Source: Amphiscolops sp. MND2022
Lineage: Eukaryota
Length of the DNA: 64,000 bases
Direction: 5' to 3'
Assembly: GCA_964187785.1 (NCBI GenBank)
Contig: OZ076409.1
Location: forward strand, 53,756,001-53,820,000
Part shown: one piece after another, positions 1 to 64,000 of the stretch
How the letters are laid out: each line of letters begins with the position of its first letter
Numbering within the stretch: position 1 is the stretch's first letter
Made by a program: the position numbers and the translations under genes
The notes under the pieces: model-generated
Databases searched by the model: none
Seen by the model: only the letters and a program-made list of their open reading frames with translations
Told to the model about the DNA's origin: nothing

Positions 1-140
1 TTGTTTCAATATTTTCATGAGGTTGTTCAATTGAATGTTTTTCATTCAGTCTCATTTCTTTTTCACAGCCCTATGTTCCGTTTCTTTATCACAGTACTGT
101 ATTAAATTAATTCTCCCAGTAAATTATTAACGTGTTCCAA

Positions 141-542
141 TTTATAAAACCTCGCTTATAATAAACATGCGTTATAATGAAAATATCGTAACAACAGTTT
201 CGGCAATGCAATTTTCGAACCAATTACATGTAAATAAACCTGGATATAATACATACGGAATGACTAACAAGTTTCACTGCCTCTACTATGTTACAGGTAT
301 TTAACCAATGATGAAATAGGTGTAGAATGGAAACATTTTTCTTTGATGGGTGACAGCGAAAAACGGTCTTCAGCTGAAAACATCAAGAACTTGATTTATA
401 ATTCAATCATGAATAAAAAATTTCAAACTGTTATAACTGATTTCTTCAATTAAAGTTGAGAAATGTTTTTTCAATATCGGTTATAGTGTAACTCGTTTTC
501 ATCATGTCTCCTGGAGGTTTATTATACCGAGGTTCAACTGTA
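141..542 (+). mobile_element. pogo/Tigger-like (Tc1/mariner superfamily) deletion derivative or MITE
   Basis: Right end GTTTATTATACCGAGGTTCAACTG|TA (517-542) is the inverted copy of a degenerate left end AAACCTCGCTTATAATAAAC (~147-166). Positions 421-453 read FQTVITDFFN*, a QxxIxxFF PIP-box-like C-terminus typical of pogo-family transposases. Confidence 0.55.
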
Positions 543-753
543 TTGCCAATGCCAACTGATACGAAAAACTGGAGACCAAAGGGATGAAGCCTTTGGGACT
601 CTTTCTTGGCGCCTTGATTTTTTTTCGAAAAATTCGTTTTACTCGAGCCACCTCAGGTTTTTTTGATTTTTTCGTTTATTGAATTGCGTTTCTCGATCTT
701 AAAGGAGATATTTCAACTATGCTGTATCTGAATTGTTGACGTCATATCCGATA

Positions 754-880
754 TTTTTAGTCGGCGCATTTTAGTAGAAAATGTGCCCGACTCTTACAGT
801 GGGTTTTTTAGACACGAAAGGTCCACTTTTTTGTTCTGTTCATTTGTTCAACGACTTCGGGGAGGTTCAAAACGCGGAGG
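754..880 (+). repeat. 5' fragment of the dispersed Helentron/DINE-like repeat family
   Basis: TTTTAGTCGGCGCATTTTAGTAGAAAATGTGCCCGACT is near-identical to the starts of the copies at ~4033 and ~13013. Confidence 0.7.
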
Positions 881-1289
881 TTCAAAACACTTGAAATGTC
901 AGAACCTTGTGCAAAACAAAAAAAAAGAAACAAACGGACGTCCTGGAAAACATAATAAGGGTCCAAAATTAGACATTTCCAATTTTTTTCGGCACTATGA
1001 GACATTTTTATTTTCCGTCCATATTTCAAACGGAATAGGAAAATATTTAAATCAAACGGTTTTTTTACAAAATTTGCCAAGAATTTATTTATATCAAAGC
1101 TTAATGGTTTCACCCATAGAATTCAGCTGATGTAAAATTAGCATCATGCGGTATGTATTTGTGGAGATTTTTGGACTTTTTTGGTTGACCCCGAAGACCC
1201 CAGAATGACCGAAAAATGACCCGAAAATAGTGAAAACTGCAAATTTTTCCGATTTTTACCGTTTCCAAGCAATTTATGTCAATTTTCGA

Positions 1290-2480
1290 TAGATTTCGTG
1301 GCTTTGAATGTTGAAAGAGAAAAATATCGTTATCCAAGAGGCTTTTTCAAAGAAATAAATGCAACTTTATAAAGAAAAGTCTCAAATTGTGATCGAAATT
1401 GAAAAAACTTCCAAAAAGTTCAGATTATTACCGTTTTTTTTGCAATTTTTGTCAAATTTTTGATACACTTGCTAGCTTAGAAAAATAAAAACTTTCCACA
1501 AGGAAAGATTTTGTTGTCCAAGAGGCGTCGTCGAAGTTATAAATGCAATTAGGTTTGTAAAAAAGCCTCAAATTCAGACCGAAAATGCAAAAATCCCAGA
1601 AACATCAGATTTTTGAAAATTTCATGCAATTTTTGTCTTTTTCGAATGACTTGGTGGCTTAGAATGTCAAAGACGTTCAAAAAGGAAAAAAATTCGTTGC
1701 CCGAGTGGCTTCTTTGAAGATATAAAAGCAATTTGTGCTGGAAAAATGCATCAAATTCACACCAAAATTGACAAAAACAAAAAGTTCAAAATTTTGAAAA
1801 TTTTATTAAATTTTTGTGTATTTTTCCAAAGACTTAGTGGCTTAGAATCCCACAGACGTTGAACAAGGAAACAATTCGTTGTCCAGGGGCTTTTTTGAAA
1901 AGGTAAAAGCAATTTGTGCTGGAAAAATGCATCAAATTCACACCAAAATTGACAAAAAAAGTTCAGATTTTTGAAATTTTTGTTCAATTTTTGTGTATTT
2001 TTCTGAAAACTTAGTAACTTAGAATCTCACAGACGTTCAACAAGGAAACAATTTGTTGTCCGGGACTTTTTTGAAGAGGTAATAGCAATTTGTTCTGGAA
2101 AAAGTCATCAAATTCAGACCGAAATTGACAAAAATTCGGGTTTTTGAAAATTTTATGCAGTTTTTGTGTACTTTTCGAAAAACTTGGTGGCTTAGAAAAT
2201 TAAAGACGTTCAACTAGGAAAAAATTCGTTTTCAGAGAGACTTTTGTTAAGAAGTAGAAAAAGTTTTCTACTGAAAAAAACGCACAATTTGCGACCAAAA
2301 ATGACGAAAACTTCAAAATGTACCAATTTTTCACCTTTTTATGCAACTTTTGTCAATTTTCTAGAGTTTTCGTGGGTCAGAACGTTGAATACGTTGAATA
2401 CAACAGCTAATGATTTTGTTGTCCAATAGGGTTGTTTGCGGAGATAAATGCAGTTTTGTAAAAAAATAGTTGCAACAATG
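1290..2480. repeat. Tandem repeat array, ~180-bp unit, about 6-7 diverged copies (more degenerate units may continue to ~3600)
   Basis: AGCAATTTGTGCTGGAAAAATGCATCAAATTCACACCAAAATTGACAAAA recurs at ~1728, ~1908 and ~2085. A (G)GCTTAGAA anchor recurs at ~1300, 1475, 1657, 1839, 2018, 2189 and 2376. Confidence 0.8.
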
Positions 2481-3779
2481 ACCACGAAATAGTCAACAGA
2501 TCTTATTTTGTTTTACATTTTTGTATTTTCCAACGCAACTTTTTTAAAAACTTCAACCGTTCATGGATCAAAACTCTGAAACGATTCAACAACAACCGTA
2601 TGCGTTCCCTGTAGGCTTTTTGATCGGATATGTTTCAGTTTCTGATGAATAATTAAGCTTTAATTTGACACAAAAAGTGTCAAAAGTTCTAGAAATTCCA
2701 GTTTAAATAGGTTCTTCATGTTATGTGAGTATCATTTTTCAGACTATTGTTAAGTTAGATGGTTCAAAACTTTCCGAGGTGATGTAGTTTCCTTTGTGAT
2801 GAGAAAATTGCAGTGTTTTACATTAAATTTTTCAAGTTTGTCGTTTTTGCTGCCGTTTGTGTTCAATTGTTGAAAATTTCTGTGACCAAGAAAGTTCAAA
2901 ACACTCATAAACGATGAAACTAGCTATGCAGTATGCTATTTTGAAGATAGTTGCAGTATTTAACTTAAAAGGTGTATTAACTTCAAAGGGGTTTAACTTC
3001 AAAAAGTCTAAATTCAACGTTTCTTATGCAAATTACCGAATTTTTTTGAGACGTTTCCATCGTTGGAAGAAGAAAAACCCTCAAAAGCGAACGAATGGGT
3101 TGTTCAGTAGGTTTTTTGCAGGTGAATTGCAGTTTCACGTGAGAAAAGAGCCTCAAAATGACCCCAAAATAGTTGAAAAAAGTTTTGGCAGTTGATTGAC
3201 AAATTAGTGAACTTCTATTGAAAGTTACCAAAACTTCGTAAAAATCTAAAAGTCTAAATTTTTGAGTAGGCATGCAGAATGTCCAAAAAAGAAATCTACA
3301 ATTGTGTATGCAAAAAGTTCGTCACAATGATTTGAACTTTAGCGAAAATCCGTTTTTTTGTTTTTGAAATGTTGATATACTTTTATGTAAACGTTTCGAG
3401 CAATTTTGTAATTCAAGAATGAGTGGACCCGTTATCCAAAAAGCGTTTTTGAAGAGACATCTACAGTCTCTTATAAAAGTTCCTCAAATGACCGCAAAGT
3501 TGTCGAAAAGCAAAAATCTACAATTTTTGACATTTTTGCCAACTTCACGCAAATTTAAAGAAAATTTGATTGGTTAGGTTACACACAATCTGACAAAAAA
3601 ACAAATAGGTGTTTGGTGTCTTCTTAAAGTGTTTTCTTCTGAAATGGCATAACATTATTCAAAAAGTGTCAAACCTTTTTCCATCAAAGCACTAAGCGTT
3701 TTCATAGTGTAATGGCTACTCTTGAGTCTCAAAAATATGTCATTGCTTGAACAGATTGGACGGAAAATATCCTGCTGGT

Positions 3780-3969
3780 CAGCGGGCGTCTTGTTTCGAT
3801 TTTTTTTTGTTACTGGAAAAATTTTTAATGTCTCCAAACGGATCCCCTTTTCATACTTTGGAACAAACTGGAGTTTCTAAAAGCCCAAAAGGTCCACCTT
3901 TTTACAATTTTAAAAACCCGCTTTTTGAGTGTTAGATATAGCGCCGACTTTGGCCGTTCCCGGCTTGTT
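3780..3969 (+). repeat. 3' part of Helentron/DINE-like repeat
   Basis: Ends AGATATAGCGCCGACTTTGGCCGTTCCCGGCTTGTT, the same terminus as the full copies. Confidence 0.7.
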
Positions 3970-4032
3970 AGATCTTGCCAGAACTTAGGTGACTGTTTGT
4001 ATCTAGTCATTATCGAACCTTGTTATGGATGT

Positions 4033-4546
4033 TTTTTGTCGGCGCATTTTAGTAGAAAATGTGCCCGACTCTTACTGGGTAGTTTTTTTAGACGCGTAAG
4101 GTCCACTGTTTTGTTCATTTGTTCAACAACGTCAAACCTCAGCAGCGCGTCCAAAACGAAAAGAAAAAACAAAACAGACGTCCAGAATTTCGAAATCACA
4201 CTAAGGATCCCCCCATAGCCCCACTTTTTTCGGCACTATGCGGTTTTTTTGAAACTTTTTGGATTGTACCAAAGGGTTCCCCCTTCATTTGTTTCGATAT
4301 TTTGCAACACAATGGATGTCAAAAAACCCCAAAGAGTCCCCTCTTTTACATTTTTCGGCACTGTGGCACTTTTCAAAAATCTCATTAAAAATTTTTTTAG
4401 GAAATTTTTTCAAGTCCCCAAATGGGCCCCCCTTCAAATTTTTCATATTGTGCAACCAGCTGGAGTTTCACAAAGCCCGTAGGGTCCCCCTTTTTACAAT
4501 TCTGAGCCTTAGATATGGCGCCGACTTTGGCCGTTCTCGGCTTGTT
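4033..4546 (+). mobile_element. Non-autonomous Helentron-associated (HINE/DINE-1-like) element, full copy
   Basis: 5' subterminal motif GTCGGCGC, 3' inverted copy GCGCCGACT, then a short hairpin GCCG-TTCT-CGGC and a TT end. Highly similar to 13013-13527. Family assignment rests on end structure only. Confidence 0.65.
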
Positions 4547-4725
4547 TTCTGTAACAAAAAACGCATATAACGATAAAAATGCGGTTTATCCGAATATCCG
4601 ATGTTATTTCCAAATTATTTTAAGTTTCACCAGGAATAAAGTGGGGCTTGAATATAACCGTTTACAAATGTTTGTTTCCAAATTGAACTGTAGTAATACT
4701 GTTTTCTGGTAACGTATTTAACCAT

Positions 4726-5326
4726 AACAAGCCTTGAACGGCACAAGTCGGCGCCCAATTCAAGACTCAAAAACAGCAGTACTTCAAAGCGTTAAGCATT
4801 CTCTTTTGAATAAATTCTCAAATTCGCAGTACCGAAAAATTGTAAAATAACGCCCTTTGGGCTTGAAAGTGCTTTTTTGCTTTTTTCTGTTTTTTTCCGA
4901 CAAGAAATAAACCAAAGCGAAAATTCTTGTGTGAAGAGAAATTTTCCAAAAAATTGCACCAGCCGAAAAACAGGGAGACGGAATTTTCGGGCTTTTCGCT
5001 TTTCTTGTCCAAAAATATCAAAAAAATTAGGACGTTTCTGGAAAATTGAGTTTTTGCAGTTAGGTTACACAGTGCCGAAAAACCATGGGCCCTAAAACAC
5101 TTTTCTTATTAAGAAATATCAAAAAATATATATTAGGTTTCGAAAAAAAACTTATTTAATCCAAAAAAGTTTTGAAAAATGGGAACGGGGAGATCCTTCC
5201 GACTAATTCGCCATTTTGGAGAATTTTGGAATTTGGCATGAAATAGTCACTTCCGCCGGATTAAAAAAGCACGACGAAAATTCACTATGATAATCGCGTT
5301 TTATTTCATAAAGCGCCGACTAAAAA
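4726..5326 (-). mobile_element. Helentron/DINE-like element, related subfamily, reverse orientation
   Basis: Begins AACAAGCC..CGGCACAAGTCGGCGC and ends GCGCCGACTAAAAA, the reverse complement of the family ends. Confidence 0.6.
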
Positions 5327-6599
5327 TGTGGTATAAAATGCGAATGTTTGATTTTTTGGAAGTAAGCCTTATGAAAGAGTACTTTTTCTAAGTTGCCTTT
5401 TTGGGAACCTATATGCAATAATGCTAGTTTTCAGATCTGTTGAGACGTTTTAGTTGAAATTTTTCAGTTGCTTTTTCTCTTCCAAATAATTGAGGTTTGT
5501 AAGTGTCCGATTTTCCCTTGATTCATCGTGTAACAGTAGACGAAAAATATTGCAAGAGCCGGTTGGATAATATTGTTAGTTGCACGGCCCATTTAAGAGG
5601 GTCTAAGAACCAATTTACACTTCTAATTCTTAATGTGTGGGAAACCTAAGGAGCTGTTTACCACTTCTCTCGATTTCATATCACGTTTTACTATCATGCA
5701 ATTTCTTTTGTTTTTTCCGGTAAATCTGTTTTCTTTCCAAAATAGACACATCCCCACCTGCAAAGATTTTTACACTAATTTGGAGATGATGGACCAAGAC
5801 GCTGTATTTTTACAACGTTTTTTGGAAAACTGAAAAGTCAAATCAATTTTTCATTGCTCAAACTACATTTGCCCGTTCAAACATTTGATCGTTATTCAAC
5901 CAAAAAGCGAATGAAGCGTTTTCAAAAATTCTGCGTTTCGGCGTGAGCTGGAATATGATTTTAACGAGGCTAAACTAGCTTCCCACCAAAATCATAACTA
6001 CATTTGTTTTCACGTTCACTTAGCATCTTATTTATCTGCAAGGGGCCCGCCCTCTTAGAGTTGACATGAAACGAACGAGTGCGAGTGTTTGCCTGACAAA
6101 ACAGAGCTTCACTTGCATTCAGATAATTGTAAAAGGTCATTAGCGCTTTTAATAATTTGTTTCCAAGTAGCAAAACTTATGGTCCAAACCTGGGATGCTT
6201 TCAGTCAAGACTAAGTTTGCAATTTCACATTCGCAGATTAAAATTTTTTTTTTAGAAATTTGGTTCGAATTGGAGGAATTCAAAAATGTTTCAATGACTT
6301 CATCCCAAAACTGCAGAAAAGATAAATTCCTTTTTTGAAACCCATTTGCATTTTTTGCAGTTTGTGAAAAACTGTCGATTCGATGAAACCTGTTAACTAA
6401 AAACGGATTTCTTCGATTCACAATTCTTCTGTAATGAGATGTTGAAAATAAGATTCCGGGAGTGGAGAAAGTTTCTCAAGAATCTAACTCTCACAAAAAG
6501 GTGTTTGTTTGACGGACAAAGCGTCCGCCTAACTGACTAGCTCTGCTCCTTTTCTCCCCAAAAATATTTCTCGGCTATACCCGGGAGCGCAACAATTTA

Positions 6600-7600
6600 T
6601 CTATTTTTTAAAAATGTTCTAATCAGTCTTTATGATATTCAAGCAACTACAACAAACTGGCTAAGGCTGAGGTCCACATTTCTGCCACTTGAAAAATCTC
6701 AATACTCTAGCTCCGTGGGCGGCAGAATGACCATGACTTATTTCCTGCTCTCAGGGTCAGTCTCAGAATTTAACATTCACTGTCAAGAAGAGCGAGTATG
6801 ATTCAGTACAAGTATCTTGCCTCTTCGAGACTCAACTTTCTCCAAGCTATCTAACTCGTTTCTGGTGGTCCAAGTAGTTTCCAATGCCCATGAAGTGAAT
6901 TTCACATGCGCCTGTGTTACAAGACCTTTTATGGCATAGCGAACGCCTCTACGGAGCCTAGTGTTTCATTGACTAATTTTTTTTACCTTGTATATAAAAT
7001 TGTTTTAATACCTTGTCTGAGGTTCACATTCCACAACAATTCAAGTCTTCTAAGATACTTCCGAAGGAGAAACAAGACGACCCTCGCTTACATTGTTTAC
7101 TGTTGGTTTAGTTTTCTAAGGCCGCTGTCACCGAATAAGTCACTGATACCGTTCCGCACTCGGTAGTAATCGACTACTTTCGTTATTGCGATCCGTTGGA
7201 GATTATAGTAGCCACAGTCCAAGTATTTTTTCTACCAGGCCTGCGCGTTCGTTCCCGCACACCTGTATTGAACAATACTCGCGTGCTGGACCAATTAGTG
7301 TAACTTCCATGTATTTTGCTTAGGACCGTTAGGTAACACTTTGGACCAGTTTGATAATCACAGCGTCGTCTGGCTAAAACTTACGTAACATTCAGTGTTT
7401 GTTTATTTAGGGCCAGTTCCTGTCGTACGTTCATTACACAGGTCCGAAAATGTACGCAAAGTGCTTAACAAGCTACTGGCTGTGGGTTTCCAGATAAATT
7501 TTCGTTGAAGTTAGTGTCCATAAGGAAAACTACACAGGAAAAGTTAAAAGCTACAACCCTAAAATGAGGGCCAACATTATAATGCGATTTATACTAACAT
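6600..7600 (-). pseudogene. Possible highly degraded non-LTR (LINE) reverse-transcriptase remnant
   Basis: Minus-strand traces occur in the expected order: VRQ-like (~7420), DDAVI (~7365), KYLG (~7222). No intact ORF. Confidence 0.35.
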
Positions 7601-8456
7601 ATTATAGCAGTGTTAATTCATTTGGGAAACGAAACACTTGTCGATAAATAACACAATGGCAAATTGAAGTTGAAAAATCTTGTAGAAAATTTTTTTTCAT
7701 CCCAACGCTGACAATGCTATCTGTTTTGGTACCGCAAAAAGTTGATCTTATAAATAATCAAGTTGAACATGTCGCTAGAATTCTCATCGTCTGCACTAGG
7801 GTTTTGTTGATGCCTACTCCAATAGAATTTCAATTAATTTGTTTCAAGTTAAAGTCCGGTGAGGTAACGTTATAGCTTCAGCCCGAAATGATGCATCTCG
7901 ACAAAAATAGGCAAATGGGCTCACTATCGAATCAGCAACTTATGCATTTCAGTCTCATGGGTCTAGATCGTCTCGCGAGGGGCGATTCCGAATGAAGTTT
8001 TCTTACAGGCATTCATTACACGATGTCAACTGAGCGGTCAAAAAGTCAACTGGCCTACGAAGTCCGAACCGACAATAGTTTGTTAATTTCGATGTTTGCT
8101 CGTTACTATTAATCATACACCTGTTTAGAGTCAAAACAAATCTTTCCTGTAGCTAAATTCGTGTAGAAGTTTTGATACGTAAATCTGAAGTTACCAACGG
8201 TGTTGTTTAAGCCACCTAACACAATATAAGGCGCTTTTACACAAACTAATATACAGCTCTAAAAGTTTGCCATGGAAATTTTCCTGACTACGTTTCATAT
8301 TTTAGTATCTAACCCCTGCACCCCAGAAGTACTTCAAATCACTTGGGAAGTGGCTATTGGAAAGGCTTCAAAAAGTGTCGCAGCTCTGAAATTATCGCGA
8401 GAGTATCTTTTGGGTTCTTTTTCACTATCACATATCGTTGTGAAAGATCAAGCCAT

Positions 8457-9030
8457 TCAAATGTGATTTTCACAGGAAAATATCCACCGTTATCATTATC
8501 TGAAATGTTCTTGACTCCAAAAAATGTTCGTGAATGAAACGCGAAGTATGTTTTAGATTCAATACCTTAATCAACAGCTTGGCAAAAAAAGTGATGGAAT
8601 AATTTTTCTCATTTTTTCCAGTTTGTGGCTTTTAATTGGCAGAACTGAAAATAGACGAGGAAACCATTGTCCCTCAGAAAGTATGGCAAGGATGTAGGCT
8701 GTTTCTAACCATCAAATTTCCATCAAATATGACATCTTCAATTTTTTTTACTTTTTCAAGTTCTTCGATCGAAAATTCCTGCTCTGTGAGACCAGATAAC
8801 TTCAAAATAGTTTGAACCCTGGAATGTACATGTCGTAGCACCTTCTGCAGGCCACTGAACGTTTCTGCACGAAGCAAAGCGCGACATCCTGCCGCGCCTA
8901 AGTTTTTATTTGATCTTACTCAACACTCAAGCTTTATCATGTGAAATGTTCTTGACTCCAGAAAATGTTCGTGAATAAAACGCGAAGTATGTTTTAGATC
9001 CAAAATACCTTAATCATCTCCCCTGCAAAC
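8457..9030. repeat. Locally duplicated segment (copy A)
   Basis: 8630-8890 matches 11258-11515. The GAAATG..AAAATGTTCGTGAAT block occurs at ~8500, ~8945 and ~10950. Confidence 0.8.
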
Positions 9031-10149
9031 AAATGGTGTTGTACAGCCGGATTGGTCTCGTTGCTGTAAGGAAAAAGATGTAAAATCTGCATAAATTCTT
9101 CCCCTGACAATAAAAAACGGCTCAACTGAGATAATCGATTTCAGTGTCGATTACTGAAACACATCTACAGCTGTCATTATTTTTGTCAACATCACGTTGA
9201 AGTAACGAGAGGAAGAATTTCATCTCTTGAAAATACGAAAGATAAGTTCTTTGTGCAACCGCAAAGTCATAGGTTTGTTGCTCTAGATGCTGGTAACTGG
9301 GTCAATGGGAAATCAATGCTCCGAATGGGGAAAATCTAGATCAGTTTCAAATATGTGAAACGCGTTGAAAAAAAAACAACACCAGAGCTTTTAAACTTAA
9401 ACCATGACAACCAGGCGTAGCGCAAGTCAGTGCTCCGCGCAAAACAAGACAAACTCAACTTTTCAGAATACGTCAATGAGAGATCCGTCAACACTGAAAA
9501 GTCCAAACTTCCGGAACAGACGATTGTCCGCATAAATTACCAGTTACGCGAATAAAAAAACGTTTGATTCAAAAGATTGTCCATTACCTTAGGGTTAACA
9601 GGTATAAAACAAAATGATGATGATTAGTTTTTAAATAGAGAGAGATGATTAGTTTTTAAATAGAGAGAGAGAGGGAGAAATGTTCTTGCAATAGAAAACT
9701 CTGGGATCATGGGCTTTAATGTCGTTTCGGAAATGAGACCAATTTCACAAGAGAAAACAAGAAACTTTTTCCTGGCTTCTTGATCCCCTTCGCGAAAAAT
9801 GATGATTTGTCTGAACGAAAAAAAATTCGGACGTGACTCCTTGTTCATCATCTCTTTCAATAATGCGTCGATATTGATTGATAAAATCTACTTAACCAAG
9901 AAGTTGAAGATTTCTTACAGATGTTTCGTCATTAGTTTTGTTTTGTGAGGCTTCAAGTTTAGCGAGAAGTCTTTATAATTCCAGTTTTACTTGCATTTGT
10001 GTTTTTTGTTTTTTTTTTACCTGACATGCCCTCTGCATTTGTAAACTTCAAAGCCTATTCTCTAGAGTTTTTTCATCCGAGAACATCCACGTTGCTGCTT
10101 AAATTTCCGCTATTGAAAGCTCTTTTTAACGATCTAATTGTTTTCACTT

Positions 10150-10868
10150 AAAAAAGCCCGACTATTACAGTGACTAGTTTTGTTTCGTCAGGAAACAATG
10201 TATGCTTGGTGAACACTTTTTACTGAAACTACTAAACTACAAGAGACTAGAGGGTCCCACTTTTCGTTTTTTTTCGGCACTGAGACCTATTTTGAAAATG
10301 TTTCCGAAGGGTTCCTTTTCAATGTTTTTGATATTTTGCAACAGAACGGATGTTAAAAAATCTCAAAGGGTCCCCCTTTTACTTTTTTTGGCACTATGAA
10401 ACTGTTCAAAACTCTCATTTTTTGTCTGATATTAGGTTTTCTCAATATATATCCACCAAATAATTTTTTCGAAATTCTCCGAATTTTGAAGGTGGAGGTT
10501 CGAAAATATTGCGCTCTATCAATTTTCAACGTTATATCCGACCTATATTGCGTTTTACTAAGGAGGAAGCGGAGGTTTGAAAACAAGCGTTCCCATTTGT
10601 CCCAGCACGCTACATCCGAACTTTTGCCGTTATATCCGAAGTAATTTGCGTTTTACTGAGGAGGATACGAAAAATCAAAAAAGCTCGTATTTGTCTCAGC
10701 ACGCTATATCCGAACATCTGAAGCGTTTTACGGGCATGAAAGGCACCCTTTTGGTGTTTCGAAGTTTCTTGCGAGTTTTTCATAAACGTCCTGAGCATCT
10801 TTTTTTTAGAACTTTGCGCTTTTTGAGCTTTAGATATAGCGCCGATTTCAGATGTTGCCGTCTTGTTA
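10150..10868 (+). mobile_element. Helentron/DINE-like element, longer variant
   Basis: CCCGACTATTACAGT near the start; ends AGATATAGCGCCGATTTCAGATGTTGCCGTCTTGTT. Confidence 0.55.
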
Positions 10869-10899
10869 CTTTATAACATATAGTTGTAAAACATTAAGC

Positions 10900-11515
10900 C
10901 AAATGTGATTTTCACAGGAAAATTCTCACCATTATATTATTATACTCTGAAATGGACTGCAGAAAATGTTCGTGAATAAAACACGATGTCTGTTTTAGAT
11001 TCGAATAGCTTAATGAGCTCCCTCGCAAACAAATGAACATTTTTTCGAATACTAGCAAAATTTTTTCACTGAGAAATAGGCGATCAAAAGTTTCTACGTT
11101 TCATTCTCGTCGAAAACGTCTCCAAAATATATCGACTTCATTCATGCTTTCTGCTAAAATTGACGTGAAAATTTTTTTTCTCAATTGTGTTTTTTGGCGA
11201 AAAGAAGAGATGTAAGAAGAGAAGTAAGTTGTCTGCATTTTTTCCAATTTGTAGCTCTTAATTGGCAGAACTGAAAATAGATGCGGAGACCATTGCCCCT
11301 CAGAAAGTATGGCAAGAATGTAGGCTGTTTCTTACTATCAAATTTCCATCAAAAATGACGCCTTCGATTTTTTCACTTTTTTAAGTTCTTCGATCAAAAA
11401 TTCCTGCTCTGTGAGACCCGATAACTTCAAAGTAGTTTCAACCCTGGAATATACACTTCGTAGCACCTTCTGCAGACGACTGAACGTTTCTGCTCGGAGC
11501 CAAGCGCGACATCCT
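10900..11515. repeat. Locally duplicated segment (copy B)
   Basis: Matches 8457-8890. Both copies give the minus-strand peptide LRAETFSxLQKVLR..RVxTxLKLSGLTEQEF.IEEL.KVKK. Confidence 0.8.
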
Positions 11516-13012
11516 TTTTTCAACACTGTCATCTTTTTCATCTTATTCAACACTGTCAAAAGGTTCAAATTGAGGTTCAAATTCAAGCTCAAAAGGTTTA
11601 CTTTATATGCACCAGTTGGCATTTTTCAGTCGGTGCGTTTAAAAAATAAGAGACCGACTATTACAGTTACTCGTTTTTGTTTCTTTTTTTCGCTTCTCTT
11701 CACAACAGACTCGCATGCGACGTAGTTTTTGTTCAGTTTGTTCAACTAAACAAATATCAGGGAAACGCATCTGAGTTATTGCGGACGGTCCCCTTTTCAT
11801 TTTGTTTACTTTTTTTGACGTAACATACAAAACCGTAAAAGACTGAAGGATCCCCCCTTTCGATTTTTTTTCAGCACTGTGAGACTGTTTCTTGAAACCT
11901 TTTTAATGTTTCTGTAGGATCCCCCTTCAGTTTTTTTCTGCTATTTCTGCGAGAGCAGGAATAACATAGAAATCTGAGCAACGCAAATTTTTTTCAGTCA
12001 ACTTTTATTAGCGATACAGGTACCTACTGAAAAATACAGATATTTTGTCCGATAGTGAGTATAAGCGTGAGATTTGTATTTCTCCAGCTGCCGACGACAA
12101 TTCGTTTCTCGAGCGATGAAACCACATAGTGGCAATTATGCATTCGTACGCCGAATTCATTGAGATGAAGCGAGCAAATGTTCGTAACTATGCTTTCGTA
12201 CGCCGAGTTATTGGAATGAAGCGAACGAGTAATAAATATTCGTTCGCCGAGAGCTTCGCCTGCATTCAAATGCAAATGCGAAACTTCGTGTACGCTTAGT
12301 AGTGATATTTTCTTTTCTTTCGTCCGAGAAGAATTAAAGGCGGTTTAAACTGGTAGAATGATTAATTTTGCGCTATATAACCTCGTTAGTGATTACGTCC
12401 TCAAATGAGGACAGCGGTTTTTTTCACAATCAATAAAAGATTGGGAAACCCAAAAAGCATATGAGAAAACGAAAGTTTGTCTTTCTTATCAGTAATCTAT
12501 TGGACTATTTGGGGCCAGTTGTTATTTGTGTCAAAATAGTTTGTTTTTTGAACCACCGGCAAAAAAGTAGCTGGAAAAAAGTGAAAATTTGCGGAAAAGA
12601 TACTTTTCAGAAGTATAGCCTTTTCTCAATAACACAGCAACTGTTTGCTAAGTTACTGTCACACTCTAGTAACAGTTAGCCACCAATGAAAACACGTAGA
12701 GAAGTTTTTTTCAATGAAGCTTCAGCTAAGAGTTCGACCGGCATTTGAAAGGCCCGGCAAAGTGGCGCCAACTCCCAGCCTAACTAGTGTGCATTTGAAA
12801 GCTTAGATAAAGGGCTTTCAGGAGCAGAAAACCGATTTGAGTTGTGGCTAATATCCGTAGAGAAATTAAGCATTAAAAATGTTGCCGTATTTTGTCATGT
12901 TTTTTTCCGATTTTTCGGTGTGCTGACGAGGATAATGATTAAACAGGAGTGTTTAGTTATTCCAAATATGCTTCTATTGTTTAAGTTGAAAAGCAGAAAT
13001 GATAGTGGCTTA

Positions 13013-13527
13013 TTTTTTAGTCGGCGCATTTCAGTAGAAAATGTGCCCGACTATTACAGTGGGTAGTTTTTTTAAGACGCGTAAGGTCCACTTTTTTGTT
13101 CATTTGTTCAACAACCTCAAACCTCAACAACTCCAGCTTCAGAAGCGCGTCCAAAACGAAAAGAAAAAACAAAACAGACGTCCAAAGATCCCACCTTAGC
13201 CCCACTTTTTTTCGGCACTATGCGATTTTTTTGAAGTTTTTTGGATTGCATCAGAGGGTCCCCCCTTCATTTGTTTCGATATTTTGCAACACAATGAATG
13301 TCAAAAAATTGCAAAGGGTCCCCCCTTTTACATTTTTCGGCACTGTGACACTGTTTAAAAATCTCATTAAAATTTTTTTTGGGAAATTTTTTCATGTCTC
13401 CAAAGGGTCCCCCCTTCAATTTTTTAAATTTTTTGCAACCAGCTGGAGTTTCACAAAGCCCGAAGGGTCCCCCTTTTAAATTTTGAGCCTTAGATATGGC
13501 GCCGACTTTGGCCGTTCTCGGCTTGTT
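13013..13527 (+). mobile_element. Helentron/DINE-like element, full copy
   Basis: TTTTAGTCGGCGC ... GGCGCCGACTTTGGCCGTTCTCGGCTTGTT; colinear with 4033-4546. Confidence 0.65.
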
Positions 13528-14040
13528 AATATTTTGCAACAAATTGCAGGTTTGAAAAGTCCAAAGGACCTTTTTTACACTTTCAGCACTGTGAGACTGT
13601 TTCAAAATTCTTATTTTATGTCTGAAACTAAGTTTTTTCGATATATGTTCACCAAAACATTTTCTCAACAATATTCAAACTTCTGACGTTATATCCAAAC
13701 AATATCGCGTTTTACTAAAGCGGAGAAGAAGGCCAAGGTTCAAAAACAAGAGAACCTTTTCGTCCCAGCACAAAACTTTTGGGTGTTCCGACACTTTTTT
13801 GTGAGTTTCTCATTAAAAAATTTCCTGAGCACATTCTAATAACTTTGAGCCTTAAGTGGTACGCAGACTTGAGATGTTCCGGTCTTGTTCTAATTGCAAG
13901 ACTTATGAGCAACTCGTAAAATTATCGGATGCTTAATTTATTTGTGATCTGAATAATAAGCATTAGTTTTTTCATTTCCTGTCATGTCCAAAGCATGATG
14001 ACAGTATTGAAAACATTGGTGCAGCAGAAAGAATAGAACA

Positions 14041-14515
14041 AACAAGCTGGGACCGGCCCAAGTCGGCACCATATCTAAGGCTCAAAAATAGCAAAAAGAC
14101 TTCAAAGTGTCAAAGTATTCTCTTCTACAGCACCCGAAAATTTTTTTTGAAAAAAAGCCTCAAAATGCCGAAAAACTGAAACAGGGGACCCTTTGGTATT
14201 TTTCAACATCCATTCTGTCGCAAAAATTCCAAAAAATTGAAGGGGGACCCTTTGGGGATTTTTTTTCGAAAAAAGTCTCACAATGCCAAAAAAAACTGAA
14301 AAGGGGGACATTTTAGTCTCGCCCGGTATTGAATGATACGTGGAAAAAAAGGAAAACCTTTTTGGTTCAGTTTACTGGACCAACAGGTACAATTCAAGAT
14401 TTTGTAAAACTTTTGGTAGAACTATTTTGGTCACTTCAGGTGCATCGAGAAAAAACACTGACGAAAAGCCGTGACTACAGTCGACTCTCTTCTCAAGAAA
14501 AGCGCCGACTAAAAA
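14041..14515 (-). mobile_element. Helentron/DINE-like element, reverse orientation
   Basis: AACAAGCTGGGACCGGCCCAAGTCGGCACCATATCT ... AGCGCCGACTAAAAA. Confidence 0.6.
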
Positions 14516-14732
14516 TGAAAACTTAATGCATAAAAACGTGAACAAAGTCTGATGTTGTTACAAAACAGCGGTCATTCAACTTTCGAATACTTTTGATCAA
14601 AAATACCACTCATACTGACGCTATTAAATGTACAAGGTCCATTTACCTTTCAACTATTGAAAATTCGTAAAGACCTTTCTAGTGATGCTAGCACATGAAC
14701 AACGTTCACCAAACATATATCAAGGGGGGAAC

Positions 14733-14976
14733 GGAATAAGACCTAAGGAATAAGACCTAAATCGAAAACGGGAATAAGACATAAAGTAAAATTCATTTTT
14801 CAGGAATAACACCTAAAAATTTAGGTCTTATTCCTACTTTTTGAAAGAAGACCTATTAGAGAAATAAGACCTAAAAACGACAAACAAGACCTAAAGAAGT
14901 GGGAATTAGACCTAAAAACGACAAACAAGACCTAAAAAAGTGGGAATTAGACCTAAAAACGGGAATAAGACCTAAA
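14733..14976 (+). repeat. Left arm: tandem GGAATAAGACCTAA subterminal repeats
   Basis: About a dozen copies of (G)GAATAAGACCTAA with short spacers. Confidence 0.9.
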
Positions 14977-15310
14977 TGCGAAATGAGACCCATGGGGAGA
15001 ACAGAATAGTCTTTAAAGGAATAATATCTGAAGTTTTTTAAATTATGAAACGTGCCTCTGATATTTCCCCATTTCCTCTAGTGCCCCGCGGCCCCTTGGG
15101 GCCGCTTATGTTCCCATCTTGCTAAGCGAGGTCGAACAGGAGCAAAAACCTAGCGGAAACGGAGATCGCGAAGCGATCGTAGTGGGAGCTGGTCTTTGCG
15201 ACGGTGAGGGCGAGCGTGCATACACCAGATATGCCCCCACATTAGAAGCAGAAAGTACTGAAAATTTTGTGAGACATTTACGAAAGGTGATATTTTTTTC
15301 TTGAATAAAA

Positions 15311-15578
15311 TGTACTGACCTACAATTATAACCAATAGTATTTAGATGCTTATAGAATGTTCTAGAATGTACATTTATTTGTTATTGAATGATTGTAAAT
15401 CTCTACTCCTTCAGAGAGAGAAAACTAAAATTCAGTATTCAGTTGACTTCCTTTTTGTTCTACTCCTAACACCTCGGAATAGTTGTAATAAAGTAAGCTA
15501 GCTAGCCTGTCTCTCAGCCGCTTTTAGTAGTTGCGTATAAGACCATCAAAACAATAACCAACCATTAAAAGCAGCACA
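15311..15578 (+). repeat. 5' LTR (268 bp)
   Basis: TGTACTGACC...AAAAGCAGCACA; 4 mismatches to 33445-33712; contains AATAAA. Confidence 0.95.
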
Positions 15579-15581
15579 ATT

Positions 15582-15594
15582 TGGCGCGACTTGT
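15582..15594 (+). promoter_or_regulatory. Putative primer-binding site
   Basis: TGGCGCGACTTG starts 3 nt after the LTR end (TGG complements tRNA CCA). Cognate tRNA not identified. Confidence 0.6.
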
Positions 15595-15819
15595 AAAATT
15601 TTTCTTTTGCCTTTTCTCCTGGATGATTTCTCTTCTCTCAACAATCATACAAATACCACTCTCCATATTTGAAATTCTCTGGAATTGCAGTGAAATCTTT
15701 CTAGAATTTCTTGAAAGTTTGGTCTGTGACTTTCTAAATTTCATTACCAAATACATCATCGTTCGAAACACAATTTCTCCACTACAACAATCAATTTTAA
15801 TATAACAAATTCTCTTCAA

Positions 15820-16100
15820 TACCGGTTTATCACGTTTTCTAACACGTTGACACGGTTCTTCTTCCTGTTCTTCTAGCCAACCGGTTTATCACGTTTTCCA
15901 ATACGTTGAAACGGATTCATTGCAGACTGATTTATCCATTGTGACACAGTTCTGTTTTTCTTCTTTTTCCAGACTGATTTATCCAAAGTGACACAGTTCT
16001 GTTCTCCGTACTGATTTATCACAGCTAATCCGGAAGCTTGTTGAAACAGTTCTCTGATGTTTGTCTGGTTTATCAAGGTTTTCTAACACCTTTGACACAG
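15820..16100. repeat. Short tandem duplications in the 5' leader of the giant Gypsy element
   Basis: ACCGGTTTATCACGTTTTC at ~15821 and ~15880 with a diverged copy at ~16066. CAGACTGATTTATCCA..GTGACACAGTTCTGTT at ~15923 and ~15970. Confidence 0.75.
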
Positions 16101-17455
16101 CAACTTTCTTCAATCCTGCTATCTTGAACGTCAGGTGGACTCCTGGTGTAATAGTTGACTGAGTGCATGTCCAACTCCGCTCACCTATAAGCACATACGT
16201 CTCAAGATCAACTTCGTGTTGGCAGAAAACCTGGATTTTCTACTTTTACGTTTCGGATCCCCTTTCTACAAAATTTCCTACAAAAAAATTTCAGAAATAG
16301 ACTCTGAAAACAAAAAAAGGCAACCAAGACTAACTATCAAAAACAACCACGCACTATTCCCTTTCTTTCCCTTTTGTCGACAAACAATTCAAATAAATTC
16401 ACAAAACTTAAATAATACACATAACTTCAAAAATGTTTTCAACAACCAACAAAAAGAACAATAACAAATAAACTCAAACTTACATCAAGTACTTCCAATA
16501 ATAATAATAATTTTAACATAATTCTACAAAACAATTATTTTAACAAAATACAACATACAATTTTCACAACTCTTTTGCTTTAAAACTTAAAATAAGGCAT
16601 GTAAAAAACACAAACAAAGTAAAGTTAGTTTTCTACTTTCAGGCACCCACAATTCCTATTCCCTCCCGTAAGACTTAGCCAATCAGATAGCCTCACCAGC
16701 GTACTTTGATTCTAAGACTGACTAAAAACCTTAGTTAAGTGTAAACGTTTTTAAGGAGAATCGAGAAGACACCGAACTACGTTCGAATCTTCAAAATTCT
16801 CAAGAAGTAAAAGTAAAAGTAAAAGAAACAAAGATCAAATTTTGATCTTGATCAGTATTGATCAGACTTTAGATAGTGGACGTTGATTGTTCAGAGTTCC
16901 ACTCCTTTAGTCTTAAAACACACAACCCACTTAAAATTAAAACAACCTTAGTTTTTCTGGACGTGTCAGTAACCTTATGTTAGACACCTTAAAGTGATCC
17001 AGACTTAAAATAACATTTAGTTTCTGTTAGCAATCCTTTGCGGTTGAATACAGATCCTACTGCACCCGCTTATTTCTTCTCTATCCCAAAATATTAACTT
17101 CTCAAATGACTTCAAATTACAATACAACCTATATGAACCCAAACCAAGAATTTTATCCTTTCAACTTTTACATTCCACCAATTAGCTCACTTTAAAACCC
17201 AAACGAATTTGAAAGATTAATTGAACGATATCAACGATATTTCTTCTTTATCATAAATCAACAAAGAAATTACCCAAGAGCTCGAACTTAGAAAATCTTT
17301 ATACAAGACATTCTAACGTTATAACCTTCACATTACAACATGTGGGAAAAGGTTACCACAGTAGTACTCATTACAACATACACGTTTTGTGTCTTATTTA
17401 TAGTTTGTGTTCTTCTTGAAAAAATACTTACAGTGATAAGAGATAAACTTTAAAA

Positions 17456-20314
17456 TTGTCCTCAACGACAACCCCTCTACCTTTCCAAACTCCCGCCATT
17501 AAAAATGCAAAAGTTGTAAAATTAGAACTAAACCCATTTCTACAAAACATTCTTTCACATTATACACAACCACTCCCATTTGAAAATGAACCACACACAA
17601 TTGAAACAATCCCTCTTATTAGAGAACATTTGGACACAAACCTTTTCTATATTAGATATAAAGTTTTAACAATCACCGAAGAATACCCAACTTTTCAAAT
17701 ATCCTTTCCTCAACAAAAATTCAACTCATCTCATATATACAGAAGAACAATAAACCCAATAAACCTTCAAGTTCCTATTAAACAAGTTTTTCATGCTTTT
17801 CTAAATAATATAAAAGACCACAGTTCAGCACACGAAATTCCAAAATATAGTCCAAATGCACTCGACGATCTTCAACGATACATAGACAATTTTGACGTAG
17901 AAATTATTGAAACATTGGTTAATCCTGAAGACAACCCTCATCATTGGTTACAAGCTGATATATTACGAATTCAAAATTTCATCTACCACTACTTCAAAGA
18001 CCTAACATTAAATGACCAAACAATTCCTCAGATCAAAGTAATATCTTTATTTCTCAGAAAATATTTCAGATTTACTTACCAATTATTATGGTCTCAACAA
18101 GATCAATCTGCTTTTACAGAATTTCCAGATCAATTTACATCAGAAGAATGTTTACCATTCATCATCAGTGAACAAAATGAACACCCTTATTTTCATAGAC
18201 CACAAAAAATTACAAAACAAACCTTAGATTACATACGTTTCGATCCTCTATTAATTACAGAAAATGATCTATTCCCAGATATTAGACCTTACCACTATCA
18301 ACAAAATTCTCAAGATCAACAAAATTTACATTTTAACACTAACAATTCTACTGAAGATAATAACACCGATCAAGAAGATACAACCCAACAACAAAATCAA
18401 CCTGATAACTATAACGATAATGAGTTTACTACCCAAGAATCTACAATCTCAACATATAATCCATCACAAACAGGGACATCAACATCAGTACATACTCACT
18501 CCTTTAGAGTTCCAACTAGAGGTATAAATCAAAGACAAAATATACATAGTCCTCAATCTCATTTAGATACATCTCCAAACCGTAATATAACTTTTAACCT
18601 TCCACATACAGATGACATAAATGATGAAACCCATGATACATTACAATATACATCTAGTACTCAGAATACTTCTGCTAATGTTGCATCTCCAAGAAGAACT
18701 ACCTCTGATTCTACAAGATACATTACCCGACCTAGATATGATCCTCCATCAATTCCCTCCGCTTTTCGCTCAAACCGATCAACCATTTCTAGTAACAATT
18801 TTAATGATAATCCTCAAACTTCCAACCGATATTACGATCCATTTAATTATAACTTTTATCCTCCATCAAACACAACTACCAATACAAATATAAACCAAAA
18901 CCACTCTCAAATTAATACAATTTCAACAACACAAAATCCCTTCATACAATTATCAAATACCAATACGTCCCAGAATATATATTCTCAAAATCGAGGAACC
19001 TCGTGTACTTCCATTTCTTATTCTAATACTACACAGGATTTTCAAAGAAGACTTCATAATCCTCCACTCACACATATACCAACTGATCCACTATATCAAA
19101 CGCATTCAAATCCAAATCCTAACCCTAATCCTAACCCATTACCACCAAATACAATCCAATATATACCTCCACCACTCACACAACAATTAGCTCCGCCACC
19201 CCAATATTTCCCAATGCCGCAAGACATCTTTATAAACATGTCCGCTTCAATACCAGAACCTATGAAACCTTTTGATGGTTTGGACCATTCTTACGCCCCC
19301 GGAGAATATCTACAACAAGTCGAAGCAAGCTTAACCTTCGCCATAGGTGAAGAACCTCAAAATAATCCTATAAAATACAAATCTTGGCATAATAGACGCA
19401 TGGCTTACATACAATGTTCATTAATAGGAACAGCTCTCGATTGGTACACTAACCTCCATATATCATATAAACAACAATGGAATTCCTTTGTACAACTATT
19501 CAAAAAACAATTCTCATCTCAAAAAACTGCTTACTACGCTCAAGTAGAAGCTATGTCACTCATGAAAAAGGATAATGAAACAGTTCGCCACTTTGCCCTT
19601 AGAGTACAACAATTAGTTAAAAAGGGATGGTGTAATGAAAATGCAGCTACCATAAATCTCAAAAATAATGAAATCTTTACAAAAGGATTACCAAAAAAGT
19701 TAAAAGATTTTGCCCATAAACGACAAGTTAAACATGTATCAACATTACTTGAACCTTCAATACCATTTCATACACTTGTTAGACATGTCGACTCAGGAGA
19801 TATTGCTAATGAAAAAATCAGAACTAACGACTTAGCCCTAGAAATAAATAAAGTATCGCTTGAAGACGATACTAACAAAAAAGAATTTGAATACGAAGAT
19901 CAGATAATGGTTACTCAAACTGGAGACCCAAATAACAAAAGCAAACCAGCGTATAGAAAATATTGTTCCTATTGTCATAAAAATAATCATAGTATTTCAA
20001 ATTGTTATCAAAAACAACGTGATGACGAATACCAGAAATACAATAAACAAAGATCACGAACTCCTCAACAATCCTTTGTACAATATTTTCGCAGTAAACC
20101 TAATAATCCTCAGGAAAATCGAAATGAAAATACAAACTCTTATTCCTCAGATAATGATCGTAATAAATATAATCAAAACTACTATAATGATAGATACAGA
20201 AACAATGATAGATATCGTAGCAATAGTAAAGAATATTCGCAAAACAACTATAGATCAAACTCTCGACAAAAATATTATAATCGATCCCGAAGTCCGTATA
20301 GATCTCGATTTTGA
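17456..20314 (+). CDS. gag: Gag-like polyprotein with a long N-terminal extension, an N/Q/T/P-rich linker, a retrotransposon capsid domain, a CCHC knuckle and the start of an RS/RY-rich tail
   Basis: 952-aa ORF containing PFDG...YLQQVE, LIGTALDWY, W..FVQLFKKQF, ETVRHFALRV (Gypsy gag core) and CSYCHKNNHSISNC. Confidence 0.85.
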   Translation: MSSTTTPLPFQTPAIKNAKVVKLELNPFLQNILSHYTQPLPFENEPHTIETIPLIREHLDTNLFYIRYKVLTITEEYPTFQISFPQQKFNSSHIYRRTINPINLQVPIKQVFHAFLNNIKDHSSAHEIPKYSPNALDDLQRYIDNFDVEIIETLVNPEDNPHHWLQADILRIQNFIYHYFKDLTLNDQTIPQIKVISLFLRKYFRFTYQLLWSQQDQSAFTEFPDQFTSEECLPFIISEQNEHPYFHRPQKITKQTLDYIRFDPLLITENDLFPDIRPYHYQQNSQDQQNLHFNTNNSTEDNNTDQEDTTQQQNQPDNYNDNEFTTQESTISTYNPSQTGTSTSVHTHSFRVPTRGINQRQNIHSPQSHLDTSPNRNITFNLPHTDDINDETHDTLQYTSSTQNTSANVASPRRTTSDSTRYITRPRYDPPSIPSAFRSNRSTISSNNFNDNPQTSNRYYDPFNYNFYPPSNTTTNTNINQNHSQINTISTTQNPFIQLSNTNTSQNIYSQNRGTSCTSISYSNTTQDFQRRLHNPPLTHIPTDPLYQTHSNPNPNPNPNPLPPNTIQYIPPPLTQQLAPPPQYFPMPQDIFINMSASIPEPMKPFDGLDHSYAPGEYLQQVEASLTFAIGEEPQNNPIKYKSWHNRRMAYIQCSLIGTALDWYTNLHISYKQQWNSFVQLFKKQFSSQKTAYYAQVEAMSLMKKDNETVRHFALRVQQLVKKGWCNENAATINLKNNEIFTKGLPKKLKDFAHKRQVKHVSTLLEPSIPFHTLVRHVDSGDIANEKIRTNDLALEINKVSLEDDTNKKEFEYEDQIMVTQTGDPNNKSKPAYRKYCSYCHKNNHSISNCYQKQRDDEYQKYNKQRSRTPQQSFVQYFRSKPNNPQENRNENTNSYSSDNDRNKYNQNYYNDRYRNNDRYRSNSKEYSQNNYRSNSRQKYYNRSRSPYRSRF

Positions 20315-23300
20315 TAATTATTATCAAAGAAGAACTCCATCTAGATCTCCATATAGATCTCCATACAGAAATAACTCAAATTACAGATATAATTCTCGCT
20401 CAAGATACCGATCTCGTTCTCAATCACAAGGAAACTCCTTTAAACGATATAATTACCCATATAGATCTCCATCAAGACCTAGAGATTTTAGATCAAGATC
20501 TAGAACACCCTCAAGAAACAGACAACAAAACAGAATAAATCAAGTAGACGTTAAAACCCCAAAAGAAATTGATAGTACAAAATTTGAAATCCACACCTGT
20601 CAAATGACTGAAATAGCTAATACAATCACCCCTTATAGTTGGCTTTATCCACTATATATTCACACCTCTGAAACAAATGACAACATATTACTTTCAAAAT
20701 TAGAAATCTTATTCCTTTTAGATACTGGAGCTTCCATATCTGTTTTGAATTTACCAACATTTCATGTAATTTCCAAACAATTAAACATCAATGTTCCAAC
20801 TAACCTCCAAAACAAAAGAGCCAAAACTCTTACAGTTGCAAACCAAACTGAAGTACCAATAATACATTATATTTCGATGACTTGTTTCACTGAAGTAAAT
20901 CACAAAACAAGATCCTTCAATATCGATTTTGCTGTAGCAAATATCAAATACAACATTCTTGGAACACCCTTTTTCAAAAAGCACATCCAAAATATTGATT
21001 TTCAACAAAACATTATGACGTACACAGAACAACATCCAAAGCTTTCAACAAAAACCACATTTTCTACATTTACAGAAAAAGATTATCCATATATTTCTTA
21101 CATTTATATAATTAAATGTAAGGAACCAATTCACTTTAAACCAAGATCAGGAAAAACCATACATTTCCCAATTAAAAACTATTCAAATCTACATTTTGAA
21201 CTCGAAGATAGTACGAAGTTCTACCCAACAAACCCATATACATATTTCTTACAAAAATTTAAAAATATCTTTCATTTCTTAGACATGATAGTCAATGAAA
21301 AAAGCAAAGACTCATGTGCAACTATAATACAAAACTTTACATCTTACCCAGCTACATTACCACGAGGAATTATTGGATATATAGAAATACCTATTACGCA
21401 AACAACTCCTCCTCACTACAGAGTTAACGATGTAAATTCACTCATTCACTCTGTAATACATGCATATCACCCTGATACGACAACCCCGATTAAACAAAAT
21501 CCATATACAGATATGAACTTATGTACTAGGGTAATACCACAATCCCTATTAGGAATAAACAAGATAGAAATTAACGACAAAACACTTCAACTTCCTATAC
21601 CTTCTGTTACTGGAAACCTTCGACCTTCAGATAAAATTCGAAAAGATTTCCCTCCATTACCCTATTCTACAGAAAACCAACAATTCATAAAGAAGTTCAA
21701 TTTCGAATACTCAGATTTAACCGATACAGAATATGTAAATCTCTGCAATATTCTAATTAACAACCAAAATTGTTACGCCAAACGTAAAAACGACGTAGGA
21801 AAGATTTCTACTCCTTTTCGAATTAGAATAAAAGATAATTGTAAACTTCACACACAAAGACCTTCTAAAGTACCTATCCACTATAGAGATATACTAAATA
21901 AACTTTTACTAGAACTCGAAAAATACAACATCATAAAACAAATTGGTTCAACAACAGATGAAAAACATACTATTGGAACAACATTTTTAAACCCTTTAAT
22001 TATTATCCCAAAAGGAGACGCAATAAAAGTTGTTTTAGACGCAAGACATCTAAACTCAAACACTAACCAAGAACTTGAATCTTGACCTATTGAACCTTTA
22101 GCTCCTCAATTAGCTAGAGCAAATAAAAAATACAAATCAACTATTGATCTAATGTATGCATATGCTCATACACCATTAGATGAAGAAACAATTAAACTTA
22201 CAGGATTTTCATCCGGTGACAAATTATACGCCTTTATCCGTGGATTTTACGGATTAAAAGGACTTCCAAACTTTTTCACAAAACAAATGTCAACTTTCTT
22301 TAGATCACTTATAGACAAACGTTCTGCGTTAGTTTATATAGATGATATTCTATTACTCGCAAATGAAAAACAAGAAATGTTTGAACTTATAAAAGAATTA
22401 CATACAATAGCATCTCGAGAAAATCTCAAACTTGCACCTGAAAAATCGTTCTACATGTTACTCAAAGTAAATTTCCTTGGACATGAAATTGGTAACAACA
22501 CAATCAAGCCAATTCCATCCAAAATTGAAGCTATTAAAAGAATCCCATCACCAAAAGAAAAGAAAGATGTTATGCAATTTCTTGGCAGTGTTAACTTTTA
22601 TTCAAAATTCATTGAAAAACTTCATATAAACCTTAAACCATTGTATACATTACTACATGATGATGTTAAATTTCAATGGACACCTGAATTAGAAAAACTA
22701 TTTCAAAATGTTAAAAACGCAATGACAGCAGACACTGAATTAACAATACCCAACACCACGCATCCATTTTTTATAACAGTAGATGCTTCGTTAGTAGGTT
22801 TAGGCGCAGTCTTATTCCAAATGAACGAAGAAAATAAGATGGAAGTAATCTCTTATAACTCCAGAATTCTCAATACACAAGAACAAAAACTTTCAACTTT
22901 AGATAGAGAACTTCTTGCAATAGTTTACGCATTACAAATATATGAATTTTTGATCATTGGATCTCCTCATCCTATATATCTCTTCACAGATCACAAGCCT
23001 TTACTACATTGTTTCGCAAAGAAAGGAAATCTTAGTCCTAGATTCTATAGAGCACAAATGCAATTAACCAAATTCTCCAAATTAAAAATCATTCATACCC
23101 CTGGAAAAAATTTAACTGTAGCAGATATGCTTCCAAGAACCTTTACAAAAGAACAGCTACAAGTACACCAATTACGACACAAACAATTACCACCTCAAAT
23201 AGATTTCTCTATCATGAAAGATAATCAACTCAAACCAGTACATTATTTAGTAAAACATGAAGAAATAAAATATAATCAAAAAAAATGATTGTCATCCTAT

Positions 23301-25475
23301 CCTTGCTGACTACGGAGACGACCAATTCTCCATCCGTATAAATAACAAAGGAGAAGATATACATATAAAGCCTTTAGATTCCTTCTCTTTTCAATCTATT
23401 GTTCCATTCGAATCAAAATATAAAAGGCCTACAAAAAAACAAGCAAAATCTCTTTCACACCAATCGACAATTCTTAATGATACCGACATTCTTAGTGATG
23501 AAGATGAAATAACACCATCAAATAATATCCAACAACAAAACTCGAACATAGTAAAAGAATACACCCTTGCTATACAATATCCTACCAAATCTGACTATTG
23601 TACACAACAAGTTCCATTTTTTGATCCGTCCTTTTTCAAATACAAAAAATATTTCTTCCTACCAGAAGATACACAAATAACCATTGAAACAATAAAAACT
23701 CAACAAAAACAAGATACTGTCTTACAAAAGGTTTACCAATGGATACTTAATAATGAAAGACCCTTACAAATAGACCCAACAATTGCAGCTAACTCTTTCT
23801 TATTAGTCTATTACAAACTCTTCAACCAATTATATATTAATCATGATACAAAAATTATTCACATAGATTATCCTAATCTTCACGATTCCAACCCGAATCA
23901 AAGAGACAAAATATGTCTACCATTTAAACTTTTCCACACAGCTTTTAACAAACTTCATGCTCATGGAGATTCAGGAATAAAAATATCCATCAAAGCTTTC
24001 AACCAATTTTACTTCATACCGTACCTGAATAAATGGATGTCAATATTCATCCATGATTGCATTGAATGCCAACAAAATAAACATATTAACTAAAAATTAC
24101 AAATTGCATCTATACAAACCTTCTCAGAAAATGCTTCATATTTTAATTACCGAATATCAATGGATACAAAAGGACCTATAAATCCACCATCAAATCAAAA
24201 TTCATACATTCACGTTATAGTAGACGCTTTTAGTCACTTTGTAGTAACAGTACCCATAAAACAAAATAATGCTCAAAACGCTGTTAACTCATTACTACAT
24301 CATTGGATAACAAAATTTGGACCTCCTGTATACCTAGTTACCGACCGTGGAACAGAATATATTAATTCAGAATTTGCAAATCTTTGTACCACAATGGGAA
24401 TTAGACATTCACCAAGAACTCCTTATGCACCATGGACAAATGGTTTAGTTGAAAATCAAAACAGAAATCTTGGAACTCATCTCAGACTTTTCTTACATAA
24501 CACTCCAGAAAATTGGTCAACTCAAGTCCATATGTATGCTTATGCACATAATTCACAACCACTTTCTGAATTAAACTTATCTCCATATGAAATAGTATTC
24601 CATACTAATACCCAGAATTCCAATCAACTTTGAACTCAATCTCCAAAGAGATACATATAGAAATTGTACTTCTCAATATTGTCAAGAATTACCACTTCAT
24701 ACACACTATGACAAATCAAATCTAAACCCTTTCTTTCATGAAATTTTAGCTAAACCAATTCCACAATGGATCTTAGCTACTGAAACTGCTATGATACAGA
24801 TATACCATACGGTATATGAAAACACAAAAAGAAAGATTAATTCCTATGCTTATTTTAACAAAACATATCACAATCCAAGACCCTTAGATATTGGTACATT
24901 TGTACTAAAAAGAAATTTTCTCCATGTTCATTTTTCCGATAAATTAAAACCTCTCAGAATTGGCCCATTCAAAATTATTAACAAACTCTCCGATATAACA
25001 TATGAAATTGTTAATCAAGATGGTTATACATCGCACATACATAGAAATCATTTAATTCCTTATTATCCAAAAGAACCAGTTATTTTCCCTTTCATACAAC
25101 AATATAACCCTCATTTATTTAATGACTGTCATTCAAATACAAATGATCAAATAATTAATTCTGATGAAGACAAATTTACAGACGAAGAACAATTTCCTTC
25201 CACAACATTTAATAAAGAAACGGATATACCATCCACGATTGACTTACAACCAGAACCATTTAACCAATATTCTTCATTTCCATATAAACAAAAAGAACAA
25301 ATTCCTCAAAATACCTCCCTGGATAACCAATCAGATATTCATGATTATGATAATTTTATTAATCCCTGAAGACACTCCTATAATAGATACAATTTACGCC
25401 CACAACCAAGAAAAGACTACCGACTCTTTCTTGGTGAAAAGGATATAATTTCACTTTCTCAAAAATCCTGCTGAA
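20019..25475 (+). pseudogene. pol: Pol (aspartic protease, RT, RNase H, integrase), disrupted
   Basis: LLDTGAS (PR), VYIDDILL (RT), TVDASLVGLGAVL and TDHKPL (RNase H), HAHG..CIEC, SMDTKGP, VTDRGTEY and NGLVE (IN), GPF motif and C-terminal RYNLR. In-frame stops at ~22083 and ~24091; frameshifts at ~23285 and ~24610. Confidence 0.92.
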
Positions 25476-25649
25476 ATACGGAATACAGAAAGAAATACAC
25501 ACAAAGAAAGTTTGAAAGAAAGAAAAAGTTTGAAGCTTAATACGAAAATAAATGAAATTTATTTCACGAATGAGAATAAAAGAAAGAAATTCTAATTGAT
25601 ATAAAACTATAACTATTTTACAAGCTGAAACTAACTATCATAACACAAC

Positions 25650-27113
25650 GATTTCAAAATTGATAGACATATTCACTCACCATCATCAACTACAAATAAC
25701 TCTTCTTCTAGTTCAACACATTCACTCCAAAGATTACCTGAATAAACAGCATATTTAAATTCAGATACAGACATACTGGATTCCTCATCCTCAAATCCCA
25801 GTCCATCCGCTCCATATACTCCTGATAGAGTACCAACAACACCCACTAATACACCTATATCCCAAACTCAACCACAAATATGAACAACTCAATCACAACC
25901 TATTTCACGAAATCTAATATTTTTAGAAACAAATTCACCACTTTCTGACTCTAATGATGAAACACCTACAATACCAAATACACAAGATACTTCAGATATT
26001 TTGAATAGACCTCCTCTTCCACCGATTACTACCACTCGTTCTATTCATATCCCTGATCCTAGCTCAGTCCTACAATACATAAATTCTTGTCCACACAAAG
26101 TACCAACTGCTACGAAAACAAAAAGAAAAACTCCTTTACCTACATTACCACAAAATCTTGATTTACCATCATCAAGTAATATCCCAATAACATTTTTACC
26201 AGAACCGTCATTAAAATCACCAACGAAAAAATCACAACAATACCCAACTCCTTCACCATCGGAACTAAGTTCCTTCACATTTTCTCAAATATATCCCAAG
26301 CTTGAATTACAACGTGTACATTCAACAACTACCTCTTCATCAACAGACTTATATCATAAAGATAAAGACTCTGACTCAACTGCTAGTACTAGAGTACCAA
26401 GACATAATTATAACCTTCGATCTCAACAACAAAGAGATTCTCAAGAATTACAATCCTTAACTAGTTCAAGTACAAACTCAAGACTACTTCGACAACACGC
26501 CCAACCCAGATTGGACACTTCTTCTCTTTCCTCATCTCAGCCCTCTATACCATCTTCTCTATCACTACCATTTCAAATCACATCAGGATTTGAAACAGCC
26601 TCTCTTCTTTCTTAAGAGCCAGCAACTATATCAGATAGCGCAGCTAATTTTTCACGAGTTTACTCACCTAGTTCAATAGCCTCAAACTCCTCTACACAAT
26701 TACCTGGATATTTTTTAGAAGACTTCTCAAGACCTCCATCGCCAAATCCTCACGAATATCCTATTCGTGTTAACTCAAAAATTGTTCGCACGCTTAACGA
26801 AGATCCTCGATACACGGTATTACCTGCAAGATTTATAAAAAATAGTTCACTCTCAACTCAAAGAAAACAAAGAGAACTACGGAGATTACAAGAACAACAA
26901 CTCACATTAAAATTTGAAGTAGAAGTCACATTTAACTCGTTAGGACCTCATCCATTCTCTCTTTCAACAAGAGTAGCACATAAAACAACCCCATCACCAT
27001 TCATTGTTACCTCCATTTCCTACCTTTGTGACGCCGATTTACCTGAGATTAGAACAGGACATATAAACTTTTTTAATCCCTACTCAGGACTCAATTATAG
27101 ATCAATATTTTAA
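25650..27113 (+). pseudogene. Accessory ORF between pol and env: Ser/Thr/Pro-rich region plus a globular-looking C-terminus; several premature stops
   Basis: The frame of ORF 26001-26615 resumes after its TAA and stays open to a TAA at 27111-27113, 2 nt before the env ATG. It contains a YNLRS motif. Confidence 0.55.
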
Positions 27114-27115
27114 CC

Positions 27116-29684
27116 ATGAACCAAATCACCTTTACCTTTCATTTACTATATATAATACAAGTTGTTAAATACACGTATATAATAAATATAGTTCACTCTT
27201 TAGTTCACCCTTCAACTGTTCCCAAAGTTGACACCACCATTTCCGAAAATCATATTTCAGACCAAGATCCTAACATTTTAAACTTAATGGTATCTCATTA
27301 TGATTGTGCAAAACAAAATAACTTAAGACAATTCAGTTCATTAAATGTAGAACCATGTAAACAAGCACCCTCAGATATACAACACACAAAAACCCAAGCA
27401 ACAGTTTATGTTAGAGCAAAAGCCAAAAGAATAAAAGCCTTTAAATGTGAAGCATATATAAAGACTGAGAAAGTCTGGTAATCACAAACATTCACATCTA
27501 GTAGACGATATGATCGTTTACAATGGGGACAAAACACATTAGAACTTCCAAAAATATTGGACCCTATTGAATGCAAAAATATGATCAGATATTTAAACGC
27601 GACTGATAGCGAAGAATTAAACAACTACAATATACAAAACTCTTTCTCATTGTTCGATGATAGTAATTATCAAAACACAATTGAACGAATTCAGACACCA
27701 TTTAGAGTAAAAAAATTAAATACATGGCATATTGGAACCTTCGTATTTGACGAAAATTATCCTGATTGGATAGTTAATGTTACACAAAATACATACTCTA
27801 GATGTCGATCAGACCGCGAACATTTAATTACCCGACAAAGTTGGAAACTTAGAATTGTTAACACCGCAATAGATTATGACGATAAAAACAATCAATTAAT
27901 ACATGACGGACACATATTACCATTCAGACGGATTTTGTAAATCAACGATCAAAACTCCATATACATTAACATGGTTTGATGAAAAATTTTGCCTCATATT
28001 TCAACTTCAAGAATTTATTGGTAGAATGACACGAATCAAAGATAGATATTGGATAGAAACCGATACCTTTATTGAAACTTCAAACATCACACAAAAACTT
28101 CAAACCGAAGGAATACAAGGAACAAAATACCCTAATATAAAAACACCACAATCAAAAGTAAGCAATCCAAGCCTTTCTCGATTTGAAATATACCCAATTG
28201 CACAAACCTTCTGTGGAAAACCTGAACCATTATTTTCAACACAATATGATGACATCTTTGTTACATACTTAGATGGTTTTGATATGAACACAGGATTACC
28301 AAAACCACTTTCAATAATTGACCAAACAATTAGTGGAAATATAAAATATGATGATTCAAACAAAAGGTATATATTCCCCGCATTGAATATATCAAACAAT
28401 TTCGCCACTTTAGACTATGATGCCCACATTAATACAAAGATTGATTTCACAATAAATCATGTATTTAAATCCATGACAGTACAAGAACTAAACACTCTTC
28501 ATACAATATGTGAACTAGAAAGAACTCAACTGTTAACAATACTAGCAATGTCAGTTAAAAATCCCCAATTAGCTGGTTTTCTTTTAACTGGAAATCGTAG
28601 TAACTTTCTCTACGTTGAAGGATCTACAGCATGGCTGTATGATTGCCCTCATTTTATATCACCACTATACAAGGCAGATAAATGCTTTGATAGAATTCCT
28701 ATACACTACAGAGAAACGATAATGTATGTTGACCCAATAACAAGACAAATTTTTAACTACGCAACACCAATTGAATGTGGAAATAACCCACAAAATATAA
28801 TAGAATTAGATCCAGATTCCAACGACGGAGATTTTTATGTGTTAACACCAGAACCACTCAAACGAGAAGCACCACAAATGTTTAAACCTACCCAAATTAA
28901 AACAACAATCACTCCTAATACATTTACCGCCCAAGATGCCGGTATATACTCAAATGCAGAATTAGATCAATTCTGGAATAGAGTATTATTTGCTAAACAT
29001 TCAGACACAACTCTTCAATTACTTGGAAAATCATTAAGCTATGATTTCATTTCAATGCATAATGAAAAACACTCATACTCAGAACATAATCCCTATATTC
29101 ATTTAAGGATTGGAGTACATGACCACTTGTTAAATCTTTTACCACTTTTTAACCCTGACTGGTTCAGTCAAGCATTCATTAATTTCTTTGGATACCCATG
29201 TTATGTTTTAACCCAATGTGGAATTTATTTTTCAACATTCCTTTTCTTTAGAGAAGTTTTAACATTTTTACTCAAATTCTACAGAACAATTAGCATAAAA
29301 TATAATCTCCAAAGCAACATTTCCATTTTGAGTTCAATAGCCCATGGATTTTTCAATATAGTTACATCGGAAATGGTAACCGATTTAAATAATACAGGAA
29401 AACGAAAACGGATATATACTAAACACAAAATTACAACAAGTGAAAATGATAATATCCTATTGCCGGAAAAAGAATTAAACAATAAACGAAGACACTCTGA
29501 TACTGACTCCCCTTATTTACCTCCTAAATATTCCAGTAAGAATTCAACATTTCAATCACCGCAAAAGACACACCCAACTAATGTAAACGATATTAATTCT
29601 CAGGACTATGACCCAATAATGTCAAATGTAATAGCTGTACCGGAAAGTCCTGCTAAAGTCTTTATAAAATTTAATCCCTCCTAG
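27116..29684 (+). pseudogene. env: Envelope glycoprotein, chuvirus-G / herpes gB-like (class III fusogen type); one stop and one frameshift
   Basis: Hydrophobic N-terminus, YDC..N...SSLNVEPC, LHTICELERTQL, AWLYDC...CFDRIPIHY...YVDPITRQ....TPIEC, C-terminal TM segment (CGIYFSTFLFF..VLTFLL) and a cytoplasmic tail. Pieced together from ORFs 27116-27481, 27557-27940 and 27903-29684. Confidence 0.75.
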
Positions 29685-30105
29685 CTGAAAAGCAATAACT
29701 TAAAAAACAAATTAACCTCAAGAAAAGTTCACAAAATTATCAACCAAATTCTTCTCAGTTTCAACTTTCATTCACACCCAAATTCTCACTCGGACTGGTC
29801 TCTCCTTTTCAACTCAACTCAACTCAACTCTCAACCAAAAGACTTCAACTGGATTTTCAGTCCATCTAAACGACCGAAATCACAGAAGTTTCTATTCCTG
29901 GAATAGATGCCACTGTGATTGTTGATGTGTTCAACCCATCATTGACCCAGTATTCCCATATTGTAAGTACAATTTAAACTTTAATTTTAACAAACAATTT
30001 AATGGATAGAAAAGACATAATAAAATTTTTCCTTAGTATTAGAAAAAATGTAATCAAATGTTATAATTATTATTTTAGCTCTACAAAAACACGCAAGTTT
30101 AAATA

Positions 30106-31397
30106 ATGGAACTCTTGCCCGATATTGATGTAGTTAACTCTAATCCCTCTGAATTGCTTGCAACCCCTTTGAATATAACTATTCAACAAAATGTTAACGA
30201 AGATAATAACTCTTCCTCCAACTCTCAAGATCCTATAGAAAATATCCCTATTGAACAAGTAGATCATGTTAACACAAGATCTCAAAAAAGAAAGTACCCA
30301 GATATAACCGCAGATAAACCTTTTATGGAATCTGGCGCTTGCCCTCCTTTCATAAAACCAATTAAACAAGATGAAGATAGAGATCGTGAATTAGTTCCTA
30401 TTCTCTCGTCGAAACAATTCACATTTCAATCTCAGTTAACTTCGTTATACATGATTCCAACAAAATACAAATTCATCATCAGAGAATTTAAAAATGATTA
30501 TCATACATCAATTGCTTCAAAACTGATTACCCCATATGATTGGTGGTTAAACAATAAAATGAAAATTTTCTCACTTCAATACAACTTCCTCAGACCATCT
30601 CCATATGATCTTCGAACAGAAGAAAATGATGCAAACTTTTTGCCATATCAAATCAAAAAGGCCCACCATATGACTTATCAAAAGTTCCTTCAATATAAAG
30701 AGCCCGATAATTATATATTCTTCAACTCCAAATATACATCGCCATTCACTTTCAACTCAGAATATTTAAAAGATCATACCAAAACAAAAGGAAAACTTAG
30801 AAATTATGACCCGCTGAAACAAATTTTCTCTTCCTTCCAAATGATAACCCAAAAAGACCAATCATTGTTCCACAAGAATACCTCATTCTAAACGACGATT
30901 CGTTACTACAAGAAGATATACCTCAACATATATCTGATCCTCTTCCTCCACTTCAACAAATAGCCTCTCAACCATTGGGAGACTGTGAAAAGTCTTATTT
31001 TCACGCAATGATCAAAAAGGGATATTCAAATAATGAATTAATTTTCATTATTTCCCACCTGCTTTCACTTCTTACAAATGGAAATCAGAAAGAATATAAA
31101 AAGGCAAAACAAGAATCGCCTAAGAAAACCAAAAATGATATTCCTCAACCACAAAGTTTTCGCCCAACAGATGAATTACAGAAATATACAGAAATCCTGA
31201 ATATCATAAAACCGTATCATCATCCAAACCGAGATATTCTTATAACAATCGCTGAAATCGTAAATACCCTTGAACAAGCTCGAAGCATAATACAAAATAT
31301 CGTATTTGATACGACAAGAATTAGCCAATCAGCTTTGTGCATTCGCACATCCTTAGACGAATTCAACTACACTATTGAAAAAATGCATCGATCTTAA
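30106..31397 (+). pseudogene. Accessory ORF downstream of env, unknown function (two fragments, probably frameshifted)
   Basis: ORFs 30106-30891 and 30975-31397 lie inside the LTR boundaries and share the element's codon bias. Confidence 0.55.
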
Positions 31398-31918
31398 CTG
31401 GTAATTATGGGATAATAGCTTTAAAGTTATTAACACTTATCACTTAATCTCTTAACAACCTGTCAATATTAATTGAATCTACACGCATATGCCTGGTATG
31501 CATGATTCTAATACATGCTTGATGTTAAAATACACTTTTAAAATGAAATAACACAAAAATTTCAATCAAGACATAAAAATTTTCAACGAAATTCTTCAAT
31601 TGCTCCTCCTTTTAATGGACCGATTTCAACAAATAAGTACTTATATGAAAGATATTTAAATACCCTTCAAAAGACTTCCAAAATACAACAACTTAATAAT
31701 TAAAATTAAAAAGTTATAACATCACAAAATTCAATAAAAAAATGTCAACTACGAAATTCTATTTTCAAAGGAACTTTATTGTAAACAAACTAATCTATTT
31801 TAGGTGAATATCGTCACAACTGCTTCTTCAGCATTCCTTCCTGCTCTCAGGTCACCCATTCAAGAAGAATTCCGAAGTATCTTCTACAACTTTCAACGAA
31901 ATTTTCTCATTCTTCAAT

Positions 31919-32395
31919 ATGACAACTATCCACTCTGGCGACATTGACTGCCCAATAGCTCCTTTTCTTTCAATCTCTTCAGCTCGATTGCGATCCTTGA
32001 TCCTGAAAAAGCCTTTAACGACATTAAATGCGCAGCTTCGAACAGAAAAAAAGGCAGACCCACATCTTACAAGGATGATATTGCTTAATATGTTCCAAAT
32101 ATTCCAAATAACAAGAATAAATTTCGACCAATATCTCCATATTCATAAACATCCTGACACTTATTCAAATCAAAAGGATGCCACTACCCAAACAGAACAT
32201 ACTACCACCAAACCCAAGCGTTTAATACGAACTTTATCCAATAGAGTGCGTTCCGAAATGGAAAAACAACGTCTAAATTCATATTGGCCCTCAGATGACA
32301 ATGATGACACTGGCGAAGACCTTCAAAAAGATCCCCCAGAAGCACTTTTAGACGATAACTATCCACACAAAACATATACTTACGTTTCCTTCTAA
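31919..32395 (+). CDS. Second 3' accessory ORF fragment, unknown function
   Basis: 158-aa ORF inside the element, preceded by a candidate acceptor TTTTAG at ~31798-31803. Confidence 0.4.
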   Translation: MTTIHSGDIDCPIAPFLSISSARLRSLILKKPLTTLNAQLRTEKKADPHLTRMILLNMFQIFQITRINFDQYLHIHKHPDTYSNQKDATTQTEHTTTKPKRLIRTLSNRVRSEMEKQRLNSYWPSDDNDDTGEDLQKDPPEALLDDNYPHKTYTYVSF

Positions 32396-33429
32396 CATCA
32401 ACAGACGCCACCAACAGCACCCGTCTACTCCCATCTTCAAATTCCACATCCTCAACGAGCAACAGATCAGCACCCATCTTCAACTTCATCGCCGCCCAAC
32501 AGTTGCCCACCTTCATTCATCTGCTGACCCTTCTTCTTCCATCTTCCAATCGTCCATCGTCACCCACATGCTCAGCCGAAGATGATCGATAATTAATAAT
32601 AAAGAAAACTCAAAGAAAAAACATTGTGCACGATAACATTTCGAAAAGTTTCAAACTCATCTAATATTTCATAGAATTCAAACTCTCATCTAAATTATTC
32701 ATTATGTAGTTATTATTTCAAATTTCATCCCCACCTATATTTATTTGCCCAAAAATCTTTTATTCACACCCGTACCGATATTTATTTGCTTTATTTTTAA
32801 AGAATAATTAGTAATAATTATTATTTTTTGGTGCTATCCTATCCAAAAAATTCACAAATATTATCAACAAATCTTTTCAAATTTCAACAAAACCAGCTCA
32901 AAATCAGATCAAGCACATTGTTCAAATCAAATTCGAATAATGACAGACCCAAATTCTCAAAGTTTTCAACATTTGTTACATAACAAACCCGCCAAAGTTA
33001 ATCACAACCTGAAATCTTTTCAAACGTCTTTCACGTTTCAAAAATTTTTCTCAACAATATTATTTCTTTGACTCTTTGACCTCTAACTCGTATGATGTTT
33101 GCTCATGTTTGTTCAATGCGAAGTTCATTCAAAACTTCAACAGAAGCATAAAATTGAGCATCTACCAGTTCAAAAAACAAGCCGACGAAAGCATAGTGAA
33201 AAAGAACACTTTGACGCTTTTGAACTGTAGTCGCACCTACGAGGTGTCAATCAAAATTTTGACAATTCGAGGTACACCAATGAGTCGAACTTACACCACT
33301 CTTAACGAGACTTATGCCAATCATCCATCAAATGAAAAATGTTAACTAGCTGAAACGCTAAGAACATTTAACCAAAAATATTTTTCTTCATTTCAATTAA
33401 TGATGCTACTTTGAAATTTTATTTTATTT

Positions 33430-33444
33430 AAAAACCGGGATGGA
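33430..33444 (+). promoter_or_regulatory. Polypurine-tract-like sequence
   Basis: AAAAACCGGGATGGA immediately precedes the 3' LTR; imperfect. Confidence 0.5.
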
Positions 33445-33712
33445 TGTACTGACCTACATTAATAACCAATAGTATTTAGATGCTTATAGAATGTTCTAGA
33501 ATGTACATTTATTTGTTATTGAATGATTGTAAATCTCTACTCCTTCAGAGAGAGAAAACTAATAATCAGTATTCAGTTGACTTCCTTTTTGTTCTACTCC
33601 TAACACCTCGGAATAGTTGTAATAAAGTAAGCTAGCTAGCCTGTCTCTCAGCCGCTTTTAGTAGTTGCGTATAAGACCATCAAAACAATAACCAACCATT
33701 AAAAGCAGCACA
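33445..33712 (+). repeat. 3' LTR (268 bp)
   Basis: Direct repeat of 15311-15578. Confidence 0.95.
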
Positions 33713-33949
33713 AAAATGATTTGAAATCTGACTATTTTATGAAATCAATGGGAGGAAAGAAATAATGATGAAAAATTTGTTATTTAATGGGTTTTTTTGT
33801 GTTGATTGCCTCAATTTCATCTGCTGGAGGTTTTTTCTTTCACGTTTTGCAATAATTTTCAATGCCTAATGGTTATCTGTGATGATTGCCTCAATCCCCA
33901 GATTCTGATATAAAGTTTGGCCCTAAATGTTTTTTTAAAAAAAATTAGT

Positions 33950-34197
33950 TTTTTTAGGTCTTATTCCCTATTTTAGGCTTTATTCCCTATTTTAGGCCTT
34001 ATTCCCTAATTTAGGCCTTATTCCCGTTTTTATTTTAGGTCTTATTCTCGTTTTTTAGGTCTTTTTCCGCATTTTAGGTCTTATTCCTGTTTTTTTTGGT
34101 CTTATTCCACTACTTTTGAGTTTTAGGTCTTATTCCTTTAGGTCTTATTCCTTTTGACTTTTTAGGTCTTATTCCTTAGGTCTTTTTCCCGGTCCCC
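33950..34197 (-). repeat. Right arm: inverted tandem TTAGGTCTTATTCC repeats
   Basis: Reverse complement of the left-arm unit, about a dozen copies. Confidence 0.9.
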
Positions 34198-34312
34198 ATA
34201 TCAAGAACTACCTTTTTTGTTTACACGTCATTTCCACTTGAGATGACAATGGTGATACTAGAAAGTGATGTAGCTGACACACTACGTCACATTCAACTTG
34301 ATCATAATAGAG

Positions 34313-36276
34313 TAGGGATTGCAGTTTGATGCGGCGCGTAATATTGCATAATTAGTGCGTAATCACGTCCTTTTGATTCCCGCGTATTTTCGCATCAAAT
34401 AGCGCGTAATAAACCGATTTTCACGGCGTAGCAAGTGCGGTATGTAAACAAAAAGTTTGACTGTCAGTCATTTAATCTACTTACTGTTTTTTGTTTTAAG
34501 ATTAAAGTGCTTGTATAAAACATTACAATGTGCTATGTCTGATTCAAGCGACACAGCCTCGGAGTTCGACATTATGGTTATTCATCCTGTCCAGCCTTCA
34601 ACATCAAGCGGACCTCCTTTATCAAACAAATCACGGGCAAAACAGCTACATCTTTCAACTATGACGGCGAAACAGCGCGCGGCCAAGCCTGGAAACGACG
34701 GCTACAAATTATTCTGCAGAGTGTGCTCAAAGCACATCAACCACGAGCGGCAATCAGTACTGACTCGTCATCTTCAATCTAACAAACATAAGGAAAATTC
34801 AAGATCAAGTATTGCACCAAAACGTCAAAGAACTATTGATACGACACTTAACGCCCCAAATCAAGCAAGTTTGGAAAATTACAGAGTTGTTTCCGATTTT
34901 GTTCGTATGTTGGCCTCCGCCAAAATTCCATTCAATGTTGCCAACAATCCTGTTGTTAGACAATTTCTACACAATCATGTGCAAGGGGGAGGTGCAATAC
35001 CATCTGGTAAGAGTTTAAATCTCTATCTTAGTCGCTGCTTTAATGAGGATTACGAAAAATTAAAAGAGATGGTCAAGGACAAAAAGTTTATAATCATTTT
35101 TGACGAAACAACTGATAGTGTCGGAAGGTACGTATGTTGCGTTATGTTTGCAATCTTTCCGCCAACTGAAATTAGTGTCAAACCGATTCTTGCCGACGTC
35201 TTTTTCGAAGAAAGTGCACTTGATCACTTTGAATCATCTCAAAGCTCTACATCAGGTACAAAAGCTTCCACCTCGCCCCATAGATACCAGATGGTCTTCT
35301 ACATTTGATGCTCTTGTATACAATAGCAAATTTTTCGAATCTCTGAAGTCCTATTTACATTTGGAAAACCAGCTATCACCAGATTTAAAAGAGTTGCTTG
35401 GTATACTACAGAACAACTACAAGCAATTGGTTTTCGAAATCAAGTTCGCAAGTGTGTGAGCAGAGCGCTACATTAGAGCATTAAAAATTTTCGAGTCAGA
35501 CTTATGCGTGGGCATGTTTTTGTACGGCGCGATAGAGGATATTTGGTATGACTTGATGTCAAACAAAACCATGCCCGGTGAATCTGTGGAGCAGATACTA
35601 GATCTGATGACCGAAACTTTTACATCAGGTGAAAAAAGTATATTGATAGAACAAGTTCAAAAAGCCTCAGAGAGTGCAGAAAAAAAGTTAGCCAAATACT
35701 TTTGTGACGAGAAATCTAGCATTGAAGGAGAAATTTCAGGGTGTCACCCTGCAAGACTTTTTCTCAAGGAAATTCAGTATTTTCATCCTGTGAAATGTTT
35801 GCGGATGCCTGAATTGCCCCAATTTACCAATATTCTTGATTTCGGATCAGTTCCTGATATCGAAAAAAGACGTTTTCGCGGACTTGCGAGAGAATATCAA
35901 CTACCCACTGATGGACAAGGCATACAAAAACTTGCAAACGAAATTCAAGCAGTCATGGACTTCTGGAAAGCGTCTGCACCGTCAATTCCAATTTTATCTT
36001 CAATCGCGATGAGATATGGATTTGTATTTTGCTCTTCAGTGGCCGTTGAAAGGACGTTTAGCTATTATAACAAGCTTTTGTCCGATGAAAGACACCGTCT
36101 TGCCCCGAAAACACTCAAGGAGCTTCTGTTTTTATACGTAAATTCAGAGAGAAATAAATAATAAACAATTGAATTAGCTTGAAACAAACATGTTTTTACC
36201 GCGTAAAATCCGCATAATTTTGGAAATTCCGCGTAGTTCAGCGCATAAAATGCAGTATTTTACCGCAACCCGCATC
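34313..36276 (+). mobile_element. hAT DNA transposon, internally deleted, right TIR truncated
   Basis: Left end TAGGGATTGCAGTTTGATGCGG. The right side retains only CCGCATC. GCGTAA/GCATAA subterminal repeats occur at both ends. Confidence 0.75.
34535..36161 (+). pseudogene. hAT transposase (CGGBP1-like zinc finger N-terminus), broken
   Basis: KLFCRVC...LTRHLQSNKH zinc finger, IIFDETTD, TRWSS, FWK...SSVAVERTFS dimerization motif. Frameshift/deletion at ~35230 and a stop at ~35457. Confidence 0.85.
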
Positions 36277-36341
36277 GCATGATTCGTTAAATTTTTCGTT
36301 AAATTCATTTTAAATTCATTTCTCTCGCATGAAAAAAAAAT

Positions 36342-36470
36342 TGTAATGGAAATCTTTGAATAATTTGTCACGTGCCATTATTATTATTGTCAAGATTGAA
36401 TAAAGTGATTCATCAACGTCAAGAGTTTCGACCCCCAATTAAAGTAAGATCATTCCAGTTTTCTTCTACA
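36342..36470 (+). repeat. BEL 5' LTR (129 bp)
   Basis: TGTAATGG...TTCTACA; 5 mismatches to 41882-42010. Confidence 0.9.
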
Positions 36471-36474
36471 TTTT

Positions 36475-36484
36475 TGGTGACCCC
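36475..36484 (+). promoter_or_regulatory. Primer-binding site, probably tRNA-Trp
   Basis: TGGTGACCCC just after the LTR matches the start of the tRNA-Trp-type PBS. Confidence 0.6.
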
Positions 36485-36498
36485 TCCGACAATTTTGA

Positions 36499-37725
36499 AT
36501 GAACATGCCCCCGAAAAAGTCAATCGCCACAATAAAGGTAAAACTTCACATTGCAAAAACTAAAATGGAGTCAGCGTTGAACAGTTTTTCTAAAGAATTA
36601 GAGTCAGAAAAGCCAAACATTATTGCAATTAACCATTACAAAAACACAGTACAACTAAGACTTGAAGACTTAGAAAAGAAAACTTATGAAGGATTTGACG
36701 CAATCCCAGCAGAAGAACAAACCGAACTCATCGACCAGCTCTCGCAATTTCATCTACAAGTCGATGACCTTGCACAGAAAAGTATGCACGTCAGCGAAAC
36801 ACAGGCATACATACCGCCAGCGTCCACTTTTCAAACCATGACAGCTAATCAAAACCCGACGTCGCTAACACTCAAACAGGACGTGCAGCCAATGTCAGTT
36901 TCGATGCAACCAACGATGAAGAAGATCACAGACGACAACAGACACAACCGGACAACAGCAACTCAACCACAGAGACTGTCAACAATCATCAAGCAATTGC
37001 AGCAGACAACCAAGAGGATCGACAAGGGTCACTGCCAGCAGCATCCGCAGTCCATGCAGCTACGAATGCCACCGCAGATCACTGTTATACCATATAACCT
37101 GACATTTGGACCCTACTTGAACACACTGCCGAAGATGAAAATTGAATCCTACACTGGGGACCCTCTACAGTGGTCTGATTGGAGAAGTCGGTTCGACTTC
37201 ATGATCGGCAACACAGCACTCAGCAACAGCCAGAAGATCGCGTATCTACAAGGATTAGTAACAGGTAAAGCAAAAGACGCCATTCTTCATTTCCACTGCA
37301 ACGGACAGATCTACAATGATGCCCTGCGAGAACTCGAAAGAAAATTTGGAAAAACAACGACAATTGTTAATGCGTACATACAACAACTCTCGGACTACCA
37401 ACCACCAATCAAAGGAAACCCTGAATCATACATCAACTATACAACATTCATCAAAGGAACGATCCGCAACCTGCAGCACTTAGAACACACAGCTGACCTG
37501 GAATCAACGACCAACTTGCGACATGCCATCAAGGAACTACCCACCTCAGATCTTATACGATGGCAACAATACATCGTCAATCGCCGTATCGACAGACCAA
37601 ATCTGATTACCTTCTGCGATTGGTTGAAACCGATAGCAGAAGCATACGAGCTACTAGAAGACAGTGATAACCAACAACTACATACACTACAGACATTTGC
37701 AACACAGACCATTAACAGCAAATGA
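36499..37725 (+). CDS. gag: BEL/Pao gag N-terminal part (truncated by premature stop)
   Basis: KIESYTGDPLQWSDWRSRF..LSNSQKIAYLQGLVTGKAK..Y..AL..L...FG. Confidence 0.8.
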   Translation: MNMPPKKSIATIKVKLHIAKTKMESALNSFSKELESEKPNIIAINHYKNTVQLRLEDLEKKTYEGFDAIPAEEQTELIDQLSQFHLQVDDLAQKSMHVSETQAYIPPASTFQTMTANQNPTSLTLKQDVQPMSVSMQPTMKKITDDNRHNRTTATQPQRLSTIIKQLQQTTKRIDKGHCQQHPQSMQLRMPPQITVIPYNLTFGPYLNTLPKMKIESYTGDPLQWSDWRSRFDFMIGNTALSNSQKIAYLQGLVTGKAKDAILHFHCNGQIYNDALRELERKFGKTTTIVNAYIQQLSDYQPPIKGNPESYINYTTFIKGTIRNLQHLEHTADLESTTNLRHAIKELPTSDLIRWQQYIVNRRIDRPNLITFCDWLKPIAEAYELLEDSDNQQLHTLQTFATQTINSK

Positions 37726-40700
37726 TCAACAAGTCAATCAACAACCTGCCCTCTAGGAGATGGACGACACCAAATCTTCAAATGCCCAATTTTCATCGCA
37801 CAGAGCCCGGAAGAGAGACAGATGACTACGAGAAACAGTGGTCCCTCATTTAACTGCCTGAACAAGAACCACCGCATCGCCAACTCCCCTTCAAAGAAGA
37901 ACTGCCAACATATCGACTGCAATGAACGACACAACTTTACTTCATAGAGACTTCCAGATAGCCGGTAACTCATCACACCTCACCGGAAGACAAGGATTCA
38001 GAACAAACGACAGAAATCATCCACCAGAAATTTCTCATAACAAAAGCCCAAGCCAGAAAGAAACTGCATCAGTTCACGTGACACAAAAGGAATCGACGAA
38101 TAACTGCCTTCAAAAGAATACAGAAGCCGAAAACTACAGAACAGAGACACATCAGCCAGCAGCCACTTTGCAGATTCTACCAATCAACCTGCACAATCAA
38201 CAGCGCTCTACAGCAGTGTACGCTCTACTTGACAGTGGAAGTACGTCAAGCTTCCTCACAAAGAACATAGCAGAAAAGCTGAAACTCACCCCGAAGACAA
38301 CAACGACGCTCAATATTAAAGGATTCAACGCAGCACAGACAATCAACAGTACCGTAGTTGATCTGCAAATATCTGACATCGAAAACAGAAAAACCCATAA
38401 TTGTAGAAATGTCTACGTAGTTGACAACGACCAACTGCCAACAGTCAAAGAGCACCCCAAACAGATAGCCGACAACTATGGACATCTCAGAGACATCCAA
38501 TTGCCACATCTCAGTAACCTGAACGTAGAGGCACTACTTGGATGCGACAAGTATGCTCTCATTATAGCTAGACAGCATCCTACAGACATCAGCATTCTAC
38601 ACCAACGAATGATGTCTACTTTTGCCAAACATGTGAAAACCACGAGCAACAACTGTTTGAAGATGTCAAAAAATGGTGGAACGTGGAATCTTATGGACCC
38701 AAAGCAGCAACCGAAGACCCAACGACTAACGACGAAGACAAAGCACTTGAAATACTCGCAGACACTTGCCGCAAAACAGATGACGTACGATTCGAAACAG
38801 GACTCCTCTTGAAGTCAACTGAGGAACTGCCAAACAATCGCATTTACGCTGAAAACCATTTGAAGTCCCTACGGAGGAAACTCAAAGACGACGACGACCT
38901 AGCGCAGTCTACAGAAACGAAATACAGAAAGACTTGGACAAAGGATACATAAAAGAAATCAACGAAGAACAAGAGGAACACAGCACCAAGTGGTTTCTAC
39001 CACATTATGGAATAGTTAGCCTGGCGAAACCTGGAAAGATTCGCCGCATTGCAAACGCCGCCGCTGTCTTCAATGGAACATGCCTCAACGATCATCTACT
39101 ACCTGGACCCGACCTACTGAACGACCTAGTTGGAATCATACTACGCAGTCGCGAGAAGCCAATACTCATCACCGCCAACATAGAAGGTTTTTTCATCCAA
39201 GTTGGAGTCCGAAAATAAGATCGCAAGTTCTTGCGATTTTTGTGGAACGACGGCTTCAACAAACCACCGAAGGAATTCGAATACCATAGACACATGTTTG
39301 GTGCCAGAGATTCACCCGCTTGCGCCATCTACGCTTTACAACAAGCAGCCAGAGACAACGCGGAGAACTATCCAGATGTTCTCGAAACCGTGACAACCGA
39401 CTTCTACATGGACGATTTTGTGAAATCCGTTGGATCAACCGAAGAAGCACTACAACTACATCAACGATTCAGACACGTTTTAGGAAGCCACTCCTTCAAC
39501 CTTATCAAGTGGTGTAGCAATTCCCGAGCATTCTGCAATGAACTGCATGAAAGCCTTTTAACGACCGAGAAAGACGAAATTTTCACAAAGAACAATAGAC
39601 AAAAGGTACTGGGAGTTTCCTGGTTCCCAATCACCGACATTTTTGCAGCTCATATAAACAAACACAACCCGGACATGCCCCAGAAATGGACTCAACGCAA
39701 ACTGTTAGAACTTCTTTCACGAATTTTTGACCCTGTGGGAATAACAGCACCTGTCACAATTGTCATGAAGATAAAGTTACAAGAGATATGGAGAAACGGA
39801 CAACACTGTGACGAAAAACTACCTGAAGACCTTCAACAATTCGTCAAGGAATGGACCACTAATACAGCACATTTGAATAAAATAAAGATCCCTCGATATT
39901 ACAATATGCCAACCGCTCAGCCAATAGAACTACACGTCTTCTGCTACGCCTCAACTCAGGCCCTCGCCACAGTCATTTTCATTTGATTCGCACACAAAAC
40001 AGTCTACCATACGCAATTCGTCATGGGAAAGACCAGATTCGTCCCACTGGAACCACAGACCACTCCAAAGCTGGAACTACAAGCAGCCGTCTACTCATGC
40101 CGGGTACAAAGAGCATTCATCAAAAACACGACCCTGTCAATCTCAAAGATCACACACTGGACTGACAGCACAGTTGTCTTACATTGGATTTACAACTTTA
40201 ACAACCAACAGAAAACATAAATTGCCAATCGACTACACGAAATACGACACACCACACCTATAGGTGATTGGAAATACGTACCTACAAAACACAATCCAGC
40301 CGACGAAGGAAACCGAGGAATCAAGACAACAGAACTCAAGCACTCAAAATGGATGAATGGACCAGCTTTTCTCAAGTTGCCTTAACAATTATGGCCTCGA
40401 ACTATCGAAGAAACCACACGCAGCACCCTAGAGAATATGCCGACATCAAAAACAGACGACATACAAACCTACAGCCTAATCTGCAATACACCGCATACAT
40501 TCGTGGACTACAAACGATTCTCATCGTGGAAAAGACTGCTTCGAACTACCTTCTATATTGTGAAGACAATGGATCTTGCGAAACGACGACTATCCACAGT
40601 AAAAGAACGTTATCAACGGAGTAAAGACATTCTGTTCAGAGTCACACAAAATGAAAGCTTTCCAGAAGATATCAAAGACATCCAAAGAACACAACCCGTT

Positions 40701-41881
40701 GAAGCACGCAGCAAGATTGTCAACTTCAACCCATATTTCGATCAACAAGGAACACTTCGATCACTCAGCCGACTTCAAAAAGCCCCAATCAACTCTCGGT
40801 ATGCCAAACATTACATCATACGACTCTACATACAGCATATACACGAAGATGAAGGACATGTTGGACTAGAACACATGAGAGTAAAACTGCAACAAGAACA
40901 CTGGATGACCCATTTGACAACCACACTCAAACAAATAATCTACATCTGTTTCATCTGCAAACGCCATCGACAACTACCTAATCAAACCAAAATGGGTAAC
41001 CTGCCGGAATTTAGATTCGCGAAAACACCTGCAGCTTTCGAAGACATTGGATTGGACTACTTTGTAGAAATCAATGCACCAGCCAATACATCTGCATTTT
41101 CACCTGTTTCAAAACAAGAGCAGTACACTTCGAAGTTGTTGAAGACCTGACAACGGACTCATGCTTTCTGGCGATCAGACGATTCACAAACCGACGAGGA
41201 AAACCAACAAGTATAACATCTGACAACGCGAGTACATTCCACGCAGCAGCCAAATCTTTGGACCTGGGAAAGATAGAAGAAAACCTAGGAACCCAACAAA
41301 TTGACTGGAAATTTATACCCACTGGAACGCCACATCAAGAAGAAGCTTGGGAATGTCTAATCAGAATAGCGAAGAGAATCCTCTGCTCAATGTCTGGAAC
41401 CCAAAATTGGACCCAACAGACATTCAATACCTTCATTTGCCAAGTGGAAGGAATTATGAATAGCAGACCTCTGACAAAAGCTTCAGCAGATCGCAACGAC
41501 ATAGAATGCCACACACCCAACCATTTCATCATCCCACGACGCAGCAACTTCCCAACGACAACCTTAGAAGCGAACAAACACACCGATAGACTCATTCAAC
41601 TAAATAGACAGTGAGAGTCAAATGCCAATCAATTCTGGACAAGACTCATGAAAGAGTACTTGCCGACACTGAGGCCCCAATCAAAGTGGCATACGACCAA
41701 AGATCCAATCATGAAAGGTCAAGTGGCGTGGATTCTTGAAAACAACTCGCCCAGAGGACTATGGCCCTTGGGTATGGTGACAGAAGTTTACCCAGGGTCG
41801 GACAACATTGTTCGAAAATGTAAACTCAAAACGAAAACTGGCGAAACTGTCAAGGGTGCCCACCAGTTATGTCCCCTGGAG

Positions 41882-42010
41882 TGTAATGGAAATCTTCGAA
41901 TAATTTGTCACGTGCCATTATTATTATTGTCAAGATTGAATAAAGTGATTCATCAACGTCAAGAGTTTCGATCCCCATTTAATGTAAGATCATTCCAATT
42001 TTCTTCTACA
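41882..42010 (+). repeat. BEL 3' LTR (129 bp)
   Basis: Direct repeat of 36342-36470. Confidence 0.9.
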
Positions 42011-42948
42011 AGTATATTTAAATACAATATTTCACACCCCTGGAAATGCTCTAAGTCGGAATCGCATCACTACTTTTGACGCTGAGATCTGGCTGACGAA
42101 GAGGAGCATACGACAGTACGTCTAAAGACCAAAATGAGCATGCTTGACGGGTGAATAACGTAAATGACAGACTTAGTCAGATTAGCTGTGAAAAAAATTC
42201 CCTTGCAATAGGGAAGCGAGCGAGCCACCTGTCCCTCTAGCAACCATGGGACCACGCTTCGAAATCCTCAAATCGCAGTTCGACACTGTTGTTAACAACT
42301 CTGAAAAACTTTTTGACAAGTTTCATTCATCAAATACAAATCATGCTGGTTGTGACTTCTTCTACGAGATTTCCGAACTGGAGGTTCTAGCATTACAAAG
42401 TACATATTATATTGAACTAAATTTACAAAACGTTGTCTTAGATTTTCTGAACTTAATTCCTTGTTCTTCATAAGTTTGAATTGTTCAATATTTGCTGAGC
42501 ACACCTCATTATCCCTAAATAGTTAAGCTGCCAAATGAACAAAATAAAGCTAAGAGAAACAAAGTTGTATGTGGAAAAATGTTTGTGAGTAAATACAAAC
42601 AATTTATTCACAGTTTGAAAATCAATCAGCCTTATTTAGACTTTGCCTTTAATTTATGGGAACTGACTGTGAGAACGGTTTCAACTGATAAAACTGAGAT
42701 TATTGCTTTAAATTGTGCAACCAGTGGAAGATTTATTTCAATTTGCAGGTACTGGAAATAATAAGGGAATGTCGATTTTCGGGATGCCGATTCAAGAAGG
42801 ATTACTATTTTGATATTCTCCAAACTTTGTGATATTTTGTTGTCCAAGCAATCAATTGAAATGTATAAATTTCAACTCTGATTAGAGATTAATTTCATTA
42901 CTTTGATTACAAGGATAGAGCGTCACGAATATCCTCCCAGGAACCAAA

Positions 42949-43770
42949 ATGCGATTTGATTGCTCTATATTTATATCATTAAGTACATCTTTCATCTTGC
43001 TCATCAATTTTCTGCACATATTGCCATGCAGTGGAATTATTGGAGGGCAAAAAGCCGAAAATTATCCCTTTTTCGTCCTTGTTCAGAAACTACAGCATTC
43101 TTGTGGGGGCACAATCGTATCTTCTAATGTAGTTTTGGCTTCCGCGTATTGCGTTTTCTGTAGAACCAAGAGACGCTGGTGTCAAACAACCGAAGTGCAA
43201 ATCATAGATGCTGATTTTGCGAGCGCTGATTGGATGATCAGTGCGAAGATCATTTCCGTTGATTACTTCAAAGTTCACGAACTTTATAATCCTGCCAAAA
43301 ACAACGGAATTGGTCCTTATGATATAGCTTTGATAAAACTGCAAACCAATTTCAGTTTCAGTAACTTTCCCAAATCAGCTCTGAACACCTGTCCTCTATC
43401 TGATTACTTTGAAGGCCGGTATGTGTACGGTATTGCAATAGGAATGGGCCTGGTATCCCCTAATGAATATCCAGAGCATTTGATGGAGGCGGAATTACGA
43501 CAGGATCATCTTTGTGGAAAATATTTTGGTCAACATTCCAAAGTGAACCGAATTGTTCAGACCTGCTATAGTATCCCTGGTCAATCATCTATTTGCAAAG
43601 GAGATTCGGGAGGTCCTCTTGTGTATAAGGAAAACGGCGAGACCTTGTGTTTGATTGGAATAGCTAGTTTCACTAGATCAGGATGCAACCATCCGTACTA
43701 CCCGGGTATTTTCACTCTGGCAGGGGTTTTCGAAAACTGGATACAAAAAAACTTGATCGAAATGAAGTAG
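42949..43770 (+). CDS. Secreted trypsin/chymotrypsin-family (S1A) serine protease homolog, intronless, catalytic His replaced by Tyr
   Basis: Signal peptide, IIGG, CGG, LASAYC (vs LTAAHC), DIALIKL, GDSGGPL, GIASF, YPGIFT. Confidence 0.9.
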   Translation: MRFDCSIFISLSTSFILLINFLHILPCSGIIGGQKAENYPFFVLVQKLQHSCGGTIVSSNVVLASAYCVFCRTKRRWCQTTEVQIIDADFASADWMISAKIISVDYFKVHELYNPAKNNGIGPYDIALIKLQTNFSFSNFPKSALNTCPLSDYFEGRYVYGIAIGMGLVSPNEYPEHLMEAELRQDHLCGKYFGQHSKVNRIVQTCYSIPGQSSICKGDSGGPLVYKENGETLCLIGIASFTRSGCNHPYYPGIFTLAGVFENWIQKNLIEMK

Positions 43771-44659
43771 CAAATTGAAAACTCGACAGTTTTTCTTAAC
43801 CAACTTATTGCCTCCTTGAAGTGTTTTGTTCATATCATTTGGTATCTACTATTTTTTCAGTATTTTGAGGTTTTTTCCTTCAATACATCTCTGACGAGCC
43901 AAAAAAGTCAAGTTTCAAATATTTTTGAAATATTTTAATTACGAAATTTAACTGGCGTTTCAGCGAAACTAATTCCGGTACTAGATACCTACGGAATCAT
44001 TAATTTAACTAATTGAGCATACTTCCTTGGCATCCTAAAGTTTCACAAACAATTTCATCGTTTCCTGAGGTGATAATTGCGTAGCATTCTCGTAACTTAG
44101 AACAAATAGTTTCACGAAAAGATCATCTGATGATGGGGACATTGCAATGGCGCATGCAACAATTCATGGAAAACAAAAGTTAGAATGAATGTTTCTAAGG
44201 TATTGGAGGCTAGTTCATGATTATAATCACTTATACGAAATATTGAGCTGAAAACATGGAAAAATTGCTGTAAAATCTCCTTTTTGACACTTAACGTGAG
44301 TTCCTCTGCGTTTACGTGGGTTCGAATCCCGTGCTAGACGAAAATTTTATTGCTTGCAAAGGTACAGAATAGTCAAAAGGGTTCTGGTACGACCCACGAA
44401 AATGAGTGAGTTTTAGCATAAATAGATCATAAAGGGTACCCCTAAGGCCTTAGGTATTTCCGGTGCTATGCGACTGACCAAATATTTTTTGGAAATTTTT
44501 CAAAATTTGTTTTTCGAGCTTCTCTGTTAAGCAAAACCGTTTTCCGAGTCTTAACGATGATCTCTTTGGTTATTTTTGTCCCTTGGAACTGATGAGACTT
44601 TTCTCAAAAAGTGGGGAAAAGTTATACTGTTTTTCGGCTGTGTGCGACTTTGCTCGATA

Positions 44660-45098
44660 TTTTAGTCGGCGCTTCATGAAGTGAAACGCGACTATAATAG
44701 TGACTTCAATCCACACAAACTGACCAAAACAGTTGTACAAGTTGTACAAAATTTTAAGGGGCCCAAGTGTACCATTTGGACCAGAGAACTGAACTATAAT
44801 AATTGTTCTTTTTTTTAACGGAACATGCAAAGACTAAACGGTCCCCTTTGCATTTTTACAACACCACTTTTTTTCGAAAAGTTTTTAATGTCTCCAAAAG
44901 GTTTATCTCTTCATTTTTTTTATATTTTGCAACAGAATGGTTGTTTAAAAATCTCAAAGAGCCCCCCACTTTTAGAGCGCCTGCTCGGTACCCCGGGTTT
45001 TTCGGGTACTGTGGAAAAGAATACTTTACACTTTGAAGTCCTTTTGCTATTTTTGAGCCTTTTGCGGGGCGCTGACATATGCCGCTCCCGCCTCGTCT
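44660..45098 (+). mobile_element. Diverged Helentron/DINE-like element
   Basis: Starts TTTTAGTCGGCGC; ends TTTTGAGCCT..GGCGCTGACATATGCCGCTCCCGCCTCGT. Confidence 0.5.
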
Positions 45099-46190
45099 TC
45101 TTTCCACTAGAGCTTTGCTGATTTGATTTTTTGATGTTTTCAGTGTTTTGCGAGCCTTAAGAGTCACACCTTAGAATAGTTTCGCAAAAAATCGCAATAT
45201 CGGGTTTTGTGATAATAACAATCAAGATAAACTCTTTTCTTCACCATAAAAGATCCCCCTTGGGATTTGTAAACAGTTTACGAAAAAATATTGCAGTGTG
45301 ACTGTGCCTCTTGTAATCGCTTGTTTCGATAATGGTCTTTTTCAGTTTTCTATTGCTTCGAGAAATTAACCTTGACGAGAACATCTAATCTTAAAGAAAA
45401 CGTAATTGCTGTTTTTTGTGTTCAATTGTCTTGGAGATCGTTACCAGTGACTGTTTTGTTTAATATTCTGTACTGAATTTTCAGGAGATAGCAAACTAAC
45501 TTGAAAGTTATTTGTAAACAAATATGTAATTTCGTCAATAATAACAGCAGATTCGCATCTCTAGTTACCCTAAAGACTCCCGATTTGTCAAAATCTCACG
45601 TTTCTGCGATACATAATGAAACATGGAAATAGTTTTTCCTTAAAAATGAAATAAATAGGAAACGTTTCAATCGAGTAGTAAATCAATGACTGATTCATCA
45701 CAAATCTTCATTCTTATCTTCTATTACAATTCAATTTGTACAACTTAGCATTATATATTTACACAAAGCTATGGAAATTTTTCAAGAAGTTGGTCAATAA
45801 ACCAGACGAATGATATGTTAACTCAGGTCATTAGTTATTTAAATCGACAATTCCAGTTGAGAAAAGAAAATGAGCTCTTCAACCTCACATATTATGAAAT
45901 ACACCAATTAAACAAAAACAAGGAAGCAAAAGAGGGCACACAATAATCACCAGTATCGAGGAAACACTATATAAAAAGAACTTAAGTTACAGAAGTTTTA
46001 GAATTTTGTATGTGTAGTTTGAATTTTATAGTTTGTAGATTAATTCCGAGCAAAAGCGTTGTGCAATTTTAACGGCTCTACTCAAGATTTTCTAATCGAA
46101 TATAGTCATGTATGGTGAACGTGTTTTTCATACTATGGTGTCATGTGGATTGAACGTTTTGCATACATGGCTAACTATAAATACATTAGC

Positions 46191-46507
46191 GGGATCTCTT
46201 TCACTATGTCCCTCCCCCCTATGTCACTCGTTACACTATGTCCCCCCTAGAGAAAAAGAATGTTTGTGGCTCATTTATATTCATTTCCTATTGGCTAATC
46301 TCTCATGCTATTCTGTCAATCAATTGATCTCGTCATAACTAACGACACTCTTTATTGGTTCTTATCAAAATCCCCGCTCAGCCAATCAGAAGCGTTGTTA
46401 GATAAGAGCAGATCTGCGCTATTAGAATGTGCAATACATGTATTTAATAAGCGTTTCACTATGTCCCCCTTTTTTGCTGTAGGGGGGGATATAGTGAAAG
46501 AGATCCC
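46191..46507. mobile_element. MITE (317 bp) with TIRs and 6-bp TSD
   Basis: GGGATCTCTTTCACTATGTCCC ... GGGATATAGTGAAAGAGATCCC, flanked on both sides by ATTAGC. Internal CACTATGTCCCC repeats. Confidence 0.85.
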
Positions 46508-47560
46508 ATTAGCGTAACGTAGTCGATTAACACCGACCATAATTAATTTATTGGCTACAATTCAACCACAGTATTAATTTCTGTCGAAAACGTTTTCCCG
46601 AAAAATCTGTACAGAAAATCTTTGAACATCTGTAAAGATCCTTGCAGATCTGTAGTTGTCCTTACGTAGCAGTGGCACGATCTTTACAGATCCTCATGGA
46701 AAAATGGCTCACAAATCTGTACAGATTCTGAAGAAAACCTCAACTTGGGAAAACTTATCTCAATCACCAATTTTTGACATCTGCTACTATCAATGATTGA
46801 TTTCGAATGAAGAATAAATTTCTCTGAGAAGAGGAAAGGGTACCGCTGCGAAAAATTAATGCTAAAGTTGAATGTTTTTGCGCGAGATTTCACTCGATGC
46901 GCCAATCAAAATTGAAAGTGAGAGCAAATAAACAATTTTAATTCGTTGATAACGACGCTCAGCGCATAGGAGGGACCATTTTTTAATCACAGTACTGTAG
47001 TTTAACGGTTTTGCAATATCTATATAGTTTGCGGATTAGAAGCCTATAATGTATCCGATGTTGATACCGGATGTTAATATGGCCCGATCGCCGGTGCCAC
47101 ATTCAGCTTATACCGCAGAACGCCATGAATTGAATTTTTTGTGAGAATTACTTACGGTTTCGGTGTTTACTATCATAACTTCTGATCATACATGCACTGA
47201 TCATATATGAAAAACATGATGGTCATACAATGACCATATTTGAACAATATGAAGGTCATAGCATGACCATAATTCGTTTTTCATTGATAACTACTAGCGT
47301 TCATATACGGAAACATTGTATGGACTCATACCCGGGATGAGATTTTGGCGTAAGAGTTTGTAATTTACAAGTTTTTGGCCAAGGGGTGCTACGATGCTAG
47401 CGTTTACTACATTTTTGCTGCTTAAAGGCTGTCGGTATCTTGTCTTTTAACAGCATTTAACTCTGATCCAATTTTGATATATAATTGTTGCTTTTCTTAT
47501 CATTATCACAATTACGTGGGTTTTAAAATTCTACGTGGTTTAGTTGGTTTTACCGGCTGA

Positions 47561-50145
47561 TTAGTAACTCCATTCAACTTTACAAAAACTGGTTTGAATT
47601 GGACGGGCTGGGATTTTTCTTAGGATAAGTCTACATCTAAGTTCGTTCAATCTAGCTTGAGTATCTCCGATATGAGAATGATCTATAATTTCACGTCGAG
47701 TCCAAAGATTTTCTGCCGGTGCCGCAGCTTCGGGCCACGCGAACTGCAAAAAGTTAGTTGCATCTACAAACTCTGCCCACAGGCAAACTTCGCCACCAAT
47801 GAAGTTGTCCACGACAAATTTCTCAGTTGAGGATAAAAAGGAGGAAATGTCGAAATCATAATACTTTCTCCAAGTTTCACCATATGCTATGTAATTGATA
47901 TACCACGGCTGTGAAATAACCACTGCAACATTTTGGTTTTGAACTGCATCAGGAAGCGATTGCGCCACGTCGGAAATTTTTTTCCAAATATTTATAATGG
48001 AGTTTTCCGGCACAGTAGCACCCATTTCCAAAACTTCCTGCCAGAACATTATCGTCCGTTTCGGGGTCAAATTTGACACGATTTTGCCAATTCTTTCAAA
48101 AAAATTTTTGACTTCTGGTCGCAATCTGCTGAAGTGTGACATAGTTTGAGGGTACCAGCAGTCATCGCTGAACTCATCACCGCCCAAATAGAGGATCTCA
48201 TCTTTAAAAAGCTCTGCAATTTCCTGGATCAGGTTCGATAGAAATGTGAAGGTTTCGTTTCTTGTTGCATCCAGAAGTGGGCCTTGCCCCTCATCCCATC
48301 TATCATACGAACAGTCGTTGAATAGTTCGGGGTGTCCTTTCGGCAGGAATGTTGAATTACGAATTGCCACGAATAGTATTAACTTGATGCTTACAATGAA
48401 TGGTGAGAAAGGAAAAATAAGATTTAGATCTTGTAGTCAACGTGAGGATATCCTGTAGTTATTTATGCTGATTTTAAATTTTCTAGATATTCTGCAATCC
48501 TTCAATCAACTTTTCATTTTTCGTTACGTTAATTTTCCACTTGTTTTGGAAAATCGTTAAATGCTTTTAGCCTTCAGGTATTCATGTTCTGAAATAACCG
48601 CAATGTGTTACGAGGTTGAATTGAAATTTCAAGAAATTTTTCGGAATCGTAAACGGTATAATTGCAAAATACCTGCCTTTTGCCCACGACCGGGTATGGG
48701 CGGGAATATCAAGTTCTGGAATGACACGGATTCCTCTTAGTCTGGCTTCTTCAATGATCGTCCGAACGTCTTGTTGGTTGTAGATATGGGTGCGATGGTT
48801 AAAAGCCCCGAATTCACTCAATTTGGGGTACTTCAGACTCTGGAGAGGGAAACTCTGGTCATCTGTGATGTGCCAATGAAGAACGTTGAGTTTGACAGCC
48901 TCCATGGCGTCCAGATGTCTTAGAATGATCTGCATGGGAATATAGTGGCGAGACGTATCCATGAGAAAACCTCGGTGCGAGTAGGATGGGTAATCGTGGA
49001 CTTCAGTCTCGTTTATCATCAATAAAATCTAGACGAATATATTCAATTCTTTCAAATTTTTCACCAAATTTATAATAATCAATTGAATTTTTCAAAAACT
49101 TTTTTACCTCAAGGTTTTATTTTTAAAAACACTTTTTAATTTGCCAATAATTTTTGGAAATTACTGCATTTATTATTAGGCAGGACAAGCACAACTGATT
49201 TGGTTTCTGACATCACGTTTCATTAACAATAGATAACAAGGTGAACCCCTTATATAGTATACCTGATTCTGATCCGAGTAAACTAGCTGGCTGAATGTCT
49301 CTATACCCCTGAGTGCCCCCCACACCTGTTGACTGTAGAGCACTGCCATTGGCCACTGCACAGACAAATAATAGCTCTCGTCCATCTGCGAGTGAGGGTA
49401 GCTTACGTCACAGCCCTCCTCCATGGCGACCACCAATCGGTCGAGAACTGGAAACGAGGGGTAATGCATATTGCCATTACCCTGATCTTGGATCACTTTT
49501 TGATGGCGTTTAAAACTTTGGGTGAGAATTTGGCAATCTAATCAGGTAGATTCTTAATCATTTGAGTTTCTCTTGAAAGAGGTATAAAGATGAGGAATGG
49601 ACATATCAAATGCTAATATCTTCGCAAAAATATGTTAGGACTCATTTATTTGCAGTGCTTTCGTCTTGAGCTCAAGAATTATGTAGGAGAGAAAGGTAAT
49701 GGTAGAAAAAGTGTGAAACAACTGTAACATGAAACCTATGGTGTAAAGAGGCAAACTTGGTCAGCCAAGAGTTTTTTGAGCCAGAGAATGAAAAAAAATC
49801 AACAAACATCAGCGGCTTCTCTGTAAATTTAGAAAAAAATTGAAATTGAAACATCTTGAGTACTCCAACTGAATTGTACTTTAAAATGGGAAACTTGATT
49901 TTCCCAAAGAATCTACCTTTTCCATTGCTGGTTTTATCTAGCAAATTGCTATCAAGTTTCCATTTAAACTTGCTGGTAATCTGCAAAACTTTTCGTGATG
50001 CATTCACAAATTGTGGGCGTGGCCAAATTTTTCCATTGGTTTGGGGTATTGCATGAGGAACATAGGCGTAGCTAGTTGTTCTCCATAGCAAAAGCAAACC
50101 AAGCAGTGTAACCCAAAAGTTTAACGAACCCGAAAATTTGCCCAT
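47561..50145 (-). CDS. Beta-hexosaminidase (GH20, HexA/HexB-like); exons ~50145-49917, 49537-49263, 49028-48677, 48336-47561
   Basis: Signal peptide, IWPRPQ, DESYYL, WGALRGIETFSQL, HRGFLMDTSRHY, NVLHWHITDDQSFP, RGIRVIPELDIPAHT, GGDE catalytic pair, GGEVCLWAE, WP.AAA.AE.LW. The first two GT-AG introns join in phase; the third junction is ambiguous. Confidence 0.92.
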
Positions 50146-51669
50146 TGTATGGAGTAATCGTCACGTGAATAAACGGGGCAAACAAGTGTAAATAATGACG
50201 AACAACCTGAACTCTTGTTGTTTCACACTGCTTTGGGTTTTACCAAGGAGCTGTTAATTGCCGGCGAAGCATGTAGAATGTTTGCTGAAATCAGAAACAA
50301 CAATTACTGGGTCAACTACAAAGTTAATTTATCAAACTCGAAAGGTGGCTAACAATGAAGAAAGAGTTGAGGTACTTGTGCTAATAAATGCAGTCTAAAG
50401 TACCCTTATAACATTTCGGTCAAAATGGTTTGAAACGTAGCCTGCACAAGATTGAAGAAATTGACTATTCTATTCTTGATGACCATTTACTAGGAGCCAA
50501 GTCAAATAGAACAATCGTAACAACTTTTGCTCGAATCTACTTCGTCAGTAGTTGAAGATCTACATATCCACGGATATCTAATTCTGGTTCTGAGCACGTC
50601 ACCAACCGCTTTATTGTACGAGAGTTGGATAAATTTAACGTTTCAAAGTTCTGTCAGATCAATTAAGTCCTTAATAATAAGCTTAAACTATGATTTGAGT
50701 GAGGCACACAGTACGATACAATATTTGAAGTTTTCGAAATGACTAATTCGAATCCGCAATAATCATAGCCATCAAGTTGCTTCAGCTGTTCCCTATAGCG
50801 GCAAAACATGAAATGCAGAACAGCGTTTCAGGTTTTCATCGTTCTTTTTTCTCTCTCTCTCTCTATCGACAAGTTTCAAATTTACATGTATTACAATGTG
50901 TCGCAGGCTGTCGCCTGTGACGGCAACCTTTACCAAATCACATTGGAAGGAGACAACTCTAATCCTCCTCCAGGAGTACTCCCTATTTAAAGACTGCCAA
51001 GCACCAAAAAGTAATATAAACTGCATGTATTTTGTTATTATTCTTATTACTTTTAATTTCACCGTAAAAGACTCAAGGTCTATACGGCCTCAGTACAATT
51101 AATAATTTTAGTTTACAAGGATGAATTTAATCATTTAGTAGTTCATCCTGTGCCTGTTTTATTATTGGAATGTTAATGCAATTTGACAAATGAATGTAAA
51201 ATCAATGATATAATGAAATGCAATTGTATGCGAAAGAGGAAACGTGTTCAAATGAGCGCTTCTTCTAGTAGTTTGTACTTGCTGTACAAGTATTTTAATC
51301 CAATCAGAACGCAGTATATTAGTGACGCTCCGTGGACAGAATGTCTGCCACGGTGGAATTAGCGCGAGAGTGCTGTTAGTGCTGTGTTTGAGTGTGGCCA
51401 CGCGGACTTAAAGTCCGCTACGGTGAAATACTGCGATAACATCAAAATATGCATTCTGAATACATGTAGTGTTGTAGATTAGTATTGAATGTACTTACAG
51501 GTCACTGTTGATATTTTCCTACTTTGTCGGCTTGACCATAAGATCCCCCATGCTTTTCTTTGATGCAATGACGTCATCGTGATGTATGTTAATATGATGC
51601 TATTTTTAGTTTGTCATATCTATATTTAGTAACATGACGCGCAATTTTTGTGCTGTCATCTCCTCCCGA

Positions 51670-51678
51670 CTATAAATA
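51670..51678 (+). promoter_or_regulatory. TATA-box candidate upstream of gag
   Basis: TATAAATAG about 165 nt upstream of the gag ATG. Confidence 0.45.
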
Positions 51679-51834
51679 GGGAGAGGACTAAATCCAAAGG
51701 GACAATCTTTCGATAAACTGAACTACAAACAAGTTGATAAATTCGACCAATTGATATTGTGCTTGTTTTAACCGTTTCATACGCTTGTACTATTCGTTCT
51801 TCAATTCAATATTACTTGTACTAATATTTCTTCA

Positions 51835-53588
51835 ATGCCATCTACAAGGAAGCAAAAGGCAAAGGAGAGACGCTCTAGACAACTAGACATCATGTCTGAT
51901 GTAGAAAATGTTGATGTAATGTTAGGAAATTATTCAACAATTAATCAAGATGATGACCGTAGCGAAACTGAGATAAATTTGGACTCTGAGTCAAGTAGGC
52001 CTCAATGTGCCTCTAATCTAACTGGGGAAGACTTTAGGTCATTACTTACAAACAGTAGAGAAAACAGTGAGATCACGATTCCGACGAATAGACTGATAAA
52101 TGAGGAAATTTCAAACCAAGTGTCTAGGAGATTAAATGAAATCAAAACCAGTTTAAATTCCCAAATTCAAAATGCTATTACTGCTGCAATAACTGATACA
52201 GTGCTTCCTTCTATACAGAATGTGTTAGAAATGCAGGGGAGACCAAATTTCACCGTGGTAGACCGGGCGTCCAACGGGCCTCATCCTGGCCCAAGGACAG
52301 GTAATTCCACCGTGGAGGACCAAAGGTCCAGTGGGCGACAGCGGAACCCCGAAGTAGGAAATTCTCAGAAATCATGGGAAAATTGTCCCAAAACCTGTTT
52401 TACGCAGGAAAAATGTGGACAGAGGTCTAGAGAAAGTTCAGTGGATTCTTATACGGATGAACAAAATCGCGACATGGTGACAGGAGCCAACCTTACCCCC
52501 CATATGGTTCCTGAGTTTCTCACTGGACGGCACATGCAATACCGTGAACCCCTGCAGCGTCAAAACGCTAATGCAGACGAATCTTTGGACCATTCCCCAC
52601 AGGTCCAGGAACCTGCAAGCCAAACTATCCCTTCAGACCCCGTCAACCGTCTTGCTGAAGTATTAGTTGGCATGAACAACCGTCCCTCAGCATAAACGCT
52701 GATGGTACGCCCCGTCAGCACAACTACACTGACGTTTGACGGCAAATCTGAGAATTTCGAACTTTTCGAAGATCTTTTTCACACAATGATAAAAATGCAA
52801 CCTGATATGACAGAAACAATGAAAATAAACCATTTTCATTCACTGTTACGCAAGAATGCGTTACAAACTTTCCGTAACATCAATACGGCAAACAGGCAAA
52901 CCTTGGAGGACATCTTGGCAGTATTTCGCCGAAAATACGTCAAACCTGAGTCCCAGGCGACCGCCAAACACAAATGGCACAGATTGGTGTTTGATCCAAA
53001 CACCATGAAATTGCCAGACTTCCTTGAGGAGTTAAATCAAGGAGCTGAAAAAGCGTTTGGTGAGAACGCCCAGGCCATGATTGACAGTCTTCTTTATGCC
53101 AAATTGCCACCAAAATTGAAACGCTACGTCAATATGGCTAGACTTGAAAATGCCACCTACGAGGAAATAGTCACCCACTTGGAGCGAGAGCTTGAGCTTA
53201 ATGGACTCGAGGAGGGGGACGACATTCCAGTACCAACAATGTCCACTGCCCCGTACAGCAACACGACCGGGAACTGGCCTTCTTTCTTCTGGCATCGATC
53301 CCAACATTACCTGCAACTATTGCAAGAAACCGGGACATGTCAATGACGACTGCCGAAAACTCAAAAGAAAGGATGGACAACGCCGCAATGACGGGCAGGT
53401 TACCAAGAAAGAGTATCCAAAATGTCCAACTTGCGACAAAACGAACCACCCGGCGGAACGATGTTGGAAAGGCGCTGGAGCCCACCTCAAGCCCAAAACC
53501 CGACACTACCGCCGATGATACGTCCACCAGCAAAGACGATGCAAAAAATACACAACCGACCTCCATTTTGAAAAACCCAAAAAACTAG
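51835..53588 (+). pseudogene. gag: Gag with two CCHC zinc knuckles, disrupted
   Basis: FDGKSENFELFEDLF capsid core; CNYCKKPGHVNDDC and CPTCDKTNHPAERC. Stop at 52693 and frameshifts at ~53250 and ~53500. Confidence 0.85.
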
Positions 53589-53719
53589 ATTCGCCACGAC
53601 TCCAATTTAATGAAAAACTCCGTGTTCGACGATACATAATATCTGACCCTTCAAACGTCTACTACACCGAATATTATACCTCTCTTAAAGAAACACCATC
53701 AGCTGACTGGCAGCAGCAG

Positions 53720-56700
53720 ATGAAAATTCTACCTAAATTCTCAACCACTTTGGACCCCATGTCCAACAGACTACAACATGATACTATTACTATACGACTT
53801 ATACCTCTCATTGATGACTATAACCCATACTACTCCGATCCTGACTATGGTTTTGACCCTTATTGGGACGCTAATTCCTACAATCAACATCATCTATACT
53901 TTTACCGTAAGTTTAACAAACCAAGCCACAACATAGAACCAGAGTCCTATGACATTGACCAAGCCTTGAATGTGGCCCTTGTGAAAGCCCGAGTTGACCC
54001 TTGGCAAAAGGAAACACTACCAAGATACCAAATGACTCACAAAGGGCCTGACACCGAATTTCACCGTGTGGGACCACAAGTCTCTCTGGCTACAGCAGTT
54101 GCCGCGCGTTTCGTGGACACTCTAATCACAAGAACTGGCGAACCAGACTATGTACCGCTGACAACCAATCTTGGCCTTAAAGACAAACGACGAATGCTCT
54201 ACTTTCCGATGGATTTTGGCGAACTAACATTAGATGGCCTTGTAGACACAGGAGCTCTATCTAGCGCAATCCCAGAAGCTGATCTACGTAAAATCCGATT
54301 ACTAGCCCCTCAGTCTATTGTCAAAGAGGGCCCGGCTCCCAACTTCCAAATTATGGTTGCTAATGGGCAGCTGGAAACTCCGAAGAGCACAGTCGAGCTG
54401 AAGTTTGAAGTTGGCGACATAGAATTCCACGAGATATTCATAGTTATGGAAAAACTTACTAGCCCTTTGATTGGTCTTTCCTTCCTGCAAAGGAATAACA
54501 CCATTCTGGACATGAGACAAGGTGTCCTGAATTTCCCTTTCTTTTCAATGCAATTGAAAACTGCCGACCACAAGTACACTAACGTCATGGAACCCATCTG
54601 CATTAGTGAGGATGTAACCATCCCACCTAATGACCGACACACGGTCCAGCTGGCCTCACAACTGTACGAAGACACTACAGTTACTGGGATCCTTCAGCCA
54701 AGCAACACGATTACAGATGATGGCGATATTGCCTTCTGTGCTGCTCTAGTCACCCTGACCAATGGTCAGGTATCGGTTCATCTGAACAATTTCACTGACA
54801 GTCCGTATACCCTCAAAAGGGGCACACAGGTAGCTACTTTCACTGTTCTAACACCTGAACAGATGAAATATGTTAAACCTATAGACCCGGTGACCACATG
54901 GCACCTCCTCCAGGCTAACCCTGAGAATGCTGCTTACTACGCAAGCAGCTTGATCAAATCTACAAAACCTGAGGACTTCAAGGAGAACTACTGGTTTCCC
55001 ACACCAGAAGACCCTGGGGACTCTCAGCATCACACGCCCATACAGGAAAGGATTTTGTCAGAACTAATCAACCTTCAAGATTTAGAGAAACTTAACCCTC
55101 AAGACGACCCTGAGTCCAGACGGAAATTCTTGTCCAATTTTGACTGGACAGACTCTATGCTACAACCAGCTGAATTAGCTCGCATAGAAGATTTACTTGT
55201 CGAATTCCACGACATATTCGCAAGACACCGATTCGACATAGGCATGAACGAGGACTTCAAGGTCAAATTAACGCCGAAAGGCGATTCCCCAGCCTATAGT
55301 CAAAGTTTGCCGACACCGATAAACCTCAAGGAAGATATCCTTGTGGAAGTGGCACTATTACACCGTTACGGGATCATTACAACACTCCCATTCTCCAAAT
55401 ACGCAAGCCCAATATTTGCCCAGAAGAAACCCAATGGCAAACTGCGACTTTTAGTTGATCTACGGAAGATAAACAATCTCATTTCCGATGAATATATCAA
55501 TAACAACCACCCCGTGAGCACTCTCACAGACGCAGCCCAACACATGGCCGGGAAAAAGCTATTTTGCAAACTGGACTGCTCGCAAGCATATCATTGCTTA
55601 CTGATGGCTGACCAACGGTCCATCGAAATGCTTGCCTTCAACTTTGCTAGCAGGACCTTCGCATACAGAAGATTAGCACAAGGACTTAGTCGAGCCCTAT
55701 CGGCCTTTTCCAGCTTCATGCGTGAATATTTGGACAAAGTCATAAAAGCTGATCAATGTGCCCAATACCTTGATGGTATTGGCATCGCCGCCAACGATGC
55801 CGAACAACTTATTACCAACCTTAGGGCTACGTTTCAATGCATTCAACAAGCTGGTCTCAAACTTACAATGCATAAATGCCTTTTTGGAGCAACCAAAAAT
55901 TGACTTTCTGGGACGTACCATCACTCCTGCTGGAGTGAAGCCACAGAGACCACGAGTCCAAAATTTCCTGGAAAATACGAAATTCCCGAAATCAAAGAAA
56001 GCACTTCAACGATACTTGGGATCCTTAAACTACTATAGAAATTACATCCCAAGGCTTTCCGAAAAACTAACACCGTTTTTCAAACTCGTTACTGAAGATG
56101 AAAAAGTCCTGGTAACACCGGACCTCTTGGAAAAATCCACCGAGATAAACAAGGCTCTTGACCGATGTTGCGAACTGGCACTCAAACAGCCCTTACCGAA
56201 CAAGCAAATAGCCCTTATGACGGATGCCAGCTTTTCGGCCGCAGGGTACGCAGTTCTCATCGAGGACGATCCACTCGAGAAATACACTTCCACAAGGAAA
56301 GCTTTCGCACCAGTAGCCTATGGATCCAAGACCTTTAGTCCAGCCCAACTGAAAATATCCATCTACGCCAAGGAATTCCTAGCAATTTTCTTTGCCTTCA
56401 AAGAGTTTGGAAATATCTTTTGGGGAACCTTAAAACCGGTGATTATACTCACTGACAACAAATCCGTCACACGATTTTTTCAGACGAAAATCATTCCGCC
56501 AACACTATGGAACGCATGTGACTATGTCATTCAGTTCAATTTCACAATTGCCCATATCTCTGGCAAAAACAATACTGCCGCTGACTACTTGTCCCGTCTC
56601 GAAATCTCTCCAAGAGAAACTGATCATCAGAATCAGAGAAGAAATTCCAACAACGCCGATTGAACTACACGTCCAATCAGCAGGAGTGTCTGAAGAGGAG

Positions 56701-58181
56701 CAAATTTTCTATACGGAGGTTGACGAAGAAACAGAAGAACAGATTTTACAACGTAAAAAGGCAGCTAGAGACCATCCAGCAAACCAATTACCTGATATTT
56801 CATTCGAAAATTCACTACACACAAAAGTGATTATCACAAACTTTCAACATTTCAAAAATTATCCTACGCGAACTCTATAGTAGTAGAACAAAACAACGAC
56901 GTCATTCTGCAACAATTACGCCTAAAAATACTGAAAGAAAGCTACTGAGAGACTATCTTGCTGCAAGACCACCGCTACCAACATTATTGTCGCCAAATGG
57001 ACCGACTGTCCGTTACGGATGAAATTATTACCAGACAGTTTTTTGACGAAACAGGAGCTGTCAAATACAATCAAGTGCTCTTACCCAAACATCTGGTCCA
57101 AGAACTACTTGAATCTCTACACGGCAAAGCCAATAAGCACCCGGGAATATCCAAGATGCTCATCGAAATTCGCCAAAAATATTATCCCGGCATTGCAAAA
57201 ATTGTTAAAAAATGGGTTCAGGGCTGTGAAATTTGCATCAAAGATAAAAAAATCCCAAACCCATTGATAACGCCTGAACTGCTAAATTTACCCGAATGGG
57301 ACTTAGGCCCAGAAGACGCAATACAAATAGATTTATTACCGAACCTACCCCCAAGTGGTACACAAATACTACTGGACTCGACAAAGAAAAACATCATGCA
57401 ATCCTATTTAAAGTACAAGGAATATTACGACCGAAAGGCCAAAGCGGCCCCTTTAAAACAGAACGATTATTGTTTTATACTACAACCTCTTGCTGATCAC
57501 CAAGGATCGAAAATTCCGTTCCGCGAATATCGATGGACAGGACCCTATATTGTCGAGAAGGTCCTACCGAATGAAAACTACATAGTTAGAAAACTCAATT
57601 CCAATAAAACACAAATTCTACACCGTATCAGACTACGCAAATACGAACCGAACATCGTCCTAGAGGAGGTCAGCCCGGAAGGCAATTTGCATCCGGACGA
57701 CGAAATTATTATCCCACAGGATGACCTCTACGTTATCACTTGGGAAACTAATTTTGAAGAATTTCCCAATATCACCGAAGAAAACACAATTCCTACGCGC
57801 CGAGAAGCTCTAGACACTTCTAATGATTACGTCAATGAAGACAGTGCGCCGGACGAAATTTTCATCGACGTGGACATTAGGTCCACCGGGCCTCAAGAAA
57901 TTGACGCCAGAGCGCCAGACGAGATTTTCACCGACGTGGACCTTGGGTCCACCGGGCCTCACGAAAATGATGACTTTGATTCGCTTGAAAAGATCCGCTC
58001 AGAACGCTTAAATGACACGTCTGACGACCAAAAATCGCCAGGAGGGAGCGATACTATCGTGCCCGTAGTATTAGACGATGAAAATGATGTTATGATTGTA
58101 GAAAATGAAAGCCCTAGGGGAGGGAAATATAACCTTCGACCTAACCCCAACCCCAACTTCACTGATGAATACAGATACTAG
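53720..58181 (+). pseudogene. pol: Pol (PR-RT-RNase H-IN); RT motif mutated and integrase core deleted
   Basis: LVDTGA; SPIFAQKKPNGKLRLLVDLR; QYLDG in place of YxDD; TDASF, YAKEFLAI, TDNK; HPG..CEIC; W.GPY; terminal KYNLRP. Several frameshifts and stops. Confidence 0.92.
57845..57965 (+). repeat. 66-bp in-frame tandem duplication in the pol C-terminus
   Basis: APDEIFIDVDIRSTGP / APDEIFTDVDLGSTGP; each unit carries a GTGGAC-N5-GTCCAC palindrome. Confidence 0.85.
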
Positions 58182-58349
58182 TCAGATATTTAAATTACTG
58201 TCTTGTGCTTGAGCAATGATAATATCTTTTAGGGACATGACTGACTACTAAACTGAAAACTACGAACGACATCAAACAACAAATGGATAAACATAAATAA
58301 ACTGAATAAAATAAAGACTGTTTATCATCTGCAAGTATGTATTAGACAT

Positions 58350-61300
58350 TTAGAGCTTAGTGGGACTCCCACTCGAATGACTTCTTCGCTCGACCGAACT
58401 TCCTCTCGATGCTGATCGGCCCTGACGCTTGGTAGACTTAATGTCTCGGGACTTTTTTGGCGATTTCCCAGAACCTTGAGGATCAACACTAGCACACATG
58501 GTGACTTTGCGCTGCCCAGCAGATTGAGAATTGATGCAGTCTTGAATTGCAGCGCGATTGAATCGATCCATTTCGTCCCAAGGACAATAGGTACTGCTGA
58601 GCCCAGTACCCCCAAATGTCTTTTCCAGGGCCAGAAAACGGGCAGTAGAACCTTCGGAGACAAGTGTGTCCAGTCCACGAGCGACGTTGCTGAGATAAGA
58701 CTGAATAGGAGCGACAATGTCAAACATCACACTTGTGGGTTCGTCAGTCTTGTTAGAACCAAATCTAACAAGTGCAAACGTAAACCTGGGCTCATCAAGG
58801 CAGAGACAGCTAAGACGGAAAATCCTCGTCAGATGTACTCGAGACTTTAAGGCAGGTTGCTTAGACACGAAGTCAATAGTATCAGCAATTAGCAGTTTAG
58901 GTTGTTGCATCTCAGGATGAGTGCGTCTCAACTCGTCAATGAACGAAAGGTACTCTTCAATGTAGACAGTTTCCTCCTCGGACTGAAAGACACCTAGTCG
59001 GAAACTAGAGAACAGGTTCTTGAAACAATATGCAGCTTGCTCCATAGTGTCTAGAAACAGAGTCTCTAGTTCGAAGGAGCCTAACCCTTTGACGATTTCT
59101 GAAGTGAATATGGTGAGTCCAGTAGCTGCTCCGAAAAGATGCACCACATACCCACGGGCTTGTCTACCAAATTCCTCGCGATAATTGGCAATTATTTCCT
59201 CAAGGCTCAGTTCACTATGTTTTGCTTCCATTCGTTCCTTCTCGGATTTACGTTTGCAGCAAGCTTCCAGTCGGGGTCCCAGTTTTAAGCGGGATATAAA
59301 ATCAGTGACTGTGAGGGCTTTTGCATCTGGAATGGAGATCCGAAGTATGTCATGGTAGTCAGCTTCGGACGGCAGGCAACTGGGTCGAATGCACCGCTGG
59401 GCAAGTTTGTGCAAATATTGGCCGAACTCGTTGTGGACATGAAAACCTCGATCACGTCTCGTCTTGAGATTGAGGATGAAACTGCTGGAATCTAAAGAGT
59501 ACAACCATGAACTCAGGAAAGCAGACAGTCACTACAACACACGTTTTACCACTTACAATCGCGGAAAAATCGACAGAACAAGTCCAATCGACAGGGAAAG
59601 AGGTCATGATAAACTATGGACCATTCCAGGTTCTGTGGCTGAAATGATTACGGATTTAAACTAAACAGGACTCAAGGTCATCTAAGGCATACAAGGACAA
59701 TATCTATTACCTCGTTTCGAACTCCTTGTTTTTCTTGGAGTGAGGCGTGCTTGGAAAGGTATCCTACCATATTTGACCAATTGTCCAGCAATTCCTGGCA
59801 CAGTGCAGGGAGTCCACTGACATCAAGTTGACTTGTCTTGATGGCCTAAAACAGTATATCTATAATAAGCTCAATAGCACAAAACGGTACACGAAAAAAA
59901 ACGCTCATACTTTTGGAAACTACGAGTCATTACTTGGCAAAGTGAAGTTATTTACCTTGGTTAGTTCAGGAGACAACAACACCCAGTCCAGTTCTGAGCT
60001 GCCCCCAAGCGAGATGACAAGGTAGCGCAGTACGGAGAAGAAGTCTAGGCGTCCAAAGACACTCTGGCTTTTCTTGTGCATCAAGGTTGAAAGGTTCAGC
60101 TCTTCGAAACGAGGGGTACTCTGCACTCCACGAGGACTGTATGGACTCTGATCAATCAATTGCACTGTACGGGCGCTACTTCCAGTACAATTAACTAGGC
60201 GCGGTCTAGTTGAGATTGCTCCCATGATGTACGAGATTAGGCACACTTCAGCCTGAGTCTGGCCCTGTACCTGCCCGGTCCGTTTGAGAAACACCCGACA
60301 CAGTTGATCCCCGTGCCAGAATCTGACAAAGGACAGGAGGAAAACACCATCAATAGCAAATTCCACTGCGTATTCTCCTGACGAATTGATCTGAGTTCCA
60401 AGGTCCTCAACAAGTTCAAGAAACATGTGGTGGAACAAGACCTAAACACAAAATCGATTGATTAGTCCCAGGAGATACTAAGTGTAAGCACTTTAACGGA
60501 GGTCGTAAATAGAGAATATGAAATAATTGTGGTTACTCACACTGATTCTTTCCTTCCCCCAGTTGAAATCCATGAACAGGGATTGGTGATTGACTATGAC
60601 CCCGACGTCACTCCAGAAGCTTTTCAGAACCTCAAGGTCACCGTGGGTAGGAAGGAACTTGGCCACTACGGACAATTGGACTCGGGCACGATTTTCTGAC
60701 GAAGAAGACATATAACCCGTCCCTGCCATGAATTCATCGTAAAATGGTAGCTTTTGGCCAATTTCAACTAGCGGTGCATCTTTGAAATAAAGCAATTCCA
60801 ATTCCAACTGGTATGGCGAAAGCAGTTTACCATCTCTACCTCGGACTTGGTAGATTTTTGTCTTGGTAACTGGATCAACTTTGTAGAGATACTCGTATCG
60901 CCACCTTTGATCCTTGCGTAAGTGTTTTCCGGAGGAATGATGACGCAAGATTTCCCGTGCTCCCTTGCCATAGATAGAGATGTTGGCCTTACAGATCTGA
61001 CAGTAGAACTTGTAAGGGTTCCACCGTTGGTCCACTGGACCTGACACGAATGTTCGGGTCCATTCCATTCCCCTGAAGTAAGCTTCCTTCATTATTTTAC
61101 ACAACCTTGTGATTTGCCTGCGGGTCCCCTTGCCCCGGGAACTGGAAGTGAACCTCCCACGCTGGTTACGAGGAAGCTTACCCTGGTCTTTCATCGCTTC
61201 GGCCTTTAAGGAAGCAAGTGTTTGGGCGTCAGGACTATCAGCAGCTGTCAATGGGGTGTTGATCCCTCGGTCCGCATAGCTACATGACGCTCCCTCAGAA

Positions 61301-62876
61301 GCTTTTGGCGGGGCAATTATTGTCTCAGTCTCTGGCCTTTCGTAAAAGTAACCAATGCTGGAGAACTCATTATCACTTTGGAGGGCTCCACTTGTGTCGC
61401 TGAGTTGACCAGGCGTCGCGACCTTTGGTATTGTCTGCCATCCAAAGACTTAGGGGTAGCCATGTTGCTTGTAGTGGCTTCTAATGTGAGTCTCCTTGTT
61501 TGTTGGATGATCCCTTCTAACATGTCTTGGGAGGCCCTCACAGTTTCATCCGCGACAATTTTAATGACGCTGCTCAACTGATCTTCAGTAAACGCAATGA
61601 CTGGGTGTCCCTGGGGAAAGTTGAAGGGTTCATTAGTTTGGAAGTGTTCTTTAATGAGTGCCCTGCTAGTCGGTTTAAGACTTTGACTTCTAGAAACTAC
61701 GGGTAGGCCAACAGTGGTAAACGCACTTTCAGCATCACTTGAATCGACATTAAGCTGTCGGGACTTCAAGTCCATAGCCTGTGCAATTGTAGAGCCAGCT
61801 GAGTTAAAGGAAGACTAAGCGTCAGTTTCAACTGCAGGTTCACTACTGTTCACCGTGTCAGTCCGATCGTCTTTGTGGCCTGTTTCGACATTCGAGTCCG
61901 AGTCGGTCTCTTCATCACTCATGGTACGAAACGGAGTTGGAGCTCTTTGTTTGGCTGGAGGACGACTTTCATGAAAAGATGTACTCCCTATTCTTGGGCG
62001 TTTGCTTGCACCCTGAGTACGTTCTGTTTCCGCTTGAGAACTGCCCCCATGCTCTGGTCCTAGGAACGAAACTTTAGGTCCTGCGGGACCTTGTTCAGTT
62101 GGGCTTAATTGAGAGCTGGAGGAAGGAATCATTACAGGAGGTTCACTCTCACTCGCTTTTACAGTATCGATGGCCCCCACTAAAGCCTCTTGTTTCCGTA
62201 AATCTTCAAGACTGCCAATTTTGCGGGTCAAATACGGCTGAATGCTTCCTCCAGAGCTACTATTCCCAAACGCAAATGGATTGATTACGGAAGGGGTGTA
62301 ATCTGGGGACGGTGGTCGCGGAGTCTGTTGACTAACGGCAGGAGTGGAAGAATCGGCACTTCTTGCAGCGGGATCTTGTTCAGATGAAGCCTGTGATCCG
62401 CTTCCCTCAATAATCTCTATGGCGGTGGGTAAAATGCTAGGAGAAGTTGGAGTCGAAGTTGTCTGCTTGGAAGTAGAAGTTGCTTCCTCCACAGTTGCTG
62501 GACTACTGGTCTGCGCAGCCTCATCAGGGCGTTGAGTCAGATTGTTTTCTCTGATGCTCTCATTGTTCGTGGACGTCTGGATCGCTTGACCGTTTGATTC
62601 AGTTCCTGAATTGAAAGGAATAAATTCGCGCGGTTCACTTCCTGCAAATGAATCTATCTTGCCGCATTTGAAAAATCTTCCGGAAGTAAAGTTCAACTCA
62701 TTCAACTTAGTTTGAAAACATTTCACGATGAAGGAAGTACTATTAGTCGAACCTAATCCCTGATCAAGTTTAGTAAGACAAAATGAAAGAACCAACCTGA
62801 TGTTATTTCCATGATGGAAAACAGAATTGTTGTCCCGAACGTCGTTTGGAAATGTTGGGCTGAAGAATACGCTCAA
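58350..62876 (-). pseudogene. Spliced antisense gene: S/T/P-rich N-terminus, BED-type zinc finger and degenerate hAT-transposase-like body; a few disablements in this copy
   Basis: KFYCQICKANISI..KG..EILRHHSSGKH finger. GT-AG introns at 60540-60442, 59910-59846, 59710-59661 and 59556-59492. The first two join in frame; exon 59660-59557 needs a 1-nt shift. In-frame TAG at 61815 and 59920; one frameshift in the ~61250-61450 region. Confidence 0.7.
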
Positions 62877-63807
62877 GAACCTGACTCAATCCTTCTGCAG
62901 GCCCGTGATATTCAATGCCAGATCAGTGTGTCTGCTCAACTGTATGGTACTCAGGAATATAAAATTCTTTGATGCGAAGAATTACAAATCGTGGTAATAA
63001 TCAATTTGAGTATAGGAGACGAAAAGGGACGAAAATTTCTGGAACACAGACACAGGACATACATTATAATATAATAACATTATTTACACTTACCGACCAC
63101 TCTAGACTTAGAAACAACGTACGCGTAGTACAAAACGCAAGACGGTTAATTACTTATTTTATACATGGACGTCGTGGCCTAATATTTGGTTCTTACATCT
63201 ATAACTATGTACAATTCGTCTAATGTACTCTCACTATTATTATTTAGCCAAGATCTCCCTCATCGTGGATTGAACCTGCCAGTGAAATTCATGCCTTTAT
63301 TTCATTTTAGGGATTAGTTCATTTCGTAAATTAGTGTTAGTTTAATTGAAATCGCCATTTTGCTTGATTTCCATCAATTTTATTATTCTTTTATTTCTAA
63401 CACCTCATTGGTCACTTAAATTGATGTGGCCATGCGGACTGAAGGTCTTTGATGGTGAATTTGTTTATCGACAGTTAACCTGAGTTACCACTTATTACAC
63501 CTATTCACTGCTATCAAGTGGTTAGGTAAACAACTAGAAGGTCCTTCAAGAACCTATTAACATGAAGTTTACGTTAGTTGCCATTTCGGGAAATTGGGTA
63601 AAACCTACATATATGGAATGTTTGGTAAAGATTTAGGAAAGATCAGAAGCTGCTACCCCGCCGGGAAAATTCCGCGAAAAGGGAAAGACCGGCAGTCCAA
63701 GCGACCAGAAGAAAAATCATTCATCACAAATTGAAAAGCGTAAAACAGTCGAGTAAAGAAACCTCAAAATTGCGAAGAAAATTTTTCTTAGTAGAGTTCG
63801 AAACAGA

Positions 63808-64000
63808 ATGGAAATGAATCTACCATTCCATCTAGACGACCTCTCAGCTCTTCCAGTCAGTCCTAGTTACTACTCTTCTGATGAAGAAATGGATGTGGAC
63901 ATTCATTCAGTCAGTGCTAACCGAGACGAAGCTGAAGATAGTGATATAGAAGTGATCGCGTGTTACCGGCAAGTACCAATTCAGACAGAGGGACTAGTTG
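63808..64000 (+). CDS. Start of an acidic ORF of unknown function, truncated by the window edge
   Basis: ATG at 63808 is open to the end: MEMNLPFHLDDLSALPVSPSYYSSDEEMDVDIHSVSANRDEAEDSDIEVIACYRQ... Confidence 0.45.
   Translation, partial: MEMNLPFHLDDLSALPVSPSYYSSDEEMDVDIHSVSANRDEAEDSDIEVIACYRQVPIQTEGLV

Follow-up and report, generated by a model that had tools for sequence, protein, structure and literature searches.

The question raised by this locus was what kind of element carries the interrupted reading frame at positions 27116-29684, and by what route its product could be made. The locus lies in a window of 64,000 nucleotides of the Amphiscolops sp. MND2022 genome, and positions given below are those of the window. 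The frame opens with an ATG at 27116, meets a stop codon at 27479-27481, changes frame near 27920 and ends with a final stop at 29684, all as read in the preliminary description, which had taken it for an envelope gene of the chuvirus/gB type on a Gypsy element. It is the broken envelope gene (env) of a Ty3/gypsy element of 18.4 kb, whose span of 15311-33712 encloses the env ORF. As had been stated, env lies downstream of pol (which ends at 25473) and inside the LTRs (15311-15578 and 33445-33712). Between pol and env stands an additional frame, ORF X, and behind env come two more, ORF Y and ORF Z; these were absent from the preliminary description. The features of the element are as follows.

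15307-15310, no strand: left target-site duplication, AAAA
15311-15578, plus strand: 5' LTR, 268 nt, TG...CA
15582-15590, plus strand: primer-binding-site-like stretch
17456-25473, plus strand: gag-pol (Gag, PR, RT, RNase H, IN), with stops and frameshifts in this copy
25776-27113, plus strand: ORF X, Met-less, with a putative CUG start at 25776 and two stops in this copy
27116-29684, plus strand: env, predicted gB/chuvirus-type class III; broken by the stop at 27479 and the frameshift near 27920
30106-31397, plus strand: ORF Y, frameshifted in this copy
31919-32395, plus strand: ORF Z, 158 aa from the first Met, no known family
33430-33444, plus strand: purine-rich tract preceding the 3' LTR
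33445-33712, plus strand: 3' LTR
33713-33716, no strand: right target-site duplication, AAAA

The Ty3/gypsy carrier and its surroundings

The structural hallmarks of Ty3/gypsy elements were present, namely TG...CA LTRs, a primer-binding-site-like stretch, a polypurine tract and a target-site duplication. Duplications of 4 bp were found at 9/10 sibling insertions examined. The two LTRs of the window copy, 268 nt each, show 4 differences between them, and gag-pol, X, env and Y are all broken in this copy. Related elements in the genome fell into lineages A (the window type), B, C, D and E, plus the more distant F and G, with RT identities of 71-98% among A-D and of 45-47% to F and G.

In open copies gag-pol is a single frame of about 2,650 codons, on which the Pfam domains Retrotrans_gag, RVT_1, RT_RNaseH, Integrase_H2C2, rve and SH3_Tf2-1 follow one another in this order. 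The protease motif LDTGAS is present in the translation, and the tail of pol carries a Yx(L/F)R motif. Among PDB entries the RT was best matched by Ty3 RT (E 1e-37), followed by a caulimovirus-type RT (3e-26) and a foamy virus RT (1e-18), and Ty3 integrase was the best match to IN among solved structures. Within this set of references, the RT stood closest to Ty3, with the caulimoviral and retroviral RTs further off. The Gypsy-type pol of the earlier reading is thereby borne out by both the Pfam domains and the RT and IN matches. A BEL/Pao carrier of the Anakin type was rejected, as gag-pol has Gypsy-type Pfam domains only and its best RT match is Ty3; an identity with Troyka, which has a 3-bp target-site duplication, CG ends and no env, was also rejected. 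In a tree of 109 of the 118 RT sequences retrieved, mostly unnamed (nine were dropped for short coverage), a long branch, of 0.89 and with a support of 1.0, set the RT clade of the family and its sisters apart from all named sequences retrieved.

The primer-binding site of the wider family is complementary to host tRNA 3' ends ending GGTCGCA (Met-CAT, Leu-TAA and Val-TAC). The host genes for these three tRNAs, and for a Pro-like tRNA (called Gln), have the common 3' end GTCGCA. As several tRNA types carry this end, each primer site is compatible with more than one tRNA, and any primer named for the window lineage would be tentative. The longer primer site of lineages A/B found no match among the tRNA genes searched. 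The longest primer-site match to tRNA-Met was kept by lineage F.

A 19-nt unit occurs in inverted arrays on both flanks of the element (14733-14976 and 33931-34189), which look as if the element had entered a short derivative of a DNA transposon. On the 3' side of the element lies a broken hAT transposase (34448-36161), followed by a decayed element at 36499-42079, which we take to be BEL/Pao-like from motifs in its translation. A second Gypsy-type element occupies 51772-58181 and also has a YNLR motif in its integrase tail. Two host-type genes were seen in the window: a trypsin-like serine protease frame on the plus strand (42919-43770), assigned by its motifs, and a multi-exon beta-hexosaminidase on the minus strand (47561-50160), one exon of which was 30-34% identical to named proteins.

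The envelope protein

The C-terminal piece of the broken env matched the Pfam family PF24664 (Monjiviricetes_fusion) with an E value of 2.4e-21, passing the cut-off, and the N-terminal piece gave a weak match (E 0.0036). An open sibling copy matched the same family with an E value of 3.4e-25, as did 4/4 env proteins of other lineages that were scanned in addition. Both cysteine motifs on which the initial assignment had been based are present in the env translations, and the cysteine columns are conserved in the alignment of homologues. No match to PDB chains was obtained by sequence, with either the single protein or a 29-sequence profile. The F family was not detected on env by Pfam at E values up to 1, and F-type and gp64 proteins were absent among the fold matches listed. 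A profile search of 1.84 billion representative sequences gave 3,636 matches at E values up to 0.001; of 10 distant relatives of env that were traced to their clusters, one was an aphid protein and nine carried no name.

A structure was predicted from a natural open copy of 856 aa and an alignment of 28 homologues, giving a monomer model whose confidence is middling (pLDDT 59.6, pTM 0.34). Its top matches among predicted viral structures were the glycoproteins of chuviruses, xinmoviruses and qin-like viruses (best E 1.6e-28, 18% identity), and its top PDB fold match was HSV gB (E 2.6e-13), with rhabdovirus G next after herpesvirus gB among solved structures. The alignment with HSV gB had a Z score of 9.3-9.5 over about 390 aligned residues at an rmsd of about 11, with a global TM score of 0.2-0.4; for gB domain IV alone, the Z score was 7.9 and the rmsd 4.3. 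With the PF24664 match and these fold matches to chuvirus G and herpes gB, the assignment of env as a gB/chuvirus-type class III fusion glycoprotein stands, as far as the predicted fold goes. Trimer formation and fusion activity would be expected of such a protein.

The protein had been described as a signal-peptide and transmembrane glycoprotein of ~850 aa. This length agrees with open sibling copies (856-858 aa), which have two hydrophobic peaks, with 19-residue means of 1.45 for the N-terminal one and of 1.61 for the one near residue 704. In the model, predicted helices at residues 2-33 and 696-733 flank the ectodomain, which fits a signal peptide and a transmembrane segment. The size of the described protein is thus confirmed, and by hydropathy the N-terminal segment would be its signal peptide.

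The dN/dS of env was 0.097 between lineages A and B and 0.070 between D and E. This purifying selection only shows the need of the element for env; the infectivity raised in the preliminary description would be no more than a possibility. A PPxY motif is present in the otherwise divergent cytoplasmic tail of env in lineages A-E (29520-29531 in the window); such a motif could recruit WW-domain ligases.

The accessory frames and a probable route to env

The gene order gag-pol, X, env, Y, Z was found in the five lineages A-E, with a distance of 1.3-1.7 kb between pol and env. X comprises 410-446 codons without Met, consists of ~40% Ser, Thr and Pro, is devoid of hydrophobic segments and has an invariant YNLR motif and a conserved C-terminal region. 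Y encodes 430-500 aa in open copies and belongs to no known family. X and Y could be aligned across the five lineages, with 32-42% identity between groups, and Z only within A/B and within D/E; homology of the A/B form of Z to that of C or D was not clear (best E 0.027). Judging by dN/dS in the A-B and D-E comparisons (X, 0.138 and 0.113; Y, 0.091 and 0.093; Z, 0.193 and 0.317), all three frames are under purifying selection. None of them matched a Pfam family above the cut-off, Y and the C-terminus of X had no usable match in the Atlas, and the structure model of Y (pLDDT 37) was unusable. Homologues of X, Y or Z were not found at the lineage F and G loci. A second frame of 209 codons within gag was rejected as a shadow frame (dN/dS 2.0).

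A motif reading AT(A/C)-CTG-GAT stands in frame with X at the start of the cross-lineage homology in 8/8 representatives from five lineages, which amount to three kin groups (A/B, C and D/E) rather than five independent events. The CUG has an A at -3 and a G at +4 in all five lineages. The motif was kept in 76/80 further A/B copies; one of the others had CGG, and three were not matched. Only one of 82 invariant Leu columns is CTG throughout, and this is the putative start; among the Leu codons of gag-pol, CTG accounts for about 1% (2/186, 2/153 and 2/195).

Between the CUG and env, seven ATG triplets were counted against 39.6 expected, one of the seven being the env start itself, and the observed/expected ratio of ATG was the lowest among the 64 triplets. 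The ATG density was 1.07/kb in X and 10.09/kb in the similarly Ser/Thr/Pro-rich N-terminus of Gag. Seven out-of-frame ATGs were present in X against 19.3 under synonymous shuffling, with 0/1000 shuffles as low; the same procedure revealed no depletion in gag-pol, env, Y or Z. The AUGs remaining on the way to env number 0-2 and open frames of 1-16 codons. The absence of Met from X was rejected as evidence by itself, as the 2,575 codons of the Gag N-termini include just 2 internal Met.

A conserved near-cognate codon in strong context and an AUG-poor stretch downstream of it are thus both present, and a conserved non-AUG codon of this kind with an AUG-poor run is among the marks of leaky scanning in RNA viruses (PMC3542737). 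The same source gives RTBV as a precedent for a non-AUG start with leaky scanning, and A at -3 with G at +4 as the strong context. X is probably initiated at this CUG, with env produced by leaky scanning past it. Against this, the 70 nt that follow the CUG hold no stable hairpin (-2 to -6 kcal/mol). The A/B frame, moreover, stays open and conserved over ~44 codons 5' of the CUG, where an AUU also has a strong context, and the start of X may therefore lie earlier in these two lineages. Lineages F and G have the same env without X, which indicates that X is dispensable for env expression in general.

The proposed mechanism would begin with a subgenomic RNA whose 5' end falls within the gap of 125-350 nt behind pol and which is made by splicing or from an internal promoter; Tor elements show both of these (PMC4402516). 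Some ribosomes would initiate at the CUG and produce X, and most would scan a further 1.2-1.35 kb to the env AUG, passing at most the 0-2 AUGs with their short frames. The env product would be membrane-anchored and trimeric and, by analogy with errantiviruses, would bring about the fusion of particles, or of the cells that produce them, with an adjacent cell. Y and Z would be accessory proteins, for which RNAs of their own or reinitiation would be needed.

Alternatively, X might be a 3' exon that is spliced to an upstream exon providing the AUG of the protein, as for CERV in Cer1, with the conserved ATCCTGGAT acting as a DNA or RNA signal and the AUG depletion reflecting a long env leader. The long pyrimidine tract directly before the motif in D/E, the interrupted palindrome formed by the motif in C/D/E and the open frame upstream of the CUG in A/B are all concordant with this, and Gypsy elements with spliced accessory proteins exist (PMC10309623). 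The motif, however, contains no AG acceptor, shares the frame of X and, in each of the five lineages, stands where homology begins. No leader-to-X junction was seen in 80 copies, which weighs little, as 4.5 kb upstream of env was covered and the copies are young; these 80 stretches contained no spliced retro-copies, and nothing but ordinary indels, duplications and, once, a rearranged copy. A spliced X was considered unlikely.

The chromatin-binding motif of foamy virus Gag reads YNLR. Foamy virus Gag contacts nucleosomes through Tyr537 and Arg540 (PMC12125541), which have the Tyr-x-x-Arg spacing of the YNLR in X, although the likeness between the two sites appears limited to these four residues. 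That X tethers chromatin through its YNLR would be a guess by analogy, and a rather doubtful one.

If initiation at the CUG and leaky scanning operate as proposed, this would be a route of env expression so far not found for LTR retrotransposons, none having come up in the portion of the literature covered by the search. A whole gene in such elements would then have been missed by AUG-based annotation, and filters on the distance between pol and env could overlook whole clades.

History of env and relation to known elements

When env was searched for in the same genome, the best 150 of 7,712 candidates scored had 98-100% identity, and 62 of these 150, by hand count, lay in uninterrupted frames of 861-873 codons. 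A 21-nt marker of A/B gave 883 exact matches, a number that haplotype duplicates may inflate, against 0 for the reversed control. The LTR pairs of fetched A/B copies were 99.2-100% identical in 9/10 cases and 96.3% identical in one. The activity of the family is recent, with hundreds of young copies.

It might be argued that env is kept for a task other than infection, such as cell-cell fusion, a block to re-entry or particle release, and that copying is intracellular only; the mechanism by which gB-type elements enter cells is indeed called unknown in PMC13524379. This was judged distinctly improbable, given that the full ectodomain, cysteines, transmembrane segment and sequons are kept at a dN/dS of 0.07-0.10 and that so many of the best env matches are uninterrupted. 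Since young copies and open env frames are plentiful in it, the family lends itself to the question of how elements with gB only enter cells.

Env is present in all lineages A-G. Its homologues in the sister lineages are 27-68% identical, those of F and G being 27-29% identical to A-E. Unrooted trees of env (seven lineages), IN (seven) and RT (six) had the same shape, with support at the deepest node of 85, 64 and 51, respectively, and no outgroup. Because these trees agree, env appears to be an old passenger rather than a recent capture, and has likely been carried by the family for long in co-descent with pol. The independent capture suggested in the preliminary description, by which this Gypsy lineage would have acquired a chuvirus glycoprotein, is accordingly disfavoured as a fairly recent event and was held very improbable, whereas an ancient one would still be compatible with these data: the nearest named structural matches are chuvirus and xinmovirus G, the RT clade stands on its long branch and the primer-site ending occurs in 0 rows of the PMC13524379 catalogue as available, but the viral matches are only 12-18% identical, sister-lineage env follows the pol tree, and gB-type env in Ty3/gypsy has been published as ancient and widespread (PMC13524379).

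The pairing of a Gypsy pol with a gB-type env is no novelty and is already published, which comes near to the case that the preliminary description had named as refuting it, an already described env-bearing clade with the same protein: HSV/gB-type env is widespread in Ty3/gypsy elements across animals, about as common as the F type (Chary & Hayashi, eLife 2026, PMC13524379), and was found there partly with Anakin-type BEL/Pao baits. Only fragmentary associations had been seen by Dezordi et al. 2023. The present elements share with these errantiviruses a Ty3/gypsy pol, an env after pol inside the LTRs, a predicted gB-like fold with an N-terminal hydrophobic segment and a transmembrane segment, many near-identical copies, and an env that tracks the pol tree. 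They are longer, at 18.4 kb, than the elements in the available catalogue rows of PMC13524379, whose outer LTR ends lie about 8-13 kb apart, and they differ in the coding insert of 1.3-1.7 kb between pol and env, where the prefilter of that study allowed 1,000 nt, and in the two frames after env. Accessory ORFs and splicing are not mentioned in the text of PMC13524379 as available, and its figures or supplements may contain long elements or extra ORFs; the catalogue, in its available form, lists neither acoels nor other xenacoelomorphs, and the primer-site ending of the window appears in none of its rows. The gB-type env on Ty3/gypsy is thus already known, and the layout with the X, Y and Z frames is the unreported part.

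Anakin, a mosquito BEL/Pao element with a chuvirus glycoprotein, has an env of the same Pfam family on a BEL/Pao carrier, in contrast to the Ty3/gypsy carrier here (PMC10084718). In RTBV, a non-AUG first ORF and an AUG-poor run likewise precede a downstream major ORF reached by leaky scanning (ORF I-III), but RTBV is a plant pararetrovirus with an AUU start, shunting and about 895 nt scanned (PMC3542737); here the codon would be CUG, the distance 1.2-1.35 kb and the downstream gene env, on a mechanism read from sequence. The env rows of Oikopleura Tor in the catalogue are F-type, and no CUG-started ORF is described for Tor in the available text of PMC4402516. Elements with additional ORFs, placed behind env or in the interval between pol and env, are known in general, and giant Gypsy elements (Burro, Ogre) and foamy-like fish ERVs of up to 17 kb also owe their size to accessory ORFs (PMC6431247). 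Burro, a planarian element, carries MATH_TRAF_C cargo, as does sister lineage F; its env is F-like and within the polyprotein (PMC6431247), and the X, Y and Z cargo here is without Pfam kin.

The clade might be pictured, with somewhat less than even confidence, as 18-kb, actively spreading 'complex' retrovirus-like elements with a gB-type fusogen, three accessory genes, a CUG-started chromatin-tethering protein and env made by leaky scanning on one RNA, and with sister lineages that carry other cargo, for example a TRAF-like signalling protein.

In lineage F, an ORF with a coiled coil and a TRAF/MATH domain (PF21355, E 9e-23) lies after env inside the LTRs (L067:5368-6519; L069:5433-6584). The stretch of ~4 kb between pol and env in this lineage (L066:7829 to L067:2907) contains one sense frame of at least 140 codons, and no ATG depletion was found on its sense strand. 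In one lineage G copy (L071:3140-3144), a single stop separates pol from an env that continues in the pol frame, which does not hold for the second copy (L073); readthrough of the pol stop is a possible route to env there. One lineage D copy was nested within the gag of an A/B-type copy (L047/L049), and in a further copy (L156) an LTR was fused directly to the integrase region.

Follow-up and report, generated by a model that had tools for sequence, protein, structure and literature searches.

A spaced dyad confined to a Gypsy element and its family

What maintains a short spaced palindrome throughout a single retrotransposon, and which protein might read it? The question is raised by a Gypsy element in a 64,000-nucleotide stretch of Amphiscolops sp. 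MND2022 DNA (contig OZ076409.1), referred to here as the window, for which an earlier note had listed GAC-N5-GTC dyads. All 25 of its coordinates carry the motif (7/7 for the perfect GGAC-N5-GTCC and 18/18 for the GAC-N5-GTC core). Its estimate of about 25 sites was too low, eight having been missed (51886, 54516, 54757, 56330, 58435, 58864, 59775 and 61599), and the total is 33.

Mono- to tetranucleotide-preserving shuffles of the 50.9-63.8 kb block (300 each) gave means of 2.2–3.4 sites, i.e. about 3, with a maximum of 10, compared with the 33 observed; for the seven perfect sites, shuffle means were 0.1–0.3. The spacer is fixed at 5, as had been claimed: other spacers between k=0 and k=12 yield 1–7 sites each within this block. 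GAC-N5-GTC itself occurs 5 times in the first 50.9 kb of the window. Twenty-three of the 33 dyads lie within nine tested ORFs, with spacers and flanks that vary between sites, and this number survives synonymous codon shuffling (4.8 ± 2.0, maximum 11 in 1000 shuffles). Of these 23 coding dyads, 14 read D-x-x-S; the amino-acid sequence does not account for the excess. Among all spaced trimer pairs in the element, GAC-N5-GTC ranks first (z=16); it is outside the top 12 pairs of the window's other Gypsy and of its BEL element.

Nine further dyads are found past the window end, in the ORF3 region and the 3' LTR, so that in the extended sequence the whole element contains 42 sites, compared to one site in 40 kb outside it. 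Their density is roughly even over the element, both LTRs included, and in 5/5 full-length copies the dyads end sharply at the LTR boundaries. Outer half-sites are often present, giving GYC-N5-GAC-N5-GTC-N5-GRC: among 153 distinct sites, offset -8 has GCC 26 times (3.2 expected) and GTC 29 times (5.1 expected). Genome-wide, the 8-mer occurs 29,624 times, against 7,316 for the reversed control. When the first 50 listed genomic sites were inspected, 23 belonged to family elements or pieces of LTR and the other 27 lay elsewhere (4.04 Mb), a rate outside family elements of 6.7 per Mb for this sample (control, 6.9 per Mb). A host-wide motif was rejected on this basis, and the dyads are element-confined. 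The 6-mer is identical to the AhdI/Eam1105I restriction site; since a Pfam scan found no nuclease or methylase domain in the element, we treat this match as a coincidence.

Structure of the element and of its antisense gene

In this 1.07-Gb genome the Gypsy family of the element numbers thousands of copies. The element is a Ty3/Gypsy LTR retrotransposon: its Pfam matches follow the order gag, protease-RT-RNase H-integrase, its 5' LTR and its 3' LTR (extended coordinates 64538-66114) share 98.8% identity, and a 5-bp target-site duplication flanks it (Table 1). The region that the earlier note took for a leader is the 5' LTR; gag starts inside it. About 500 bp of the integrase core are absent here and present in other copies. 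The non-coding stretch that separates the antisense gene from ORF3 is likely a bidirectional promoter.

Table 1. Features of the Gypsy element in window coordinates.
Feature	Position	Strand	Basis
GAC-N5-GTC array, 33 dyads (7 perfect GGAC-N5-GTCC)	51070..63697	.	motif counts
5' LTR, 1577 bp, TG...CA ends; 9 dyads and gag start	50898..52474	+	sequence comparison
Primer-binding-site position, starts TGG, directly after LTR	52475..52492	+	position
gag region, several broken frames in this copy	51772..53588	+	Retrotrans_gag, DUF1759
pol: protease, dUTPase-like stretch, RT, RNase H, integrase; frameshifted	53519..58181	+	Pfam
Antisense gene, last exon: all-helical domain	58350..59491	-	structure model
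Two predicted GT-AG introns, ~59846-59955 and 59492-59710, flanking a small exon	59492..59955	-	approximate boundaries
Antisense gene, exon 2: RNase-H fold, conserved catalytic Asp residues absent	59956..60441	-	
Predicted intron 1 (GT-AG)	60442..60540	-	sequence alone
Antisense gene, exon 1: low-complexity long N-terminus, BED-type finger, helices	60541..62690	-	
BED-type zinc finger W...CxxC...H...H	60880..61090	-	pattern and structure model, pLDDT about 90-98
Non-coding stretch between divergent antisense gene and ORF3; dyads 63437 and 63687	62700..63810	.	
ORF3 5' part, acidic protein; continues past window up to 3' LTR	63811..64000	+	

The antisense gene is present in all clades and is under purifying selection (dN 0.03–0.40, with dS saturated or above 1.4). 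In this copy exon 1 is broken by a stop at 61815-61817 and a frame change near 61320-61450; in many other copies it is open over 680–920 codons. The dyad at 59669 lies within a predicted intron. The recognition helix of the finger reads G-A-R-E-I-L-R-H in the window's clade; Pfam zf-BED did not match the finger, and C2H2-like matches were below cut-off only.

The earlier note had called this gene BED-finger/hAT-like. A BED-type finger pattern with a confident model is supported, as is a weakly hAT-like RNase-H-fold body; the hAT link found no support at the sequence-profile level. The RNase-H fold occupies model residues 250–340, and the best Foldseek match is Hermes (E 0.009); this fold is common to many unrelated proteins. 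The last exon aligns with Hermes 369-582 over 152 residues (Z 4.2, rank 41); it has no confident fold match and no usable one in the Atlas. For the antisense gene, Atlas DUF659 clusters at 0.76 are a lead only. hhalign against one host hAT returned a probability of 0.1–0.2, i.e. no profile match, a PDB profile search of the antisense protein gave no match, and a DUF4371 search had no match anywhere in the genome and carries no weight. The modelled hAT resemblance is therefore weak. The RNase-H strands contain no conserved Asp, and by manual mapping the V-T-D-N motif of the host hAT corresponds to C/S-[TS]-G-[SC]; the catalytic acids have apparently been lost. Exon 2 has 189 relatives at E<=0.001, unnamed ENA proteins wherever a source is shown, and no longer relative, covering the product in full, came up in protein searches, a weak negative. 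Pfam scans of antisense blocks found no TRP28 (PF04195) at E<=0.05-0.1.

The dyads are under selection as double-stranded DNA

The dyads are conserved at synonymous and non-coding positions and turn over between subfamilies. Their core bases are 92–98% identical between copies whose overall identity is 75–94%, and at six non-coding dyads core identity is 94–97% against a background of 62–84%. One diverged copy has kept 27/42 sites and has 42 private sites; overall, 385 sites represent 162 distinct contexts, with counts that stay steady while positions shift. In clade A, D-x-x-S codons complete a dyad in 108/163 cases (30.7 expected) and 37/46 (7.5 expected), versus 14/110 in clade B (14.4 expected) and 5/29 (3.4 expected) and 2/21 (2.6 expected) in clade C. 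Codon constraint was rejected from the synonymous shuffles and this clade-B control. RNA hairpins were rejected as well: the 162 distinct sites show neither flank covariation nor G-U bias, and the non-pairing variant GCC-N5-GTC is tolerated (2.6-fold). The dyads are under selection, and, as the earlier note had inferred, their symmetry is that of double-stranded DNA and not of RNA stems.

Related clades carry different dyads

Each clade bears its own dyad type, an observation that is new here. Four types are found among related clades: GAC-N5-GTC, G[AC]C-N6-G[GT]C, GCCG-N4-CGGC-type and CG-N9-CG. Clade A has 14–28 GAC-N5-GTC per 10 kb (18/18 loci), clade B has 0–3 GAC-N5-GTC and 5–18 CCG-N5-GGC (18/18 loci), and clade C has 51–93 CG-N9-CG, about 23 being expected (7/7 loci); two degraded clade-B loci (L043 and L087) and five loci whose stretch holds no intact finger (L128, L132, L133, L135 and L137) were left out of these grouped counts. 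The clade-C excess survives synonymous shuffling in 7/7 loci. The B motif is weaker, with 2–8 sites observed in long ORFs versus 2.0–2.9 in synonymous shuffles, and exceeds the shuffle maximum in only 1/4 loci. Dyad density is raised in the LTRs of several A2 and B elements. B-type sites in A2 elements were considered as a recombinant relic, which is unproven: when A2 elements were painted with A, B and C references, no clean recombination breakpoints appeared.

According to the available text (PMC10368747), BED domains of Hermes pair up on a quasi-palindrome and bind it through residues around S66/N67/R70. By manual mapping, the residue equivalent to S66 is R/K in 24/24 A/A2 fingers and hydrophobic in 16/16 B fingers; one clade-C finger also has R. 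Two loci, L134 and L136, have 29 and 18 G[AC]C-N6-G[GT]C per 10 kb and only 3 GAC-N5-GTC; they share the helix type of the window's element but differ in dyad, so that helix type by itself is no predictor of the motif. The graded dyad series (N5 to N6, GAC to GCC) parallels the antisense-gene tree. At the level of clades the RT tree matches the finger tree, so that motif and finger are tied by common descent, and A versus B versus C amounts to only two to three independent contrasts; no clean gene swap was found.

A candidate self-recognition system and its alternatives

We propose that the dyads are a self-recognition barcode, read by the element's own antisense protein, that keeps the element active; from comparative sequence data we give this reading a probability of a little under one half (about 0.47). 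That the antisense protein is the reader seems probable, and, given binding, we lean with some reserve towards an activating effect. The antisense gene would encode a catalytically dead, transposase-like protein that may oligomerise (a homodimer prediction on model residues 135–345, run with no alignment, scored 0.00 and speaks neither for nor against this), and in the oligomer BED-type fingers would sit on GAC/GTC half-sites that alternate in orientation at 8-bp spacing. Selection would seed about 40 sites element-wide via synonymous positions in gag, pol and the accessory gene, and the protein would coat copies of its own clade and not those of other clades. Its most likely purpose would be that the integrated element stays transcribable against histone- or small-RNA-based silencing. 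On host chromosomes DNMT2-like methylases were the only ones found, with no DNMT1/3, and there is little CpG decay, none of it strong; demethylation is therefore an unlikely mechanism, and the host probably lacks CpG methylation. ORF3, which in relatives is about 270–280 aa long with SUMO-interaction-like motifs and CxxC, is possibly a partner of the antisense protein. Drift of the finger and dimer geometry would entail drift of the barcode through the four dyad types. It is possible, if doubtful, that an animal Gypsy lineage thus acquired a dead DNA-transposase gene and made of it a clade-private anti-silencing system; equally doubtful is its full version, in which a BED-finger oligomer and a SUMO-binding partner would block methylation-independent heterochromatin, with at least four co-diverged codes in one genome.

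Host factors might instead read the dyads, either because each clade adopted sites of a distinct host transcription factor or because a host silencing protein shapes the sites. Motif-finger agreement may reflect shared ancestry only, a direct link to the element's protein being absent, and host BED/hAT proteins exist (at least 129 DUF659 matches over cut-off among the 149 listed). However, in the sample of sites inspected the 8-mer is at control rate outside elements, a graded series along the gene tree needs one drifting reader and not unrelated factors, and sites bound by a silencer would be expected to disappear, not to accumulate; we consider host readers unlikely. The same protein could also act with opposite or neutral sign, as a repressor, copy-number brake or insulator on copies of its own clade, and all the self-recognition evidence fits this equally. 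Transposon self-restraint is common, according to the text available (PMC6719617), ZBED6, a transposon-derived BED protein, is described as a repressor in the part of the literature at hand, and SUMO-binding motifs could recruit silencing instead of opposing it. Selection of about 40 sites, synonymous ones among them, in each of many expanding subfamilies is nevertheless easier to understand as a cis benefit to each copy, which makes a brake, if anything, a shade more unlikely than host readers.

A role on unintegrated double-stranded cDNA, which the protein would coat from end to end, in nuclear entry, protection or the blocking of self-integration, with little chromatin role, would suit sites that act as dsDNA and cover both LTRs, and a protein body that resembles a transposase scaffold. 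We judge it quite unlikely, because the raised LTR density in several A2 and B elements suits promoter control and a spliced antisense transcript would have no obvious route into the particle. A reader among the element's other proteins, ORF3 or the gag N-terminus encoded in the LTR, is improbable. Every clade examined has both, their divergence parallels that of the clades, and CxxC-G is present in 89/112 ORF3 relatives (unnamed ENA proteins wherever a source is shown), but ORF3 is an acidic, low-complexity protein without a Pfam match, and a recognisable DNA-binding module is seen in the antisense product alone. Chance, codon constraint, RNA hairpins or neutral inheritance from a single ancestor could draw on the D-x-x-S readings and on the shared ancestry of the copies; against the shuffles and clade-B control, the absent covariation and tolerated GCC-N5-GTC, and the 162 contexts whose counts hold despite changed positions, they are highly improbable.

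Relation to known systems

Foamy-virus Tas and HTLV Tax/HBZ are element-encoded regulators of their own transcription, sometimes antisense, that use few promoter sites, whereas here about 40 sites span the element.

The analogy with VANC proteins of VANDAL elements (Arabidopsis Mutator-like DNA transposons; PMC5735166), drawn in the earlier note, holds in part. As far as the available text describes them, both systems have an element-encoded accessory gene, conserved here, and a short motif accumulated in its own family, with different motifs in related families. However, VANC motifs are non-coding tandem repeats (PMC5735166), whereas the present sites are spaced palindromic dyads dispersed by point mutation, mostly in coding DNA, of a Gypsy retrotransposon from a probable animal. 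The proteins are also unrelated, VANC resembling MAIN in the text available (PMC13547354), and there is little sign here of host CpG methylation.

With Hermes and other hAT transposases, as the available text presents them (PMC10368747), the antisense protein shares the predicted order of finger, helices, RNase-H fold and helical domain and, as proposed here, paired fingers on a palindrome, as on BED-bound subterminal repeats. In contrast to Hermes, the catalytic acids are apparently gone, the intron-bearing gene is antisense within an LTR element, sites span the whole element and not its ends, and there is no profile-level similarity. Domesticated hAT-derived binders (CGGBP1-like, ZBED; PMC8097297), in the parts of that study available, likewise reuse a finger and dimerisation region as a sequence-specific binder and have fast-changing motifs, often CGG/CGC-containing (compare clades B and C). 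These are host genes, whereas the present gene was taken up by another mobile element, has multiplied with it to thousands of copies, and seems to evolve together with sites in the element that carries it. The plant Retand/Grande Gypsy elements, according to the text available (PMC11963269), similarly carry, between pol and the 3' LTR, an antisense ORF that is conserved and predicted to be DNA-binding, but with another domain (TRP28) and with tandem repeats, no cognate dispersed motif being described there. In the literature covered (main texts, with few subscription papers or Repbase reports), we found no paper on this Gypsy family and none on an LTR element in which a BED/hAT gene is paired with a cognate motif.

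A 2019 review, in its available text, counts only three TE-encoded anti-silencing mechanisms, all of plants (PMC6719617). If true, our proposal would extend anti-silencing to a second kingdom, to a different class of transposon and, probably, to a host that lacks CpG methylation. The finger/site pairs form a natural series for the study of protein-DNA co-evolution, and clade-specific dyads at synonymous sites suggest a cheap screen for LTR elements with antisense ORFs of little-known function. In this genome, such a system would help to account for the growth of one family to thousands of copies.

A fixed-spacing dyad accumulates in the second Gypsy element

The second Gypsy element of the window, 15.2 kb long and flanked by a 5-bp target-site duplication, has gag and pol followed by an antisense gene (three GT-AG introns predicted), then the plus-strand acidic ORF3 and the 3′ LTR. 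Disruptions affect gag, pol and the antisense gene of the window copy. Long open frames persist in many other copies, and exact matches to patterns derived from the antisense finger and from RT number 2,348 and 3,830 genome-wide. The gag frame starts within the LTR (window 51772-52474; L011:1412-2114 in another sampled locus), so that ~210 gag codons are present in both LTRs, and in relatives the C-terminal end of ORF3 overlaps the 5′ end of the 3′ LTR. A weak dUTPase-like match lies between protease and RT (window 53519-55903, pol residues ~360-444; E 0.002, below cut-off). Some copies bear large internal tandem duplications (loci L016-L018; G000:C1:48737515-48740328), one of which, in the C3 copy (8.4 kb, 99.5% identity), yields three LTRs; at L137:3081-6997, a different retroelement is inserted within pol of a family copy in reverse orientation. 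The intron-bearing hexosaminidase and trypsin genes of the window, together with its BEL/Pao element, suggest an animal host, given the taxonomic range of BEL/Pao.

Features of the window, with both LTRs of the second Gypsy element
Feature	Position	Strand	Remarks
Tandem array	1240-2455		~180-bp, non-coding
Dispersed repeats	within 1-15300		60-220-bp, non-coding
Tandem repeats	14733-14976 and 33931-34189		19-20-bp, non-coding; mutually inverted; flank first Gypsy
First Gypsy	15310-33713		270-bp terminal repeats, 99% identity
Fusion glycoprotein ORF, first Gypsy	27900-29684		Monjiviricetes-type
Further ORFs, first Gypsy	30103-32395		without assignment
Broken BEL/Pao element	34300-42100		Peptidase_A17, DUF1759
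Upstream ORF in BEL/Pao element	34448-35308		weak U1-type zinc finger match
Host trypsin-like protease gene	42919-43770	+	
Host beta-hexosaminidase gene	47561-50160	-	intron-bearing; starts ~750 bp from 5′ LTR
5′ LTR, second Gypsy	50898-52474		1577 bp
3′ LTR, second Gypsy	64538-66114		1577 bp; beyond window; 98.8% identity between LTRs

The 25 GAC-N5-GTC sites listed in the earlier note were all found at their positions (25/25), and eight further ones bring the block to 33. This excess is specific to the 5-nt spacer, as other spacer lengths yield just 1-7 sites each, and it exceeds composition: shuffles keeping up to tetranucleotides average 2.2-3.4 sites (maximum 10, n=300). Codon constraint does not account for it either, with 23 coding dyads observed against 4.8 under synonymous codon shuffling, and the dyad is absent from the top pairs of the window's other Gypsy and BEL elements. 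The first Gypsy has CTC-N9-GAG eight times (1.2 expected; two inside the terminal repeats), which is marginal after multiple testing.

In five full-length copies the sites stop at the LTRs. The perfect GGAC-N5-GTCC occurs 29,624 times in the whole genome, compared to 7,316 for the reversed control; among the first 50 matches listed, the 27 outside family elements match the control rate (manual tally). D-x-x-S codons of clade A, the Gypsy branch including the window element, have the dyad completed by synonymous bases in 108/163 and 37/46 cases (expected 30.7 and 7.5); those of the related clades B and C complete it at chance level. Conservation of the core bases exceeds that of spacers and background, both within and outside coding DNA; dyad positions change between copies and the count holds near 40. 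The dyad pattern is real, selected and clade-specific.

As the earlier note had supposed, the signal is best read as double-stranded DNA rather than RNA stems, because the flanks display neither covariation nor G-U bias. At 8 bp outward from the dyad, additional half-sites (GCC or GTC) show a 6- to 8-fold enrichment, which suggests that an oligomer may sit on an array of alternating half-sites.

Related clades carry different dyads

The adjacent Gypsy 10 kb downstream, with ~70% pol identity and the same antisense gene, has no GAC-N5-GTC, and contains GCC-N6-GGC 11 times (1.1 expected). Clades were sampled through the finger and RT patterns. GAC-N5-GTC is present at 14-28 per 10 kb in clade A (18 loci) and at 0-3 in clade B (18 loci), where CCG-N5-GGC, a degenerate GCCG-N4-CGGC, reaches 5-18; the outgroup, clade C (7 loci), has CG-N9-CG (51-93 versus ~23 expected). 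The clade C excess persists under synonymous shuffling in 7/7 loci; that of clade B is weaker in long ORFs, exceeding the shuffle maximum in 1/4. Group A2 (6 loci), modestly supported as the sister of B in a tree of the last exon, is intermediate: N5 is favoured in three loci and G[AC]C-N6-G[GT]C occurs in L134 and L136, with L078 mixed. An A2-type element, L158 (G000:C1:2851345-2867001), has six perfect GGAC-N5-GTCC in each LTR of ~1.5 kb. CG-N9-CG lies under the synonymous-shuffle expectation in 3/4 clade-A loci (window, L025 and L026: 8 vs 16.9, 11 vs 15.4 and 7 vs 17.1); avoidance of another clade's barcode is possible, though weakly indicated.

The antisense protein is a candidate reader

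The earlier note nominated the BED-finger/hAT-like gene. The BED-type finger is modelled confidently, followed by helices, an RNase-H fold and a helical domain. The top Foldseek match is the Hermes transposase at an E of only 0.009, the Atlas gives a lead to DUF659 clusters at 0.76, and profile comparison with one host hAT gave no match; we therefore go no further than calling it hAT-like. Manual mapping found no conserved catalytic aspartates, and the gene is under strong purifying selection. In ORF3, a SUMO-interaction-like motif lies beside acidic residues in 73/112 relatives (raw count by a loose pattern, uncorrected for chance).

A pair of BED domains in Hermes contacts a quasi-palindrome via the helix N-terminus (PMC10368747). 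The residue mapped manually to Hermes S66 is basic in 24/24 A/A2 fingers and hydrophobic in 16/16 B fingers, a single phylogenetic contrast. L134 and L136 show that dyad spacing is not set by the helix. The specificity of hAT-derived binders shifts fast, with a frequent preference for CGG/CGC (PMC8097297). The antisense protein is likely a self-recognition factor (probability about 0.7).

What would be opposed by such a factor?

CpG transitions are 1.5-fold up between two full copies (97/1041 vs 325/5308), near background in seven closer copy comparisons, and not elevated in other repeats (6/66 vs 56/412 and 5/75 vs 32/214). Both methylase matches on the chromosomes have DNMT2-like motifs; DNMT1/3 were not found on the chromosomes by an exon-by-exon search, which does not prove absence. 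With little CpG decay and only DNMT2-like matches, demethylation in the style of VANC, the Arabidopsis VANDAL anti-silencing protein, appears unlikely. The analogy to VANC drawn in the earlier note holds in its logic (PMC5735166), but the two systems differ in the class of transposon, the protein, the geometry of the motif, its position in coding DNA and probably the silencing mark. Antisense ORFs for which no function is known also occur in the Retand elements of plants (PMC11963269). The literature searched, of incomplete coverage, yielded no published description of the present system. Opposition to histone- or piRNA-based silencing would fit better than demethylation, as would plain transactivation, and our best guess, at slightly under even odds, is that the candidate reader would activate its own element.
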